DNA of 63,881 nt, counting the filler, from Folioceros fuciformis (Eukaryota): NCBI GenBank assembly GCA_049999805.1. It is 6 parts of 6 records of this genome, joined end to end, with 100 filler letters (N's around TTAATTAATTAA, not from the genome) between each part and the next. Parts side by side here need not be neighbours in the genome. Positions count along the whole stretch, not along the records: positions 1 to 22,378 come from JBNGIO010005873.1; 5 more parts are not named here. One strand, written 5' to 3'. Below the pieces are notes generated by a model. The model searched no databases, was not told the DNA's origin, and saw nothing but the letters and a program-made list of their open reading frames with translations. A program made the position numbers and the translations under genes. This document shows positions 1-63,881 of the stretch, piece by piece (positions within the stretch are counted from its first letter, which is position 1; every line of letters begins with the position of its first letter).

Positions 1-256
1 CCTGCACATGGAGGTTTGCACTTATGTACATGTACATATTACTCCCATTTACACCTACTGGCCATGCTTCCATTAGTCTGTTGTCAGCACGCTCTTTGTC
101 ATTGGCCGGCAACGAGCCCTGAACGCCGGCCGCGAGCCCTGAATGCCGGCCATGGTGTGACAACCGGATCCCTTGTGGACCCAACGAATGGATGCCTTTC
201 ACTTTGAAGGCTAGCGAGTGAGGCCTTGGCAAACGATCAAGCCTCCAGGCGGCACC

Positions 257-342
257 TGGTGGACTTCAATCTGCCAGATGTGGTGAACAGAAAGTTGCTC
301 GCCACGTTTGTGACAAAGGATGTGGCGACATGGAAATGCCCA
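257..342 (+). pseudogene. Decayed relic of a PPR S/P motif junction
   Basis: cctggtggac...gatgtggtgaacagaaagttgctcgccacgtttgtgacaaaggatgtggcgacatggaaatgccc aligns by eye, with indels, to the LVDMYAKCG...TKDVVTWNA coding DNA of the neighbouring PPR genes. Confidence 0.55.
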
Positions 343-685
343 GGGGATTGCCCTGTATGACCAGATGGAGCACGACGATGGCCTGTGTCACGCCGTTACT
401 CGGCCCATCTCCATCCCCGTCCTCCTGTCATACCACAAACCCTAGAGTGTCTCCTGACAAGTCTTCACCAGCCTTGAACCCTGTCCCAGCCTGCTCCGTC
501 CTGGGGCACCCTGAACCACCACTTTCATTTGGACGACAAAACCTGCATGGAGCGGCCATGGAAATTTAAGTCATACTGCTTTCACGATACGGCATCCGAG
601 CCACTTCGTATCACGTACATTATGTAACTTGGCATCCTGACCTTGGTTGCTGGCAGACTCATCTTCTGACGGGGATCCGTGAACG

Positions 686-3600
686 ATGACCACTGTATGG
701 CAACCAGACCCGGTGTGGACCCAACAGATAGGTATCGGGGTGCGCACAGGGATTCTATCAGCAGCTCCCGCTCACCAAGACTTAGGAAGTGAACTCCGGG
801 CAGACAAAGCCTCCAGGTGCAGCAGTGGAAGGAACCCAGCGCTTCCAGTCGATAGAACGTGTGTGGGTGGGGACGGGTTGCCCAGCGATGCCCATCGTTG
901 TCGGCAGCAGGAGCACTTGTGGCAACAGTTTTTTCTGGATCCTACCATGTGGTGGGACAACAGACGAGAGAAGAGGAGCTCCCGTTCCCCTGACTTCCGG
1001 CGTAAGGGGTCAGGAGAGGTGCTGTGGTTGAACAACATGTTTAAGCCAGCGTGGGTTGATGAGCAGCTCATGTGCATGGATATGCAGATGGGACATGGTG
1101 CCTCTCCTTCCGAGTCCAGCACTCCGGATAATCCTGAACCTAGGATGTGGGCAACATCGGAAATTGGCATCGTTACTGCTGTTACCGTGAGCACGTTATG
1201 TAAGCAGGGGAGACTTTCTGAGGCCGTTGGAGCCCTGGAATCTCTGTCGCAGACAGCCTCTGCCATTTCCCGATCTCTGCTTTAGACTGTGCTGAAACTG
1301 TGTATAGCAAAGAAGGATTTGGTTGTGGGGCGACGAGTTCATCACCTCAGTGTCAAATTTGGGTTCGAGTCGAATGCGTACTTGGGGAACCACATTGTGC
1401 GCATGTATGCATGTGGAGGTAGGCTAGAGGAGGCCATGGATGTGTTCACCAGAGTAAAGAAACCGGATGCCTTCCTGTGGTCTTCCATAATCTCCGCATA
1501 CGCTAAGCATGGGAAACCGAATGAGGCCGTCCAACTGTACCATGCGATGCGTAGGTCAGGGGTTGAAGCGGATGCCCACGTTTTTGTATCTGCCCTTCAA
1601 GCTTGTGCATTTGCCGGCGATTTGGAATCTGGCAAGAAACTGCACTGTGATGTGGCGCAAAATGGCATGGCTACCAACTTGTTTGTTGGCAACTGCCTGG
1701 TGGACATGTATGGAAAATGTGGCAACATGAAAGATGCACGCCACGTTTTTGACACTATGGCTACAAAGGATGTGGTGACATGGACAGTGCTGATTGCTGG
1801 GTATGCAAAATGTGGCGATCTGGAAGCTGCACGTCAGATATTTGACAGCATGAAGAAAAAGAATGTGGTGACATGGAATGCCCTAATAGCTCGGTATGCC
1901 CAGCAAGGGCTGGGACGTGAGGCGCTTCTTCTGTATGAGCAGATGGAGAAGAAGGGCCTTATCTTGGCTGACCATTTCACTTTTCGTCTCCTTCTGAAGG
2001 CCTGTGCAAGCACGGGTGCCTTCCAGAAGGGCAGGCAGCTGCACTCACAGATTGTGGAAAGGGGTCTGCTGGATGACGTAGTGCCTGGTGGACGTGTATG
2101 CAAAATGTGGTAAACTGGAAGATGCACGCCAGGGATTTAACAGCATGAACAGAAAGGATGTGGTTACATGGACAGCTATGATAGCCGGGTATGCGGAGCA
2201 AGCCCTCAGTCGAGAGGCGCTTGTTCTGTATGGACAAATGGAGGAAGCGGGCCTTATTTTGGCTGATCATGTTACTTTTGCTTGCCTGTTGAAGGCCTGT
2301 GGAAGCACTGGCGCCCTACAGAAGGGCAGGCAGCTGCACTTACAGATTGTGGAGAAAGGACTGCTAGATGACAAAATGGTGGGGACCTGCCTGGTGGACA
2401 TGTATGCAAAATCTGGTGCACTAGAAGATGCACGCCAGGTTTTTGAAAGCTTAGCTACAAAGGATGTGGTGACATGGAACGCCCTGATAACTGGGTATAC
2501 ACAGCAAGGACTCGGCCACGAGGCACTTGCTATTTATGAACAAATGGAGCACGACGTCTTGCTTGTGGCTGACGATGTCACCTTCGCTTGCCTTCTCAAG
2601 GCCTGTGCGAATTCTGGTGCCATACAGAAGGGCAGGCAGCTGCACTCTCAGATTCTCAAAAGAGGATTGCTGGGCAACGTAGTGTTGGGCAACTGCCTCG
2701 TGGACATGTATGCAAAATGTGGCAAACTGGGGGCTGCACGCCAGGTTTTTGGCAGCTTGACCACAAAGAACGTGGTGACGTGGACCGCCCTAATATCTGG
2801 GTATGGTGCTTGTGATGAAGGTCACAAGGCACTAGCTTGTTTTGAAGAGATGTTAGCTGCTGGCGTTCTGCCTAATGAAGCAACGTTAACTTGCCTTTTA
2901 GTAGCATGCAGTCATGGGGGACTGGTCACTGAGGGTCTCAAGTACTTCGATTCCATGGCTGAACAGTATAACATCAAACCTACTATTGAGCATTGCATTT
3001 GCATGATTGACCTTCTTGGGCGTGCAGGCCACTTAGAAGAGGCGGAGAAGATGCTAATTTCATGTGAGGGCCATAATAATGTCGTGGGGTTGACTTCTTT
3101 GTTGAATGCCTGCAAAAGCCACGGGGATATAGACAGGGCGGTGTGGTGTTTTGAAAACATTGTTAGGCTGGATCCTCAAAGGGCGTCTGCCTATGTGCTC
3201 ATGGCCAATGCGTACGCAGACGCAGGTAGGTGGAGTGATGTTGACAGGATTGAAACACAGAGAATAGCAGCAGGAGCTAACAAGAAACCTGCAGTGGCGA
3301 CCATTGAGGTGAACAAGCAGATACATCGATTTCTGGTGGGTGATAAAAGAGAGGATATTGCGCTGAAGGTAGAGAGCACGAATGCTCGTCTGAAGCACGA
3401 AGGGGGCCATGTACCAGAGACGAAGTTGGTGCTGAAGACACTTTCTGAAAAGGGAAAAGGAGGATGGGCTTTGTGGGCATGCTGAGAAGTTAGCTCTGGC
3501 GTTCGGTCTCTTGAACACTCCGAATGGCACACCTCTGGTGGTGACTAAGAATCTACGCATGTGCAGTGACTGCCACAGTTCCACGCAGATCATGTCAAGG

Positions 3601-3687
3601 CTTGAACAGAGAGATATTGTTGTAAGGGATGGGTACCGGGTGCATCGGTTTGCAGCGGGTTCTTGCAGTTGTAAGGGTCGACTGTGA
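686..3687 (+). pseudogene. Disrupted PDF-motif/PLS-PPR/E/DYW:KP (GRP-like) gene
   Basis: Colinear with the intact paralog at 7548-9944. Lesions: in-frame TAG at 1283-1285 (TGC/TAC in paralogs), an ~11-nt deletion near 2083 (frameshift) and a +1 G near 3454 (frameshift just before CGHAEK). The repaired frame ends ...HRFAAGSCSCKGRL* at 3687. Confidence 0.88.
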
Positions 3688-6058
3688 GAATAATGAAGGA
3701 CGGCCGTGCTCAAGTGTGTACCCCAAAGAGTATCGCTTTCTTTTCCTGCGGGTGAATGTGCCGGCTGGAGTTCATCCCTATCCAAGCTGGGACATGGACG
3801 GACAAGCACAGTCCGTGTTTGTTGGCTCATTTGGTGGTGAGGATGCCGTGCTGGACTGGTGTGGCACGGCCCCTACGCTCCTGCTCTCCCATGCGCTTGT
3901 TTATTTCTGAGGTTTCATAGGAGCCTTGGTATCTCGAACCTCAGCTCCCTCTCTGTGGCCTCTCAGGAGATGAGTCAGGTAGCACCTCCCGCATGCTTCT
4001 TTTCCTCCATGCGTGCTCATGTATTTGCTCTTTGTCTGTTTCTTCCACCGCGTCTTCTTCCTTTCTCTGCATGTCTTCCTTCTTCGGGCTCCTCGTCTTC
4101 CCACCTGCTGTCAATGGGGGATGTGGATGTAAGACCAAGCGACAGTGGCAGGAATTTCAGCTACCCGACAAGCAAGCGCAGATTCATCCTTACAGATCTG
4201 CATTCCCAGATAGAAAGTCTCCCTCCCCAGCAATCTACCTCTCTTCCACCATGCTGCTCCTTCTATCACATCAAGGCAGGTTCTGCCTTCTACTACCCAT
4301 CCCCTCTCAACACGTCCCACCTTTGCAGGTTAAACCCCTTTACACCACCAACCCCCTCCCTCTGGTCCCCGCTTAAGACACAACTGCAGATCTGACTCGT
4401 TGCCCTACCCAGCGTATCCTCCCCCTGTCCCGTCTCCCTCACCTACCCTTCTCTTTGCTGAACTCCTCATCCCGCGCTGTAAAGACCCACAAGCCACACC
4501 CTGTTTTTCCGTGTAGATTAACTCATCTTATTTGGATGTTGTGGATGCACGACTTAGGATTTCATGCGTAGCAACGGGGTCTGGGGGATAGAGTACTGTT
4601 GGGTGGGGTGATCATCGCATCCTCAACCGGCCCCAGAGCTCAGAACATTGTAAGAGGCGTTTTGGGTGTGGGCAGTAGAGAGTAAGAAGAATAGGGTCAG
4701 GCATCTTAGCCATACGACACTAAAAAGTCATGCCTGAACCTCTCATTGTTCCGGTGCTTGCTGTAGGTCTCAGCATCTAGAGTGTCAGTGCTGAATCCAT
4801 CAACCTGATGACTGTAAGCTTTCAACTTTTGTGAGATTCAAGTTCACGCTTCTTTAGGAGGCTCCTTCTCTAATTCTGTGGGTGTGTCACTTCGTGCAGG
4901 CAATGTGTGCGTGGGATACCAACAAGATAAGGTGTAACTTGGATTCCTGCTTTCCTCCAGTGGCTGGCATAGTCAGCCGGTGGTCAACTAGTTTGCCGGA
5001 TTGTCTTGCAGCCATGTATGTGCTTCCCCACCTTCTCTCTATCAACGAAGCTTGGTCCAGGATAATGTATACTCATGAGACAGCCAGCCTGCGTCAGAAA
5101 TTCCAGGGCTTCAACCTTCCCAGTAAAGTTCCGTGCCGACACAACGTGTTCATTCATGAGGTAGACCCATCTGTACATCCAAAGAACAGAGATGCTCGTC
5201 CACCCAAGCTGGATTAAACGAGCTGTTTAACCACAGGATCTTCCCGAAGGATGTACACTTGTGAGCAGCAGTTAGGGAGGATTGCGAAGGTTGGTTTCCA
5301 TGATCTATTTTTTAGTGTGCTCTGACTGGTTCTAGGAGTTTCAAAACATTCCTAAGAGGGCTAGTTATGCTGTTTACAGATTGAAGTAATGGGCGAGCTT
5401 TGCCACGAAAGAAGAGAAATGGGCCAAGGGCATGGTATACAAATTGAAGTGATGGACGAGGTTTGCCATGAAAGGAGATGAGAAGTAGATCCGCGAGAAA
5501 TTGATCAGGCCGGTAGGTTTGGACCCAGTCCTTCCCACAGTATCCATTCTCGGGGTTTCTTTCGCCTCCTACATGTCCGCCACTTCCTTGGCCCTATCTG
5601 CCAACTCAACTGCAAGCACACCTCTACTGCGAATCTTCGCTGTCGGGTGGTCTTGAGGGAATTTTCGGGGCATCCTCCGGGCCGGCCTGCCCAATGAAAT
5701 CATATCTCCGAAGTTGGGCACTTGGATGATCAGCATTTGGCGATTGGTATTCGCAGATGCAAGGACCCGGCAACAGGTAGTCTACATTTCCGCAACGTCA
5801 TTAGGCTTAGAAGTTCAAACGCAAAAGAATTTCTACGGTCCATGCCTGGCTACTGCCTATATCAGCCATGGTGGGGAGCGCGTTGTACCGACCCTCCTCT
5901 TCCCTTCCCTGGCTTGACCGTTCCCCTCTCGTAGATTGCACATTTGGAATGACCCTGACAGACACTGTGCGGAGCTCTCGCGTGTTGCAACATGTATCCG
6001 GCGGAGGGAATTCGCAGGAACTGTGAACTTTTCCTAGGCTCGTTTCCTTTCGTTAGAG

Positions 6059-6793
6059 GTCATGCCATCTCCACTCAGCCACTGGCAACAGAACTAGAAG
6101 AGGGTCCGGGTGGAAACGAGCCTGGGGTCGGTCCCCTTACCGAGGGGTATTCGGTTTCGAGGAACAGCATCGGGTTCCAGGTGAGTCTGCTGGTCCTCGG
6201 GTTTCGAAATGCCGGCAATAGGTCGAACACGTTCCTGCTTTGGGCCTTCCTTCATCGTGCGGAGGAGCAGTTGTAACCGTAGGATGAATTGTCTGGTGGT
6301 GAAGCAGCTACTGAAGAAGTCGGGATGGAAGGAGGGCTCAGGCCTTGGAGCAGCAGAGCAGGTTAGAGAACTTTCTGCGCCACAGAGGCTTGTGGGTGTT
6401 CGAACTTGGTCTGCTTCAAACCGTTTCTCAAGGGGGCAGAGTGGACTGGAGTTGTGCGTTACTGGTTGCAGGGAATTCTCACTCCCTTACAGCCTCAAAT
6501 CAAAATTGGACGGGAGGGTATAGGATCATCTACTGATCATACTCGAGACACGTTTGATTCAACGCCGCCACGGAGCCGCAAGGTTGGTCTGTCCTCGCAA
6601 CTCTTGACTGCAAAGCTCTTGCTTCTTGTTCTGACTTCGAGACGGGTGAGGAGCGGCCGCTCTCCAGAGACTGAAGAATGATAAGGCGAAGCGGTCCAAG
6701 GGATCAAGGAAGCGATTAAGAAATGCTGTGGATGACGAAATGGGGATGACACCATCGCAGCGAGATATCGATTACAGGACACACTTCTCGTAA
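6059..6793 (+). CDS. G-patch domain protein (spliced; 5' end not resolved)
   Basis: Exons joined at GT-AG introns (..6180 | 6308-6361 | 6472-~6582 | last exon to TAA at 6793) give SRNSIGFQ-LLKKSGWKEGSGLGAAEQ-GILTPLQPQIKIGREGIGS, a G-patch consensus, followed by a basic C-terminal tail. Confidence 0.7.
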
Positions 6794-7547
6794 GGATAAA
6801 TGTCTCATGTCATAAGAAATTTTTGGCCTCAACGACGAGCTTCATGAACAAAACCGTAAGCCATTATTGGATGTTTAGCATTCTTTTTTCCCTTTCTTCT
6901 TCTTTTTTTCTGGTTTGTTGATTTATGAATATATCCCCTTAACACATGGTGGTTGTACGTGGGAAGGAATTTCAGTACGACTCAATTCCAACTGGCCCAT
7001 GTCCCAACAAGCAGCAAGGATAATGGGCAGCTAACTCCAAGAAAACGGGGATCTTATATTTGTATTATTTAGCGAAATTTTGACATCAGCAGTTCCATTT
7101 TGAATATGCTTGATGTGTATATATTCTAATTTTATTATTTTAATTGGATATAAAAATTCTAAGAAAATAATATAGATAGATATTCATTATGAACAAATCC
7201 TACATAAGAAGCAAAATTCCATACACACAACACGAAGCAGTGTCACGTATTACCATACAACTGTGCACTGAAAAGTGACGAATGGCCCACCACGAGATCG
7301 GTATTGTATAGACCTTACACAGGCAAAATCTTGCCGAATATTTGGGTGAAAAAAGAGAAACCTCCCATCAGTACAGGGTGTGTCCAAACCATAGAAGCCT
7401 CTGATTTTTTTTGGGATCGAGGAGAGAACTGCTTGATCGATCTCCATGGTGGTAAGGCCATGCATGGTTGTAGGTGCACGGTGTTTGAGCGACCTGCCAT
7501 AGCTTGTTGTTGGGATCCCTGAATCTTCCGACAGGGATCCCCGAAAG

Positions 7548-9944
7548 ATGGTCACAGTGTGGCTACCGGACACGTTCTGGATCCAACAAATTGGTGTGTG
7601 CACAGGAATTCTACGAGGAAATCTATGTCACTTCACTTCAGCGAGTCAGGCCGTTGCACACAACCGAGCCTCCAGGTATGGCAGTGGAACGAGGGCGGCA
7701 CTACCACTGTCGAGGAGTTTTGTGGGTGGGGACGAGTCTTTCGATGATTCTCGTCGACGGGAGCAGGAGCACTTGTGGCAACAATTTTTCCTAGACCCTA
7801 CCATGTGGTGGGACAACAGACGAGCTCACAAGGGCTCCCGTCCGCCTCATTTCCGGCGGAAGGGTTCCGGCCAGGTACTGTGGTTGAACAACGTGTCTAA
7901 GCCTGCGTGGGTTGATGAGGAGCTCGTTTCCTTGGATACGCAGATGGGTTGTGGTGGTGCTTCTCGTTCGGAGTTGGGCTCTCTGGATAAGCCTGAACCT
8001 GGCAGGCGTGAGGGGTCGGTAGAGGGCGTTGTTACGGGTGGGACTGTGAGCACGTTATGCCAGCAGGGGAAGCTCTCTGAGGCCGTTGGAGCGCTGGAAT
8101 CTCTGGCGCAGACAGACTCTGCTGTTTCTCTGTCTTTGTTGTGCACTGTGCTGAAGCTGTGTACAGCTAAGAAGGATTTGGTTGTGGGGCGGCGGGTTCA
8201 TGATCTCTGTGTCAAGCTTGGGTACGAGTCGAATGCATACTTGGGTAATCATATCTTGCGCATGTATGCAGGTACAGGTAGGCTACGGGAGGCCATGGAT
8301 GTGTTCACCCGGGTAGGCAAGCCAGATGTGATCACGTGGGGTTCCATGATCTTTGCGTATGTTAAGCAGGGGAAACCTGATGACGCCATACAACTGTACC
8401 ATGAGATGCGTAGGTCAGGAGTTCAGGCGAATGGTCACGTCTTCGCAGCTGCGCTACAAGCTTGTGCAGTTGCTGCAGACTTGGAGTCTGGCAGAAAAGT
8501 GCACTGTGATGTGCTGCGCAGTGGTATTCAGTCTGACTTGGTTCTTCACAACTGCCTGGTGGACATGTATGCAAAATGTGGTGAGCTGAAAGTCGCACTC
8601 CAGGTTTTTGACAGCATGGACACAAAGGATGTGGTGACATGGACTGCCCTGATATCTGGGTATGCAAAATGTGGTGCACTGAAAGAAGCTCGCCATCTTT
8701 TTGAAAGCATGGACACGAAGAATGTGGTGACATGGAATGCCTTGATTGCTGGGTACGCAGAGCAAGGACTTGGACACGAGGCGCTTGTTCTGTATGGACA
8801 AATGGAGCAGGAGGGCCTGATTGTGGCTGACCATTTTACTTTTGCTTGCGTTCTGAAGGCCTGTGCAAGCACTGGTGCCGTACAAAAGGGCAGGCAGCTG
8901 CACTCACTGATTGTCGAAAGAGGGCTGCTGGATAACGTGGTGTTGGGCAACTGCCTCGTGGACATGTATGCTAAATGCGGCAATCTGGAAGCTGCAAGGC
9001 GGGTCTTTGACAGCTTGGCCACAAAGGATGTGGTAACCTGGAATGCCCTGATATCTGGGTACGGGACATGTGATGATGGTCTCAGAGCACTAGCTTGTTT
9101 TGAGGAGATGTTAGTTGCTGGCGTTCCGCCTGATGGAACTACTTTTACTTGCCTTCTAGTAGCATGCAGTCACGAGGGACTAATCCAGGAGGGTCGCAAC
9201 TACTTTGATGCCATGGTCGAACAGCATGGCATCAAACCTACTGTTGAGCATTACACCTGCATGATTGATCTTCTTGGGCGTGCAGGCCATTTGGATGAGG
9301 CTGAGAACATGCTATTATCATGCGGAGCCCAAAGTGATGTTGTTGGGTTGACATCTCTGTTGAATGCCTGCAAAAGTCACGGGGATGTAGAGAGGGCAGC
9401 ACGGTGTTTTGAAAACATTGTTAGGCTGGACCCTCAGTGGGCATCTGCCTATGTGCTCATGGCCAATGCCTATGCAGATGCAGGTAGGTGGAGTGATGTT
9501 GACAGGATTGAAACACAGAGAATGGCAGCAGGAGCTAACAAGAAACCTGCCGTGGCGACCATTGAGTTAAATAAGCAGGTACACAGATTTCTAGTGGGAG
9601 AAAGTAGAGACGATATTGCTCTTCAGTTAGAGAGCACGAATGCACGTCTGAAGCAGGAAGGGGGCCATGTACCACAGACAAAGTTGGTGTTGAAGGCACT
9701 GTCTGAGAAGGAAAAGGAGGATGCGCTTTGTGGGCATGCCGAGAAGTTAGCTCTGGCATTTGGTCTCTTGAACACTCCGAGTGGCACACCTCTGGTGGTG
9801 ACCAAGAATCTACGCATGTGCAGTGACTGCCACAGTTCCACACAGATCATGTCAAGGCTTGAACAGAGAGACATTGTTGTAAGGGATGGGTACCGTGTGC
9901 ATCGATTTGCAAATGGTGGTTGTAGTTGCAAGGGTCGACCGTGA
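7548..9944 (+). CDS. Intact PLS-class PPR protein with N-terminal OSB-like PDF motif, E1/E2 and DYW:KP 'GRP' domain (candidate U-to-C RNA editing factor)
   Basis: 798-aa intronless ORF with P-L-S (and SS) repeats. It has KKPAVATIE in place of the PG box, CGHAEKLA, KNLRMCSDCH and a C-terminal CSCKGRP. Confidence 0.93.
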   Translation: MVTVWLPDTFWIQQIGVCTGILRGNLCHFTSASQAVAHNRASRYGSGTRAALPLSRSFVGGDESFDDSRRREQEHLWQQFFLDPTMWWDNRRAHKGSRPPHFRRKGSGQVLWLNNVSKPAWVDEELVSLDTQMGCGGASRSELGSLDKPEPGRREGSVEGVVTGGTVSTLCQQGKLSEAVGALESLAQTDSAVSLSLLCTVLKLCTAKKDLVVGRRVHDLCVKLGYESNAYLGNHILRMYAGTGRLREAMDVFTRVGKPDVITWGSMIFAYVKQGKPDDAIQLYHEMRRSGVQANGHVFAAALQACAVAADLESGRKVHCDVLRSGIQSDLVLHNCLVDMYAKCGELKVALQVFDSMDTKDVVTWTALISGYAKCGALKEARHLFESMDTKNVVTWNALIAGYAEQGLGHEALVLYGQMEQEGLIVADHFTFACVLKACASTGAVQKGRQLHSLIVERGLLDNVVLGNCLVDMYAKCGNLEAARRVFDSLATKDVVTWNALISGYGTCDDGLRALACFEEMLVAGVPPDGTTFTCLLVACSHEGLIQEGRNYFDAMVEQHGIKPTVEHYTCMIDLLGRAGHLDEAENMLLSCGAQSDVVGLTSLLNACKSHGDVERAARCFENIVRLDPQWASAYVLMANAYADAGRWSDVDRIETQRMAAGANKKPAVATIELNKQVHRFLVGESRDDIALQLESTNARLKQEGGHVPQTKLVLKALSEKEKEDALCGHAEKLALAFGLLNTPSGTPLVVTKNLRMCSDCHSSTQIMSRLEQRDIVVRDGYRVHRFANGGCSCKGRP

Positions 9945-11717
9945 GAATAATGAAGGACTGGCCGTGCTCGGAATAGTGAAGGACTCGCTATGCTCAGGTG
10001 TGCGCAAGAGACTGTTGTTTCTCTTGGCATCAAGTGTGCTTCCTTGAACTCTATCCCTGTCAAACTGAGAGATGGACATGGGTCGCCGACAGTGACGCAC
10101 CTCTTGTCATAAGAGAGACGGTCAATGAATCCCGTACTTCACATACGTACTGTGAAGAAAGGGAGCTCAATCGTGAACAGAGCCCACGTCTTGTGGACAG
10201 CCGGGGATGTGTGAAGAAGTTGTCCAATGAAGAGAGGGCCCTTGCTAGCGTGAAAGGTACGCTCTGTGAAAAGCTTTGATGCAAGCCTTTCATCAACCGT
10301 CACATCCGTATGTGACGGACTTGGTGCAGCGGGACTTGCTTACGGATGTGACGGGTGATGAAAGACGTGGTACCAGGTCCAGATAGGCAGCAGGCATCCT
10401 GTACCTTGGTTGTTTTTCCCACGGACATGAAGTTCAAGGTGGGACGCCTTTCCCCGAAGATGATGCAGCTTCATGGCCAAACCCCTCTGTCCCCTGAAGG
10501 CCGGGGAAATTCAAAGAACCTGACTTGCTTCACGAGGTACCCCGCACGCAACTTCTTACAGTGTCAGTGGCAAAGCTGTTCTGAAAATGTACCATCCTCA
10601 CCACGTCCTCATGCCATGATTCCGTCATTGGGAACAGCCCTGACTTTCCAGACGTGGAATCCCAAACTGGATTCAAAAAGTTTTACACAAGTGTGTCAAA
10701 CGGAGAAGGAAGAGGAAGGAAGATTACTCAGACCACTTGCCTGTTTCTACCTGCAAGGACTGTCTTACGTTGCAGAGCCTTCTACCAGTCTATGACAAAA
10801 GTAGGAATAGTTGGAGTCGTCTCCCTGCAGAATCCTATGAACGTCTAGTTCAATGGCTTCACACGAATGTGTTGTCTGTTCTGCCGGCGAGCTCATGCCT
10901 CCGCACGAACTCGCCGCAGTGCCCAGCCAATAATGCTAGGAGAAACGTCTCCTGCTTTTCGGCAGACCTCGCTACCGACTTGTGAAACGATGCAACCATG
11001 CTTGATGCTGCTTGCGCCGTCTGCACCCTTCCATGCTTGCACTGTTCCCTGGGCCCCCCTGCTTCCAACCATCATGGATGACTTGGCTTCGAGGAGCACC
11101 CCAAGAACTAAGGAGAGCTTGTGCTCCTCGAGACTCAGAGCCTTTGTTCTCTAACAGTGCTGCCTGCTCTTGGACATGCACGAGCCGGCAAGGTCCAACA
11201 GCTCACACCGTTCCACAGTCCAGTCGACTTAAGTTATTCTGCAACCCAAGAGAGCAGCAAATGTTCAACCTCTGCACATAAACATGGATTAGGACGTGCT
11301 ATAGCTATGGGCTGCAGGTTTTTCAGACATGAATGACATGCAAGCCTCTCGGCGAGGTATCCTTGGCCCCTTATATACAATCTGTACACTGCAAAAGATC
11401 TTGCCCGAAGGCTGAAAATTCGAGGGTCAAAAGCACACAAACCCAGCACTTCAAGATCATCGTGTCTGTCCCATGTGTCCTTTTGTGGCACAGTTAAGGC
11501 CGATGCACACCTTGCAGGTGACAAGAGGGAATGCAGTTAGAAATTCAGGGAAAGAGCCATGACAGCTCACAAGGCTGATACGACTTCCGTAGCAGCACAC
11601 ATACATGAGAGGCAGGAAGTTATTTAACGAACTCCACCCCAGGACTTTTCTGCCTGACCTACTACAGAAGCTGCCATTGATTATTGTCAGGTCGAATACC
11701 GAGAAGTCTATCCTGAT

Positions 11718-13879
11718 CTACAACTTCACGATCCAGCCCAGTTTGTCTTCTGCTTTCCCAGTCTGAATATCCGTTAGCAGCTTGTACAGTTCCTTGGACA
11801 ACTCACCGACACCTCCATTCCTGTACTTGCTCCTGAAACTCAGACAGTAGGCACGCGCGTGATTACGAATAGTGCAGACGTGTTTTGCAACATATTACAT
11901 GCAGCATAATAGCTCACCTCCTCTCCCCGTATGTAATGGATCCGACTGGAGAGACCACCACTGCTGTACCCGTGCAGAAAACTTCATCTGCATTTAACAG
12001 CTCTTCCACATCCAAAGGTCGTTCTTCGACCTGTTCAAGCCCAACACAGCCGCGTGTAGTAGTTCCGGAGTCAGAAACGTAACGACACTCTTCATTCCAT
12101 GCTTTTAAGAGATTCCTGCAACCTGTGGATGATGAAAGTCAAACCTTGTAGCCTTTGCTCTGAGCTAGTTCGATAATGCTCTTCCGGGTGATGCCTGGTA
12201 GAATGGTGCCCCGCAGGTCTGGAGTCGTTACGGTGTCGTTCTGCGTAGTGCACAAAGGTTCTGAGAGATCTGAAGAGGGAAATACGTACAACCATCAATC
12301 AAGTAATCCGCCAGAGATTACCTTCACAGCGAAGATGTTGCACGATGACACTTCCTCCACGTATTTGTTCTCCACGGCATCGAGATACACTACATCCGAG
12401 TATCCCTTTCCTTTAGCTTCTAATTGTGATTTCAATACCTGTTTAAACTTTTATTAGGGCCCCCGCATGCGCAAAATGTACGACTTCACAATTCATGATC
12501 ACTTGGTTCTCGCTTACAGGAGCGTAGTTGCCGATGGTCTTGACTCCACCTGTTCCTCCCGGAGCAGCGCGGTGATAAACTGTCTCCACCTTGAGGTCAA
12601 TGGGTGCCAGACCTTGCTGGGGAGGCAGGAGAGGTCAGCCTAGAGATAACTGGTTTGTGAAGTTGAAGAGGACACACGTCCAAAAGAGACGACATTCAAG
12701 AGGAAAATCAAGCCACAGCCAGTGCAATGATTTATATACCGGAAAGTAGTTGCCCACAGGTGACACATAAATGAGAAAGCTGTACTCTGGTGCTGGAGCC
12801 AAACCAAGGACAGGTCCAGATCCGAAGAGCATCGGCCGAATGTACAGGGATCCTTTACCTACTGGAGGTATCTGGTACAAACAAAGGCATGTAAGGGCAA
12901 GCACAAGCAATCACCCTTCAAAAACCAGAGTGACGAGTTCAGAGACACTCAGAGTACCCAACGCTTGTTTGCAAGAACAGTTTGCTTCACAGCATTCACA
13001 AACGTTTCTACTGGAGGAGCGAGCATGGAAAGTCGGGCAGCCCCGCTTTGCATGCGAAGAGCGTTCTCTTCCGGCCGAAACAACAGCACTTCTCCTCCTT
13101 CAGCATTGTAAGCCTTCAACCCCTCAAACAATCCCTGCCATCCAGAATCATTTTTTTCTAGAGAAATGGTGCAATCTCTCTGAAACGACGTAATGCAAAC
13201 GTCATAAAAAACTAGACCATGCTCAGGAGAAAACGATGTATGCCGACACGAACAGAATATACCTGTCCATAGTTCAGGACTCCAGCAGCTGGACTCAACA
13301 GGATGTTGCCGTACGGGAGCAGTTCACCTGTCTGCCAATTTCCCTCACGATCAGTCTTCATCAAAAACATGCTATCTGTCGGCCGGAGCCCAAACCCAAG
13401 ATTGTCCCAATCAATGCTGGAAGAAGTGTCAACATCTCTGCTCCCACGAGTGAAAACCGATCAGTAACATCAGGAACGCGTGCTTCCGCATTAGCCACTG
13501 AATACACTTTTCGGAATGATCACAGGAACACAACTTATTCTCACTTCAAGGGATATGCAACCGCTGCTTCAGTCACGGATGCGTGCAACTTGCAGCTCCT
13601 TCGACTGGTCGCTCCCAATTCGGCCTGCACTCGTGCAAATAAAGAGTGTTGATCACCTATGTCTGGTAAGTTACGGCACCAGACGATTGCTGAGAGATGG
13701 TGGAAGCATTATACCTGCGCTGGTACTGGATCTCCACCATAAGCTGGCAGCCTGATCTGTGACGTGCGACCCTGTTGGAAAAAGCGAGAACAAAACGCTT
13801 GCTCCTCTGCTGAGGATGACAGCCCAGATGATACTCGAGCGCGAGCCAGAGCAGATCCGACTGCTGCCAAGGAAGCCAT
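11718..13879 (-). CDS. BCAT: Branched-chain amino acid aminotransferase (multi-exon, probable transit peptide)
   Basis: Exons encode FEGLKAY...[82 protein letters not shown] and [19 protein letters not shown], ending [10 protein letters not shown]. Start is [15 protein letters not shown] at 13879. Confidence 0.93.
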
Positions 13880-14367
13880 GGTGTGCTCCGGTCGATGTGC
13901 TACCTTCTTGCTTGCGTTGAGCTCATGAAGGCCTGGAAGGGGAAGAAGATACGTGCGACTCAAGGAACCCTAAGTCATAAGATTGGGGCCCAAGCAAGCA
14001 AACTGTCACGACCAGATTCTCTCTTGTCAGAAGAGCAGAGTGCAGTGCAATTCCTATAAGGAACCTGCGGCATTTGAGAAATCACACATTTTCTCGGGGC
14101 AGGTTCTCGCCTTGTGGACAGCTGACACTCTGAATCTCCCTATTTCATGGGATCGTGGTACGTTGTGAGTCGGAATTGCGAAGCATCGAGCTGTTGTGCG
14201 TGAAATGCTTGCTAGTGTGGTGTGCCCGGTCCGCGCAATGTTTACCTCATCTGATGCGGGCAATAGGGGAAAACATAACTTTAAATAATGAAGTCTGCTC
14301 AGATCCTGGTGTCACAAGTTCGTGTAGCCGCGCCAAACCGGGTTGAGCTGTTTTTTCACTCTCAAAC

Positions 14368-15159
14368 ATGGCCGGTGTGGTTCAGTCGTTTTCTTGCAGT
14401 TGTGGCTCTTTCTCTAGCTTAGTGTACTCTCCGGACAAGCCGGGTTCTGCCAGGTCCAGATCAAGGATCTCTTCCTGCGTGCTAAATGTTCGGGCCGAGC
14501 AGAAGCGGAAGGATGGAGCGAGGTCCGGAGCCCCGCAGAAGCCTATGGAGGATGACACGTGGAGGAGGGCGTCACTCACAGACCTGGAGAAGGAGTTTGG
14601 GATAAAGACTAAGGTGGAGAAGAAAACCAAAAGCAGAGAACCTGCGAGTGATTCTCGCCCTCCCAGAACACTTTCTCCTGAGGAATGGTAAGTTGAGCTT
14701 CCCGTTCCCATGTTCGGGCTGACCAGGTCACCATTTAGCAACCATCTGAAGTTATGGAGCAGCTTTCTGAAAGTACTGTTCAGTATGCTGTCTTGAAGGC
14801 GGGAGGTGAACTCGAAATGGGACGAGCTGGAAAAAGAAGCACTGGGAGCTGATCCCAAGAAGGATAGCGATTTCATCAAAACCATCAAGGAAATAGGCCT
14901 CTGGCTGATCGAGAAAACCAAGGAGACTGACGATGTCGGTAAGTCATATGGTTCCTCAGTGTTGCAAACTTGAAGGCTTGCAGGCTTTGCATCGTGTGTT
15001 GGTGCTTGAAGAGAGTGTTGACGTTCCTGTGCTGTTGCAGATCCAGGAACTGCAGCTAAGGCATTGCTGGTAGTCTTCGCTGTGTGGTTTTTCTTTCTCC
15101 TGGTTGCTGTAGGAGTCATACAACTTCCTTTCGAGCTTCCATTTCTGACTGAAACCTAG
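14368..15159 (+). CDS. Unknown protein, probable chloroplast transit peptide and C-terminal transmembrane helix (3 exons)
   Basis: Ser-rich N-terminus ending in the cleavage-like motif LNVRA. GT-AG introns lie after ~14687 and ~14938. The last exon reads AAKALLVVFAVWFFFLLVAVGVIQLPFELPFLTET*. Confidence 0.7.
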
Positions 15160-15647
15160 TTCACAGGGCTAAGGATCTCTCCATACAGATTTGTGCAAGA
15201 TACCAAAACCCTCATTGACTGAAACTAACAAACACAACACTTTTACAACTAAGTCTCGATACTGGTGACTCTACATTTTGCGTCATCTCACCAACGGATA
15301 TCACAGCGTCAGACCAGGCTACCATCTCGTGCCAGGGAGTTTCAGGATACAGTCTGTGTGCCTCCGGTGTCTCAGCATCCAACAGTGACAGGAGAAGTTT
15401 TTACGCATATCCATGTGACGTGGGGACTTCGGTCTTGTTACGAAATTCTTCTCCCATATTTCTTCTAATTACGTCTTCATTAAGACGTTTATCAAGCATT
15501 CCTTTCGGGAGTCCCTCTTTATGGTAATATGGTTGATTTCCTCCAGTCCACCCGAGCATCGTCGTCCCATTGAACCTTACGCGTGTCGCGCTAGGTTTTG
15601 GCAGCGCTGTCGGTGGAAAATCGCGTGGGGATAGCCTGTAGTGCGCC

Positions 15648-16350
15648 ATGGCTGCCAAAAGCGCAAACACTCTGGACAGGGAGCAGGTTTCTCTTGCTGC
15701 ATCACCCCCCTGGAGTCATTCGATGTAGCAATTGCGCGGTACGGTATAGATGTCTGACGCGTTTGCCCGTTTCCTTGTGAATCAGGTTCTAGGTATGGCT
15801 CAACAAGAGATGGAGTACAGAGTAGATTTGTTCAATAAGTAAGCATGCTGTCCGTCTCCGTTGATGTTGCAATTCTTTTGTCGCTCGTGGATGTGATACT
15901 TGCTTGAAACACTGGTATCGATCCAGCTGGTGTTGTGGAACGTTTACTCGGAGGGGTGTCGGTGCGGGCTGTAAAGGTGTGGAGGAAGCACGCTAACTGC
16001 ATCTGGATATCTGCAGATTAACTCAGACGTGCTTCGAGAAGTGCATCGAGAAGAGGTGAGGCAGCTCAGTTTCCAGCGTATGGAGTTGGTGTTGGTCTTT
16101 TGGCGAAAAGGTCGCTGAAATTAGTGGTTTCATACCAGGTACAAGGAGCCCGACCTGAATATCGGGGAGAACAGCTGCATCGACCGTTGTGTTGCCAAGT
16201 ATTGGCAGGTGAGTAGCCGATCTCTTAGCTCCCAGAATTTCACGTCCATGGCCGGGAAACATCTGCCTGTTGCTGATACTCCATGGTTTTGCTTTGCAGG
16301 TCACAGGAATCGTAGGGCAGATGTTGGGCTCCAATAAAACAGATCTATGA
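15648..16350 (+). CDS. TIM10: Mitochondrial small Tim chaperone TIM10 (5 exons)
   Basis: Spliced product MAAKSANTLDREQ-VLGMAQQEMEYRVDLFNK-LTQTCFEKCIEKR-YKEPDLNIGENSCIDRCVAKYWQ-VTGIVGQMLGSNKTDL*, with a twin CX3C motif. Confidence 0.93.
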
Positions 16351-17132
16351 TTGTTAGGAAGCACAGCTATTTCTTCTAGCTCCCCAAGAACATCTGCTGT
16401 TTAGATTATTAGCAAGCACAGTAGTGTCTCGCAGTCGTTTCTAAGGAGGTTTTTGTTACAATCGGAGTTTCTTGCAGTTTGCTCCTGCTACTTCTTTAAG
16501 TCTGGCGACGTGAACTGCTCAGTGGCGTTGTAGCTCAAGCAGGTCAAGTCTCGCCAAGGCTGCAGCCTGCCTCCTCGCTTAGTGCTTTGCAAGCATTGTG
16601 GATCAGTTACGTTGAACTGTCAGCTAATGATGGTTCGCGCGTTTGTGACGGAGATCTCACTGCCTTTCTTTACAAGCCAAGATCTAGGTGGGATAGCAGT
16701 GTACGCACCTACGAATACTCGATGCATGACCTGCAGAGGGTGTTTTTTGTGAGGCAAAATGTTAGGGTTTAATGAATGGAATTGTCGCTTTGCCACCTAC
16801 TTCCTCGTGAAAGCTATCATCCAAGCCTAAGGAGTGTTCAACCAATTGATCACCGACCGAGCGGCAAGGCAATGAAGGCTTTTTTTTTTTTTTTCGTACA
16901 AGGAGCGCAGATGGAAAATGAGCAATGCACGCAATGCCACTTGGTGCGGTGGCTAACCGTGGAGTCGCACCGGATAGCGCTCAGATGATCTGCTGTCCAT
17001 ACAGTACAAAGCGCCTGCCAATCCAATCGGAATTCAGTCTTCCTCTTTCAGATCTTTTGCCCTTTTAAAGCTCCCCTTGCCGGCGGGGAGTGCTGTGTTC
17101 ACCAACTCCGCCTCTCCCCGCCACTTGGAACC

Positions 17133-19206
17133 ATGACGGCCTACATCGGCAAGTACGCTGGTACTCTTCTGGCTCAAATTCCTGCATTTGTGTCTTTCAA
17201 TTGTGCGCCTGTTGTCCGACTACGGGACTTGTACCGGATTGCGACATTGCTTTTTGCCGAATGTCTTTCCGCAGAATTTTGGTGACGCTACGCTTGTAGA
17301 TGTGACTTTTTCTAACTGTGAGGGATTGCTGGTAGCCTTGTGTGATGGTCTATCAGCCGAAACGTCGTCGTTGTGAGGATCTGCTGCCAGTGCTTGCGGG
17401 GTTCTGACGTAGTGGATTGTGAATGCCATCCGCCCGTTGCGAATGGCGGAACATTTAGGGGCTTGTTGCATCCTTCGGTTACTTCTCAATTCATGCTCCC
17501 AAGAGTGTGCGTCCCTTGCTCCCGTGGTTCAGTTTGCACAGCTCCTTCGTGCAAGTAGAATTCAAGCCAATATGTTGAGTCTTGTCGTCGAGGCTGTTCC
17601 AAGTGGAACCGCTGTCCAGATTTTGCCATAATAAGCATTGGAATTTTGTGCAACATTCATCCACCAATTCCGTTTTCAGCTCTACACAGATGCTTTTCGT
17701 GGAGGAAGGCAATCTGTTGTTCCGGCTTCCACTTCTGAAGGAGTGTCACCTTTCGTATCTGACTGGAGCTGATTTTCACGACGTTCAGGATCCCGTATTG
17801 CTTGCTTCTGCCGATCTACAAGAATAACTCATCAACATGGTTAGAGGAGGCCGTAAGACGCCGGTCCATTTGATTCGCTTCCCTGTAATGACATAGGGCT
17901 GCATTGAAAATGAGCCTGATTCCTGTTTGAAGAACAGCTGTTCAAGATGCGCACTGAAAATTGCATTAGGAGACGCCGCAGCGTTTTCGAGCTCATATTC
18001 TTGAGTCTAGCATAAATTTGTCGAAAATTCTGTAAACTGCTAAGGGGTTTGATCGTGCGCTGCTAGTGTACAGCCATAGCTGGCAGCTGTGACTGGTGTT
18101 CCCAAGTTTAGGCTCAAGTTTCTGAACGTGGGATTCTTCTGTTCGTTCGACAAACAGATGACCTCATCCGAACCGCCCGCTATATTGCCACTCCCGGGAA
18201 AGGGATCTTGGCAGCGGACGAGTCCACAGGGACGATTGGGAAGCGGCTGGCGAGCATCAATGTTGAAAACGTGGAGGCCAATCGGCAAGCACTGCGTGAG
18301 CTGCTCTTCACAGCCCCTGGCTCACTGCAGTACCTGAGTGGAGTCATCCTGTACGAAGAAACTCTCTTTCAGAGAACAGCCGCGGGTGTTCCTTTCGTGA
18401 ACATCCTCAACGATGCAGGAGTCATCCCAGGGATCAAGGTGGACAAGGGTGTCGTGGCCCTAGCCGGCACTGATGGCGAGACCACCACCCAGGGTCACGA
18501 TGGCCTCGGGGAGCGTGCAGCGAAGTACTACGAGGCTGGTGCAAGGTTTGCAAAGTGGAGAGCTGTCCTGAAGATCGGCGCAAAGGAACCAAGCGAGCTC
18601 TCTATTCAGCAGAACGCGCAAGGGCTTGCCCGTTACGCTATCATCTGCCAGGAGAACGGGCTTGTCCCCATCGTGGAGCCTGAGATTCTGGTGGACGGGC
18701 CTCATGACATCCACAAGTGTCAGGAGGTGACAGAGCGGGTTCTGGCAGCCACTTACAAAGCCTTGAACGAGCACCATGTACTTCTAGAGGGAACCCTCTT
18801 GAAGCCGAACATGGTAACCCCTGGTTCAGAGGGTCCAAAGGTTGAGTCGGAGGTTATAGCCAAGGCTACAGTTCAGGCTCTGCAAAGGACAGTGCCTCCT
18901 GCTGTTCCCGGGATTGTTTTTCTGTCCGGTGGTCAGAGTGAGGAGCAGGCCACGGTGAACTTGAATGCTATGAACAAGCTAAATACCGTCAAGCCGTGGA
19001 CGCTGTCTTTCTCCTTCGGCCGTGCCCTCCAGCAGACTACCCTGAAAACCTGGGCTGGAAAGAAGGAGAATGTCGCTGCTGCGCAAGAGGCATTCCTTGC
19101 CAGGTGCAAGGCCAACTCAGAGGCTACTCTGGGCAAGTACGGTGGTGATGCTGGTGCGGTTGCTGGCTCAGCAGAGTCTCTTCACGTTAAAGGTTACGTG
19201 TATTGA
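17133..19206 (+). CDS. FBA: Fructose-bisphosphate aldolase class I, cytosolic (2 exons: 17133-17160, 18158-19206)
   Basis: [39 protein letters not shown]...[15 protein letters not shown]...SLHVKGYVY*; no transit peptide. Confidence 0.96.
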
Positions 19207-19881
19207 GTGAACAGAAACACTGTACGCTTGAGCACTGCGTTCTGAAAAGTGTCCCGCACCAGCAACGTCTCAAGCAAGCGCAGACATCCACAAGTGAGTG
19301 GATGGCCCTCGAAGTGAGTGAACGTTGGTCTTTGGTTCATTTCACGTTGTGTTGTCCTCTCCACTACCTTCTAGCATTGTACGCAAGTGTGCTAGCAGAA
19401 TCTGGTCATCCCTTCATAGTCAAATTTGGTCCAAGAATTCAAACAAGGCAGTCCAAACGTGGAAAGTTGCAGGTTGCACCACGCGACAAGGCAGAAACGA
19501 GAAAACATTTCACGAAATATCGTTCAGCACTGCCTACATACATACATGATTGTTTTCCAGGCAGCAAAGAACGCGTGATGATGGTGCAAATCGTGTACGA
19601 TTCTCGGTAAGTGCAGTCCACCTCTTCTTCAAGCCGAATATTCATACCTGACGATACCTAGACAAAGGCAGATGTTTACGGACTACATCCGTAGACCGGA
19701 TACACATTTCTTCAATTTTGAACAGAGTCAAGAAGATGGTCCCAGCGCCGTACTGGCGAGTCTAGCTACCCAATCGTGACAGGGTCAGAGTAGTTGCTCC
19801 AATGAGAAGCATCCCGACGAGACCGGGAAATTCCGGTCAAAGAGAGAAAGATGTGCGGGATTCCGGGTCTGAAGTGAAATT

Positions 19882-21749
19882 TCAACTACGCATAGGGGGG
19901 TTCGGTCTTGACCTTACGAGTTCGGGGCCTTTCCATCGAGCCCAATCAGGTTCCTCCATGGACATAACCTGCACACCCACGCCTCCTATTGCAGCTTCAA
20001 AGCAATCAAACCCAGCTTCTTCCAGCTGTGACTTCACTTTGGAAACGAGAGTCGCTGGCGTGTCTGGGACACTTATGGTCAAGGCAAAGACAAACATGGC
20101 GCCCACAGGTAACAAGCAAGAAATTACGGAAGAAAAACTCATGACGAATGACATTCAACCAATACCATGGATTCAGGCGAAAGACAACAAGCCAATGGAG
20201 GATACCACGAGGCACCAATGTCAGGACACAACCACCTCCTCCAGCGCCAGTCAGCTTGGAGTACAGACCAAATGTATATGTGATTTGGCAGATTTTCTCA
20301 ATCGTTGAATGACTAACACCGATGGTATGCAAAAGGCCCTGATTCATCTCCACTAACTCTTCCAACCGAACTTCGGCATCAGTCTTGTAGCCTTGGGAGT
20401 CCGCCAACTGATCGCCGCGTTCGTCCATTTGAATTTTCTGCTCAGATTCCTGGATCTCACCTGATTGCAAGATGGAAACAGCTGTCTCTGCAACAGCATC
20501 AATTGCATTGAATATATGTGTCATTGCCTGAGGGTACGCCTTTGCCCTTTCACCGACAGCAGCTACGAGTGTTTTTGTATTTCGAGCAACTCTCGTATTC
20601 GTGAGGAGCATTCTGAGAGGAATTGCCTGGTGCACGCGGGTAATGTTTGACTGCTTGAACTTGACGATTGAGCCTAAAGCGAGCACTAACACGGATATCA
20701 GTTTGCTTGGAAAGAGCTACTCATATCGACGACGAGCTGGTAAGGATAACATGTCAGACAGCACCGTTATGCACGAAGTTCAGAATTGACACGAACAAGG
20801 TCCGCAAGGAGGCCAAGTTAGACTCACCAAACGTGCTGACAGTATTGTCAATCCCGGAGGGCCTTCCATGTACAATCCTCTCCCCTTGAAACGCCCACGC
20901 ATTCACCAGTTCTGAGGAGTTCTCATCCACGTCCAACCAATTTCCATTCGGAGGGCACTTTAGCTTGCCAGCCAGAGCTAGCAGACCCGCTGCTAGGGAG
21001 ACACAGTATGCAGCTGAAGAACCAAGTCCAGCGCCCACGGGAAGTTCAGATTCGACAGTGACTGTGGTCGGCAGCAAACTGGAGTGTGACGATTGTTAGC
21101 CGAGCAAAACCCCGAAGCATCAGACAAACACGAAGCCGATGAAATACTAGCTCATTCCACTCCAGAAGAGGCATATCTAAAAGAGCTGGACTAAGCGAAG
21201 CTGCATGAAGAGGCGGCGTAGGGCTAGGTTGTTACCCCACAATGGAGGCATACAAGTACAGGAACGCCACAACACCAGCAACCGCTACAGCCGGTAACTC
21301 CGGCTTGAAGTGTGAACCCGCAAAGAGTTCCAGCTGCTTGCACAAATCATCGGAAAAAGGACGAACATTTCCCTCGTCAGCATCGACTAGAACGGGCCAA
21401 TCGAATGCACCTCTGATCCTCGCAAGGGACCACGTCATATGCACATCCAGCTGTGGCAGGTGGAGGTCCAAGAACTCCTCCTCCTTCCCTACCAAAACCA
21501 CCGTCTGCCTCAAACCCCTAGGGCAGATACGTCTCCAACGCAAGGCGAAGCACGAGCGAGGGGTGGTTGCCTACCACGATCCCGTGCGTGAAGGTGAATG
21601 CAGGCCTTGGTGTAGAGGCCAAGCGAGGCCGCAACGGCAGCCCCGCCATGCACCACTGCATGCTCCCCAGCCAGTATCACCTTCCCAGGCGCTCTGCACT
21701 CGACAGTCTTCACGACCTCCCGCGCCACTCCTTCCATGGCATGGTCCAT
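19882..21749 (-). CDS. MVK: Mevalonate kinase (multi-exon)
   Basis: RAPGKVILAGEHAVVHG, the GHMP motif ELPVGAGLGSSAA, HGRPSGIDNTVSTFG and SKLTGAGGGGCVL. Confidence 0.93.
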
Positions 21750-22231
21750 TTACGCGAGCTTCCTTCCCTTGCAATTCCACGGACGAGCCACGGCCCCCGC
21801 CCCCTGCCAAGAAGAGGCTAGGTCTGATGCATTGTCCGCACGTGACGGTGACGCAGGCTAAGACACACTGGCGGCGATAGCGTCGGCCTGGCCGCCCGTC
21901 CCAGAAGGCCGCCGACAGCGCCTACGGCAAGATTACAGCAGCATCGACCTGGCTGGGTCAGGCTGCCGCTGCGGGAATCCCACTGCGTGGGCCCCGATCG
22001 CCGCAGTACAGTACATACTGTATACTCTTCCGTTACAATAGGAGTTCAGCCTCACTTGCCACATCTACACACTGGCATGGCATTAAAAAAACAAAAGGCT
22101 TGCGATGTCCACACGCGAGCGAGGGAACTATCTGCCCCACCATGCTCCATGAAGTACCTGCCTCGCCTTCTGTGTCGTCTACTTGCTTCTTTACCGCATC
22201 CTCGTGGGAGCAAGTGCGGCTTTCCTCAGGA

Positions 22232-22269
22232 CTCCCGACTCCCGACTCCCGACTCCCGACTCCCGACTT
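22232..22269. repeat. 7-bp tandem repeat (CTCCCGA)x5
   Basis: ctcccgactcccgactcccgactcccgactcccga read directly. Confidence 0.9.
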
Positions 22270-22378
22270 CCCGGCCCAGTCCCGGCAAGACAGTTTCGCA
22301 GTCCCGGCAGCGGCCATTTTCCACCGAGAACACCAAGCGACAGATTTTTTGACTTATCTGGCCTGTCCTGTCCCTGCG

Positions 22379-22478
22379 NNNNNNNNNNNNNNNNNNNNNN
22401 NNNNNNNNNNNNNNNNNNNNNNTTAATTAATTAANNNNNNNNNNNNNNNNNNNNNNNNNNNNNNNNNNNNNNNNNNNN
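22379..22478. other. Artificial contig-join spacer (N-TTAATTAATTAA-N); also at 37087-37186, 52962-53061, 57928-58027, 62672-62771
   Basis: An identical 12-mer with stops in all six frames sits in the middle of N runs five times. Confidence 0.9.
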
Positions 22479-24642
22479 AGTGAAGGGGGTGGCATAGGGT
22501 GTGGCAACTAGAGTTTTGGATACGACAGCCCTCTTGTTCATGGCTGAACGCACAGAGGGTGGTCCAGGAGGAGGAGGGAGAGGAGCGAAGGCTTTTTTGG
22601 CTATATCATCTGCATACAGGACATCATCAATCCGGGAAATGATGTTGTAGGCAAGGCTCTCCAAAACCCGTGAATAGCTTTCCAGTATGGCCTGTCCCAC
22701 ATCCTGCACAACAGAGAAAACCCAGCAATTAGCAATAAGTTTCTTGCATTGTTGGTTAGCCAGAGACTGGGTGTTGTGCCATTAGAAAGGCATGGTAATT
22801 ACCCTATTGAACTGGATCTTGCTTGTGTCCAGGTTCGTTTGTGGCAAGCCAGTGAACCGAAGCCGTAGGCTCACCAGAAGACTCTCTGCCCTGTGAGCTA
22901 TGTGTTCCCTGTCCGCGTCTCCCACCAGGTCTTTAACCCAGTTGCTCTTGCTCTGCTTATCCTTCGTCAGACTCTGTTGCATCTGCTTCACCTGAATCTT
23001 CCGCCGCCAGATGTGGATAGCCGATTCCAGTCGATTTGCTATGTCAAGCACGTTGTGCTCGTTAGTGAGGTCCAAAGCCGACAGAACAGCGTCAGGAGAG
23101 AAGTTATCTGCCGCCAAGCCCCGATAAATGGCGTCTCCCAGAGTTGCCTTTCCAGCCTGCAGCAAGCGTTTACCACTTTCTCAGTTGGGTGGTGCACTCA
23201 CAAGCTGGGCCCTCTGTGGACGTATAGACTCAAGCCCATCAGAACGATTGGATTGTGCCTCACCTTCGGAAGAGTGTCCCAGTAAGGATCCGGAACCTCC
23301 ATTTCCGTTATCACCATACTGTTGATTGCCATGGCGGCTTTCAAGATTTGGTTGGTGCTCTCTCGCTGATACTGCAGCCGCTTTCTGGAGTCCTCGGACA
23401 GACCGTTCACGGGAACTCGGGGTGTTGGCAGCCACCATTTCTCTTCCTGCCGTTGGGAGGAGTGAGCTGAGCCTCCGTTGGAATCCTTCTCGATACCCCG
23501 ATCCACGTACCAGAACTCTGTGTCACTGAATCCATCCAAGGAATCCTGCCCAGGGGACATGAGCAAGGAGAGTTAAGGGGATACCGATGAAATGAAACAA
23601 TAGCTCCTCCCGGCAACACAGTAGCACTGCACATACCAGCAGCATGTTGTCCAACTTCCTCAATGCCGGAAGATTGACATGCAGATCAGTACGGGGCCGT
23701 GTGACCATGACCTGCGGAAGCATATTCAACATAGAAACGGGTCAGTCCGTTGTCCTCACTATGGACGAAACCAAATCTAGCAAGCCCGCAACGCAAGAGA
23801 TGTACCCACCTCCGTACTGCTGCCGTCCGGATAATGCTGCCAGGAAGGAACAAGCTCCACAATGTGATCACTGACTGACAGGAGCCATTCGAGTTCTCTC
23901 CGCCACATTGTCCTCTTCTCACATGACAGAGGCTCCAATCTCCACAACTCTCCGAAAACAGAAGCTGCACAAGAGGTGGTCTGGCCCCGTTCAGAATGTG
24001 CTTGCGTGCCATACCCCTATTCCACTGCATCAGCGCACCGCAGAGCACAAATCCCGGCTCACCTGACAGATTGGTCATGGCATTGGAGATGGCGAGAGCA
24101 GTGCAAACTCCCTTGCCGCCACCGGACATGTCCTCTCCAAGCAGCAACTTAGCAAATCTTTCTTTCATCAACTCCACCTCTGATCGCAGCAACAGAAAAT
24201 GGTAAAGAAGTGAAGAGAATACTAGAACAAAACAGTACTTTAATCCGCCACAGCTCAGAGTGTGAAAGCATCCTACCTGAAGGTTCCGTCTCTCTTTTCT
24301 CCCGCTTTTCCTCCCACATGAAGCTCGCATTGCTGAGCTTGGAGGAAGAGGGAGAGAGCTCCGGGCCGCGCCTTCTACTATCTGTTCTGCTGTCCATCCT
24401 GTTATTCACCGGCCAGCGAATCGGAGACGACGTAGTAGAGCAGTTGCTGCCGAGGTCCTCCCCTCGCACGTGGGCAATGGGATCGACAGGACTAAACCGC
24501 AGATCCAAGTCCCCAACTTCAGAGCTCAAACACTCGCTTGTGGAGCTCCCGGGCGTGTCACTTACGCTGAGCTGCTCGAATCTGTCGTCCATGCTCAGAC
24601 TCCCGGTGCCACCGAAGCGCAGTCTGTTGGTCCTGGTATGCT
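22479..24642 (-). CDS. ROPGEF: Rop guanine nucleotide exchange factor (PRONE domain); partial, 3' end lost in gap, 5' end uncertain
   Basis: [74 protein letters not shown] and [33 protein letters not shown]. Confidence 0.93.
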
Positions 24643-26881
24643 CTGCACCACACCGCGAATTCAGGTCTAGGCATCGCAACACGGGTGCCAGCATTTCCAG
24701 AGAGAAGCAAATCCCACTCAAGACCTTCAACGCAATGGAACCTTGATGCAACAAAAAGTGAGGACAGCACGGGACAAACAGCAACGTCCCAGAGATTTGC
24801 TGTCACTTGCCATCCACACGCAGCAAGCCAACCAGACACGCTGCTACTCCAAACTGGAAAAGATAAGCGCGACCTCTAACCCGCACATTACTTCACNNNN
24901 NNNNNNNNNNNNNNNNNNNNNNNNNNNNNNNNNNNNNNNNNNNNNNNNNNNNNNNNNNNNNNNNNNNNNNNNNNNNNNNNNNNNNNNNNNNNNNNNGACA
25001 TTCCCTTCCCTCCGACCACAGCGCAGCGAAAGCGCAATTCCCTTACCGCCAGACTCCGCGTCCAGCACCCATAATCCCAACTCCCCTCAAGAGTCCCAAC
25101 CCGGGACCCAACTGGCCAAATTGCGGCCTCCGGCTCCGCCTCCTACCCCCGCATCAACTCCCAAACCCGGCACCAGCAGCGAGAATCGCAATGCCGCCCC
25201 AGAATGAGCCTACCGGGCGAGCGTGGGTGGCAAGGCAGGACGGGATCACGCACTTTTTCCCGGAGCCCAACTGGTGGGCGATGATGCGCAAGAGGCTAGG
25301 CCAAGCAGGAAGCGCGNNNNNNNNNNNNNNNNNNNNNNNNNNNNNNNNNNNNNNNNNNNNNNNNNNNNNNNNNNNNNNNNNNNNNNNNNNNNNNNNNNNN
25401 NNNNNNNNNNNNNNNNCCAGGTTGCGGCTCAATGCACGGATTAATCCTACAAGTCTAGGTTGAACTCCATTCTACCATCGCCAGCGCAGGCAGCGATGTG
25501 GGAAGTCGTGCGGCCACGCGCAACATGAGCACGACTCCCTCACTCACTCGACTCCCTTCACATCAGGCCCGGGACGGGACGTCCCAAGAGCAGCAAGCGC
25601 CCTCCATTTCCGCGAATCTGGCCACACCCACGTTGGCACAACAGCCCGTTCCCCCGCCCCTTCTTCACCATCGTCACGTCCCGGCGCATGGTAAACCTTA
25701 ACCCGGTACGAGTCCTACCCTACCCTCGGACCGGGCCGGGCCGTACCTTCGGTACCGGACCGAGCATTCAAAACCCCGACCTGCGCCAGGGATACTCTGC
25801 AGGAACAAGATACATACGCACATTACGTGCGCGATCTGGCCACCAAACTTTCTGTACCGACCCACCTCGAATCCGGCGAGCGCGCCCCGGTCCCGGCGCC
25901 CGACCACCTCGGCCGCACCACCCAGGCCCAGGCCAGACGCGGGCTTTCGCCAAAGTCAACCAGAATGGCCGGGACACGGCAGCCACCCAGGCCGTCGGTA
26001 GGTCCGGGCAGCGACCTCCTTGCCCCGGTCCCGGTCCCGGCGCGAGAGGGAGGGAATTCTCCGACCCTGCATTTATCAACCCGGGGTTAAAATTTCAAAC
26101 AGCGAGGCTTCCCGCTATTCCTGGCCCCTCTCGCGACGTGCTCGCAAGAAGGCGACGACATCGGCCGACGAAGCGGGGTTTGAATTGCAGTGTGATGCGA
26201 ATGGCCCGGTCACGACTGGGCTGATGGGCTGGGGGCTCAACTGGGCTCCGCCACCCGTACAGTGGAGCGCTTTTACGCACATAGCGACCTGTGCTGGGCT
26301 GGGAAAAGGCACGCACTTCGAAACCCCATGCTGTTTGCAATGGGGAAGTGGAGCAAACTGTACCCGGCAATTTTCAAACCAAGACCTGCCGCTGCCCCTG
26401 CCTCGGGTTCCCCCATTGGACTTCCTCACCATCATCAAATCCTGTCGTCCGTGCCCGATATGCGCCAGATTTTTCAAATGTACAAACCGGTACAATAATA
26501 TTCTACATACATATGCAAGTTCATGTATCTTGTCAAGCCTCTTCCTCTTAGCTTGCGTCAACAAGAAGAGCCCGCAAACGATGGATGTCTCCAGCTGAAG
26601 TTCGTTATGACAAACTTAGTGGGTAGGTTGTCTACTTACAGTACATGCACGCATTTCTCTCATCCATTGGGAACCCTGATTATCCATCTACATCTCCCCG
26701 AGCAGGATCATTCCAAGAGAGGGTGTTGGATTATGAGCACCCATTTCCCTTCCATGGGATTCATTCCTCCGGTCCATAAGACTGGTTTCCTTATCCAAAC
26801 CCACGCATATCTGTCACCTCCCTTCCAGTTGCATCAAACGTAATTTGCAAGCGGGTTTGTGCTATGAAGGTCTATCGTATC

Positions 26882-26962
26882 GCCCACAATGCCTAGTAGT
26901 GCCCACAAAGGCAGTACTAGTGCCCACAAAGCCTAGAAATGCCCACAAACTTTGTGGGCACC
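26882..26962. repeat. Four ~20-bp-spaced GCCCACAA direct repeats plus one inverted copy
   Basis: gcccacaat..gcccacaaag..gcccacaaag..gcccacaaac followed by tttgtgggcac. Confidence 0.75.
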
Positions 26963-28418
26963 AGGACACTGGGCTGTCCTCCACAATCACGTCTCCACAA
27001 TCACCTCCCTTCCAGTTGCTTTTCACAGATGGAACTAGTACAGGCCTGTGTGAGGCACGAAGCAGGGCAGACGAAAGTCAATCAGCAGAGTCATGTGATT
27101 GTGGCCAGGTACCGTAGAGATAGAAATACAGCATGTATGTATGTATGTACACATGTACATACAAGGATGGGAGTTAATAAAACACTGCTGGGTGTCAGGA
27201 GGCTGCAGAAAGACCGCATTGCAGAAGCAGGTGGAGTCCGGTACTTGTACTTCGATCCAGGCTGCTGTTCCGGCCGCCCGTGTTGATGGTGTAAGGCCAT
27301 TTATGGCGGCAGCAGTGGCGTGATCAGCCTGCCTTCATCACCCCACTGCTACCGCCAGGCTGCACTGCAGGCTTTGTTACACAAATTGTCATGCCACAGA
27401 CAAACGTTTCGGAATCTAAAGGGAGCCATTAGATCATAACCTTCCAACGGGAAGTCGTTTGAGCCTAGCCTTAATTATCAGACGGCCTCTGTGATGGCAG
27501 GGCCGGCACCCCGGAGTACTGCATTCAATGCGCTTGGGGCCCTCTCGGGCAGCGAGCTGCATTAAACTCCTGTGTGAACGCGGTTGCCAGATTCTGATTT
27601 GGCGAATATTTTTGGCGATTCGAGTCGTACGCGGACGGTCCGATTCCGTCGTCCCGGTCATCCGGTCACTCGTACACGATGATTGATTAGTGTAATGGGC
27701 GGTGGGAACTGTAACGCGCGAAGGGAGGCGACGGTTCGTATCATGTTGTTTACAAGCCGTGTCAAGACCAATGATCCAGGTTCGTTAGCGCATGATAGCC
27801 GCCGTCTATTTCCGTCCGTTGCCGGAACTCGCGGTGCGGTTGTTGTGAGAGAGGGCAGGGAGTGTGGTCACCGGTAACAGCCGGTTTGCCAGTTTCGAGG
27901 GTCCCGTAACGGATCGGATTTTGTGGGACCTTGACGGGGGGCCACCGATTGGACTCCACCCTCTCCATACGTACAGCGATGGAGTTAACTTGGTGTCGGT
28001 GTGATTCTTGACCAGCGGTTGGCTGCCTTCAGGTGCGCCGAGCGGGCCGGGCACGATGGTCGGGTGGGCCCTGGTTCCGTCGTGTGTCACGCTCCGAAAT
28101 TCTAAACTCATATCCAATACTGAGGTGAGATTTGTGATTATCTTAATTCAAACCAAGGAGGATGACATAAGACGAAACGGGACGAGGAAACACAACGGAT
28201 ACCGTCACGAGTGACATCAAGAGGAGGATGCCGTTGGATACCCCACGCCACATCCCGAGCTCTTTGAACGTGGTCGATGGGACAAAATTGGTGACTCAGG
28301 GCTACTACAGCCGCGCGTGCCCAAAGCATTTCACGTCCCTGAGTATCTTCCGGGGTCCAGGATGCCGAATGCTTGCGAGCGGGTGAGGGATGAGTGACTG
28401 CTGAGGATGACGAGCTTG

Positions 28419-31400
28419 TCAGTGTACCTTGAAACCGACTCTTCGCTTGGGTGCCTCCAAGTCCTTCACGGCTTTGGTCAGTCTCCAGAGCTGTGAGTAG
28501 ACGTCGTGGCGGTTTGGGTGGTCTTGGTCTTCCACAAGGAAGCTGTAGACCCTGTAGTCGACCTCAATCCAGGTCCTCCCGGGTGTTTTCTTCAGTCCTG
28601 CAGCCTTCATTTTCCGCCGGATTTCGGCCTCCTCTTCCTGCTTTTCCGCCAGTCCATACAAGCTTGACATGATGACATATGCGGCACTGTTCGTCGGGTC
28701 CAGTTCCATGATGCGCTCAAAAGCGTGCTTTCCCAGCTCCACCTCGAAGTACGTTCGACAAGCGCCCAGCAGTGCCATCCAGACATTGACATCTGGGTTA
28801 GGGACCAGATGGTCGATGAAGTCGGTTGCCACATCCAGGTATCCTGCACGACTGAAAAGTCCTACCATGCATCCGTAGTGGGCTGATGTGGGTTCAACTC
28901 CGTACTCCTTGGACATGGAGTCAAAGAGCTCCCAGCCCTCGGGCAATAGGCCCGCATGGCTGCAGGCGTTCAGCACACACAGGAAAGTGACATGATCCGG
29001 CTTGACGCCTGCCTCCTGCATTTCCTTCAACAGGCGAAGCGCATCTTCACCTGACCCATGCCGGGCATGGCCACCAATGAATGCCGTCCAAGTTACCACA
29101 TCCCTGGTCGGTAGTCCATTGAAGACCCTTAGTGCCACATCCATTCTTCCGCACTCGGCATACATGTTGACAAGTGCGCTTCCTAAGACTTCATCAATTT
29201 CTATGCCACTTTTCTTGAGCAGGCTGTGTGCAAGCATGCCTTGAGAGACAGCTGCGATAACAGTACAAGCCTTAATGATGGTCAAGTACGTCACTTTGTC
29301 TGCCATATTCAAATTCTCTTCTTGCATCTCTGTCCAAACGTCAATAGCCTCCTTATAAAGCTCTTGCTGAACATACCCACGGACAAGGGCATTCCATGAA
29401 ACTGTGTTCTTGTCTGGCAATTTCTCAAAGATTTTGCGAGCCTCATCTAGACTGCCACATTTCGCATACATGTCCATGAGGGTGTTGGCAACAGTCACAT
29501 CCAGTTCAAATCCACTCTCAGCTACCTGCGCATGAATCTCCTTACCCTGATCCAGGCCCCCACCTGTAGCCTTGAGGATGCTCAAAAAAGTCACCTCAGT
29601 TGGCTTGATGCCCTGCTGGAGCATCCTCTGAAAAAACTCCAGGGCTTCTTGCTTGCGCCCGTGCTGAGCATATCCAGCAATTATTGCATTCCATGATACT
29701 GCGTTCTTCTCAGGCATTTGCTCAAACACATTGTTCGCTTCTTCTAAGCTGCCACATTTCGCATACATGTCAATAAGCGTGCTCCCCACCTCTACGTCCA
29801 GGTCATGTCCATTCTCAGTCACCTGGCGATGAATCTGCCTGCCTTCATCCAGCGCACCAATGCTGCTGCAGGCCTTGAGCGCATTGACATACGTAATTTG
29901 GTTCAGCTCAACGCCCTTTTCTTGCATTTCCTTGAACAGTTCTAGAGCTTTGTCGCCCTGCCCATGTTGAGCGTATCCTCCGATCATGGCAGTCCATGAA
30001 ACAACATCCTTGTTTGTCAGCAAGTCAAACGATTCTCTTGCCTCATCCAAGCCCCCACACTTGGCATACATGGCAACAAGAGCGGTACTGATTGCTGAAT
30101 CCAAATCAACTCGACTAGAGATTATCTGAGCATGGATCTCCTTTCCCTGCTCCAAAAACCGAGGGGTATTACAAGCTCTGAGGGTGCTCAGAAACGTGAC
30201 AGCATTTGGTTCCATGCCCTGCTCTTGCAACTCCTGAAATAGCCGGAGAGCTTCTTGGCTCTCCCCCTGTTGCGCGTACCCTCCTATCATTGCATTCCAC
30301 GACACTATGCTTTTCCGATCAAGTTCATCAAACACATCCCTTGCATCGGTCAGGGTCCCACACTTGGAATACATGGATATAAGGCTGTTCCCAATCGCAG
30401 TATCTGTTCCTAGCCCAGAATCAATAATCTGCTGGTGGATCTGCTTCCCTTCTGCCAGAGAGCCTGTATTTGCACAAGACCTCAGAATGCTCAAATACGT
30501 AATCTTGTTCGGTGCTACTCCCTGCCTTTGCATCTCCTTGAAAAGATCCAAAGCTTCCTTATAAAGCCGAAGCTCAGTGTAGCCTGTGATCATCACAGTC
30601 CACGATACCACGTCACGCCTTGACAGTCCATCAAACAGCTTGTGAGCCTCGGCCATGCTGCCGCATTTAGCATACATGTTCATAAGGGCATTCACCACAA
30701 TCTCGTGTGACTCCAACCCCGACTCCGATACGTCCCCATGGACCTCCCGGCCGACATCCAGTGCCGTCGTGCTGGCACAAGCCTTCAGCACAGCCACGTA
30801 AACATGACTGCTCGGGCGAACCCCCGACCGTTTCATCTCCTTGTATAACTCGACTCCCTGCTCCCCTTGCTCAAGGTTAGCATGTGCCGTAATAATCCCG
30901 TACCAAGAATACTCATCCGGCTGGCTGATCTTGCGGAACGCCCTAACCGCATCATCCAAGCTGCCGAGAGATGCATACAACCGGATTAACGTGTTCCACG
31001 CGTAAGACTCCAACTCCAGTCCCCTAGCCGTCACTGTTGACTCCAACAACCTTCCATGAGCTAGACTCTTCCTCTTGAAACACTCCTCCGCCAGCTTAGT
31101 CAAGAGGGAGGCAGGAATGTCTACTCCCAGCTCCCCGATGGTGTCCAACGCATGAAGAGCCTCATTCAACTGCCCTTCCTCCTGCAGCCTGCTCAGATTG
31201 GCAACATGGTCCACGGATTCCACACTACCCTCCAGTTTGGTCACCGCAGACAGAAACCGGATACCATCCCTGCTTCTAGGCAGCTGGCTCCCCCGAGCAG
31301 CTGGATTGCTCCTCCCCTGGACACAGATTTCCCAAGCCGCCCCGGGCTTGGGCGCAGGGCACGGAAATCTGCGACACATGGCCCTTCCAACCCTGGAATT

Positions 31401-31448
31401 TCCAGTCCATCGCGCCGCCGCCGCGAGACGTAACCCTGCTTCCCACAT
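28419..31448 (-). CDS. PLS-class PPR protein, E+ type (PG box, no DYW deaminase), organelle-targeted
   Basis: 1009-aa intronless ORF with an Arg/Ala-rich presequence, many PLS triplets, E1/E2 and KKTPGRTWIEV...DQDHP. It stops before any HxE/CxxC. Confidence 0.93.
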   Translation of the reverse strand: MWEAGLRLAAAARWTGNSRVGRAMCRRFPCPAPKPGAAWEICVQGRSNPAARGSQLPRSRDGIRFLSAVTKLEGSVESVDHVANLSRLQEEGQLNEALHALDTIGELGVDIPASLLTKLAEECFKRKSLAHGRLLESTVTARGLELESYAWNTLIRLYASLGSLDDAVRAFRKISQPDEYSWYGIITAHANLEQGEQGVELYKEMKRSGVRPSSHVYVAVLKACASTTALDVGREVHGDVSESGLESHEIVVNALMNMYAKCGSMAEAHKLFDGLSRRDVVSWTVMITGYTELRLYKEALDLFKEMQRQGVAPNKITYLSILRSCANTGSLAEGKQIHQQIIDSGLGTDTAIGNSLISMYSKCGTLTDARDVFDELDRKSIVSWNAMIGGYAQQGESQEALRLFQELQEQGMEPNAVTFLSTLRACNTPRFLEQGKEIHAQIISSRVDLDSAISTALVAMYAKCGGLDEARESFDLLTNKDVVSWTAMIGGYAQHGQGDKALELFKEMQEKGVELNQITYVNALKACSSIGALDEGRQIHRQVTENGHDLDVEVGSTLIDMYAKCGSLEEANNVFEQMPEKNAVSWNAIIAGYAQHGRKQEALEFFQRMLQQGIKPTEVTFLSILKATGGGLDQGKEIHAQVAESGFELDVTVANTLMDMYAKCGSLDEARKIFEKLPDKNTVSWNALVRGYVQQELYKEAIDVWTEMQEENLNMADKVTYLTIIKACTVIAAVSQGMLAHSLLKKSGIEIDEVLGSALVNMYAECGRMDVALRVFNGLPTRDVVTWTAFIGGHARHGSGEDALRLLKEMQEAGVKPDHVTFLCVLNACSHAGLLPEGWELFDSMSKEYGVEPTSAHYGCMVGLFSRAGYLDVATDFIDHLVPNPDVNVWMALLGACRTYFEVELGKHAFERIMELDPTNSAAYVIMSSLYGLAEKQEEEAEIRRKMKAAGLKKTPGRTWIEVDYRVYSFLVEDQDHPNRHDVYSQLWRLTKAVKDLEAPKRRVGFKVH

Positions 31449-32317
31449 CCTGTCCCAGCTCGCCCTGCATCAGCCTGGCATCAGCAGCCTGGCCTTGGAA
31501 GCCATGAACTCGTGCGTACCTCACTCATGTTGCTGCACCACCAGCTCTCCCTCGATAATACGTTCAGGTGACAGATAGCTTAGCCGACCGCATTTGCCTC
31601 CTTCTCCCGCTTCCAGTCTGCTGCAAATTTCGCAACATGGATCAGGAGGGAACACAAACGTAGCCGCCGGCCTGCAGCCCCAACTCGTTCCCTAATCAGA
31701 AAGTCATTCGTGGGTGTAGATGTCTGAGAAATTTCATCTTTATTAAAGTTTGTTACGTAAATGCTTGCCGACTGCAAACGTTCATGTCGAACGAACAGTG
31801 TGACAAGAGACCGGCGCCTACTCGATCTATGGGTTGGAATTTGGTGCTAGAAATTCGTGGAAATAGGTCGGACAAGTCGCCGCCCTTACTGTAGCACAGA
31901 GTAACCTAATAGCTGCTTTGGCATCCACAATGCCTCAAGGGTTGTAAGGTGAACCTTCAGCATTCAGTGCAACTTTGACCAGGTCCATTGTGTACCTCTG
32001 ATTCAGAGATCGTATCTCTTACACCTGGAGGACAGAAATTTGACCCCGTACACAACCTTCGCTACATATGTGTGTCGTGTAAACCTGAGTCATCGACAGG
32101 TACGCGTATCTCGGAAGACATCCAACCAGGGAGCCAGCAATACCTGTGGACCTTTTATTGAAAGATGTAGGTCTCGTAAACCTGAGAGTATCAAATCAAA
32201 GCATATCCAACGCACTTGTAATCAAGAGGACAAGGATTCAACCCCCGTAAACCTCTTCTTCGGAGGTTTCTATCTCAGAAGTCTAAGAAACCAAAACAAT
32301 CCTTAGGTCGGATTCTT

Positions 32318-34076
32318 ACCAAGCTCCCTGCCCAAGCTGAAGACGATTATGTCTTGCGTAGTCCTGAGAGAATGTACGATCTTCTGCCTATTTCGATCCC
32401 CCCATGGGACAGGCGGGGATGGAGGGATCGAAGAAGACGGAAGACGGTACAGCATCTTAGTGAAGCACAACAAGTAAGGCTACCTGGCATCGTTGAAGTC
32501 TACAAGAATCCAGGTTTCTAGCAAACCTTGGAATTCTAGGCTGGTGACGATAGCTTGTTTTGCTGCTCTGAGAAAAATGGACACACTTCTATCTTCTTCC
32601 ATACGCTTGACCTCTTGGATGAATGGAAGATAGGAGGCAGTAAGCTACGATACAAAGCCTACCACTGAATCCAAGATTCTGACCAACCTCACAGTCCTCG
32701 CCGAGATCCCTCCCAAAGTGATGACGCTCGCTTCCTCAATAGATCTGAGAATGAACGGTCGCTACCTCCGCTTCCTTCGTAGACCTGAGAGAGCGTACAG
32801 TCTTCCATCGCCGGAAGACCTCCATTGCCTCATGGACGGATGGAAGTACTGAAGGCGTCCGAAGACACTGCATTGTCTCACAGTGGAGCGCCAGGGGGGA
32901 AAACGATGGGTAGCTGTAGCCCATAGCAGTATCCAGAATTCCTACACACCTCAGAATCATCGCATAGCCCCCTGCCCAAGCTGATGACCGCTTCTTCCGT
33001 TGTGCAAAAGGGAAAGCAGTCTCTAGTTTCTTCCATCGCCCACGTGAGTATCAAATCAAGTAACAGCATGTTCACTAAAGATGGAGCACGTGAGGAGAAC
33101 CGGTGTGATGCAGGAACCCGTGACAGAATCTAGGTGGCGACAACCCAGCCAAACCCAATCAATTAGTCGAGGCGCTGGCAACCTTATCACAAGCACAGAG
33201 CAACCAGAGCCAAGTAGACCACTGCATTTTCTGATCGCCAGCCTAATGGTTCTCTTGACCAGTGATGGAAATGAATCCTTCAGAGATTCCGCAGAAGGCA
33301 TGAAGTACATGACGACTGAGATGGACGCATCGCGCGCGATTGGCGAAGTCACGGGGATGGGAGATCAGGCGGACGACCTGAGAAGATGGTCGGGTGTCCG
33401 ATAGGCGATGACTGTGTATCCTCAGCTCCTCAGTCATGCCCGACCTCCCAGGAAAGCTCCGATCACGAAAACCGTTCCATCCCACACATCCCAACTGCCC
33501 GCAAGGGGACGCACGCAGGCAGTGGCATGTCATAATGTCCTCGTATAGTTGAGGATACTCCAGTTTCCAACACACCCCTCAATCTTCAACCTGCGACCAT
33601 GTGCGGTTCATCACCCGTCAGCAAACCATAGCCCTGCAATCCGTAAGCAGCGTGTGTGAAAGCGTCAGACAAAGGTTCACCGCCACCACAAAAAACAAAA
33701 CGGATCAGAGTAGCCAAAGCCAGCATCTTACCGAACACTATCGATCTGGCGAGCCACGACAAAGGGTACCCTGAACTAGAGCCGATGAGGGCACTGAGCT
33801 TAAACTCAGCCGGGCCACAAGCCGAGCGTCTGCCATAGTACTGTGCAATGGATGCAAAGAATCCACGTATGCTAAGAGAGGTAACCCTGCTCTCCGGGAT
33901 AGGAAACCAGAGCTGCGGTATGCAATAGATGCAGTCTCCGGAACATACGGGGTTTGCCTTCTTGGAGCTACCGCTGCTTCCCCGGCCAGGCGGAAACAGA
34001 ACCTCTTGGCGGACTGGCACGACCGCGCCGTAGCAGACGCTGCCCAGCTACCCGCCGTGGTCGCGAAGGCCGCCAT
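32318..34076 (-). CDS. Putative multi-exon gene of unknown function with transit-peptide-like N-terminus (3' end unresolved)
   Basis: N-terminus MAAFATTAGSWAASATARSCQSAKR. Several AG/GT-bounded open exons, e.g. LTASYLPFIQEVKRMEEDRSVSIFLRAAKQAIVTSLEFQ, ...TEEAVISLGRGLCDDSE and ...TTQDIIVFSLGRELG. Confidence 0.45.
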
Positions 34077-34202
34077 AACACCAGAAGACAATGGGCTCTA
34101 AGTTCTCCTGCATGAATTTAAGGCGTCCAAAACCCTAGGGCTTAATTAGGTCAAGGACTTCGGAGATTCGCACAGCAGGCGGAAGGTTTGAAGTCCAGCA
34201 CA

Positions 34203-37086
34203 TCAGGGCACCGAAAGCTCCGACTCTTTTATCTGCTCAGTTACCTCCTTCAACATGGCATAGATCTGTTTCCTTTGTATGTGGTTCCTGTCTTCCACAG
34301 AAAAAACGTGGACCTCGCTGTGCAGTTCCATCCAGCTGCGACCAGGCTCCTTTTTCGCACCGGCCTTCTGCATTTGTTTTCGAGTCTCAGCAGCTTTCTC
34401 CAACATGCCCGCGGCAGTGTAGATGTTTGACAAGAGAACATATGCTGCACCCGCTGTGCGATCTACCTGCAGAATGGTGTCAAAACATTGTCGTGCAACC
34501 TCCACATTGGTGTATATTTGGCAGGCCCCTAGCAAAGACATCCATACCACAATATCTGGTTGAGATGGAATTTCGCTGATCAAGGCTAAAGCCTCGGCGA
34601 AGTGCCCGGCACGACCAAGGAGGCCAACGATGCAGGCATAATGCTTCATCCCTGGAGCGATTCCAAAATCATGAGACATGGAACGGAATAGTTGGATGCC
34701 CATGTGTAATAAAGATGCGTGCCGACACGCTGAGAGCAGAGAAACAAAGATGACAGCATCTGGCTGCATGCCCTCAGCTTGCATTTGCTGGTATAGTTCA
34801 AGTGCTTCCTCTGCACGTCCATCCTGAGCATATCCTGCAATCATAGTGCTCCACGACACCAATTCTCTGATTGGCAAACTATTGAAGACTTCTCGAGCAT
34901 CTTTCAGACTTCCACACTTTGCATACATGTCAATCAGCGTGCTACTAATAGGCAAGTCTGACTCCAATCCGTACTCGATCACGAGCGCATGAAGCACCTT
35001 ACCCTTGTCCAAAGCTGCAATGCTGCAACAGGCCTTCAGAGTGCTTAGGAGAGTGATCCTGCTTGGCTGCAAGCCCTGTGCTTGCATTTGCTCAAACAGC
35101 AATAGAGCTTCCTGACCATTTCCGCACCGCGCATATCCTGCAATCATGGCAGTCCAAGACGTGACATCTCTTTGTTGCAATCTGTCAAACACTCGGCGTG
35201 CTTCCTCTATCCTGCCACAGTTGGCATAGAAATCAATAAGGGTGCTGCTAATATAGCTGTCCAATGGCATACCACTTTCCTTAAGATAGACATGGAGGCG
35301 TTCACCGTCCAGAAGAGCTGCTTTGTTGGAACATGCTTTGAGGACGCAGGCCACAGTGAACTTGTCTGGCAGCACTTCTTGCTGCATATGCTCAAAAAGA
35401 CGGAGGACTTCCTGGTCATCCCCAGACTGCACATATCCTGAGATCATTGCATTCCATGACACCAAGTTCCTTGTCTCCAACTGATCAAACAAACTCCGAC
35501 CGTCCTCCAGCCGCCCACATTTTACGTACATGTCGAGGAGTGCACATGCAACGAATAAATTTGAATTGAGACCTCCTTCACTGACCTGGGCATGGAGAAG
35601 CTTGCCTAGTTCTAACGCCTCTGTGCAAGCACATGCCTTTAAAAGGATCAAGAAAGTAGCCCTGTTTGGACAATGTCCGCTGCTGAGCATGTCGAAGAAA
35701 AATTGCAGAGCGGACTCAGGTTCACCGTGCTCAACATAACCCCCAAGCAAGACATTCCATGTCACCAAGTCCTTTGTCACCATTCGATCAAATACTTCCC
35801 TGGCATCTTCCAAGCTCCCGCATTTGGCATACATGTCCATGAGAGTGCTGCCTACGAAGACATCACATTCAAGCTGGAGTCTCAATGTGAGTTTATGAAG
35901 CAACCTGCCCTGATCCAGAGCTGTTGCATTCGAACACGCCTTCAGACTGCTGACAATTGTAACCTTGTCTGGCTGCATACCCCCCTGCTGCATTTGCTCA
36001 AGCAAATCAAACACCATTTGACCTTGTCCATATTGCGAGTACCCTGCAATCATTGTATTCCACGTAATCAAATCCTTTTGCAATAAACCGTCAAACACCT
36101 GACGAGCATCCTCCAAGCTTCCACACTTGACATACATATTTATCAGAGTGCTACAGACATGTGCATCCACTTCACGACCAGTCTTAACAATCTGAGCATG
36201 TAGCACTTTGCCCTGATCCAGAGCTGCAATACAAGAGCATGCTTTCAAAGTGCTGGCAAGGGTTACCTTGTCTGGCTCCATACCTTCCACCTGCATCTGT
36301 TGAAACAGTTCCAATGCTTCATGGCCCCATCCATGTTGCCCATACCCTGCAGTCATGATATTCCATGATACCAGATCCTTTATCGCCATTGTGTCAAACA
36401 CGGTTTGTGCATCCCCTAGCCTTCCACATTTTACATACATGTCCATGAGAGCATTCCCAACAAACACTTTCAACTGTAGCCCTCGATCTACAATGTCCGC
36501 ATGAATTGACTTGCCCCACGTCAGAGCTGCAGCTCTTGCACATGCTTTGAGTATAGCCACATAAACTTGGTCATCAGGATTTATGCCAGCTTTTGTCATG
36601 TCAAAGTACAGCAGAACAGCTTGTTCAGCTGAACTATGCTTGCTGTGTGCCAGGACGATGGCAGTCCACGCAAATTTGTCTGGGGTGGCAATCTTGCTGA
36701 ACACTTTACTTGCTTCCCATAGTTCTCTGCAGGAATCGTACATTCGAATTAGATGGCTTCCCAAGTACGGATCAGATTCAAGTCCAGTTTCCTCTATGAT
36801 AGCATGCACTTCCCTGCCAGCTGTCAAGTTTTTCAAGTGAATACAACCCTGTAACAGACGAAACAACAGATTGACGGGAATCGAGATCCTTTGCTGGTGC
36901 AATGCGACCAAACTTCGCAAGGATTTCTCCAGTTCCCCCTCGTCACCAAATCCACCGAAACGTTTCCAAAATTGCGAAGAGCCAACAAAGCCTTCAATGC
37001 TTCCACCCTGGCAAACCCCGGATACCACCTGATTCTGCTTAATGACGGTACCGTCTCCATTCCCTGATGAGACTACAGGACTTGCT
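34203..37086 (-). CDS. PLS-class PPR protein, E+ type (PG box, no DYW); 5' end runs into the gap
   Basis: The frame is open from the gap at 37087 through >940 codons of PLS repeats and E1/E2 to KKEPGRSWMEL...EDRNH; no zinc-binding motifs. Confidence 0.92.
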
Positions 37087-37186
37087 NNNNNNNNNNNNNN
37101 NNNNNNNNNNNNNNNNNNNNNNNNNNNNNNTTAATTAATTAANNNNNNNNNNNNNNNNNNNNNNNNNNNNNNNNNNNNNNNNNNNN

Positions 37187-38330
37187 GTATCTTATTGACC
37201 ATAGGGTTACTTCAAGGAATCATTCAGAGGCTGATGGTTTGGCGAAGAGAATGGTACAGACCTGCAAGAGGGCTTTGACAAAGTATTGTTTGGTAATGGA
37301 CAAGAGTGAGTGGGATAGGATGTTACCATTTCTTGCAATGGGTTATAGGATGAGCAGACAAGCGTTGTTGGGAAAGTTTTCGCCATACATGTTGTTGTTT
37401 GGGTGGAGGCCACAGTCATCTAGAATGTTGAAAGACAAGGTGAATGCTATAGGGGAGTTGGATGATCCTAATAAGTGGCTGAAGATAACTACACATAGGG
37501 CAGAGTTGTTTAAGAGAATCATGCCCATGGCAATGGATAACTTATTAATAGCTTAACATAGGGATGCATTGAGGTATAGGAAAACAAGGAGTGAGCATTG
37601 TAGACCTAAGGTGAAAACGTTTGAGGTGAGAGATTATATATATTTGCACAGGAAAACAATGACAACAATTGATACAAGTGCAAGTAGAATAATATTAAGA
37701 GAAGTGTGAAATTGAATGGAGTTTTGGAGTTGGAGGGATGAGATGGTACTACTTGTTTGGAGCACATGAAAAATTGTGTGCCATGTCATTTACCTCATTT
37801 AAACCCAATAATTGATGTGCAAGCTTTGGTACCAAAGAAGGGATTTGCTTGCACAGGCTGTGGAGACCCTGGAAAGGATCATTGCATGTTGGTGTGTCAT
37901 AGGTGCAATGATGGTTGGCATACTTTTTGTTTAGAGCGTCCATTAGAAGTAGTGCCTAATGGGCAATGGTTTTGTCCAATGTGCATGGCAGTTGATACGT
38001 CGTGAAGAGCAATGTGCTTAGCATGCATTGGAATGGGTTCAACTGACGAATTTTGGTGCAAATTTTGTTAATTCGTCTTGCCAACAAAAGATGGTCAGAA
38101 GATTAAGGGGGGAAGGTGATGATGTCATATTGAGGGAGGAGAAGTAGAGAAAGCTATCCCGTTCGTCGATCTCGTGTGTAATGAGCCACCAAAGAGTGGA
38201 AAGATGACCAGCAACCTTGGTGTGGTGTGCACGATGGGGAGAAAGCATCGAAGGGGAGGCATTTGTGTGCATTGTTGCAAGAATATACACGTATATCAAT
38301 ATAGCTGCTAGCCAGCCCATATATACATGA
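37187..38330 (+). mobile_element. Degenerate Ty3/gypsy retrotransposon 3' part: integrase core, C-terminal PHD finger, PPT and start of 3' LTR
   Basis: DGLAKRMVQTCKRAL...WDRMLPFLAMGYR...SPYMLLFG (integrase), then CTGC...CMLVCHRCNDGWHTFCL...VPNGQWFCPMC (PHD, C4HC3). A purine tract AAGGGGGGAAGG at 38105-38116 is followed by TG. The frame contains stops. The 3' limit is approximate. Confidence 0.82.
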
Positions 38331-38524
38331 ATTCATACTAAGTATATATAAAATATAAGCTAAGTTTAAATAGACTAAGAGTTGAATACATTTAGATGTT
38401 GAAAGGCAAGATCTCTTAAAGCACGATAACTCTTTTAACCTATGTTTGAACATGGTCTATGGTAATAAATATTTACCGTTGAAATTTTTTAAAAAACTAT
38501 TTAGTTGTTGAATGGACAATAAGG

Positions 38525-38925
38525 TCTTATGAACATATCACATGGATATGTGTTAAAAAATCCTAAAGAATATTGAAAATATAATATGAACACATTACAT
38601 AAATATGTGTAAAAAAATCTAAAATTTATAGTATCAAATAAATATGAAATATATTATATGAACACATCTCAAAGACATGTGTCAAAAGCAACCTTAAAAG
38701 TGTGATGCGAAATGAATTCAAAAGTATCATATGAACACATCTAATAGATATGTGTCAAAAAAAGCATAGCAAGTGCTATGTCAAATGAATTTGAAATATC
38801 ATACGAACATATTACATAGACATGTATTAAAAGAGACCTAAAAAGAGCGATGTCAAATGAATTTGAAAATGCCATGCAACCATGTAGTATGGACATGTGT
38901 AATAAAAACCCATGGCATGTCAAAT
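38525..38925. repeat. AT-rich degenerate tandem repeat (~60-70 bp unit)
   Basis: Recurring (A)TATGAACACAT...ACATGTGT..AAAAA units. Confidence 0.6.
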
Positions 38926-39072
38926 AAACTTAAGAAATAAAATTATGGTGCAAATGAATTGTTTTACAATGTATGTCAAAACGACAAAGCTTTATCTACT
39001 TATGAATACAAAGTGGAAATCATACTCATTATATATATCTCTCAAGCATAGCGACTAGCCTATTAATGGAGG

Positions 39073-39151
39073 AGATGAGACTTGACAAAGCTCATGAGCT
39101 ACTTAGAGAAGGGATGAGACTCGACAAAGCTCATGAGCTACTTAGAGAAGG
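39073..39151. repeat. Tandem duplication of ~40 bp
   Basis: gatgagact[t/c]gacaaagctcatgagctacttagagaagg occurs twice in tandem. Confidence 0.85.
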
Positions 39152-41378
39152 GTTCATTGTTGTTCCATCCCTTTCTCAAACTTAGGTTGTTCTTAACGAC
39201 ATAAGAAACTATAGAGATAAGTGTTGCTAATTGTAGTATGGAATACCAATTCGGACATGCTCTGTATAAGTATTTATACGGGAATATAGGTAGAATCTAC
39301 CACAAATTCTGAACCTAGCCACGGGACCTATATGTACACCGCAGAGGGATTTTTTTCTCATCACTATAACGGGGATGTGGACCGATATGGATACGTACTA
39401 TGTTTTTTATTTGGGTTCATGCACCCTCATCGTAAAAAATCAGGATGCCACACAGTGTTTTAAGATATACTACACACATATGAAACATGTCGGGAGTTTG
39501 CAAGGGTTAGGGTTTGGTAGTGTCTCAGAGATACACCGATTCCGATTGACATCGCCGTAAGACCCTCATGGCGAGAGACGATTCTCTGCCATGAGCGGCA
39601 CCTCGCCGTGGACGCACAGGTGTGTCATCCTTCTCCTCTAGAAGAGGAGCACACCCCAGATCAGGAAAGCTCGTGCCACTGCTTCCCCACCCTCCTTGTT
39701 GGCGAGAGGCTGAACCCAGAACTTCAATCCGCATCACCATCCCACCAGCCGTCTTGCTCTGCACCATTGCCTGGGGTCCCCCGGACATTATCACAAAGTT
39801 GGGGTCCCTGGATATTATCATAAGGTAGGTGTACCAATCGGGACCCCTAGATGGCACCTTACGACAGGAAAAAAGGAGATATGTTACTTCCAAAATGTTT
39901 GGATCATATACCGTGGCGTAAAACTTTGTGTGAAAGCTTGACAGTATCGGTCTTCCATATTATAGAACTATATATATATAGAACTAAATATATCATTAAT
40001 ATTATAAAACTACAAGTTGACTACAATTTTTACCATACTTTTATGATTATTATTATCATATACTCCTGATACTAATGATGGCGTAAGAGGGTTTCGAAAG
40101 GAACACCCTCCTAACCCCTGCTGCGTGTCGCATGCATGTACACGCATGGTCGTGTCTCCCTCTCAGGACTACAAGCGCTACTAAGTATCGTCCTGATAAC
40201 GGTTCTCGTAGATTACCAGGCAGTGTCATCACCGTCACGCCCAGCGAGTTACGGGAGCCTCCGGTTCCGATCACAGACTTGGTGAGTTGGGCCTTCCCAA
40301 GTGCCCTCCTCGGATGCACATGGAGACTAGGGTTTAGAGTGGAAATGGAGGAGCTTCAGCGGGAGCATGGATGTGTGCCTGGATGTTCTCAGCCAGCTTA
40401 GCGGCTCAACCAAGGCTCTGAATGGATTGTGGTCCGGGGCCAAGTTCGGCCTGTTTGCTGAAGTTGTGGGGACTGTTTTACAGATCTTGGAGTCGGAGCC
40501 AAGGTGAGAATACTTGAACCTGCTGGCTTCCATGTTCTGAATGTTACCGGGGAGCTGAACTGTTCTGGTGTTGGTGGCAGGGGCTCGGCTGCATTGGTCG
40601 TCGTGATGTGGGGCTCAACTTCTGCTCGCTCCCTTCACATTTGGAAGGAGCGGGAGTGGACTGTACGGAGGATCCGATTTCAAATTTCAGCAGCTGCGAC
40701 GTTCGTTGGTTTTGGATTGTGGCGTCAAGTAGAGCGTAATCATGAGGCAAGAGATTCAAGTTGCGTTTGCATAGGGGTACAGGATGTGTTTAATGCGACG
40801 CTGGTTGGAGTACTGATTGGAGCTCTGGTTGAGGTTCCTGACATGGTCCGGAACCGGATTATGGAGGATGTAGAGAATGTGCTTCTTGTGCCTCTTTGAA
40901 TGCGGACACCCCGAGTTGTGCCGGTTCACAAGAATATTGATTCCAACTTTTGGCAAGGGGCCGTTGTCTTCAGAGTTCAGACCGGGGCCGAGATTCCTTT
41001 CCACTCAAGCAGGACTCGGTGCTAATGCTTCCAAGTTCCTTCGAAAGCTCAGGATTGAACTTATCATTCTGAGATTGGTCTTTTACTCTAAAATAAAATA
41101 CAAAGTTTTTGCTGCCATATAGGATTCAAAATTATAAATGTTTAATAATATATAATTTAATAATATTATAAATATTTATTTATTTCACTGAAAAATATTT
41201 TTTATTTATTTGAAGCTATATATAGTACTTTTGTAACAAAATTGTGCATCCTCAACATGATTACTCTAGTCTCTTTGGNNNNNNNNNNNNNNNNNNNNNN
41301 NNNNNNNNNNNNNNNNNNNNNNNNNNNNNNNNNNNNNNNNNNNNNNNNNNNNNNNNNNNNNNNNNNNNNNNNNNNNNN

Positions 41379-42970
41379 TGATATATTGTGTTTAAACATA
41401 ATTGCACTCCCAAGATCTTCATAACCCACTACAAATTTTGATATATTGTGTTTAAACATAATTGCACTCCCAAGATCTTCATAACCCACTACAAATTTTG
41501 CTATGAATCTGGGACACACAATCTGCATAGGCAATCCATGTGACACATAAATACTCCATTTAAACAATTGAGCAACTTCTAAGGCAGGGGTTGCAACAAA
41601 CCTTACAAATTTGTCTACTCTACTTGATCGTGTTAATAGTCTACATAAGACTTCACATAGTCTACAATATGTTTATACATTCCAGGCCAATAAAACAATT
41701 TCTTCAACTTCTCATAAGTTGTCTCAATCCCCCGATGACTAGTTTTCGGCACCCCATGACATTTTGCAACCAACTTTCTTGATTCATAAGCCATTGGCCT
41801 ACCTTCTTGCACAAGCACTCCTTCAATTGTTGTATCTAAACATTATAGACTTGTATATGTTTCTTCAAATCATATATTGCTAATATTGGGGTAGTGCTAA
41901 GTTTCAACTTTAGAAACTCGAAATGCCCTCTAAAATTCTTCATCCAACTTCCAAACCTTAGCCTTCTTCAAAAAAAATCAGTTAATAGAGAAGCAATCTT
42001 GGGAAACATCGATACAAATCTTTTGTACACACTAGCCAATAAAAAAACGTACGCACCTCATGCACATTGCTTGGCAGCAACAACTCGATATAGCCTTCAC
42101 CTGATATATTGGCCCAAGATGATTTCATGATCATCCATATCTAAAATTGTCAAGCTTGTTTCTCTTATCTAATTGCCTATCTACAAAGGGACTTTTTGTA
42201 GCTGTTCTTTTGAAGTACTAGCTCATGTCAAACCAAGCTTACTTGTTTTGCTAGAAGAAATAAAATAATGTTTTCCTACTAGATCAAGTAATATCTTCAC
42301 TTATTCACCATTCACATATCCTTTTTTATATATGAGCTCTCCACCTGCCCTATGAATAATGTTTTCTTCGCTGATTCACCATTCACATATCCTTTTTTTA
42401 TATATGAGCTCTCCACCTGCCCTATAAATAATATTTTCCTAAGCATCATAAGTCTCACCACATGTAGCTTATGCAACATGTAGCCAATCCCATCATTTGG
42501 GATTCTCAAATCCGGATACTTCCATAATCCTCAGTCTTTGGGGCAGTGGGTTGTGTTCAACAACATTCAAAAGTCTTTTAAGCATTTGGGCATTCCTTTG
42601 CATAATGTCCTAGTTCTCCATGAGAAAAACAAACTCCTTTTCGAGAACCGATTGTTACTATTCTTTGAGCTCTATGCCCTTAGTGTGCTTGTTACTGTTC
42701 TTTGAGCTCTATGCCCTTAGTGTGCTTGTCGATTTCTTCCACGTAAGTTCCCTCTAGAGTTGCCTCTCGCAATTGTACTTCCTTCATTGTGTTTAGTAGT
42801 TTCTCTTCCAACACTACTAGAGGAAATTGTACTTCCTTCATTGTGTTTGGCAGTTTCTCTTCCAACACTACTAGAGGAAACTTTATGTTGCATATACCGT
42901 TCACAAGTATTGCATTGAAATCTTCCTGAGGAGTTGGATGTGGTTCAATGAATGGTATCTTAGATAACAT
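41379..42970 (-). mobile_element. Highly decayed Ty3/gypsy pol remnant with several local tandem duplications
   Basis: LVQEGRPMAYESRKL (RNase H) and HRGIETTYEKLKKLFYWPGMYKHIVDYVKS (integrase zinc-binding region). Tandem duplications at 41379-41500 (60 bp), ~42300-42440, ~42650-42730 and ~42770-42880. Confidence 0.7.
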
Positions 42971-43057
42971 CTATCGCTATTATGGCTTATGTCAAGGTCA
43001 TTGGATTGTACAATTGAATTTCATTAGCAACCTAATCCTTCAAACCAACCATGAAGC

Positions 43058-43625
43058 GATATAGTTTGTCAAATTCACTCATTGAAGTATAATGCATAAC
43101 AGCTTCAATAAAGGCACTTACGTGATATACTTTGTCAAATTTATTCATTGAAGTATAATACATAATAGCTTCACTTTGTCAAATTTATTTATTAAAGTAT
43201 AATGCATAACAGCTTCAATAAAAACACTTACTGATATAGTTTGTCAAATTTATTCATTGAAGTATGGTACATAACAGCTTTACTTTGTCAAATTTATTCA
43301 TTGAAGTATAATACATAACAGCTTCAATAAAGGCACTTACTGATATAGTTTATCAAATTTATTCATTAAAGTATAATGCATTATCAAATTTATTCATTAA
43401 AGTATAATGCATAACAGCTTCAATGAAGGCACTTACGTGATATAGTTTATCAAATTCACTCATTAAAGTATAATGCATAACAACTTCAACGAAGGCACTT
43501 ACATTTTCTCGTACAATACCTATCTACTTTATATTATTAAGCCGATTAAAATATGAAGTATTCACTGGATAATACCTATCTATTTTATATTATTAAGCCG
43601 ATTAAAACGTGAAGAATTCACTCGT
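43058..43625. repeat. AT-rich minisatellite
   Basis: About 9 variant copies of TTGTCAAATTTATTCATTGAAGTATAATGCATAACAGCTTC, then a duplicated AATACCTATCTA...AAGCCGATTAAAA unit. Confidence 0.85.
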
Positions 43626-46600
43626 TCGAGGCTTCTTTGAAAGATGCCAATCTATGATAGTATGAGCTCTATCACCCTAGGCTTCCCTGCTGAAGATGCA
43701 TGTGGATGCTTCTTCCTCAACACATGCTTCTTTCTTCTTCGAGCAAAGGTAGGCTTTGTGGGGGGATGGACTATGGAGAGAAAGCTGTGAAGAAATTGGA
43801 GAGCAAACGTGTCAAAGAGCTAAGAGTGTTCCGACGCAGGGGATTACCCTGTCGGTGGTGAAACAAAACTTCTTATTAGCTGCACAGGGGAAGGAGGCAG
43901 AGACGTGCCGTGTGCTTCCCATGCACGAAATCTCTGTTTCCTTTTGCAGACACGAGTGGGCAGCCTGGTTAAGTGGCAAAGGGCCCTTTTGAAGCACCCG
44001 GGCCGGGCCCAGGGAAAATTCGTCGACACCAGCTGAGTACATATCTTGCTCCAGAAAGATCTGAAGTGCCCCGCAAAATGCGGGCAAGGAAGGGAAGGAA
44101 GCAGTTGTGCATCACCATCTGTACCTTCCCCCTTCATGCTGTGGAAACTTCTGTAAAGAATTCTAGATTTTTTAGTTCTGCTATGGTCACTGAGACAAGT
44201 TACAAGGACCAACGTCACCTGCCAGCGGATGGAACATGAATTAGCTCTCACGGTGGGGCTGGGTCCTGTGGAGCTCACTTACAGCGTACAGATCATTGAG
44301 CTGTCGACAATGAATTCGCATTTATGGTTCCACATAATGCTCAGTACCAGCCTGCAATGATCATTCGGCTGCGCCATCTCGTCCACATCCCAACCGCAAA
44401 GAAGCATGGGAATACGAACTGAACCATCCGGCCAAGGCGCCAAGGATGGACAGACACGTGCAGAGGATGCAAGGAGCTCCTCTGACACTGGGGAGATGGG
44501 AACTTACGAACTTACCTGCGACAATTTTTGATTACCAGGTTGGAGCTGAAGCCGGAGTTGGACGGGTGGAGCCCAATCGAATCGTCGGCAACATGTGGCG
44601 TGGTGGATGGAAGTTGGAACCAACCCAACTGAGCCCGCTGAACAGTGACTTGCAACGATACTCCTGCAGGGGCCCCGGCAGACAAAGGTGACAGATAACG
44701 TGGTTGAGGTTGGCAGCCTGGTACTGTACATTCCGGGAAGTGGCTTGTGTTGTGGATCGATCGAAGCAGTGTAGACTATCCTCGTGGGACGGTGGGAGAC
44801 ATGGGACGATATGCAGGTAATGGCCCACATGGATTTGCAGGGAGGTAGGCGGAGGCCGGCGATGAGCATAATTGTTGGTGGTGCGTGTTGTTGGAGTTCG
44901 TAGCCCTCATCACTTCTTCGTGTCCAGGACGAGAATGATCTGCAACATTGATCATGCTACACTACCGTCCTGGTGTACTCCGCTGAACACGACACCTTTC
45001 AAAACACAACCAATGTCATCCCTCCGCATGTACAGTTGAGCCCAATCGTTGACTGCAGCCCAGCCGAACATGTCCTGTAAGAAAATTGTTGTGCGCAAAC
45101 AAAGAACACATCACAAATCTCCTGAGAACAAATACGACCTAAAAATGAGCTGCATGACCTAGAATCTCAACAGCAACAGTAGAGCGGAAGCGGAAGCGTA
45201 ATCCAGCCAGCACAGTAGCGATGGCATTGACCCGTCCAAACCCTAATCACTGGCTCACAAAGATCCGTTCTGAAACTTGCTCATCGAGCCATCTCTACAG
45301 GGCCCACTCACTCCACGGGGCACATGCACTGGGACATCTGCAAGCCAGACAAGGCAACGCTGCGTGTGTGGAGTGGATAAGTAACAATCGGAATACAGGA
45401 AGGACGAACCAAGTGCGCCTGCCAGCCAGCCAGCAACTAGTACTACTGTACAAGAGTGAATTCCAGTCGGATTCAGATATTTCACCGGCTCCCAACAACG
45501 CAACAAGCCTGATGCAAGTCCAGTCGCTAACGAAAGCCAGTCCTGGACAATTCCATGGTTTGAAAACCATTCCCCCGAGCTTCACCCGTCACCTGTTGCC
45601 ACAACACACGGTGAAGCGGCCACACGCCGGGGCCCGATTCGGGCGCGCGTCTCACAGCACCGGAACGAGGAGGAAGGTGAAAAGCGTTGGCAGCTGGTAA
45701 CTTGTACAGGAATCCCGTACAGGGTTGGTTTCACCTGCCAGCGGCCCGGAACGGGCCTCTGCACATCATGCATTTTACTGCTCCACGTCTCCGTTGCGTG
45801 GCTGCTCTTATCTTTTACAATACATTTTGTTGATTCGACGCATCATCGGGATCGGGTCGGCGCGCCGGGCACGGATGGGACCGCGCGCCGCCCGGGCCGC
45901 TGGCGCATGGCCTCCCCACCGTATGTACAATATGTGTATGGTCTGGAGTAGAACCGGCCACAGACTGGCCTACGGATCGCGCATGTCTGTCTCCATCGAG
46001 AGTGTTTCACGGACAGCAACGGTCCACGGTAACTGTGGGAACCGGGACTCGTATCCGGTCAAGATGCCGGCGTGGAAGATTCCAGTAGGAGAAGCGGGAG
46101 GCGATCGAGGAGCCCGGAGCCGGTCCCGGTCACTCGTGGTCTTTCCCTTTCTTTTCTTTTCTTGTCAGCGGGGAGCGACGTCACGCTCCAGCGCCTTCCT
46201 CATCAATGCCGGGGCCCGGCGCATGTACCTCCCCGCGGTCGCGGCAAGTGAAATACATCTTGGGAATTGAGGCAGCGTGAATGCGAGTAGAGAGAGAAAG
46301 TAGGGAGAGAAGGTAGGGGAGAGAAGGTGTGGCAGGCCCGAGTGCCATGGAGCGCGCGCCCGCTCCTTGTTTGTAGCCGCGCTGCCATTCCGGTTTTGTG
46401 GCAGAGCCAATCCAGCGTCCTGACTCTGTGCTTGCGGCTGCTGTTTCTGCGCTCTTCCGTAGGCAGGCGGGTCGCTGCTTCGGGATTGTTTTTGTGTCTG
46501 TGTGCATTTGTGAGACTGAGACTGAGACAGACTACCTGTCTCTCCTCTCTGTCTGGACAGATTTGATGCAGTCAGTTGTGTCCAGTTTTCGGATTGTGTA

Positions 46601-46925
46601 CCTGTACGAGTGCGTGAGAGAAGAAGGTTGAGGACGGTGTGATGAAATGTCGCAGCTGATTTCCTAGAGGTTTCGGGGCTGAGGTGAAGGAGGGCGGATT
46701 GAATTTTCGGCGAAGTGCATGGAGGCATCCCTGTGGTCGACTCTGGAGATTCTTTCTCAGAGGTGAAGATCTAAGCACATTGTGAAGCGGTTTTCGGGTC
46801 TGGGCTTGGTGGAGGACGGGTATGGATTTTTGTGCTTGCTGAAAGTTACGGCATTGCGAGGAGGAAGCGGGAGCTGGGGGAGAGTAAATTATTGACTTTG
46901 TGGTGTGGGAGTCCGGAGTCTGGGG

Positions 46926-47760
46926 ATGGGGAACTGTCAAGCGACCACAGCTGCCGCTGTGGAAGTGGAGCATTCAGACGGCAAGAAGGAGAGGTTTTAC
47001 TGGCCAGTGTCCGCTAGGCAACTCATGCTGCAGAACCCGGGGCATTACGTAGCTGTCTTCTCGCAGCAGCTACCTGGCTACGCGGGCTATGGGAGTCACT
47101 CCTACTTGCTTGGCACCCCCGATTCCGCCTACGATTCGAACTCTGGCTCCCGGTCGAGGGGCAGGACGAAGGAGGAACAAAGCAGAACGAAGCTGAAGTT
47201 GATGCCTCCTGATGCGATTTTACTTGTCGGCAGCTCTTATCGGCTCGTCACGTTCGAAGGTGAGCTGTCCTGCTGGCTTTCTTTCGGCGCTGTTCCGGTT
47301 GCGAGGTCGGGGGTGGTGCAACTTTCACTAGGAATCGCAGCTTATGTGGGCGCGTGGCCTATTCGTTTTGCAGAAGCTGTGCAAGTATCGCGCGGAAAGC
47401 GGAACAGCATCACTCCCACCAAGCACAAGGTCCACCCTGATGTGCCCGTAACTGAGGAGCCCGCACAGGATAGCCCTGGTGGTCAAGAAGAGGAAGTTGT
47501 GCACGAGGTAAAGTATTCCAGTCTTTGCGGACGAGACGCCGGCCATAGCTTTTCTGTCGCACGCCTTTTCCTTTCCCAACCTCGAGGCACTCCTGGACCA
47601 ACTTTCTTGACCATTTCACTGTCTTTTCCTGTTTTCGGTACAGGACGAGGATGACGAAGCTCTGATGGCCACCGTCACAATGCAAACCGCGTTTGCTCGA
47701 TCCATGGGGCGCCAGCAGTGGCGACCTGCGCTGCAGAGCATCGCTGAAGTGGGATGGTAG
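46926..47760 (+). CDS. PADRE / DUF4228 family protein (3 exons: 46926-47259, 47374-47507, 47644-47760)
   Basis: N-terminal MGNC (myristoylation/palmitoylation-type), VEHSDGKKERFYWPVSARQLMLQNPGHYV, KLMPPDAILLVGSSYRLVTFE and C-terminal WRPALQSIAE. Confidence 0.9.
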
Positions 47761-48533
47761 CATTTCAGGCTGGCGGACCCCTCGGCTGTACAAAATTTGT
47801 GGCTTGGATAGGATTGCTTTCATGGTTGCGGCTGGCAGCTGGAATCTGGCTTTCCAAGTATCCGGCTGGATAGGCGGTAGAGTTTGGAAGAGTGCAGGAG
47901 GAGCAGCAGCTCCCTCGCTCAGCAAATTTTTGTCTCGTATGGCTGAACGGAACGTGCCGTAGATTCGAAGGGTTCTAGCCACTGGACTTCCCACTTTCTG
48001 GTGCTGAGATCTGCCAGCAAACCACGCTGCCAGACTTTCAGAGCTTGTCAGTCTACAGTGAAACTCAATCTGTAAGATTTGCTTTTACTTTTTCGTCTGT
48101 CAAACTCCGAAGTGAACGTCTCTGTTACCCGAGGTGACGTATGTGGCAACAGTGTTGTCTATGTCCCACACGGTTTCCACTAGGTGAGCACACCAGAGAG
48201 TAACGTGCATATCTAAACGAACCAGCCTTGTATTGGCCTGATGTATCATCCATGGCCCACCTTTCTTCCATTTTTAGGTGACTTTGTATGTGACAAGCCC
48301 CGACCCAATACGTATATTTGGTTCTCAAGTTATGTGAGAAGTTGACCCGATACAATTCCACGGTTATATCTGATATATATTCCAAAACTATATCTGTTGT
48401 CTATCCCAATGGTTGGAGTCAGTCAGGGTACCTAACACATACAGTGGTAGTAACTCTTAACAGCTGATGTCTTTCATTGAAAATTTACTGAATCCTCCAC
48501 CGCTCACCGAGATGGTGCTCACCGAGACGAACG

Positions 48534-51500
48534 TCACACAAAGTACTGAAGAATTTGCTCCGCCAGTTCCTGCAGACGATCAAATCCAACCCACCTATGG
48601 GCCAAGAAACATCTATACAGCATGCCGAAGACGAAACGAAGCAACATACATGGAAGTCGAAAATGAAACCCTGCGTGTGCGGACACAAACCTGCTTTCCA
48701 GAAGACAGAGGAGGCTCTTCCGATTGCAACGCTACCTTCTCCAGATCTTCGAATGTGGCCGTGCCAGCCTGCAGCCGTGCACATTTTCTTGCTCTTAACG
48801 GTGCCATGTTCAAATCAAACGCACTATAGCAACTGAGATGGTAAGGTAGGCTTACCTCAATGGATTTCCCAAGCTCTGTATTGAAACTCGCGTACCTCCT
48901 CTCCACAAGATTGGTTAACGATCCGTCCTGACATCACACGTTCCGTTCAGCTCCCGTTCCACAGAACACCAGAGGAAGAAGAAATCCAGAGCACTGACCT
49001 CGAGGAGTCTGGCAGCATTTCTTAGACCTCGCGCAAGACTATCCATACCGACAATGTGTGCAATGAACAAGTCCTCCACATCGATGCTCTCCCTCCTCCT
49101 GAACAGTCGCACAGAGTCGTTCAATGAAGCTGCCATAGCCATTCGGGCAATGAGCTCACCGCAGAATCAGGTATACTTGGCATTACTTACAACTTAGCGT
49201 CGAAGTTGAAACCGCCGGGTGCAAGGCCTCCCTGCGCAAACGTGAACAGCCACCGAATCCGTGAGAAAATATGAGGTAAGGCACGTTGCCTACTTCTGCA
49301 GAAACAGTCTCGTTGGAGGTGGGAGAAAGCTTGGGATACATACATTTTTCAAGACGGTAAGCATGACCAAAGTTGCTTCTTCAGCGTTCGTGAGGAACTG
49401 GTCAGTATCCCAACCTGCAGAAGCATGACCGTCACAAACTGTTTGTGAAACCAGCCAGGAGGAAGATTCTGGTTTGATCAAGGAAACCGTTACCTGTCTG
49501 AGCATCTCCGGTATTGGCATCAATGTTACCCAGCATTCCATAGATGCGAGATACCTCCAATTCATGGTGGCAGCTGCAAGAGAACAGTTGATGTCATCAG
49601 ACACATACAGGAGTTCGGTCTAGACCCTGTTTTCCGTCTTGCAGGAGACACTACCTGTGGCCGGAAAGAGTGGCGTGATTGCATTCAATGTTGAGCTTGA
49701 ACTCATCTGCATGCACGAGGATTTATCTTGAATTCAATGACTACTCCAATTTGGGCTTCGAAGGGGTTTACACAAAACCTTGCCGAGGATCAGGAACATC
49801 ATACCTGCAAGTCCATATGTCCGGAGAAATCCCATGGTAGTTGCGGCATCCCAATCATACCTATTGCACAGGGTGACAGGCATGAACTATGTCAGAAACG
49901 TTGATAAGGAGAACGTTGCTACGTATGTGCGCTGGTGGTTCGAATGCTGTGCGTCCATACTGATGTTTGGTTGGCTCCTGGGGCTTTGGTTCGATCAACA
50001 GAGTTCCTGTATCACAAGCCAGAAGCAGATGTCACTTAAAAATCACATGGTTCTGAAAATTGGGAATGCGGATCGGCAATGGAACACACCTTTGAAGCCA
50101 ATCTTCTTCTTCCAGTCAACAGCGGCGCTCAAGAAACGAGCCTGCAAGCGTGACATATGTCAAAAACAGCACACATGGCCTTCTACATTGAACATTGTAA
50201 TGCCTCAGGATAGACAAAACATCAAAGAGCTGCTTGGAGACGGCAGTAACCATGTGATCGAGCTCCTTCTTCAAGTCTGTGTTAAGCAAGGTCTGGTACC
50301 CTTCTCGCCCTCCCCAGAAGACGTAGTTCTCCCCTCCAAGTTCCTTCGTCACCTGCCTCCGATCATAAGGCTCCCACCACTCCATCAGATGACGTCACGA
50401 CACAGACTGAACAACATGACTCATGACTGAATATTCAGCTGTTTCCTATTACCTCTATAGCTTTCTTCACTTGTGCAGCTCCATAGGCAAAGACTCGAAC
50501 ATCTGGACTGCACAGGGACAGACAACAAGTCAAACCCAGTCAACGTACGAAAAGTACTTGCCCATGCAACTCCAAGAGCTCATAGGAGATGCTGGCACCT
50601 AGTGGCAGCGCCATGCATGTATCGAGGATGTTTGAATAGCTGTGCTGTGCCCCACAACGGATGTATGTTGGTTTTTTTCTGCATCCAGGAACAATCATGG
50701 TGATTTCGTCCTGGATGCAACAGTGCTACCCCAAGGTTAGGCGATCCTCTAGTACCTGGAGTTCTTTAGCAAGAGCAACGACCTTATCAAGGTTCGAGTT
50801 GGATTCCTGGAAATACAAGGTGTGAGGCTCAGCAGTTAAAGGCATGCGCCTGTGAAAGAGAAATGCACAGCTATCAAGCTTTGTAGGACCTCCAGGGTGG
50901 CCCCTTCAGGAGCTATGTCCCGATCGTGAAAGCACCACAACTCCACTCCCAGCTTTTGCAGAAATTCGAAGTTCGCTCTCACTGGAGACACGTCATCCTC
51001 CAATTAAAATCCACCGAAAATGTTTCCTTACCAGACACACAGCCAGTGTTCTACGTGTGGCGAAAAGTCTCAACAAACTCACTTCTTGTGAGAGCGTTGG
51101 AAACAGAGTCTGTGCCATCATCCCATGGCCACCTCTTGGTAGGCGAACCAAAAGGATCGCCTCCATCGCCTCGGAAAGTGTGCCAAAAGGCCACACTGAA
51201 CCTCAGCCAGTCCTGCAACATGAAAATTTGTGCCACAACCTGAGAGCAAGCCCAAGGCAAAGACGCCGAGTCTCAGCATTCAAGGAATGAACCCACCTTC
51301 ATCTTTTTCCCAGCAATTTCTTCTTCAGCGTTGTACCACTTGAAAGCCAGAGGATTTCTGCTGGATGGTCCCTGACGAGGGACATCCCACCAAAAATAGA
51401 ATCAGTGCACAGAACCCACACAGCGACAGCATGTTTGCCTCCCCACCAGACGCTGATCAACTAGTACCTCATATTTTATGCGACTGATGTTCGGGAAGAA

Positions 51501-51726
51501 TTCTTCAGTAACACCTCCGGCAAATCCCGAATTTTCACGGCATGTCACGTCGGCTATAAGTTGGTCCTGCTTCATGGGGAAGGAGAAACACACACACATG
51601 CGCTGACATCTCACGGCAGAGAAGCAGAGCAAACAAAACATCCAAGCCCAGACCAATTGTACCCACCTCCTCCCCTGCAGCCATCCAGGCGCAGCTGAGC
51701 AGCAGAAGGACCCAAATTCCTGCCAT
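48534..51726 (-). CDS. XYLA: Xylose isomerase (many short exons, N-terminal signal-like peptide)
   Basis: [95 protein letters not shown] and [11 protein letters not shown], ending [11 protein letters not shown]. Confidence 0.95.
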
Positions 51727-52418
51727 GGCTCCTCAAATCACCCAACCGAGCTTCCCCGGAGCAAGTACCAAACAAGTCTCCTCTGGTATGTTACCAAGTC
51801 GCAGCTTGTCAGCAGCCAGGACAATGTATCGTGTTCAGTGCCTGCTTACGCTGATAAACGCATGAAACATTACCCGATACGGCGGGAATCCCGGGATCTG
51901 GAAGAAAGGCCGCGTCCAGAAGTGGAACCTACGGAATTTTGTCGTGAGCTGTTGCCATTCGCGGAAGGATCACAGTGTCGTGCATGCGAAGAGTACGTGT
52001 CCACACCAAAAACGAGCATATCCAGATCTGAAAGAAAATCCACCATGCAGGATGTGCCTTATCTCGCTGCTTTCTACCTACATCCCCGAGTCCCGTATTG
52101 ATCTAGCTCACATTTGATGTTACGTATTAGGGGTCTCGAACCTTCTGGTTGGATACCTGTCATTGTACACGGACAAGATTATCCGGAGAAGGAATGTGTT
52201 TTGAGAGATCATCAAGACGGGAATATGTTCTAGATTTCTGTCTTAGACTTGAAACTTATATCATGAGCTGAACGTGCCTACAGCATCTTCTCCTTGGGTA
52301 CCTTAACTTAGGACTGATCTAACATATTATGTTTAATTACAGCGTTCTTTGAGAATGACTCATCCATCCTAGCATATTATGCTTAATCATAGTGTTCCAT
52401 AAGAACGTGTAGAAAGAC

Positions 52419-52710
52419 AGTGGTTATTATACCTCAATTTTTATCTCTTCTTGTAGAAAAACAGTGGTTATTATGCCTAAATTTTAATCTCTTATTGTAG
52501 TGGGAATTTGGGGCTCTTCTTCTAGTGGGAATTCGGGGCCTAAATTTTTATCTCTTCTTGTAGTGGGAATTTGGGGCTCTTCTTGTAGTGGGAATTCAGG
52601 GCCTCAATTTTTATCTCTTCTTGTAGTTGAAATTTGGGGCTCTAGACAGTGGCCGTTATGCCTCAATTTTCATCTCTTCTTGCAATGGGAATTTAGAGCT
52701 CTAATCTTCT
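52419..52710. repeat. Degenerate tandem repeat
   Basis: Repeated CTCAATTTTTATCTCTTCTTGTAG / TGGGAATTTGGGGCTCT units. Confidence 0.8.
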
Positions 52711-53061
52711 AAACTGATATGATGGAGCAAAGACATGAAGATTGTTTTAATGTGGGATCGTTTTACGTGGGTATAAGAGAGTTTGACATAATCATATTCG
52801 AAAAGAGGTACATGAGTTAATTCTATATCATCATATTCCCTATACAAAGCTTTAAGAATTTAGATATCTCTTATCACCAAGATTCGTCCCTCCACATAAT
52901 TTCAACAACTTGCTTGGTGTTGTTGAAAGGGATAACCCTACACTGGTCAACTAACCGACTANNNNNNNNNNNNNNNNNNNNNNNNNNNNNNNNNNNNNNN
53001 NNNNNTTAATTAATTAANNNNNNNNNNNNNNNNNNNNNNNNNNNNNNNNNNNNNNNNNNNN

Positions 53062-56000
53062 GAGTCGGAAGGCGGGGATAGTTCAGGAGAGGAGACTCCT
53101 ACCAAGCAGAAGAGGAAGGCGGGGGCAGGGAAGAGGACTCCTGCCAAAAGGAGACGAGCTAGTGGGCAGGCCACCAAGAGAGGAAGCGGGTCAGCGTCGT
53201 AGGAGGCAGCCTCGGGACAGGCTGAGCAGGAACCAGAGGCTGTCCAGGAGCCAGCAGAGCAAGGATAAGACGAAGAAGAGCTAGAGGCACCTGAGGAGCA
53301 GGTGCTAGAAACGGAGATGGCCTCGCCTGAGGTCATTGCTGAATTAGGGCACATTCCGGAACAGGAAGTCTTCCCAGGATGGGAAAAAGTTTTTAGGAGA
53401 ACTCCTCTAGTGGATAGGCTGCAGGCAGGGGAGCAGGAGAGGCTGCGGGCGTTGCTGGTGAGGTAGATCACTAAGAGGGGAATGGCCCCCGTGGAGTAAC
53501 AGGAAGTGGATCTGCCCAGACTGACCACAGCAATGGTGTAGGCCCAAGCGGACTTGCTCGACCAGGTGGCTAGGGCGCTGACCTGGCTAAGCATGCAGGC
53601 AGAGAGGGAGGCTGAGGCCGGGAGCAAGGAGGCGGAAGCGAGAGGGAAGGAGGCCGAAGCCAGTAGAGCAAGGACAGGACGAAGAAGAGCCAGAGGCACC
53701 TTAGGAGCAGGTGCCAAAAACGGAGATGGCCCCGCCTGAGGTCATGGTTGAATTAGGGCGCGTTCCGGAACATGAAATCTTCCCAGGATGGGAAGAAGTT
53801 TTTAGGAGAATTCCTTTGGTGGATAGGCTGCACCAAGCGAGGGCGGAGATACAGGCGCTGAAGGAACAGCAGGGGACACTCCTAGCTCAGGTGAGGGAAG
53901 CCCATGAGACTAATTTGGAGATGCAATAGGAGATGGCTAGGGCTCAGGAGTTGGAGATGGCCGCAGTGGAACGAGTCTAGAAGCTGGCTAATAGGTACAA
54001 GCGGGAGCGGGACGAGGCCAGGGAGCGAGTGAAAGGGGGAAGGGCAAGGCTAGGCGAAGTAGTCGAATGGCAACGCCGGTAGCCAAAGGGGCTACCGGTA
54101 GTCGAGCGACAACAGAGGTAGTTGAGGAGACTACCGGTAGAGGAGAGACGACGCCGGTAGCCGAAGCCTTGATCCCAGTAGTCGAAGAGGTGCTGGCGGA
54201 GGCGCCTATGCCCAAGCTCTCCAGAAGAGCGACTCGCGCCAGGAGGACTGAGCAGGGGGAAGCAGCAGCTGGAGGGATGGAGGATCCTTTGGTACCCCAG
54301 GAGAGCAGGGGGCAGGTAGCCCGAGGTAGCCCAAGGGAGGAAGGGGTAAGCACCTCCTTTACAACAGAGGGTTGGGTTGTGCTGCAGTATGAGGAGGAGG
54401 CCACTTGCGTGCTGGGCCTCTATGTGGAAGGAGCCCGAGTTCTGAAGTTGTTTTTGTATGTACGTATGGGCATAAGAGGGAGGCGGGGCTACGGCCTGCA
54501 ACTAAGGATCCGTAGGGGGCTCTACTACTACCACCAGCGAGTGTGGGGACTGCCTCACTGTTATTCTGAGGCGGTTCTGGAGGAGTCGACAGAGGAGGAG
54601 GCGCAGCAATGGGTTGAGCGGGAACCCGTCCTCGTCCTCAGTAATCGGCGACAGAGGGAGGAGAGGAGTTCCTTGCGACGGGACCCACCTGCGCCACCGC
54701 TAGTAAGGTCCAGCAGCAGCAGCAACGAGGTGGAGGTCCTCTGGGAGGACTTGCCCGACCAACGGTAGGGTAGAAGGGCCAAAGGTGGGCCAGTAAGCGG
54801 AGGAGCGCGACAGCCATGAGGAAGGCGCCAGCGGCGAGGAGAGAGGCGATAGTAATTGCAGTCTAGGCTAGTTTTTTTTTAGATTGCTTTTGCTTGGACC
54901 TAAGCCGCTCACAATTAAGAGCGCTGACTGACCCCTGACAGACTTTATGGCGGAAGGGACCGCCACTATTGTGTACAAGAGGCCAGTTTGGTGCCTCAGA
55001 AAAACAGTGAGAAACAAGCCCAACATTCCGACCTTACTGGAGCCTAGCAATGGCCGCGGCTAGACAGAGAAGTCTAGGCAGGTGAGCGCATGTAGTGTCC
55101 TGAGGGTGCAGGGTGTGGGTTGTGGAAGCTCCACGACAAAGGGTTCGGGGACGAATCGGGAGGAATAGCCTCGCCGAGTGGAAGTCGTGCTTCCCAACTA
55201 TTCCCGAAATTGTCGTGTAAGGTGGTAGAAGCCGCAGGGACCGAATCTGCTAGACCGGAGTGGAAGGGGCAACCTCTTCCCTTAGTCCCTAACGTTTCAC
55301 TATCTGCTTAAACCACGAGTGAGAGGAGAAGGAGAGAGCCCAGGCAGGGAGAGTTGGAGGAAGGGAACTGAGAAAGAGTGAGACGCTAAAGAATCGAGCG
55401 TGTGAAGGAATCTAGTGGAGAATGGGTGTACGAGTCCACGAGTAAGAGAGCCGACGAGTGTGTGTAAGCCGTGAGTTAAGTTGAGAGATCGTAAACTGAG
55501 TGGTGAGAGTGTTGCATCGCAGGGGTGTGTGCATGACTGATAAGTGGAAGACTTGAGTGCTGAGAGAGGTGGATAACGAAAGTGGCTATGTTCTTTGAAG
55601 AAATGCCTGAGGATTGAGGGCAAGGTTGTGTGTAGGTGTGGTTGGAGTACAGTGAGGTGTAAGCGAGTGTAAGGGGCCTGATCTGGGGTCCCTGACCGAA
55701 ATGCGTGTGTGGGCTGTGACCGTCACGTCCAGACTAAGAGCTGTGTGTGTGAGCGTGGACGCGTTCGTCGTATGCGGATGGGTATGAGAGTTCGTGAGGT
55801 AACCGAAGAAAGTTGGCGACGAACGCTATGAGTGTGTGGGTGTGTGTGTGTGAGAACCGAGTGTCGACGAGCCCTGAGTTGGGGATGATGGGCAAACATG
55901 AGTGATTAGAATGGTGAGGGCGGTGAGGCAAGGGTGGTTGCAGGGAAAAGGCCGCCGTGGCTAATTGTGACCGTGGAGGAGTGTGAGTCTACGAGCAAGT

Positions 56001-56351
56001 CCCTAGAAGAAGAATCGATTGAGGCGTGGGCGAGTGGAGTTCGAGAAGTGGACTGCGTGGCCTCGAAGGCCAGGATAGTGTGAAACCCCTGAACCTCGTG
56101 TAGGTAAGTGTGATCTGGTGAGGTAAGTTGCCTGGAGCTAGTGAGAGAGAGAGAAAGAAGGGAGAGAGCAGAGAGAGAGAGAGAGTGGACCCCACTGAGG
56201 TAGCCAAGTGGCGGTGGAGGTAGCCGAGCCGTGACGGGAGTAGAGGTAGCCGAACGGGAGGTATCTGAATGGCAGGAAGACAAGTGGTAGGTAAGAAGAG
56301 GCTGACCTTGGGTAGTAACTGACTTTGTGAGAAAACCTGTGTTATTTGACA
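53062..56351. mobile_element. Probable LTR-retrotransposon remnant: stop-riddled Glu/Ala/Arg-rich accessory ORF plus LTR-like GA-rich segment ending ...TTGACA
   Basis: The + frame has many TAG stops. There is an internal ~160-bp duplication (53271-53430 vs 53680-53835). The purine-rich segment 55300-56351 ends in a CA terminus. No pol domain is visible. Confidence 0.5.
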
Positions 56352-56389
56352 CAAATCATTCTCTTGGGATCGAATCCCAGTGATATAAC

Positions 56390-56776
56390 TGTTGAGATGT
56401 CACCCCTGCCATGCTCAAAGGAGGTTAAAACAAGTTAGTTGAAGCAAGATGCAGAATCCCAAAACTAAGAGTACTATAACAAGGCTCTTAAACTCAAATA
56501 AAAAGGAGAATTACAAAAACAACACAATACAAGTGAAGAGGGAGTTAGACTACATATACTAAGTGGGTTCATCCCTTCTTTTATGGACCTATGGGTGGCA
56601 CTCTCATTTCGTGCCCAATATGGGATAAATGACCCCAAACCCTACAATACTTTTTTGCCTAGCATAGCAAAGTCTAATAAGCTATATATATATATATATT
56701 AATCATAACCTTAATCACTCTTACCACTAATTAGTACAAACTCAATAAGCTAGATTAGCACTAATTAATCTCAACA
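56390..56776. mobile_element. Probable solo LTR (387 bp)
   Basis: Perfect 9-bp terminal inverted repeat TGTTGAGAT...ATCTCAACA with an internal (TA)n run. The TSD is not clean (ATAAC/TTAAT). Confidence 0.55.
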
Positions 56777-56782
56777 TTAATC

Positions 56783-57927
56783 ATGCTTAACAATAACGAC
56801 AAAGAGGGTTTGTGTGGACCTCGCAGCACCCCCAAGTGTGATATTTTCCTCCACATGGTCACTATATGCTTTCAGAAGCACCCTGAACGGAGGCACCAGA
56901 GGATTGGTACCATAGGGTTTGCAGGAGCCACAACTACAAGTGTAGAAGCAGGAGGGGCTTCAGGCACTGCAAGGGTGTCAAAAAGCAAGCAACAGCGTGA
57001 CAGAGCCAAGGGCAAGGTAGTCTCCACTGCTGACAAGGTTAGCTCTCTCGAGGCTTCTATGGCTGCAATGACAGCTCAACTTGGAGCTTTGACATCTAGT
57101 TTGGCTAGTATATTGGCTCTTCCAAACCAGTTAGCATAGTGAAGTTGGTAGTGACGGATCGCTAGAGGAGCATGGTGAAGGAGAGAAGAGGAGGAAAGGA
57201 GGAGGAGAAAAATAGGTCACACTCTCACAATGAGTCTCCATAGCAAGGAAGCTCAAGGGGGTATTTATACCCTCTAGAAGAGCTCCCTAGGAAGCTTCAC
57301 AAGAAGCGCACAAGAAGTTGCGCAAGAAGCTTCCTACATATTAGCTTAAGCTAATCTAAACTAATGATACTTAACCAGACACTAATCTTAGACAAAAACC
57401 CATTAGTCTAAGCACATTGGGGTTTATTAACCCTACAAGTAGTGGTGGAGGAAGATGAAGATTATGGACCTGCACACCATGTGTGTTAATTGACAAGATT
57501 AGCGACAACAGAATGGAGGCTGAACTGCCAGCCACATGGGTGGGACTAGGACACAAACAACATATGGTCATGGGAACAGCTGCAGCCGCCACAAGGCCTA
57601 TAACCAAGAATCGAGGAGCTAGGGCTACCATGCCCAAGTCCTTCTCTCCATTGCCACCTGGATCTACACTTCTAGTTCGAGGTCAGGAGAAGCATGTCTC
57701 CCGAGCTTCACGTTGCCAAGAACCTGGCATGCTCGGTCAAAGACTGTGCAGACTACAATGCCTGCTTCAGATGGCGTGCTCTAGATGAAGTCCTTTCCCT
57801 CATCGAGACATCCACCACGACCTAGCAGCATCTCCGGTTGTACGCCCTCTTGTTCCATTTGCTGAAACAGCTCTTGTGTTCTTCGGCCAGCACCACTCTC
57901 AGCATGGCCCTGGACGACGGCGTTCCA
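56783..57927 (+). mobile_element. Retrotransposon gag-like fragment interrupted by LTR-like sequence
   Basis: Degenerate zinc knuckle KCDIFLHMVTICFQKHPE followed by a coiled-coil-like stretch. The segment ~57140-57480 is LTR-like, with TATAAATA on the minus strand. Confidence 0.4.
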
Positions 57928-58027
57928 NNNNNNNNNNNNNNNNNNNNNNNNNNNNNNNNNNNNNNNNNNNNTTAATTAATTAANNNNNNNNNNNNNNNNN
58001 NNNNNNNNNNNNNNNNNNNNNNNNNNN

Positions 58028-58888
58028 TAGTGGTGTGCGGATTCTTCTTGGTGGCAAGTACCATTGTTCCCCTAGCAAGAAGACGAAGGAGAAGAAGAAG
58101 AATTGTATGATCGTGCACTTGAGGGCATTTCGCTCTGTGGGACTAGGTACTTTACAACTCTGTAGCAAGCCTAGCATGTTTTCTCTGCACCGCTGCAAAG
58201 TCTTCATGATGAGCTCGTTGTACACGGGCTTTGCAGGGTCTCCACAACTCCTTCTCCTTACCGATACTGCCGTATGTATATGATGCTGTACAGTGCAGGT
58301 GAAAGCACATTGGTAGCCAGTATGCCGAGGAGTATCAAGGCACAAGAGCTTGGCAGTTCACAGGAAGCAGGTGAAACTAGCAACCCGACTCACAATCCAG
58401 GCAGTGCGACGCACATATCTAGACTTTTACTTAACGGCAATTCCTCGTCTAGTCACATCCAGGACCGCGTTGCCGTTTCGGCCTTCAAGATACCAACTGA
58501 CCCAACTGCGTGATCAGAAACAGAGAACGTGATACCATGGCTCGCTTAAAATATCGTGGGGTATGTAGGTTGGCATGCACTTAACGTTGACAAGGTTTAA
58601 ATGAAATTCTTGTTCCTCTTATGGCGGCTGACAAGTTATTAAGTGTTTTGTATATCTAAAGTGAAACATGAAGTTACTTTAATATCCGTCACATGGTCGA
58701 GTGGTCTGAAGCACCAGTCCGACAGGTCGCCCACAGGTATTATAGGACGGCTCACCCTTTCAGGCAGGACGACTCACGGTTCACCCCTTCAGGCTGCTGT
58801 GGTCATCCATTCGTACAGTGTACCCGGCCGGGGATCTGCCTAGACGAGACTTTTGTGAGAGTCATCTTCCGACAGCGGTCCCTGAACG
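58028..58888 (+). repeat. Intergenic spacer of a tandem PPR gene array (paralogous to 61677-62625)
   Basis: Near-identical sequence from tagtggtgtgcggattcttcttgg through ...gcggtccctgaa[c/a]gATG in both places. Confidence 0.92.
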
Positions 58889-61633
58889 ATGGCCACTGTA
58901 TGGCAACCGGACCTGTCGGGGACCCAACAAATTGGAATTGCTGGGTGTCCAAGGACTCTACCAGGAACCCCCGCTCACCTCAGCGTCGGGAGTGAACCCT
59001 TTGCAAACAAAGGCTCCAGGTGCAGCAGTGTCAGGAGCCCAGCACTTGCACCTCCGAGAACGAGAACGTGTGTGGGCAGGGACGGGTTTTCCGCCGATGC
59101 TGGTAGTTGCCAGGAGCAGCAGGAGCACTTGTGGCAACAACTTTTTCTGGACCCGACCATGTGGTGGGACAATAGACGAGACAAGAAGAGCTCCCGTTCC
59201 CCTCACTTCCGGCGTAAGGGATCCGGCGAGGTGCTGTGGTTGGACAACAGGTTTAAGCCAGCTTGGGTTGATGAGCAGCTCGTCTCCTTGGATATGCAGA
59301 TGGGTCTCGGTTCCTCTGCTTCCAACTTGAGCTCTCCAGATGATCCTGAACCTGGAAGGCGTACAGGTGGTGAATTGGGCTCCAGGGTCAGCAGTGTAAG
59401 AAACCCAGCACTTCCACATCCAATGGACCATGGAGTCTCTTCTTTCGAGTGCAGCTCTCTGTATAAGCGTGGATCTGGCAGGCGTGCAGAATTGGAAACG
59501 GGCGTCGTAACTGCTGCAACCGTGAGCATGTTATGTCATCAGGGGAAGCTTTCTGAGGCCGCTGCAGCCCTGGAATCTCTGGTGCAGTCAGATTCTGGCG
59601 TTTCTCAGTCTCCGTTTTACACAGTGTTAAAACACTGTACGGCCAAGAAGGATATGGCGGTGGGGCGACGAGTTCATGATCTCACAGTCAAACTTGGGTA
59701 CGAGTCGAATGCATATTTGGGGAACCATATCTTGCGCATGTATGCATGTGGAGGAAGGCTAAAGGAGGCGATGGATGTGTTCAACAGGGTAGGGAAACCG
59801 AATGTTTTCATGTGGTTTTCCATAATCTCTGCACATGCTAAGCACGGGAAGCCGAAGGCGGCCATACAACTGTACCATGAAATGCGTAGGTCAGAAGTGA
59901 AGGCGGATGGTTATGTCTTTGTAGCTGCCCTTCAAGCTTGTGCATTTGCTGGCGACTTAGAATCTGGCAGAACAGTGCACCGCGACGCGTTGCGCAGTGG
60001 CTTCCGGACTGACGTGTTTGTTAACAGCTGCTTGGTGGACATGTACGGAAAATGTGGCCGAATGAAAGATACACGCCAGGTTTTTGATAGCATGAACACG
60101 AAGACTGTGGCGACATGGAATGCCCTGATCGCTGGGTATGCACAGCAAGGACTCGGCCAAGAGGCACTTGTCGTGTATGGACAATTGGAGGAGGCGGGCC
60201 TCGTGGTGGCTGACTGTGTTACTTTTGCCTGCCTTCTGAAGGCGTGTGCAAGGACTGGTGCCTTGCAGAAGGGCAGGGAGCTGCATTCACAGATTGTGAA
60301 CAGAGGTCTGCTGGATAATATAGTGGTGGGAAACTGCCTGGTGGACATGTATGCAAAATGTGGTGAGCTGGAATATGCACGCCAGGTTTTTGACAGCATG
60401 GACACGAAGGATGTGGCGACATGGACGGCCCTGATCGCTGGATATTCACAGCAAGGACTCGGCCAAGAGGCGCTTGTTGTATCTGCACAAATGGAGGAGG
60501 CGGGCCTCGTTTTTGCTGACCGTGTTACTTTTGGTTGCCTTTTGAAGGCGTGTGGAAGCACTGATGCCTTGCAAAAGGGCAGGGAGCTGCACTCACAGAT
60601 TGTCAACAGAGGTGTGCTGGATGATGTAGTGGTGGGAAACTGCCTGGTGGACATGTATGCAAAATGTGGTGAGCTGGAAGATGCCCGCCAGGTTTTCGAC
60701 GGCATGGCGTCGAAGGATGTGGTGACATGGACAGCCATGATCGGTGGGTATGCACAGCAAGGACTCGGTGAAGTGGCGCTTGTTGTGTATGAACAGATGG
60801 AGGAGGCAGGCCTCGTTTTGGCTAATGATGTTACTTTTGCTTGCCTTCTGAAGGCGTGTGCAAGCACTGGTGCCTTGCAGGACGGCAGGAAGCTGCACTC
60901 ACAGATTGTCGAAAGAGATCTGCTGGATAATGTAGTGGTGGGAACCTGCCTGGTGGACATGTATGCAAAATGTGGTGAGGTGGAATATGCAAGCCAGCTC
61001 TTTGACGGGATGGACACGAAGGATGTGGTGACATGGAATGCCCTGATTGCTGGGTATGCACAGCAAGGACTCGGCCAAGAGGCCCTTGTTGTGTATGGAC
61101 AGATGGAGCAGGCAGGCCTCGTATTGGCTGACTGTGTTACTTTTGGTTGCCTTCTGAAGGCGTGTGGAAGCACTGGTGCGTTGCAGACGGGCAGGGAGCT
61201 GCACTCACAGATTGTCAACAGACGTGTGCTGGATGATGTAGTGGTGGGAAACTGCCTGGTGGACATGTATGCAAAATGTGGGGAGCTGGAAGATGCCCGC
61301 CAGGTTTTCGACGGCATGGCCTCGAAGGATGTGGTGACATGGACAGCCATGATCGCTGGGTATGCACATCAAGGACTCGGCGGAGAGGCGCTTGTTGTGT
61401 ATGGACAGATGGAGCAGGCAGGCCTCGTTTTGGCTAATGATGTTACTTTTGGTCTGTTGAACACTCCGAATGGGACACCTCTGATCGTAACGAAGAATCT
61501 ACGCATGTGCAGTGACTGCCACAGCTCCACGGCGATCATGTCGAGGCTTGAGCAGAGAGACATTGTTGTGAGGGATGGGTACCGTGTGCATCGATTCGCA
61601 AATGGTTGTTGCAGTTGTAGGGGTCGACCATGA
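58889..61633 (+). CDS. PDF-motif/PLS-PPR protein with in-frame deletion of E1/E2 and the first half of the DYW:KP domain (ends CSCRGRP)
   Basis: 914-aa ORF. An L motif ANDVTF is fused directly to the DYW segment GLLNTPNGTPLIVTKNLRMCSDCH...RGRP. KP box and HAE are absent. Confidence 0.88.
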   Translation: MATVWQPDLSGTQQIGIAGCPRTLPGTPAHLSVGSEPFANKGSRCSSVRSPALAPPRTRTCVGRDGFSADAGSCQEQQEHLWQQLFLDPTMWWDNRRDKKSSRSPHFRRKGSGEVLWLDNRFKPAWVDEQLVSLDMQMGLGSSASNLSSPDDPEPGRRTGGELGSRVSSVRNPALPHPMDHGVSSFECSSLYKRGSGRRAELETGVVTAATVSMLCHQGKLSEAAAALESLVQSDSGVSQSPFYTVLKHCTAKKDMAVGRRVHDLTVKLGYESNAYLGNHILRMYACGGRLKEAMDVFNRVGKPNVFMWFSIISAHAKHGKPKAAIQLYHEMRRSEVKADGYVFVAALQACAFAGDLESGRTVHRDALRSGFRTDVFVNSCLVDMYGKCGRMKDTRQVFDSMNTKTVATWNALIAGYAQQGLGQEALVVYGQLEEAGLVVADCVTFACLLKACARTGALQKGRELHSQIVNRGLLDNIVVGNCLVDMYAKCGELEYARQVFDSMDTKDVATWTALIAGYSQQGLGQEALVVSAQMEEAGLVFADRVTFGCLLKACGSTDALQKGRELHSQIVNRGVLDDVVVGNCLVDMYAKCGELEDARQVFDGMASKDVVTWTAMIGGYAQQGLGEVALVVYEQMEEAGLVLANDVTFACLLKACASTGALQDGRKLHSQIVERDLLDNVVVGTCLVDMYAKCGEVEYASQLFDGMDTKDVVTWNALIAGYAQQGLGQEALVVYGQMEQAGLVLADCVTFGCLLKACGSTGALQTGRELHSQIVNRRVLDDVVVGNCLVDMYAKCGELEDARQVFDGMASKDVVTWTAMIAGYAHQGLGGEALVVYGQMEQAGLVLANDVTFGLLNTPNGTPLIVTKNLRMCSDCHSSTAIMSRLEQRDIVVRDGYRVHRFANGCCSCRGRP

Positions 61634-62444
61634 GAAAAATGAAGAAGTGAGTGTAGCCAGTGCCAGGCGGATTCCTAGTGGTGTGCGGATTCTTCTTGGT
61701 GGCAAGCACCATTGTTCCCCTAACAAGACGAAGAAGAATACGGAGAAGAAGAAGAAGAAGGAGAAGATGATGAATTGTATGATCGTGCACTTGAGGGCAT
61801 TTCGCTCTGTGGGACTATGTACTTCACAACTTTGTAGCAAGCCTAGCATGTTTTCCCTGCAGTACTGCACACTCTTCATGATGAGCACGTTGTACACGTG
61901 CTTTGCAGGGTCTCGTCAACTCCTTCTCCTTACCAATACTGCCGTATGGATGTGATGCTGTACAGTGCAGGTGAAAGCACATAGGTAGCCAGTATGCCGA
62001 CGAGTATCAAGGCACAACAGCTTGGCAGTTCACAGGAAGCAGGTGAAACTAGCAACCCCAATTAGAATCCAGGCAGTGCGAGGCACATATCTAGACTTTG
62101 ACCTAACGGCAATTCCTCGTCTGGTCACATCCAGGCCCGCGTTGCCGTTTCGGCCTTCAAGATACCAACTGACCGAACTGCGTGATGAGAAACAGGGACC
62201 GTGATACCATGGCTCACTTAAAATATCTTGGGGTATGTAGGTTGGCATGCACTTAACGTTGACAAGCCTTAAATGAAAGTCTTGTTTTCTTATTTGGGTG
62301 ACAAGCATTTAAATGTTTTGTATATCTAAAGTGAAACATAAAGTTACCACCTAATATTCGTCACCTGGTCGAGAGGTTTGAAGCACCAGTCCGACAGCTC
62401 GCCCACAGGTATTATAGGACGGCTCACCCCTTCAGGCAGGACGG

Positions 62445-62520
62445 CTCACACGTTCAGACAGGACGGCTCACGCGTTCAGACAGGACGGCTCACGCGTTCA
62501 GACAGGACGGCTCACGGTTC
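62445..62520. repeat. 22-bp minisatellite CAGGACGGCTCACGCGTTCAGA (x3-4)
   Basis: Read directly. The paralogous spacer at ~58745-58790 lacks the expansion. Confidence 0.85.
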
Positions 62521-62625
62521 ACCCTTCAGGCTGGTGTGGTCATACATACGTACAGTGTACCCGACCGGGGATCTGCCTAGACGAGAGTTTTGTGAGCGGC
62601 ATCTTCCGGCAGCGGTCCCTGAAAG

Positions 62626-62671
62626 ATGGCCACAGTTTGGCAACCGGACCTGTTGTGGACCCAACAAATTG
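62626..62671 (+). CDS. 5' start of the next tandem PDF-PPR copy, truncated by the contig end
   Basis: ATGGCCACAGTTTGGCAACCGGACCTGTTGTGGACCCAACAAATTG (MATVWQPDLLWTQQI) matches the starts at 686 and 58889. Confidence 0.8.
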
Positions 62672-62771
62672 NNNNNNNNNNNNNNNNNNNNNNNNNNNNN
62701 NNNNNNNNNNNNNNNTTAATTAATTAANNNNNNNNNNNNNNNNNNNNNNNNNNNNNNNNNNNNNNNNNNNN

Positions 62772-63881
62772 CATTTTGGGGAGTCAACTCTCATGGCAAG
62801 GATTGTTTATATCAGTGGAGATTCTTACCATTTGGATTAAAGAATGCTCCAGCTGAGTTTCAGCGAGTCATGGATAGGATTCTCGCAGGATTGGATTTCG
62901 CCCGTTGTTACATTGATGACATTCTGGTGTTCAGTGCTACAGTGGAGGAGCATCAGAGGCATTTACAGGTTGTGTTTGAGCGGTTGACAGCTCATGGGCT
63001 AAAATTACATCCGGGGAAGTGTAAGTTCTTTCATGACCAGATTGAGTACTTAGGACACACCATCTACCCAGGTGGGTTGGGTGTTCAGCAGAGTAAGGTT
63101 GAGGCCATTGCACGTATTCCGCGCCCTTCAGATGTGAGCCGAGTCCGAGCATTCTTAGGATTGGCGAACTTCTATCGACGTTATGTGAAAGGGTTTAGCG
63201 CGATTGCAAAGGCACTCACCAAGTTAACTAAGTTGGATCAGGAGTGGCAGTGGGGAGATGAGCAGGAGAGAGCTTTTCAGGAGCTCAAGGATAGATTGAC
63301 ATCTGCACCCATCTTGAGGAGACCGATTAGGGGGCGTCCTTTTGAGTTACACACTGATTGGAGTATGTTGGGGATTGGAGCAGTGTTGACACAGAGAGAT
63401 GATGATGAGAGGGAGTTTGTGGTGGCATTTGCGAGCCGCTCNNNNNNNNNNNNNNNNNNNNNNNNNNNNNNNNNNNNNNNNNNNNNNNNNNNNNNNNNNN
63501 NNNNNNNNNNNNNNNNNNNNNNNNNNNNNNNNNNNNNNNNNAGTTTGGGCCGTGGCACATTTCAGATGCTATTTGTTTGGTAACCCTTTCACTCTGGTCA
63601 CGGATCACCAACCACTGAAGTGGTTGATGGAGTCAGAGAAGCTCACAGGGAAGCTTGCTCGTTGGGCTCTGATTTTACAAGAGTATGACTTTCAAGTAGT
63701 GCATCGACCTGGAGTAGTTAATCGTGATGCGGATGGTTTGAGCCGTAACCCATGTGAGAGTCAGGAGGATGTGACTGGCGCTCGATGGCATGATGAGGCA
63801 GATTTGGAGATGGTTCCTGGTTGGCATGCATCTACTTTCTTAGGGATGCTAGCTATGGACTCTAGTATGGAGTTTGGCGAT
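62772..63881 (+). mobile_element. Ty3/gypsy retrotransposon pol fragment (reverse transcriptase + RNase H), apparently young
   Basis: YQWRFLPFGLKNAPAEFQRVMD...CYIDDILVFS...YLGHTI...FLGLANFYRRYV...LHTDWS...VAFASR...TDHQPLKWL...ARWALILQEYDF...ADGLSR; no stops seen in the 237-aa ORF (62870-63583). Confidence 0.95.

Follow-up and report, generated by a model that had tools for sequence, protein, structure and literature searches.

PPR-DYW editing factors are usually described in two parts, a PPR tract that provides recognition and a DYW domain that provides catalysis, while MORF/RIP proteins are trans-acting helpers that raise the RNA binding of PLS-PPR proteins. The MORFs are reported to be restricted to seed plants, and the same survey, which tallies fusions among the PPR, MORF, ORRM and OZ hallmark domains, describes RRM-PPR and RRM-DYW fusions, where a nucleic-acid-binding domain is likewise joined to a PPR protein (PMC13386178). 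The GRP subgroup of DYW:KP domains is defined by a start with Lys-Pro in place of Pro-Gly, HAE in the HxE motif, Lys88, a length of 132–133 aa and a terminal GRP (PMC9478123, PMC11845758). U-to-C activity has been shown for the designer proteins KP2 and KP3, at about 26% and 22% in E. coli (PMC9478123); these combine a synthetic PLS tract with an N-terminal thioredoxin/His tag, and the published descriptions of the constructs mention no PDF unit (PMC9478123, PMC11845758).

The other closely related system is that of the OSB proteins (Arabidopsis OSB1–4 and their orthologs), in which a PDF motif, single or in tandem arrays, lies in the C-terminal part of a protein with an OB-fold/SSB-like domain. 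This motif is reported to suffice for, or to account for, the ssDNA binding of OSBs (PMC6963530, PMC6451138), with extra PDF copies correlating with a need for longer ssDNA (PMC6451138), and recombinant OSB1 and OSB2 are described as preferring ssDNA over dsDNA or RNA (PMC4166229).

PDF-Type Blocks in a Hornwort Genomic Window

We analyzed a stretch of 63,881 nucleotides, filler included, from Folioceros fuciformis (GCA_049999805.1; six parts joined end to end), hereafter the window. Its sole intact gene with a PDF unit, a PLS-PPR tract, E motifs and a DYW:KP domain of the GRP type, here called gene 2, is a single ORF of 798 aa at 7548–9944 (+). The encoded protein (P0004) carries the Pfam families PPR, E_motif and DYW_deaminase, and its full-length AF2 model has a mean pLDDT of 81.3. 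The first 65 residues (7548–7742, +; pLDDT <50) are predicted to be disordered and presumably constitute an organelle-targeting peptide. The 51-aa, Trp-rich PDF-type block (residues 76–126; 7773–7925, +; PDF profile E 8e-20) follows ahead of the PPR tract, within a unit predicted by the AF2 models to be folded between about residues 63 and 132 (7734–7943, +). A flexible linker of ~25 residues (136–160; 7953–8027, +), with pLDDT <50 and indels among the paralogs, connects this unit to the PLS-type PPR tract and E motifs (about residues 164–661; 8037–9530, +; helix pairs H164–H661 of the model). The PLS class is indicated by tandem PPRs together with E motifs (Pfam PPR_2 1.7e-66, PPR 5.9e-66 and E_motif 2.7e-14), the E_motif being placed at residues 611–673, with a helix-pair solenoid in the model.

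The C-terminal DYW:KP domain (9543–9941, +; Pfam DYW_deaminase E 1.9e-33) comprises 133 aa by residue count and alignment to PG-type domains, and features K1-P2, H65-A66-E67, K88, M92, CxDCH and a C-terminal GRP. All the sequence hallmarks of the GRP subgroup are thus present, and gene 2 is a candidate U-to-C editor by its DYW:KP type. It shares the domain length, K-P, HAE, K88, M92 and the GRP end with the hornwort GRP-subgroup PPR-DYW:KP proteins and the designer KP2 and KP3 (PMC9478123, PMC11845758), and differs from the designer proteins in having a PDF unit near its N-terminus.

The initial annotation had placed the same block in all three long GRP-type genes of the window. Translation bears this out, returning the block exactly as quoted, with the canonical PDF triplet in gene 1 (917–1069, +; the copy matching the poplar OSB1-like protein) and a PHF variant in gene 2 and in gene 3 (59129–59281, +; PDF profile E 3.5e-21). 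The genes themselves fare less well, only gene 2 being intact. Gene 1 (686–3684, +) has an in-frame TAG at 1286–1288 and frame changes near 2085–2110 and 3448–3458, such that a tblastn alignment with P0004 runs through frames 2, 3 and 1 and the gene is frameshifted ahead of the DYW domain; it appears to be either a pseudogene or the product of assembly errors. Gene 3 (58889–61633, +) is an open frame of 914 aa with an internal deletion: the alignment shows P2-E2 to be missing, along with the first ~72 residues of DYW:KP, including the KP box and HAE, and its Pfam DYW match covers profile positions 31–91 only.

A six-frame hmmsearch of the whole window with the block profile recovered these three copies at full length (E 1e-37 to 1e-39), together with a single partial relic at 5150–5311 (−), a stop-to-stop frame holding the C-terminal half of the block and the linker (…ILWLNSSFNPAWVDEHLCSLDVQMG…) with no PPR tract behind it, which matches profile positions 22–51 (E 5e-8). 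The same search found no PDF block in the two E+ PPR genes at 28419–31448 and 34203–37028 (best E 4), as the annotation had it. A separate upstream gene encoding the block was ruled out, because block and PPR tract share one frame in the uninterrupted ORFs of genes 2 and 3 and in fern transcript ORFs.

Homology to the OSB PDF Motif

The block is a true homolog of the OSB PDF motif, as had been proposed. First, it displays the ~50-aa OSB signature W..FF..P..WWDNR..K....PDF.HK..G..LWL....P.WV at 46–53% identity to OSB1/OSB3-like proteins: in BLASTP it aligned with both PDF repeats of a "protein OSB1, mitochondrial-like" from poplar, at 53% identity (E 2e-16) with one and 47% (E 7e-14) with the other, and with a legume "protein OSB3…-like" (46%, E 7e-13). 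Second, a profile of the three copies, used in an exhaustive hmmsearch, retrieved 544 proteins at E ≤1e-3, 105 of them at ≤1e-10 and P0038 (E 7.9e-20) among the OSB-annotated matches. Among the best 150 of the 544, 138 are free of PPRs and have 1–12 copies each, mostly C-terminal in proteins of 250–500 aa, and most of the 150 present the OSB layout. A word-index search with the block region of P0004 gave no candidates among shorter or similar-length proteins, and a search of the ESM Atlas gave no usable match.

Third, OSB and PPR-borne copies have near-invariant or invariant columns in common (W, F, P, WWDNR, K, PDF, K, LW, P and W), and the consensus strings of the two groups agree. An alignment of 46 sequences over 51 columns showed D, R, P, F, W and W to be invariant and W, F, P, WW, N, K, D, K, L and P nearly so. 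The Asp of PDF is retained in 77 of the 81 PPR-borne and 341 of the 356 OSB-like domains; His occupies this column in just two of the 437 domains examined, those of genes 2 and 3, and the gene 2 block also departs at a second column, a near-invariant Lys.

Since the block is homologous to the OSB motif, the proteins do carry an additional module that binds ssDNA in OSBs (PMC6963530, PMC6451138, PMC4166229), in keeping with the annotation; nucleic-acid binding by the PPR-borne copies themselves is putative. The arrangement is unlike that of the OSBs: the unit of gene 2 is N-terminal, ahead of the PPR tract, rather than C-terminal of an OB-like domain, Pfam detected no SSB family in P0004 or P0005, and the remainder of the protein consists of PLS-type PPRs, E motifs and a DYW domain; in addition, two of the window copies read PHF. 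Among the OSBs, the poplar OSB1-like protein gave a PF00436 match too weak to pass the cut-off (E 1.3e-4), and several OSB-like matches carry PF00436.

Conservation and Predicted Fold

When the three N-termini are aligned, 39 of the 51 block columns are invariant, while the presequence and the post-block linker are far more variable and show indels among the three paralogs. Nei–Gojobori estimates for the three paralog pairs gave dN/dS of 0.16–0.20 in the block as against 0.61–0.66 in the presequence and 0.38–1.11 in the linker plus first PPR, with comparable dS across block and flanks (0.25–0.66). The claim that the block is better conserved than its flanking linker therefore stands. Given the damage to genes 1 and 3, recent duplication could account for some of the conservation; against this, dS values of 0.3–0.6 are not small.

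The block alone is predicted by AF2 to adopt an α-β-β-β-α fold (H-E-E-E-H; pLDDT 88.2, pTM 0.74). The same elements recur in the full-length gene 2 model, flanked by segments with pLDDT <50 at residues 1–65 and 136–160. The models thus predict a PDF unit that folds independently, with disorder both in the presequence ahead of it and in the linker behind. Among solved structures, neither fold nor sequence searches recovered a relative of the unit, leaving no solved OSB on which to superpose it.

Phyletic Spread of the PDF-PPR Fusion

In a word-index-limited survey with a profile of the PPR-borne PDFs, 48 of the 76 matches carry Pfam PPR families, and 14 of those 48 also carry PF14432. Fusions were found in Diphasiastrum (28 clusters), Selaginella, Adiantum, Ceratopteris, Sphagnum, Ceratodon and Calypogeia and in Pteridium transcript ORFs; among the matches listed (the best 150 of 544, and the word-index-limited second survey), all named sources are non-seed plants. 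In every protein with both PDF and PPR among these matches, the 1–3 PDF copies are N-terminal of the PPR tract, an order seen in at least five major land-plant lineages. In Diphasiastrum, tandem arrays of 2–3 PDFs with OSB-like spacing precede the tract, paralleling the arrays of the OSBs.

The proteins vary at the other end. Twelve complete fusions, from Diphasiastrum, Sphagnum, Ceratodon, Calypogeia and a JGI record, possess a canonical PG-type DYW domain ending in DYW, with HSE in 11 of them. The fern and Selaginella proteins examined end within or soon after the E motif (DYW-less E-type/PLS), and P0135 is a further GRP-ending protein with the block. The tie between the block and DYW:KP or U-to-C editing that the initial annotation implied is contradicted by the 12 DYW:PG and the DYW-less fusions; with fusions also occurring in ferns, lycophytes, mosses and a liverwort, this architecture is not exclusive to U-to-C editors. 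Judged from these sequences, the fusion is old and general, and across the non-seed land plants it is found on PLS proteins with DYW:PG, with DYW:KP and with no DYW domain.

At positions 7790 and 7793 within the block, contigs with ≥90% likeness number 27–38 from two runs of organism A, 113–115 from a run of organism B and 87–88 from a run of organism C, these being short pieces fragmented by the repeated PPR family and none spanning the gene; they are weakly suggestive of a family-wide feature. Trees of the PDF domains were computed on 51 columns, after removal of domains with fewer than 40 (first tree) or 42 (second tree) profile positions and of six duplicates. The first (314 domains) groups 13 of 18 PPR-borne domains with four others (support 0.944). 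The larger (452 unique domains) places 65 of 81 PPR-borne domains in another clade (support 0.93), with the window copies outside it, and gives a group of hornwort-type and fern domains a support of just 0.59. These phylogenies (51 columns; 314 and 452 domains) do not decide between one fusion event and several.

Within the literature searched, the PDF-PPR fusion combines known parts in a domain architecture that is new. Among the papers covered, our search for PDF or OSB in PPR proteins returned unrelated ones only (a prior note of a conserved N-terminal signature may exist elsewhere), the sole match combining OSB with DYW or PLS was a localization table, and "OSB" and "PDF" have no occurrences in the main text of the survey of PPR fusions (PMC13386178). 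Pfam holds no PDF model, so surveys built on domain tables would not see the fusion, and the latest OSB survey is described as retaining only proteins with both an OB-like and a PDF domain (PMC13393729); these two circumstances probably explain why it was missed. A third conserved module, predicted to be folded, on many hornwort-type, moss, liverwort, lycophyte and fern factors leaves the minimal two-part picture incomplete for the heaviest-editing lineages, and places the PDF motif in a further context, beyond genome maintenance. The module also offers a simple, testable add-on for programmable editors, those of the GRP type being reported to edit only about a quarter of targets in E. coli (PMC9478123).

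Possible Functions of the PPR-Borne PDF Unit

We propose that a bona fide PDF domain on PLS-PPR editing-type proteins acts as a non-catalytic, cis-acting helper with sequence-independent affinity for single-stranded nucleic acid, a reading that we consider about as probable as its opposite. PPR tracts bind RNA with their N-terminal repeats toward the 5′ side; therefore a PDF unit joined in frame to the N-terminal end of these PLS-class proteins would be tethered just upstream of the sequence-specific PPR footprint. There it would most likely add sequence-independent affinity for single strands, which may help the factor to capture or hold unstructured target RNA. The helper would lie outside the catalytic chemistry, given that KP2 and KP3 edit U-to-C without it. 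The ssDNA preference of OSB1 and OSB2 argues against RNA as the PDF ligand.

A separate observation that counts against the helper role is that gene 2, the only intact gene, and gene 3 have His for the near-invariant Asp of PDF.

Alternatively, the unit may keep its ssDNA preference and anchor the editing factor to single-stranded organelle DNA, such as transcription bubbles, R-loops, or replication or recombination intermediates, thereby placing editing beside nascent transcripts. This we regard as possible though unlikely. The preference of OSB1 and OSB2 for ssDNA over dsDNA or RNA (PMC4166229), the report that PDF alone is enough for ssDNA binding by OSB1 (PMC6963530), the retention of nearly all conserved OSB columns in PPR-borne copies and the spacing of the Diphasiastrum arrays are all consistent with it; however, a lone PDF copy, as in the window genes, may bind weakly, and a preference for DNA or RNA cannot be told from sequence.

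In a broader version of the cis-acting helper, which is speculative and in our view rather improbable, PDF would be an ancestral helper of PLS editing factors throughout non-seed land plants, giving a sequence-independent grip on single strands near the footprint, and would have been dispensed with in seed plants, with MORF taking over. MORF/RIP proteins offer a possible functional analogy as accessory helpers of PLS-type factors, although they have no relation to PDF in sequence or fold and act in trans on the PPR tract, as opposed to in cis. Should this hold, natural PDF grafts should raise the efficiency of designer C-to-U and U-to-C editors without MORFs.

It is distinctly unlikely that the unit is a docking or oligomerization module, contacting other editing factors, a trans-acting DYW protein, OSB/RecA-type proteins or itself, and not a nucleic-acid binder. 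The DYW-less fern and Selaginella proteins would need a partner deaminase, and AtOSB2 is reported to be a tetramer, a property not assigned to PDF (PMC6963530), but ssDNA binding is the sole function reported for the motif, and it is present as well in proteins that have a DYW domain and need no partner.

We think it very improbable that the unit has no present function, as an inherited leftover or a segment removed with the transit peptide: while genes 1 and 3, which hold two of the three window copies, are damaged, a relic fragment exists and intact gene 2 has the rare PHF variant, the low dN/dS of the block relative to its flanks, the confidently predicted fold and the retention of the unit before PPR tracts in those land-plant lineages speak against it.

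Finally, a specific adaptation of U-to-C (DYW:KP) editors, for instance holding RNA during slow, crosslink-based amination, might be suggested by the block being in all three GRP-type genes of the window and in neither E+ gene, and by its presence in P0135, but as a general statement it is already contradicted, and we consider it extremely unlikely in view of designer GRP editors that function without the unit (PMC9478123), the reported exclusion of mosses and liverworts from the clades holding DYW:KP (PMC13386178, PMC9478123), and the complete PDF-PPR proteins with PG-type DYW domains, nearly all of them with HSE.

The Trp-Rich Block Is the PDF Motif of OSB Proteins

[quoted passage not shown] No Pfam family was found for the block. 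When a profile built from the three window copies was run by exhaustive hmmsearch against 1.84 billion representatives, 544 proteins scored E ≤ 1e-3; of these, 105 reached ≤ 1e-10 and 15 reached ≤ 1e-30. The matches include 'protein OSB1, mitochondrial-like [Populus nigra]' (P0038; two copies, E 7.9e-20). By BLASTP, the block shows 53% and 47% identity to the two P0038 repeats (E 2e-16 and 7e-14) and 46% to 'protein OSB3, chloroplastic/mitochondrial-like'. Among the best 150 of the 544 matches, 138 lack PPR similarity and contain 1 to 12 block copies each, typically C-terminal in proteins of 250–500 residues, which is the OSB layout; the Pfam SSB domain is present in some OSB-like matches. According to reviews, the PDF motif takes its name from Pro-Asp-Phe, is 50 residues long, follows an OB-like domain as a single copy or several, and is responsible for the ssDNA binding of OSBs (PMC6963530, PMC6451138, PMC4166229). 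Thus, the profile and BLASTP statistics bear out the identification of the block as a PDF motif. The window proteins are not themselves OSB family members, since they have no OB-like domain and their unit is N-terminal, whereas in OSBs it lies behind the OB-like domain.

These searches also met unusual seed-plant PDF carriers (P0008, P0042 and P0071), a Kingdonia protein of 1160 aa with 12–13 copies, and Striga and Coptis gene models, perhaps merged ones, in which three PDFs are joined to ROP-interactor or kinesin annotations. A further protein (P0017; 534 aa, seven copies) is filed in EukProt under the dinoflagellate Cladocopium sp. PDF motifs are said to be confined to green plants (PMC4166229), and this entry could reflect transfer, contamination or a motif that is more widely distributed.

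Copies, Conservation and State of the PDF–PPR Genes

The window is plant nuclear DNA with class-I fructose-bisphosphate aldolase, PRONE and PADRE genes, five PLS-class PPR genes and 14 runs of N (gaps; e.g., 22379–22478 and 62672–62771). Translation reproduced the block exactly as first quoted at 917–1069 (+, gene 1), 7773–7925 (+, gene 2) and 59129–59281 (+, gene 3), with the triplet Pro-Asp-Phe in gene 1 and Pro-His-Phe in genes 2 and 3. Scanned in six frames with the profile, the entire window yielded these three complete copies together with a single partial relic; the two E+ PPR genes (28419–31448 and 34203–37028) gave no signal above noise, in line with the absence noticed at the outset. 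The relic, at 5150–5311 (−; E 5e-8), lies in the interval between genes 1 and 2 on the opposite strand, comprises profile positions 22–51 plus the '…SLDVQMG' linker, has no PPR tract behind it, and probably represents part of a fourth paralogue. Dozens to more than 100 short contigs from sequencing runs X1, X3, X4 and X6, labelled with three organism codes, cover 7790–7793, towards the start of the block, at ≥90% likeness, a pile-up consistent with a block that recurs in many paralogues of related genomes.

Alignment of the three N-termini upheld the higher conservation of the block relative to its flanks: 39 of 51 columns are invariant, and the presequence and linker are variable, with indels. 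Pairwise dN/dS among the paralogues is 0.16–0.20 in the block, 0.61–0.66 upstream and 0.38–1.11 downstream, with dS comparable between block and flanks (0.25–0.66). The block is under purifying selection.

Gene 2 (7548–9944, +) is the sole intact PDF–PPR gene in the window. Its 133-residue DYW domain has K1-P2, H65-A66-E67, K88 and M92 and ends in GRP, in agreement with the criteria given for DYW:KP/GRP domains in PMC9478123 and PMC11845758. Gene 1 (686–3684, +) has an in-frame TAG at 1286–1288 and frame changes near 2085–2110 and 3448–3458, and is either a pseudogene or affected by assembly errors. Gene 3 (58889–61633, +) retains an open frame of 914 aa with an internal deletion, which fuses an L-type PPR motif straight to a point midway through the DYW:KP domain; because P2-E2 is missing along with the initial ~72 residues of that domain, KP box and HAE included, its product in this form cannot work as a deaminase. 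A retroelement reverse-transcriptase/RNase H fragment lies directly downstream (62870–63583, +).

PDF–PPR Fusions in Other Land Plants

PPR repeats are present in the other 12 of the best 150 matches, always behind the PDF unit; one of these proteins (P0135) has a DYW domain with a GRP ending. The named fusions in this set come from the ferns Adiantum, Ceratopteris and Pteridium (transcript ORFs) and the lycophyte Selaginella. These fern and Selaginella proteins (P0087, P0092, P0129/P0174 and P0121) end inside or soon after the E motif with no DYW domain and would have to rely on a trans-acting deaminase if they serve as editing factors. A second, word-index-limited search of longer proteins with a profile of 15 PPR-borne PDF units (A4) returned 76 proteins at E ≤ 0.001, of which 48 contain Pfam PPR families, and 14 of those PF14432. 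The lycophyte Diphasiastrum complanatum accounts for 28 of the 48 PPR-bearing clusters, with one to three tandem PDF units before the PPR tract; in P0177–P0183 from this species, the up to three tandem PDFs are spaced as in multi-PDF OSBs. Further fusions in this search come from Sphagnum, Ceratodon purpureus and the liverwort Calypogeia fissa.

By C-terminal alignment, the 12 complete DYW domains of the A4-search fusions are of the canonical type, with the PG-box region (…PGxSWIE in most), CxDCH, HSE in 11 of 12 and a terminal DYW in all 12, whereas the window proteins have KKPAVATIE, HAE and GRP. The PDF unit, common to DYW:PG, DYW:KP and DYW-less PLS proteins, is therefore not a mark of U-to-C editors, contrary to what the initial annotation had implied. 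No fewer than five lineages of land plants have kept it, and it invariably precedes the PPR tract. Across the best 150 of 544 matches and the word-index-limited search, all named PDF–PPR proteins are from non-seed land plants, and named seed-plant matches are OSB-like. Trees of the 51-column domain do not discriminate between single and several fusion events.

Predicted Structure and Possible Role

AlphaFold2 modelling of the block from 46 aligned sequences (the three window copies and 43 of 48 single-copy matches, with five longer than 420 aa excluded) predicted a helix, three short strands and a helix (pLDDT 88.2, pTM 0.74). The full-length model of gene 2 (mean pLDDT 81.3; 25 aligned PDF–PPR proteins) places the same elements at about residues 63–132, between a disordered N-terminal stretch (1–65) and a disordered linker (136–160), followed by a confident PPR solenoid from residue 164 and the DYW domain. 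The N-terminal end of a PPR tract binds the 5′ side of its target. As a folded unit between disordered segments, the PDF unit is predicted to be an independent bead tethered to this end.

With its homology to the ssDNA-binding OSB domain, autonomous predicted fold, flexible tether and purifying selection, we infer, at roughly even odds, that the unit acts as a sequence-independent single-strand binder: it would add such binding to single-stranded nucleic acid beside the PPR footprint, and so would help capture or hold the target RNA. The main rival, in which the unit still favours ssDNA as in OSBs and anchors the editing factor to nucleoid DNA, draws on the report that OSB1 and OSB2 bind ssDNA better than dsDNA or RNA (PMC4166229); we regard it as unlikely. 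Against a binding role in the window's own intact gene stand two deviations in gene 2: 418 of the 437 domains examined have Asp in the middle column of the triplet, where His is confined to genes 2 and 3, and gene 2 also deviates at a near-invariant Lys column. Designer GRP-type editors without a PDF unit are reported to convert U to C at about 22–26% in E. coli (PMC9478123); the unit itself is thus not needed for catalysis as such.

Relation to Known Editing Factors

The PDF motif, PLS-PPR proteins and DYW:KP domains are each already known, and their combination appears to be undescribed. A full-text literature search of main texts turned up no publication that connects PDF or OSB to PPR, DYW or PLS proteins; a prior remark on a conserved N-terminal signature is possible (e.g., Gerke 2020, Gutmann 2020 or supplements). 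'OSB' and 'PDF' have no occurrences in the main text of a 2026 survey that catalogued domain fusions of editing factors kingdom-wide (PMC13386178), and a 2026 OSB survey, described as retaining solely proteins with both OB-like and PDF domains (PMC13393729), would discard PPR fusions on that account. The PDF–PPR fusion, with its putative function, adds a concrete and cheaply testable element both to how plant organelle editing factors are modelled and to the design of editors. MORFs are described as restricted to seed plants (PMC13386178), and their distribution is suggestively, and only suggestively, complementary to that of the PDF–PPR proteins.

Follow-up and report, generated by a model that had tools for sequence, protein, structure and literature searches.

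An intact GRP-type DYW:KP gene encoding a PLS-class PPR protein, a candidate U-to-C RNA editing factor

The window, i.e. the whole stretch of 63 881 nucleotides of Folioceros fuciformis DNA that was analysed, contains at 7548-9944 on the plus strand a reading frame that starts with ATG and runs unbroken through 798 codons, as seen in the ORF list and in the translation alike. Its product, 798 aa long, is a PPR protein of the PLS type that has E1 and E2 motifs and closes with a DYW domain of 133 aa; along the plus strand the parts follow one another as PDF motif, PLS PPR array, E1, E2 and DYW:KP (GRP). Of the three GRP copies located in the window, this is the only intact one. The features referred to below are:

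7548-9944, plus strand: complete intronless coding sequence, 798 codons and a stop (ORF list, translation, Pfam)
7548-7754, plus strand: N-terminal extension, residues 1-69, presumed organelle presequence
7755-7952, plus strand: OSB-type PDF motif, residues 70-135, with the P-D-F signature degenerated to P-H-F (phmmer, BLASTP)
8043-9338, plus strand: PPR array, residues 166-597 (Pfam PPR families; segmentation with positions 5 and last)
9339-9542, plus strand: E1 and E2 motifs, residues 598-665 (Pfam E_motif; segmentation)
9543-9941, plus strand: DYW:KP deaminase-like domain, residues 666-798, 133 aa (translation, Pfam, phmmer, tree, model)
9543-9566, plus strand: KP box KPAVATIE, replacing the PG box (translation; comparison across 121 proteins)
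9735-9743, plus strand: HAE, i.e. H730-A731-E732, predicted zinc ligand and catalytic glutamate (H and E invariant in the 46-row alignment)
9804-9806, plus strand: K753, domain position 88 counted from K666, putative equivalent of Lys88 (invariant in the 46-row alignment)
9819-9830, plus strand: predicted CxxC zinc ligands C758-S-D-C761 (both cysteines invariant in the 46-row alignment)
9933-9941, plus strand: GRP terminus G796-R797-P798, in place of DYW (translation)
686-3684, plus strand: decayed GRP paralog (pseudogene), recovered as tblastn pieces in three frames and ending in GRL
58889-61633, plus strand: GRP paralog, open frame with an internal deletion (translation)

The PPR families PPR, PPR_1, PPR_2 and PPR_3 of Pfam matched the product with E-values from 1e-33 to 1e-66, and E_motif matched residues 611-673, between S2 and the DYW domain (E 2.7e-14); given these values and an open frame of 2.4 kb, a chance match is not a concern. 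Segmentation resolved the array into 13 motifs of 29-36 aa each, in the order P?-L1-S1-P1-L1-S1-SS-P1-L1-S1-P2-L2-S2. Judged from its sequence, the product thus is a PLS-class PPR-E1-E2-DYW protein, with a PLS array, E1 and E2, and a DYW fold with two zinc sites. The N-terminal extension contains six Arg, no Lys, eight Ser and six Ala, and is presumed from this composition and its position to be an organelle presequence. No family was matched in a Pfam scan of residues 1-175, and the start Met is common to both paralogs in the window.

The translation of 9543-9944 begins with KPAVATIELNKQVHRF, includes CGHAEKLA and VTKNLRMCSDCHSS, and ends with GGCSCKGRP followed by the stop codon. The original prediction had described here an intact domain with a KP box, a shortened SHP region, HAE, CSDC and a GRP end, within a complete gene; translation and phmmer recovered all of these motifs in the places described, the 798 codons are unbroken, and all zinc and catalytic residues are kept. 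Pfam assigned residues 706-796 to DYW_deaminase (PF14432) with an E-value of 1.9e-33, and a phmmer search against PDB sequences returned three DYW entries, namely the synthetic PPR-DYW protein 9kfx (6.3e-37), DYW1 (7w86, 7e-31) and OTP86 (7o4e, 1.5e-28). In both alignments covering the segment, a gap of four residues falls at the SHPQ/SHPE of 9kfx and 7o4e, where the query reads VGESR----DDIA.

In an alignment of 46 rows mixing KP and PG types, the residues H730, E732, K753, C758, C761, H762, H785, C792 and C794 are invariant. K753 and M757, the latter placed just before CSDC in the NLRM context typical of KP, stand at positions 88 and 92 from K666, the same numbering being used for KP domains in PMC11845758 and PMC9478123. 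From its position and motif context, we infer that K753 is the counterpart of the essential Lys88 of synthetic KP proteins. The site four residues past CxxCH is occupied by Q766 in the query, by T, Q, E and E in the four other GRP rows, and by K in the DRH rows P0005, P0008, P0013, P0016 and P0017. If the lysine is correctly matched by the alignment, Q766 fits the loss, reported for GRP proteins in PMC9478123, of the lysine that pairs with the terminal Asp, although the residue is Gln here and is reported there as Glu.

An AlphaFold model of the DYW:KP domain reached a pLDDT of 90.6. In a Foldseek comparison, TM scores ranged from 0.70 to 0.88 across 9kfx, 7o4e and 7w86, with the best value (0.88) for 9kfx_A, an RNA-bound PPR-DYW protein, and 0.74 for 7o4e_A; the predicted fold matches those of solved DYW deaminases.

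A tree of 118 DYW tails was computed by a quick IQ-TREE search (LG+G4, SH-aLRT support, no bootstraps), three of the 120 hits with aberrant tails being left out. It is divided by a split with SH-aLRT 98 into a KP clade of 41 rows, which share the HAE/non-DYW character and include the query, and 77 rows on the other side. The active site of the KP clade reads HAE in 36 rows, HCE in three, HVE in two and HSE in none; on the other side HSE occurs in 77 of 77 rows and the DYW end in 69. A crude pattern labelled 30 rows as 'KPA', and 28 of these belong to the KP clade. The GRP end is found in five of the 41 rows, which form a single clade including the query (SH-aLRT 98), and the rows ending in GRP and DRH lie together in a clade of 17 rows (SH-aLRT 89). 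Likewise, among the 121 proteins compared, the nearest relatives of the product end in GRP or DRH. The grouping with PG-type domains that the original prediction had named as evidence against it was therefore not seen, and its assignment of the domain to DYW:KP, GRP subtype, is supported by motifs and tree position together.

Among the matches listed, the DYW-tail columns were at most 71% identical to any database protein, and over the last 239 residues identity reached 69% at best. A search for orthologs with the PPR tract (residues 160-600) found none among the 120 matches listed, the best identity being 46% (P0007). The ranking of the PPR-tract matches was dominated by long PPR proteins.

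Residues 70-135, on which the original prediction was silent, form a single OSB-type PDF motif. The motif is about 50 aa long and follows the pattern W..F..P..WWDNR...PDF(K/R)HK...LW....P.W, to which the query conforms except that the Asp of P-D-F is replaced by His; the Asp is kept in the paralog at 686-3684. A phmmer search of this region against 1.84 billion representatives gave 437 matches at E<=1e-3, many with 2-13 copies, and the named ones include 'protein OSB1, mitochondrial-like' (Populus nigra) and 'organellar single-stranded DNA binding protein 3' (Euphorbia peplus). By BLASTP, the region is 43-44% identical over about 60 residues to both PDF repeats of the poplar OSB1-like protein (E 2e-15 and 7e-14), while an ESM Atlas search with residues 68-135 gave no usable match. 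OSB-type proteins carry one to five PDF copies after an OB-like fold, whereas here a single copy stands at the N-terminus of a PPR protein. Of the 121 PPR-DYW proteins examined, 13 carry the motif, and no description of a PDF-PPR fusion was found in the searchable literature.

The two other GRP copies, also absent from the original prediction, show different kinds of damage. The one at 686-3684 is interrupted in frame by a stop codon at 1283-1285 and shifts frame twice, near 2100 and near 3450. In the one at 58889-61633, an L-type PPR motif is joined straight to '...LLNTP...CSDCH...GRP', so that P2 to E2, HAE and the first half of the DYW domain are missing; its PLS triplet is repeated five times with a period of 306 bp, and these tandem units point to unequal crossing-over within the cluster. 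DNA homology of 7548-9944 to both paralogs is limited to 7523-9969, with 74-89% identity among the copies. Because it stops within 25 nt of the ends of the coding sequence, a retrocopy origin was considered.

The window also contains two E+-type PPR genes, a class reported in PMC13386178 as enriched in hornworts only. These genes and the relatives ending in GRP or DRH are indirect signs of a hornwort host, which the original prediction had considered probable. A single-exon aldolase gene at 18112-19206 has a best match of 85%, to a transcriptome, and matches Cryptomeria at 83%, Diphasiastrum at 82% and Marchantia at 81%; seed plants, lycophytes and liverworts match it about equally (78-85%), so that it points to a land plant but to no particular lineage.

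Of the 24 sequencing runs listed, three contain at least half of the sampled words, all three from one organism. In one of four runs compared with the window, a contig passes directly from 5287 to 5378, skipping a 90-nt GT..AG interval, and the run therefore probably contains RNA. Exact contigs from the same run lie over 7423-7789, 7909-8088 and 9888-10783, the stretch 7106-7339 has no cover, and intergenic-looking stretches are covered as well. The repeat-rich middle of 7548-9944 is represented in this run by paralog-like fragments only.

Positions 5 and last of the PPR motifs gave a code letter for seven of the 13 motifs. The site read from them is 5'-U N N U A U N U U N G N N N [U]-3', i.e. 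U(-14), U(-11), A(-10), U(-9), U(-7), U(-6) and G(-4) relative to the target. In organelle genomes of hornwort size, 11-45 chance matches to this site are expected, and among about 500 U-to-C sites the expected number of perfect chance matches is 0.03-0.1. The array being short, with seven informative positions, a target cannot be named without the editome of the host. The expectation that the target could be predicted from the gene was therefore borne out as far as these code letters go and was otherwise too optimistic; what the code provides is a putative target motif that is testable but non-unique.

Taking identity and working jointly, the best explanation, which we consider probable, is that 7548-9944, in a land plant that is most likely a hornwort, is an intact nuclear gene for a PLS-class PPR editing factor belonging to the GRP subgroup of the DYW:KP family. 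U-to-C editing occurs in hornworts, some lycophytes and ferns. To our knowledge no other pyrimidine transition lacks a reconstituted native enzyme, and the chemistry of this one is still debated. In the working that we propose, the N-terminal extension would direct import of the product into plastids or mitochondria, where the PPR motifs from the first S1 (-14) to S2 (-4) would bind the RNA just 5' of the target with a specificity set by the code; two uninformative N-terminal motifs stand before the first S1 in this putative RNA-binding array. E1, E2 and the DYW:KP domain would then put the target uridine at the zinc centre of H730, C758 and C761, where E732 would serve as acid/base in catalysis. 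By analogy with the work on synthetic KP2, KP3 and KP6, K753 would attack C4 of the uridine, which would thereby be converted into cytidine. The PDF motif might, speculatively, add unspecific affinity for single-stranded nucleic acids.

The literature on KP proteins provides the frame for this proposal. GRP and DRH are the two KP subgroups of hornworts (Ichinose et al. 2022, PMC9478123), and for the GRP subgroup that paper cites Gerke et al. 2020 and Gutmann et al. 2020. In E. coli, U-to-C conversion of about 26% is reported for KP2 and of about 22% for KP3, both of them synthetic GRP designs, with no C-to-U editing, and HAA and AxxA mutants are reported to be dead (PMC9478123). The alanine of HAE is described as specific to KP, and M92 as a KP feature (PMC9478123). 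Synthetic KP proteins are reported to need Lys88 for their U-to-C activity (PMC11845758) and to become C-to-U editors when it is changed (PMC11845758, PMC11332814). For U-to-C conversion to be detected, proteinase treatment has to precede the extraction of RNA (PMC11845758). A model with a Schiff base and a crosslink has been proposed (PMC11332814), and in the current one the lysine is the nitrogen donor and the intermediates are crosslinked (PMC11332814, PMC11845758). In the accessible parts of these three sources, U-to-C activity is demonstrated for synthetic consensus proteins only (PMC11845758, PMC9478123, PMC11332814).

Three other readings of the locus should be considered. The gene might be an intact but idle young duplicate, copied within the local GRP cluster and heading to a pseudogene, on which no editing site depends. 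Two of the three GRP copies in the window are decayed, so that the family appears to be turning over and 7548-9944 could be such a duplicate without a fixed target. The stop and two frameshifts in one copy, the loss of P2 to E2 and of half the DYW domain in the other, the confinement of homology to the coding part, and the absence of an ortholog among the PPR-tract matches listed all agree with this. Yet the gene has kept the full set of nine zinc or catalytic residues that do not vary between KP and PG types, and its 798 codons have stayed open while the neighbouring copy gathered three lesions; we regard idleness as unlikely.

The two remaining readings concern what an active product would do. 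With its complete HxE...CxxC deaminase centre, it might be a C-to-U or a two-way editor instead of a dedicated U-to-C factor, considering that synthetic KP6 is reported to edit C to U as well, in vitro and in human cells (PMC11845758, PMC11332814), so that the direction of editing does not follow from the DYW:KP type alone, and considering also the effect of Lys88 changes described above. This is made quite improbable by the presence of K753, by the two synthetic GRP designs, which edit U to C without C-to-U in E. coli, and by the KP clade having been reported only from lineages with U-to-C editing (PMC9478123, PMC13386178). Alternatively, the PPR array and the PDF motif would suffice for single-stranded nucleic acid binding, and E+-type PPR proteins lacking a full DYW domain are encoded in the same window; the product could thus be a sequence-specific RNA binder that, for instance, stabilizes or processes an organelle transcript and leaves DYW:KP catalysis unused. 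An unused domain, however, is not expected to keep every catalytic and zinc residue together with the GRP-specific features, and we consider this reading very unlikely. A U-to-C editing factor is therefore the reading that we retain.

With the hornwort GRP proteins and the synthetic KP2 and KP3, 7548-9944 shares the KP box, HAE, NLRM, CxxC, a Lys at position 88, the GRP end, the loss of the lysine past CxxCH, a domain of 133-134 aa and the upstream P2-L2-S2-E1-E2 series. Unlike KP2 and KP3, it is a native single gene and not a consensus design, and its N-terminal PDF motif is not mentioned for hornwort GRP proteins or for KP2 and KP3 in the accessible part of PMC9478123. The DRH subgroup of hornworts has the clade, HAE, the KP(A/G)K box and the domain length in common with it, but ends in DRH and keeps both the terminal Asp and the lysine four residues past CxxCH. 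The DYW:PG deaminases (OTP86 7o4e/7o4f, DYW1 7w86 and synthetic 9kfx) have the same fold, zinc ligands, glutamate, active-site lysine and PLS-E1-E2 arrangement, and differ in having PG instead of the KP box, SHP instead of its deletion, HSE instead of HAE, NLRV instead of NLRM, and DYW instead of GRP at the end.

The PDF motif of AtOSB1 is reported to be sufficient for binding ssDNA (PMC6963530). It is conceivable, if doubtful, that in native editing factors of early land plants the PDF motif is a working part, acting as an unspecific ssRNA clamp that aids binding or product release, and that its absence could be one reason why synthetic KP designs stall as protein-RNA crosslinks. If this were true, attempts to reconstitute complete U-to-C editing would do better to start from this intact native PDF-PPR-GRP gene than from consensus designs.

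The family to which the gene belongs is already described: GRP and DRH are known DYW:KP variants of hornworts, and U-to-C editing is reported for synthetic GRP designs. The gene is therefore a sound but unsurprising candidate. For hornwort genomes, PPR repertoires of more than 1,400 proteins are reported (PMC10030945), the GRP subgroup among them, and one further member alone changes little. What it adds is the sole intact copy of three in the window, a short array with a testable, non-unique motif, and a PDF motif found in a minority of the PPR-DYW proteins examined. As an intact native gene of GRP type, it offers a concrete protein to express, to mutate (E732, K753, C758/C761) and to knock out.

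The open reading frame at 7548-9944 and its product, called the query below, were annotated as follows:

7548-9944 (+): ATG-started open frame of 798 codons (ORF listing and translation)
Query protein: PPR families (Pfam, E about 1e-66)
Residues 611-673: E motif (Pfam, E 2.7e-14)
Residues 706-796: DYW_deaminase (Pfam, E 1.9e-33)

The translated 9543-9944 begins with KPAVATIELNKQVHRF, includes CGHAEKLA and VTKNLRMCSDCHSS, and has GGCSCKGRP as its C-terminus, followed by a stop. When compared with the sequences in the PDB, the last 133 residues matched a synthetic PPR-DYW protein (9kfx, E 6.3e-37), DYW1 (7w86, 7e-31) and OTP86 (7o4e, 1.5e-28); in both alignments spanning the segment, the query is four residues shorter where 9kfx and 7o4e carry SHPQ or SHPE. 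The original prediction had read this region as an intact DYW domain of the KP type (KP box in place of the PG box) ending in GRP. Its description proved exact in all details by translation, Pfam and PDB alignments, and the domain was correctly identified within a frame that is open over its 798 codons.

A search of a large protein collection with residues 560-798 gave 960 matches at E ≤ 1e-3 among 3330 candidates, and no protein identical to the query was found in it. Among the best 120 of the 960, which were used for further analysis, the closest matches showed 55-69% identity to the query, and the first matches with a name came from a lycophyte, Diphasiastrum (55%), and a fern, Adiantum (50%), and are of the KP type. 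Judged by box, HxE, CxxC and terminus, these 120 proteins and the query are of two types, namely KP(A)-HAE with a non-DYW end and PG-HSE with a DYW end. A tree of the last 150 residues was calculated from 118 rows (the query and 117 matches, with P0029, P0041 and P0071 omitted for their aberrant tails) by a quick IQ-TREE search under LG+G4, with SH-aLRT as the sole support. It divides into 41 and 77 rows, with an SH-aLRT of 98 on either side. HSE is present in all 77 rows of the larger clade, 69 of which end in DYW, while the 41-row clade has HAE in 36, HCE in three and HVE in two, with DRH termini in ten and GRP termini in five. The query lies in the 41-row, KP-side clade, within a five-row GRP clade (SH-aLRT 98) nested among DRH rows and apart from the 77 HSE rows; therefore, the grouping with PG-type domains that was to count against the original prediction was not what the tree returned. 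Ichinose and colleagues describe two hornwort KP subgroups, DRH and GRP, and report the Ala of HAE as KP-specific (PMC9478123), and the taxonomic restriction of KP domains was confirmed over 364 genomes (PMC13386178). The query is almost certainly a member of the described DYW:KP GRP family, and no new kind.

In a 46-row alignment of KP and PG domains, the nine catalytic and zinc residues (H730, E732, K753, C758, C761, H762, H785, C792 and C794) are invariant. Numbering from K666, K753 is position 88 and the Met of NLRM is position 92, which are the numbers used for the Lys and Met of KP domains (PMC11845758, PMC9478123). Four residues past CxxCH, where PG and DRH domains have a lysine, the query has Q766; the four remaining GRP rows hold T, Q, E and E at this site, and K is kept in the DRH rows. 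This agrees with the reported loss in GRP proteins of both the terminal Asp and its partner lysine (PMC9478123). The AlphaFold model of residues 655-798, built from the 46-row alignment, had a mean pLDDT of 90.6 and a pTM of 0.83. A Foldseek search of the PDB with this model gave nine matches at E ≤ 0.001, including 9kfx_A (TM 0.88, E 5.6e-17), OTP86 (TM 0.74-0.76) and DYW1 (TM 0.70); the other matches are distant cytidine deaminases.

The motifs of the array were segmented in the order P?-L1-S1-P1-L1-S1-SS-P1-L1-S1-P2-L2-S2-E1-E2. In the PPR position-5/last code, N/D stands for U, T/N for A and T/D for G. With the usual alignment, which places S2 at -4, the predicted target carries U(-14), U(-11), A(-10), U(-9), U(-7), U(-6) and G(-4); the P1 motif at -13 (G/N) is ambiguous, and the L motifs are uninformative. 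These seven positions and the edited U would be matched by chance 11-45 times in organelle genomes as large as those of hornworts (sizes as given in PMC6082510), but only 0.03-0.1 times among about 500 known U-to-C sites. Therefore, the original proposal that the target can be predicted holds in that seven code positions are readable, but only against an editome.

The least expected finding was made in the N-terminal part of the protein:

7755-7952 (+), residues 70-135: OSB-type PDF motif (protein search and BLASTP)

No Pfam family was found for this segment. Among 1.84 billion representative proteins it had 437 matches at E ≤ 1e-3, many with 2-13 copies near their C-termini. Four of ten matches looked up were named, including 'protein OSB1, mitochondrial-like' (Populus nigra), 'organellar single-stranded DNA binding protein 3' (Euphorbia peplus) and one Adiantum PPR protein, and BLASTP against both repeats of the poplar protein gave 43-44% identity (E 2e-15 and 7e-14). 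By sequence similarity, residues 70-135 are thus identified as the PDF motif of OSB proteins, which in AtOSB1 reportedly suffices to bind ssDNA (PMC6963530). Pfam assigned PPR to five of 18 matches (out of 150 listed), an SSB domain to one, kinesin to one, a spurious family to one and no family to ten. The motif is present at E ≤ 1e-3 in at least 13 of 121 PPR-DYW proteins (the best 120 matches and the query), a lower bound because many assemblies are N-terminally truncated. Four of the 13 are of the HAE type and nine of the HSE/PG type, and seven of these nine are from Diphasiastrum, Sphagnum and Ceratodon; an Adiantum PPR-DYW protein also carries it. Among the papers listed in literature searches, none described a PPR protein fused to a PDF motif.

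The window is a PPR cluster, in which the following other features were located:

28419-31469 (-): long PLS PPR gene, E+ type, 1016 codons stop to stop
34203-37130 (-): long PLS PPR gene, E+ type, 975 codons stop to stop
18112-19206 (+): cytosolic-type class-I fructose-bisphosphate aldolase, single uninterrupted frame (Pfam, E 1.2e-170)
62720-63583: reverse transcriptase/RNase H fragment, at the end of the window
686-3684 (+): second GRP copy, in pieces in three frames (tblastn with the query protein)
58889-61633 (+): third GRP copy, open frame of 915 codons

Both E+ genes encode an E motif as well as a PG box, and stop soon after it; E+-type PPR proteins are reported as enriched in hornworts only (PMC13386178). 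The aldolase shows 78-85% identity to cytosolic aldolases of many land plants and, being intronless, might be a retrocopy. The GC content is 0.37-0.42 in the block 36000-44000 and about 0.50 elsewhere; this block and the fragment at 62720-63583 are probably transposon remains adjoining the PPR genes. One contig of a sequencing run matched to the window (run X3) links 5287 to 5378, skipping a 90-nt GT..AG interval (5290-5379, +). A spliced gene around 5000-6500 (+), upstream of the PPR gene, is indicated, and run X3 probably contains RNA. The GC content of about 50% and an intron of 90 nt would suit a hornwort genome; with the E+ genes and the GRP- and DRH-ending relatives of the query, they make a hornwort the likely host. 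The aldolase places the host among land plants and no finer.

The DNA homology of the three GRP copies is confined to 7523-9969, with 74-89% identity. The copy at 686-3684 is a pseudogene: its frame is broken by a stop codon (1283-1285) and by shifts near 2100 and near 3450, and its last residues are GRL. Across 78 residues of the DYW tail this copy shows 92% identity to the intact one, and it retains the Asp of P-D-F, which is replaced by His in the intact gene. At 58889-61633, an L motif is joined straight to '...LLNTP...CSDCH...GRP', which is the latter half of the DYW domain; P2 to E2 and HAE are absent. The P-L-S triplet occurs there five times with a 306-bp period, and the internal deletion looks like the outcome of unequal crossing-over within the repeats. 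Beside these two copies, 7548-9944 might also be an idle young duplicate, intact and without function, though this is the less likely reading. Exact contigs of run X3 cover both ends of the gene, and also neighbouring non-coding stretches.

Two further alternatives, likewise less probable, concern the activity of the product, which could be a C-to-U or bidirectional enzyme, or a non-catalytic binder. Substitution of Lys88, the position held by K753, is reported to make KP proteins edit C-to-U, and U-to-C activity to require this lysine (PMC11845758); the GRP-based designs KP2 and KP3 gave about 26% and 22% U-to-C editing in E. coli and no C-to-U editing (PMC9478123). HAA and AxxA mutants are described as inactive (Ichinose et al., PMC9478123). 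Detection of the U-to-C product is stated to need proteinase treatment (PMC11845758), and synthetic enzymes are reported to remain crosslinked to RNA, native fern RNA being without crosslinks (PMC11332814). Extrapolating from the synthetic consensus enzymes, U-to-C editing would be the most likely function of the 7548-9944 product. Taken as a whole, the chain that leads from an intact native GRP-type DYW:KP gene to a candidate U-to-C editing factor appears probable.
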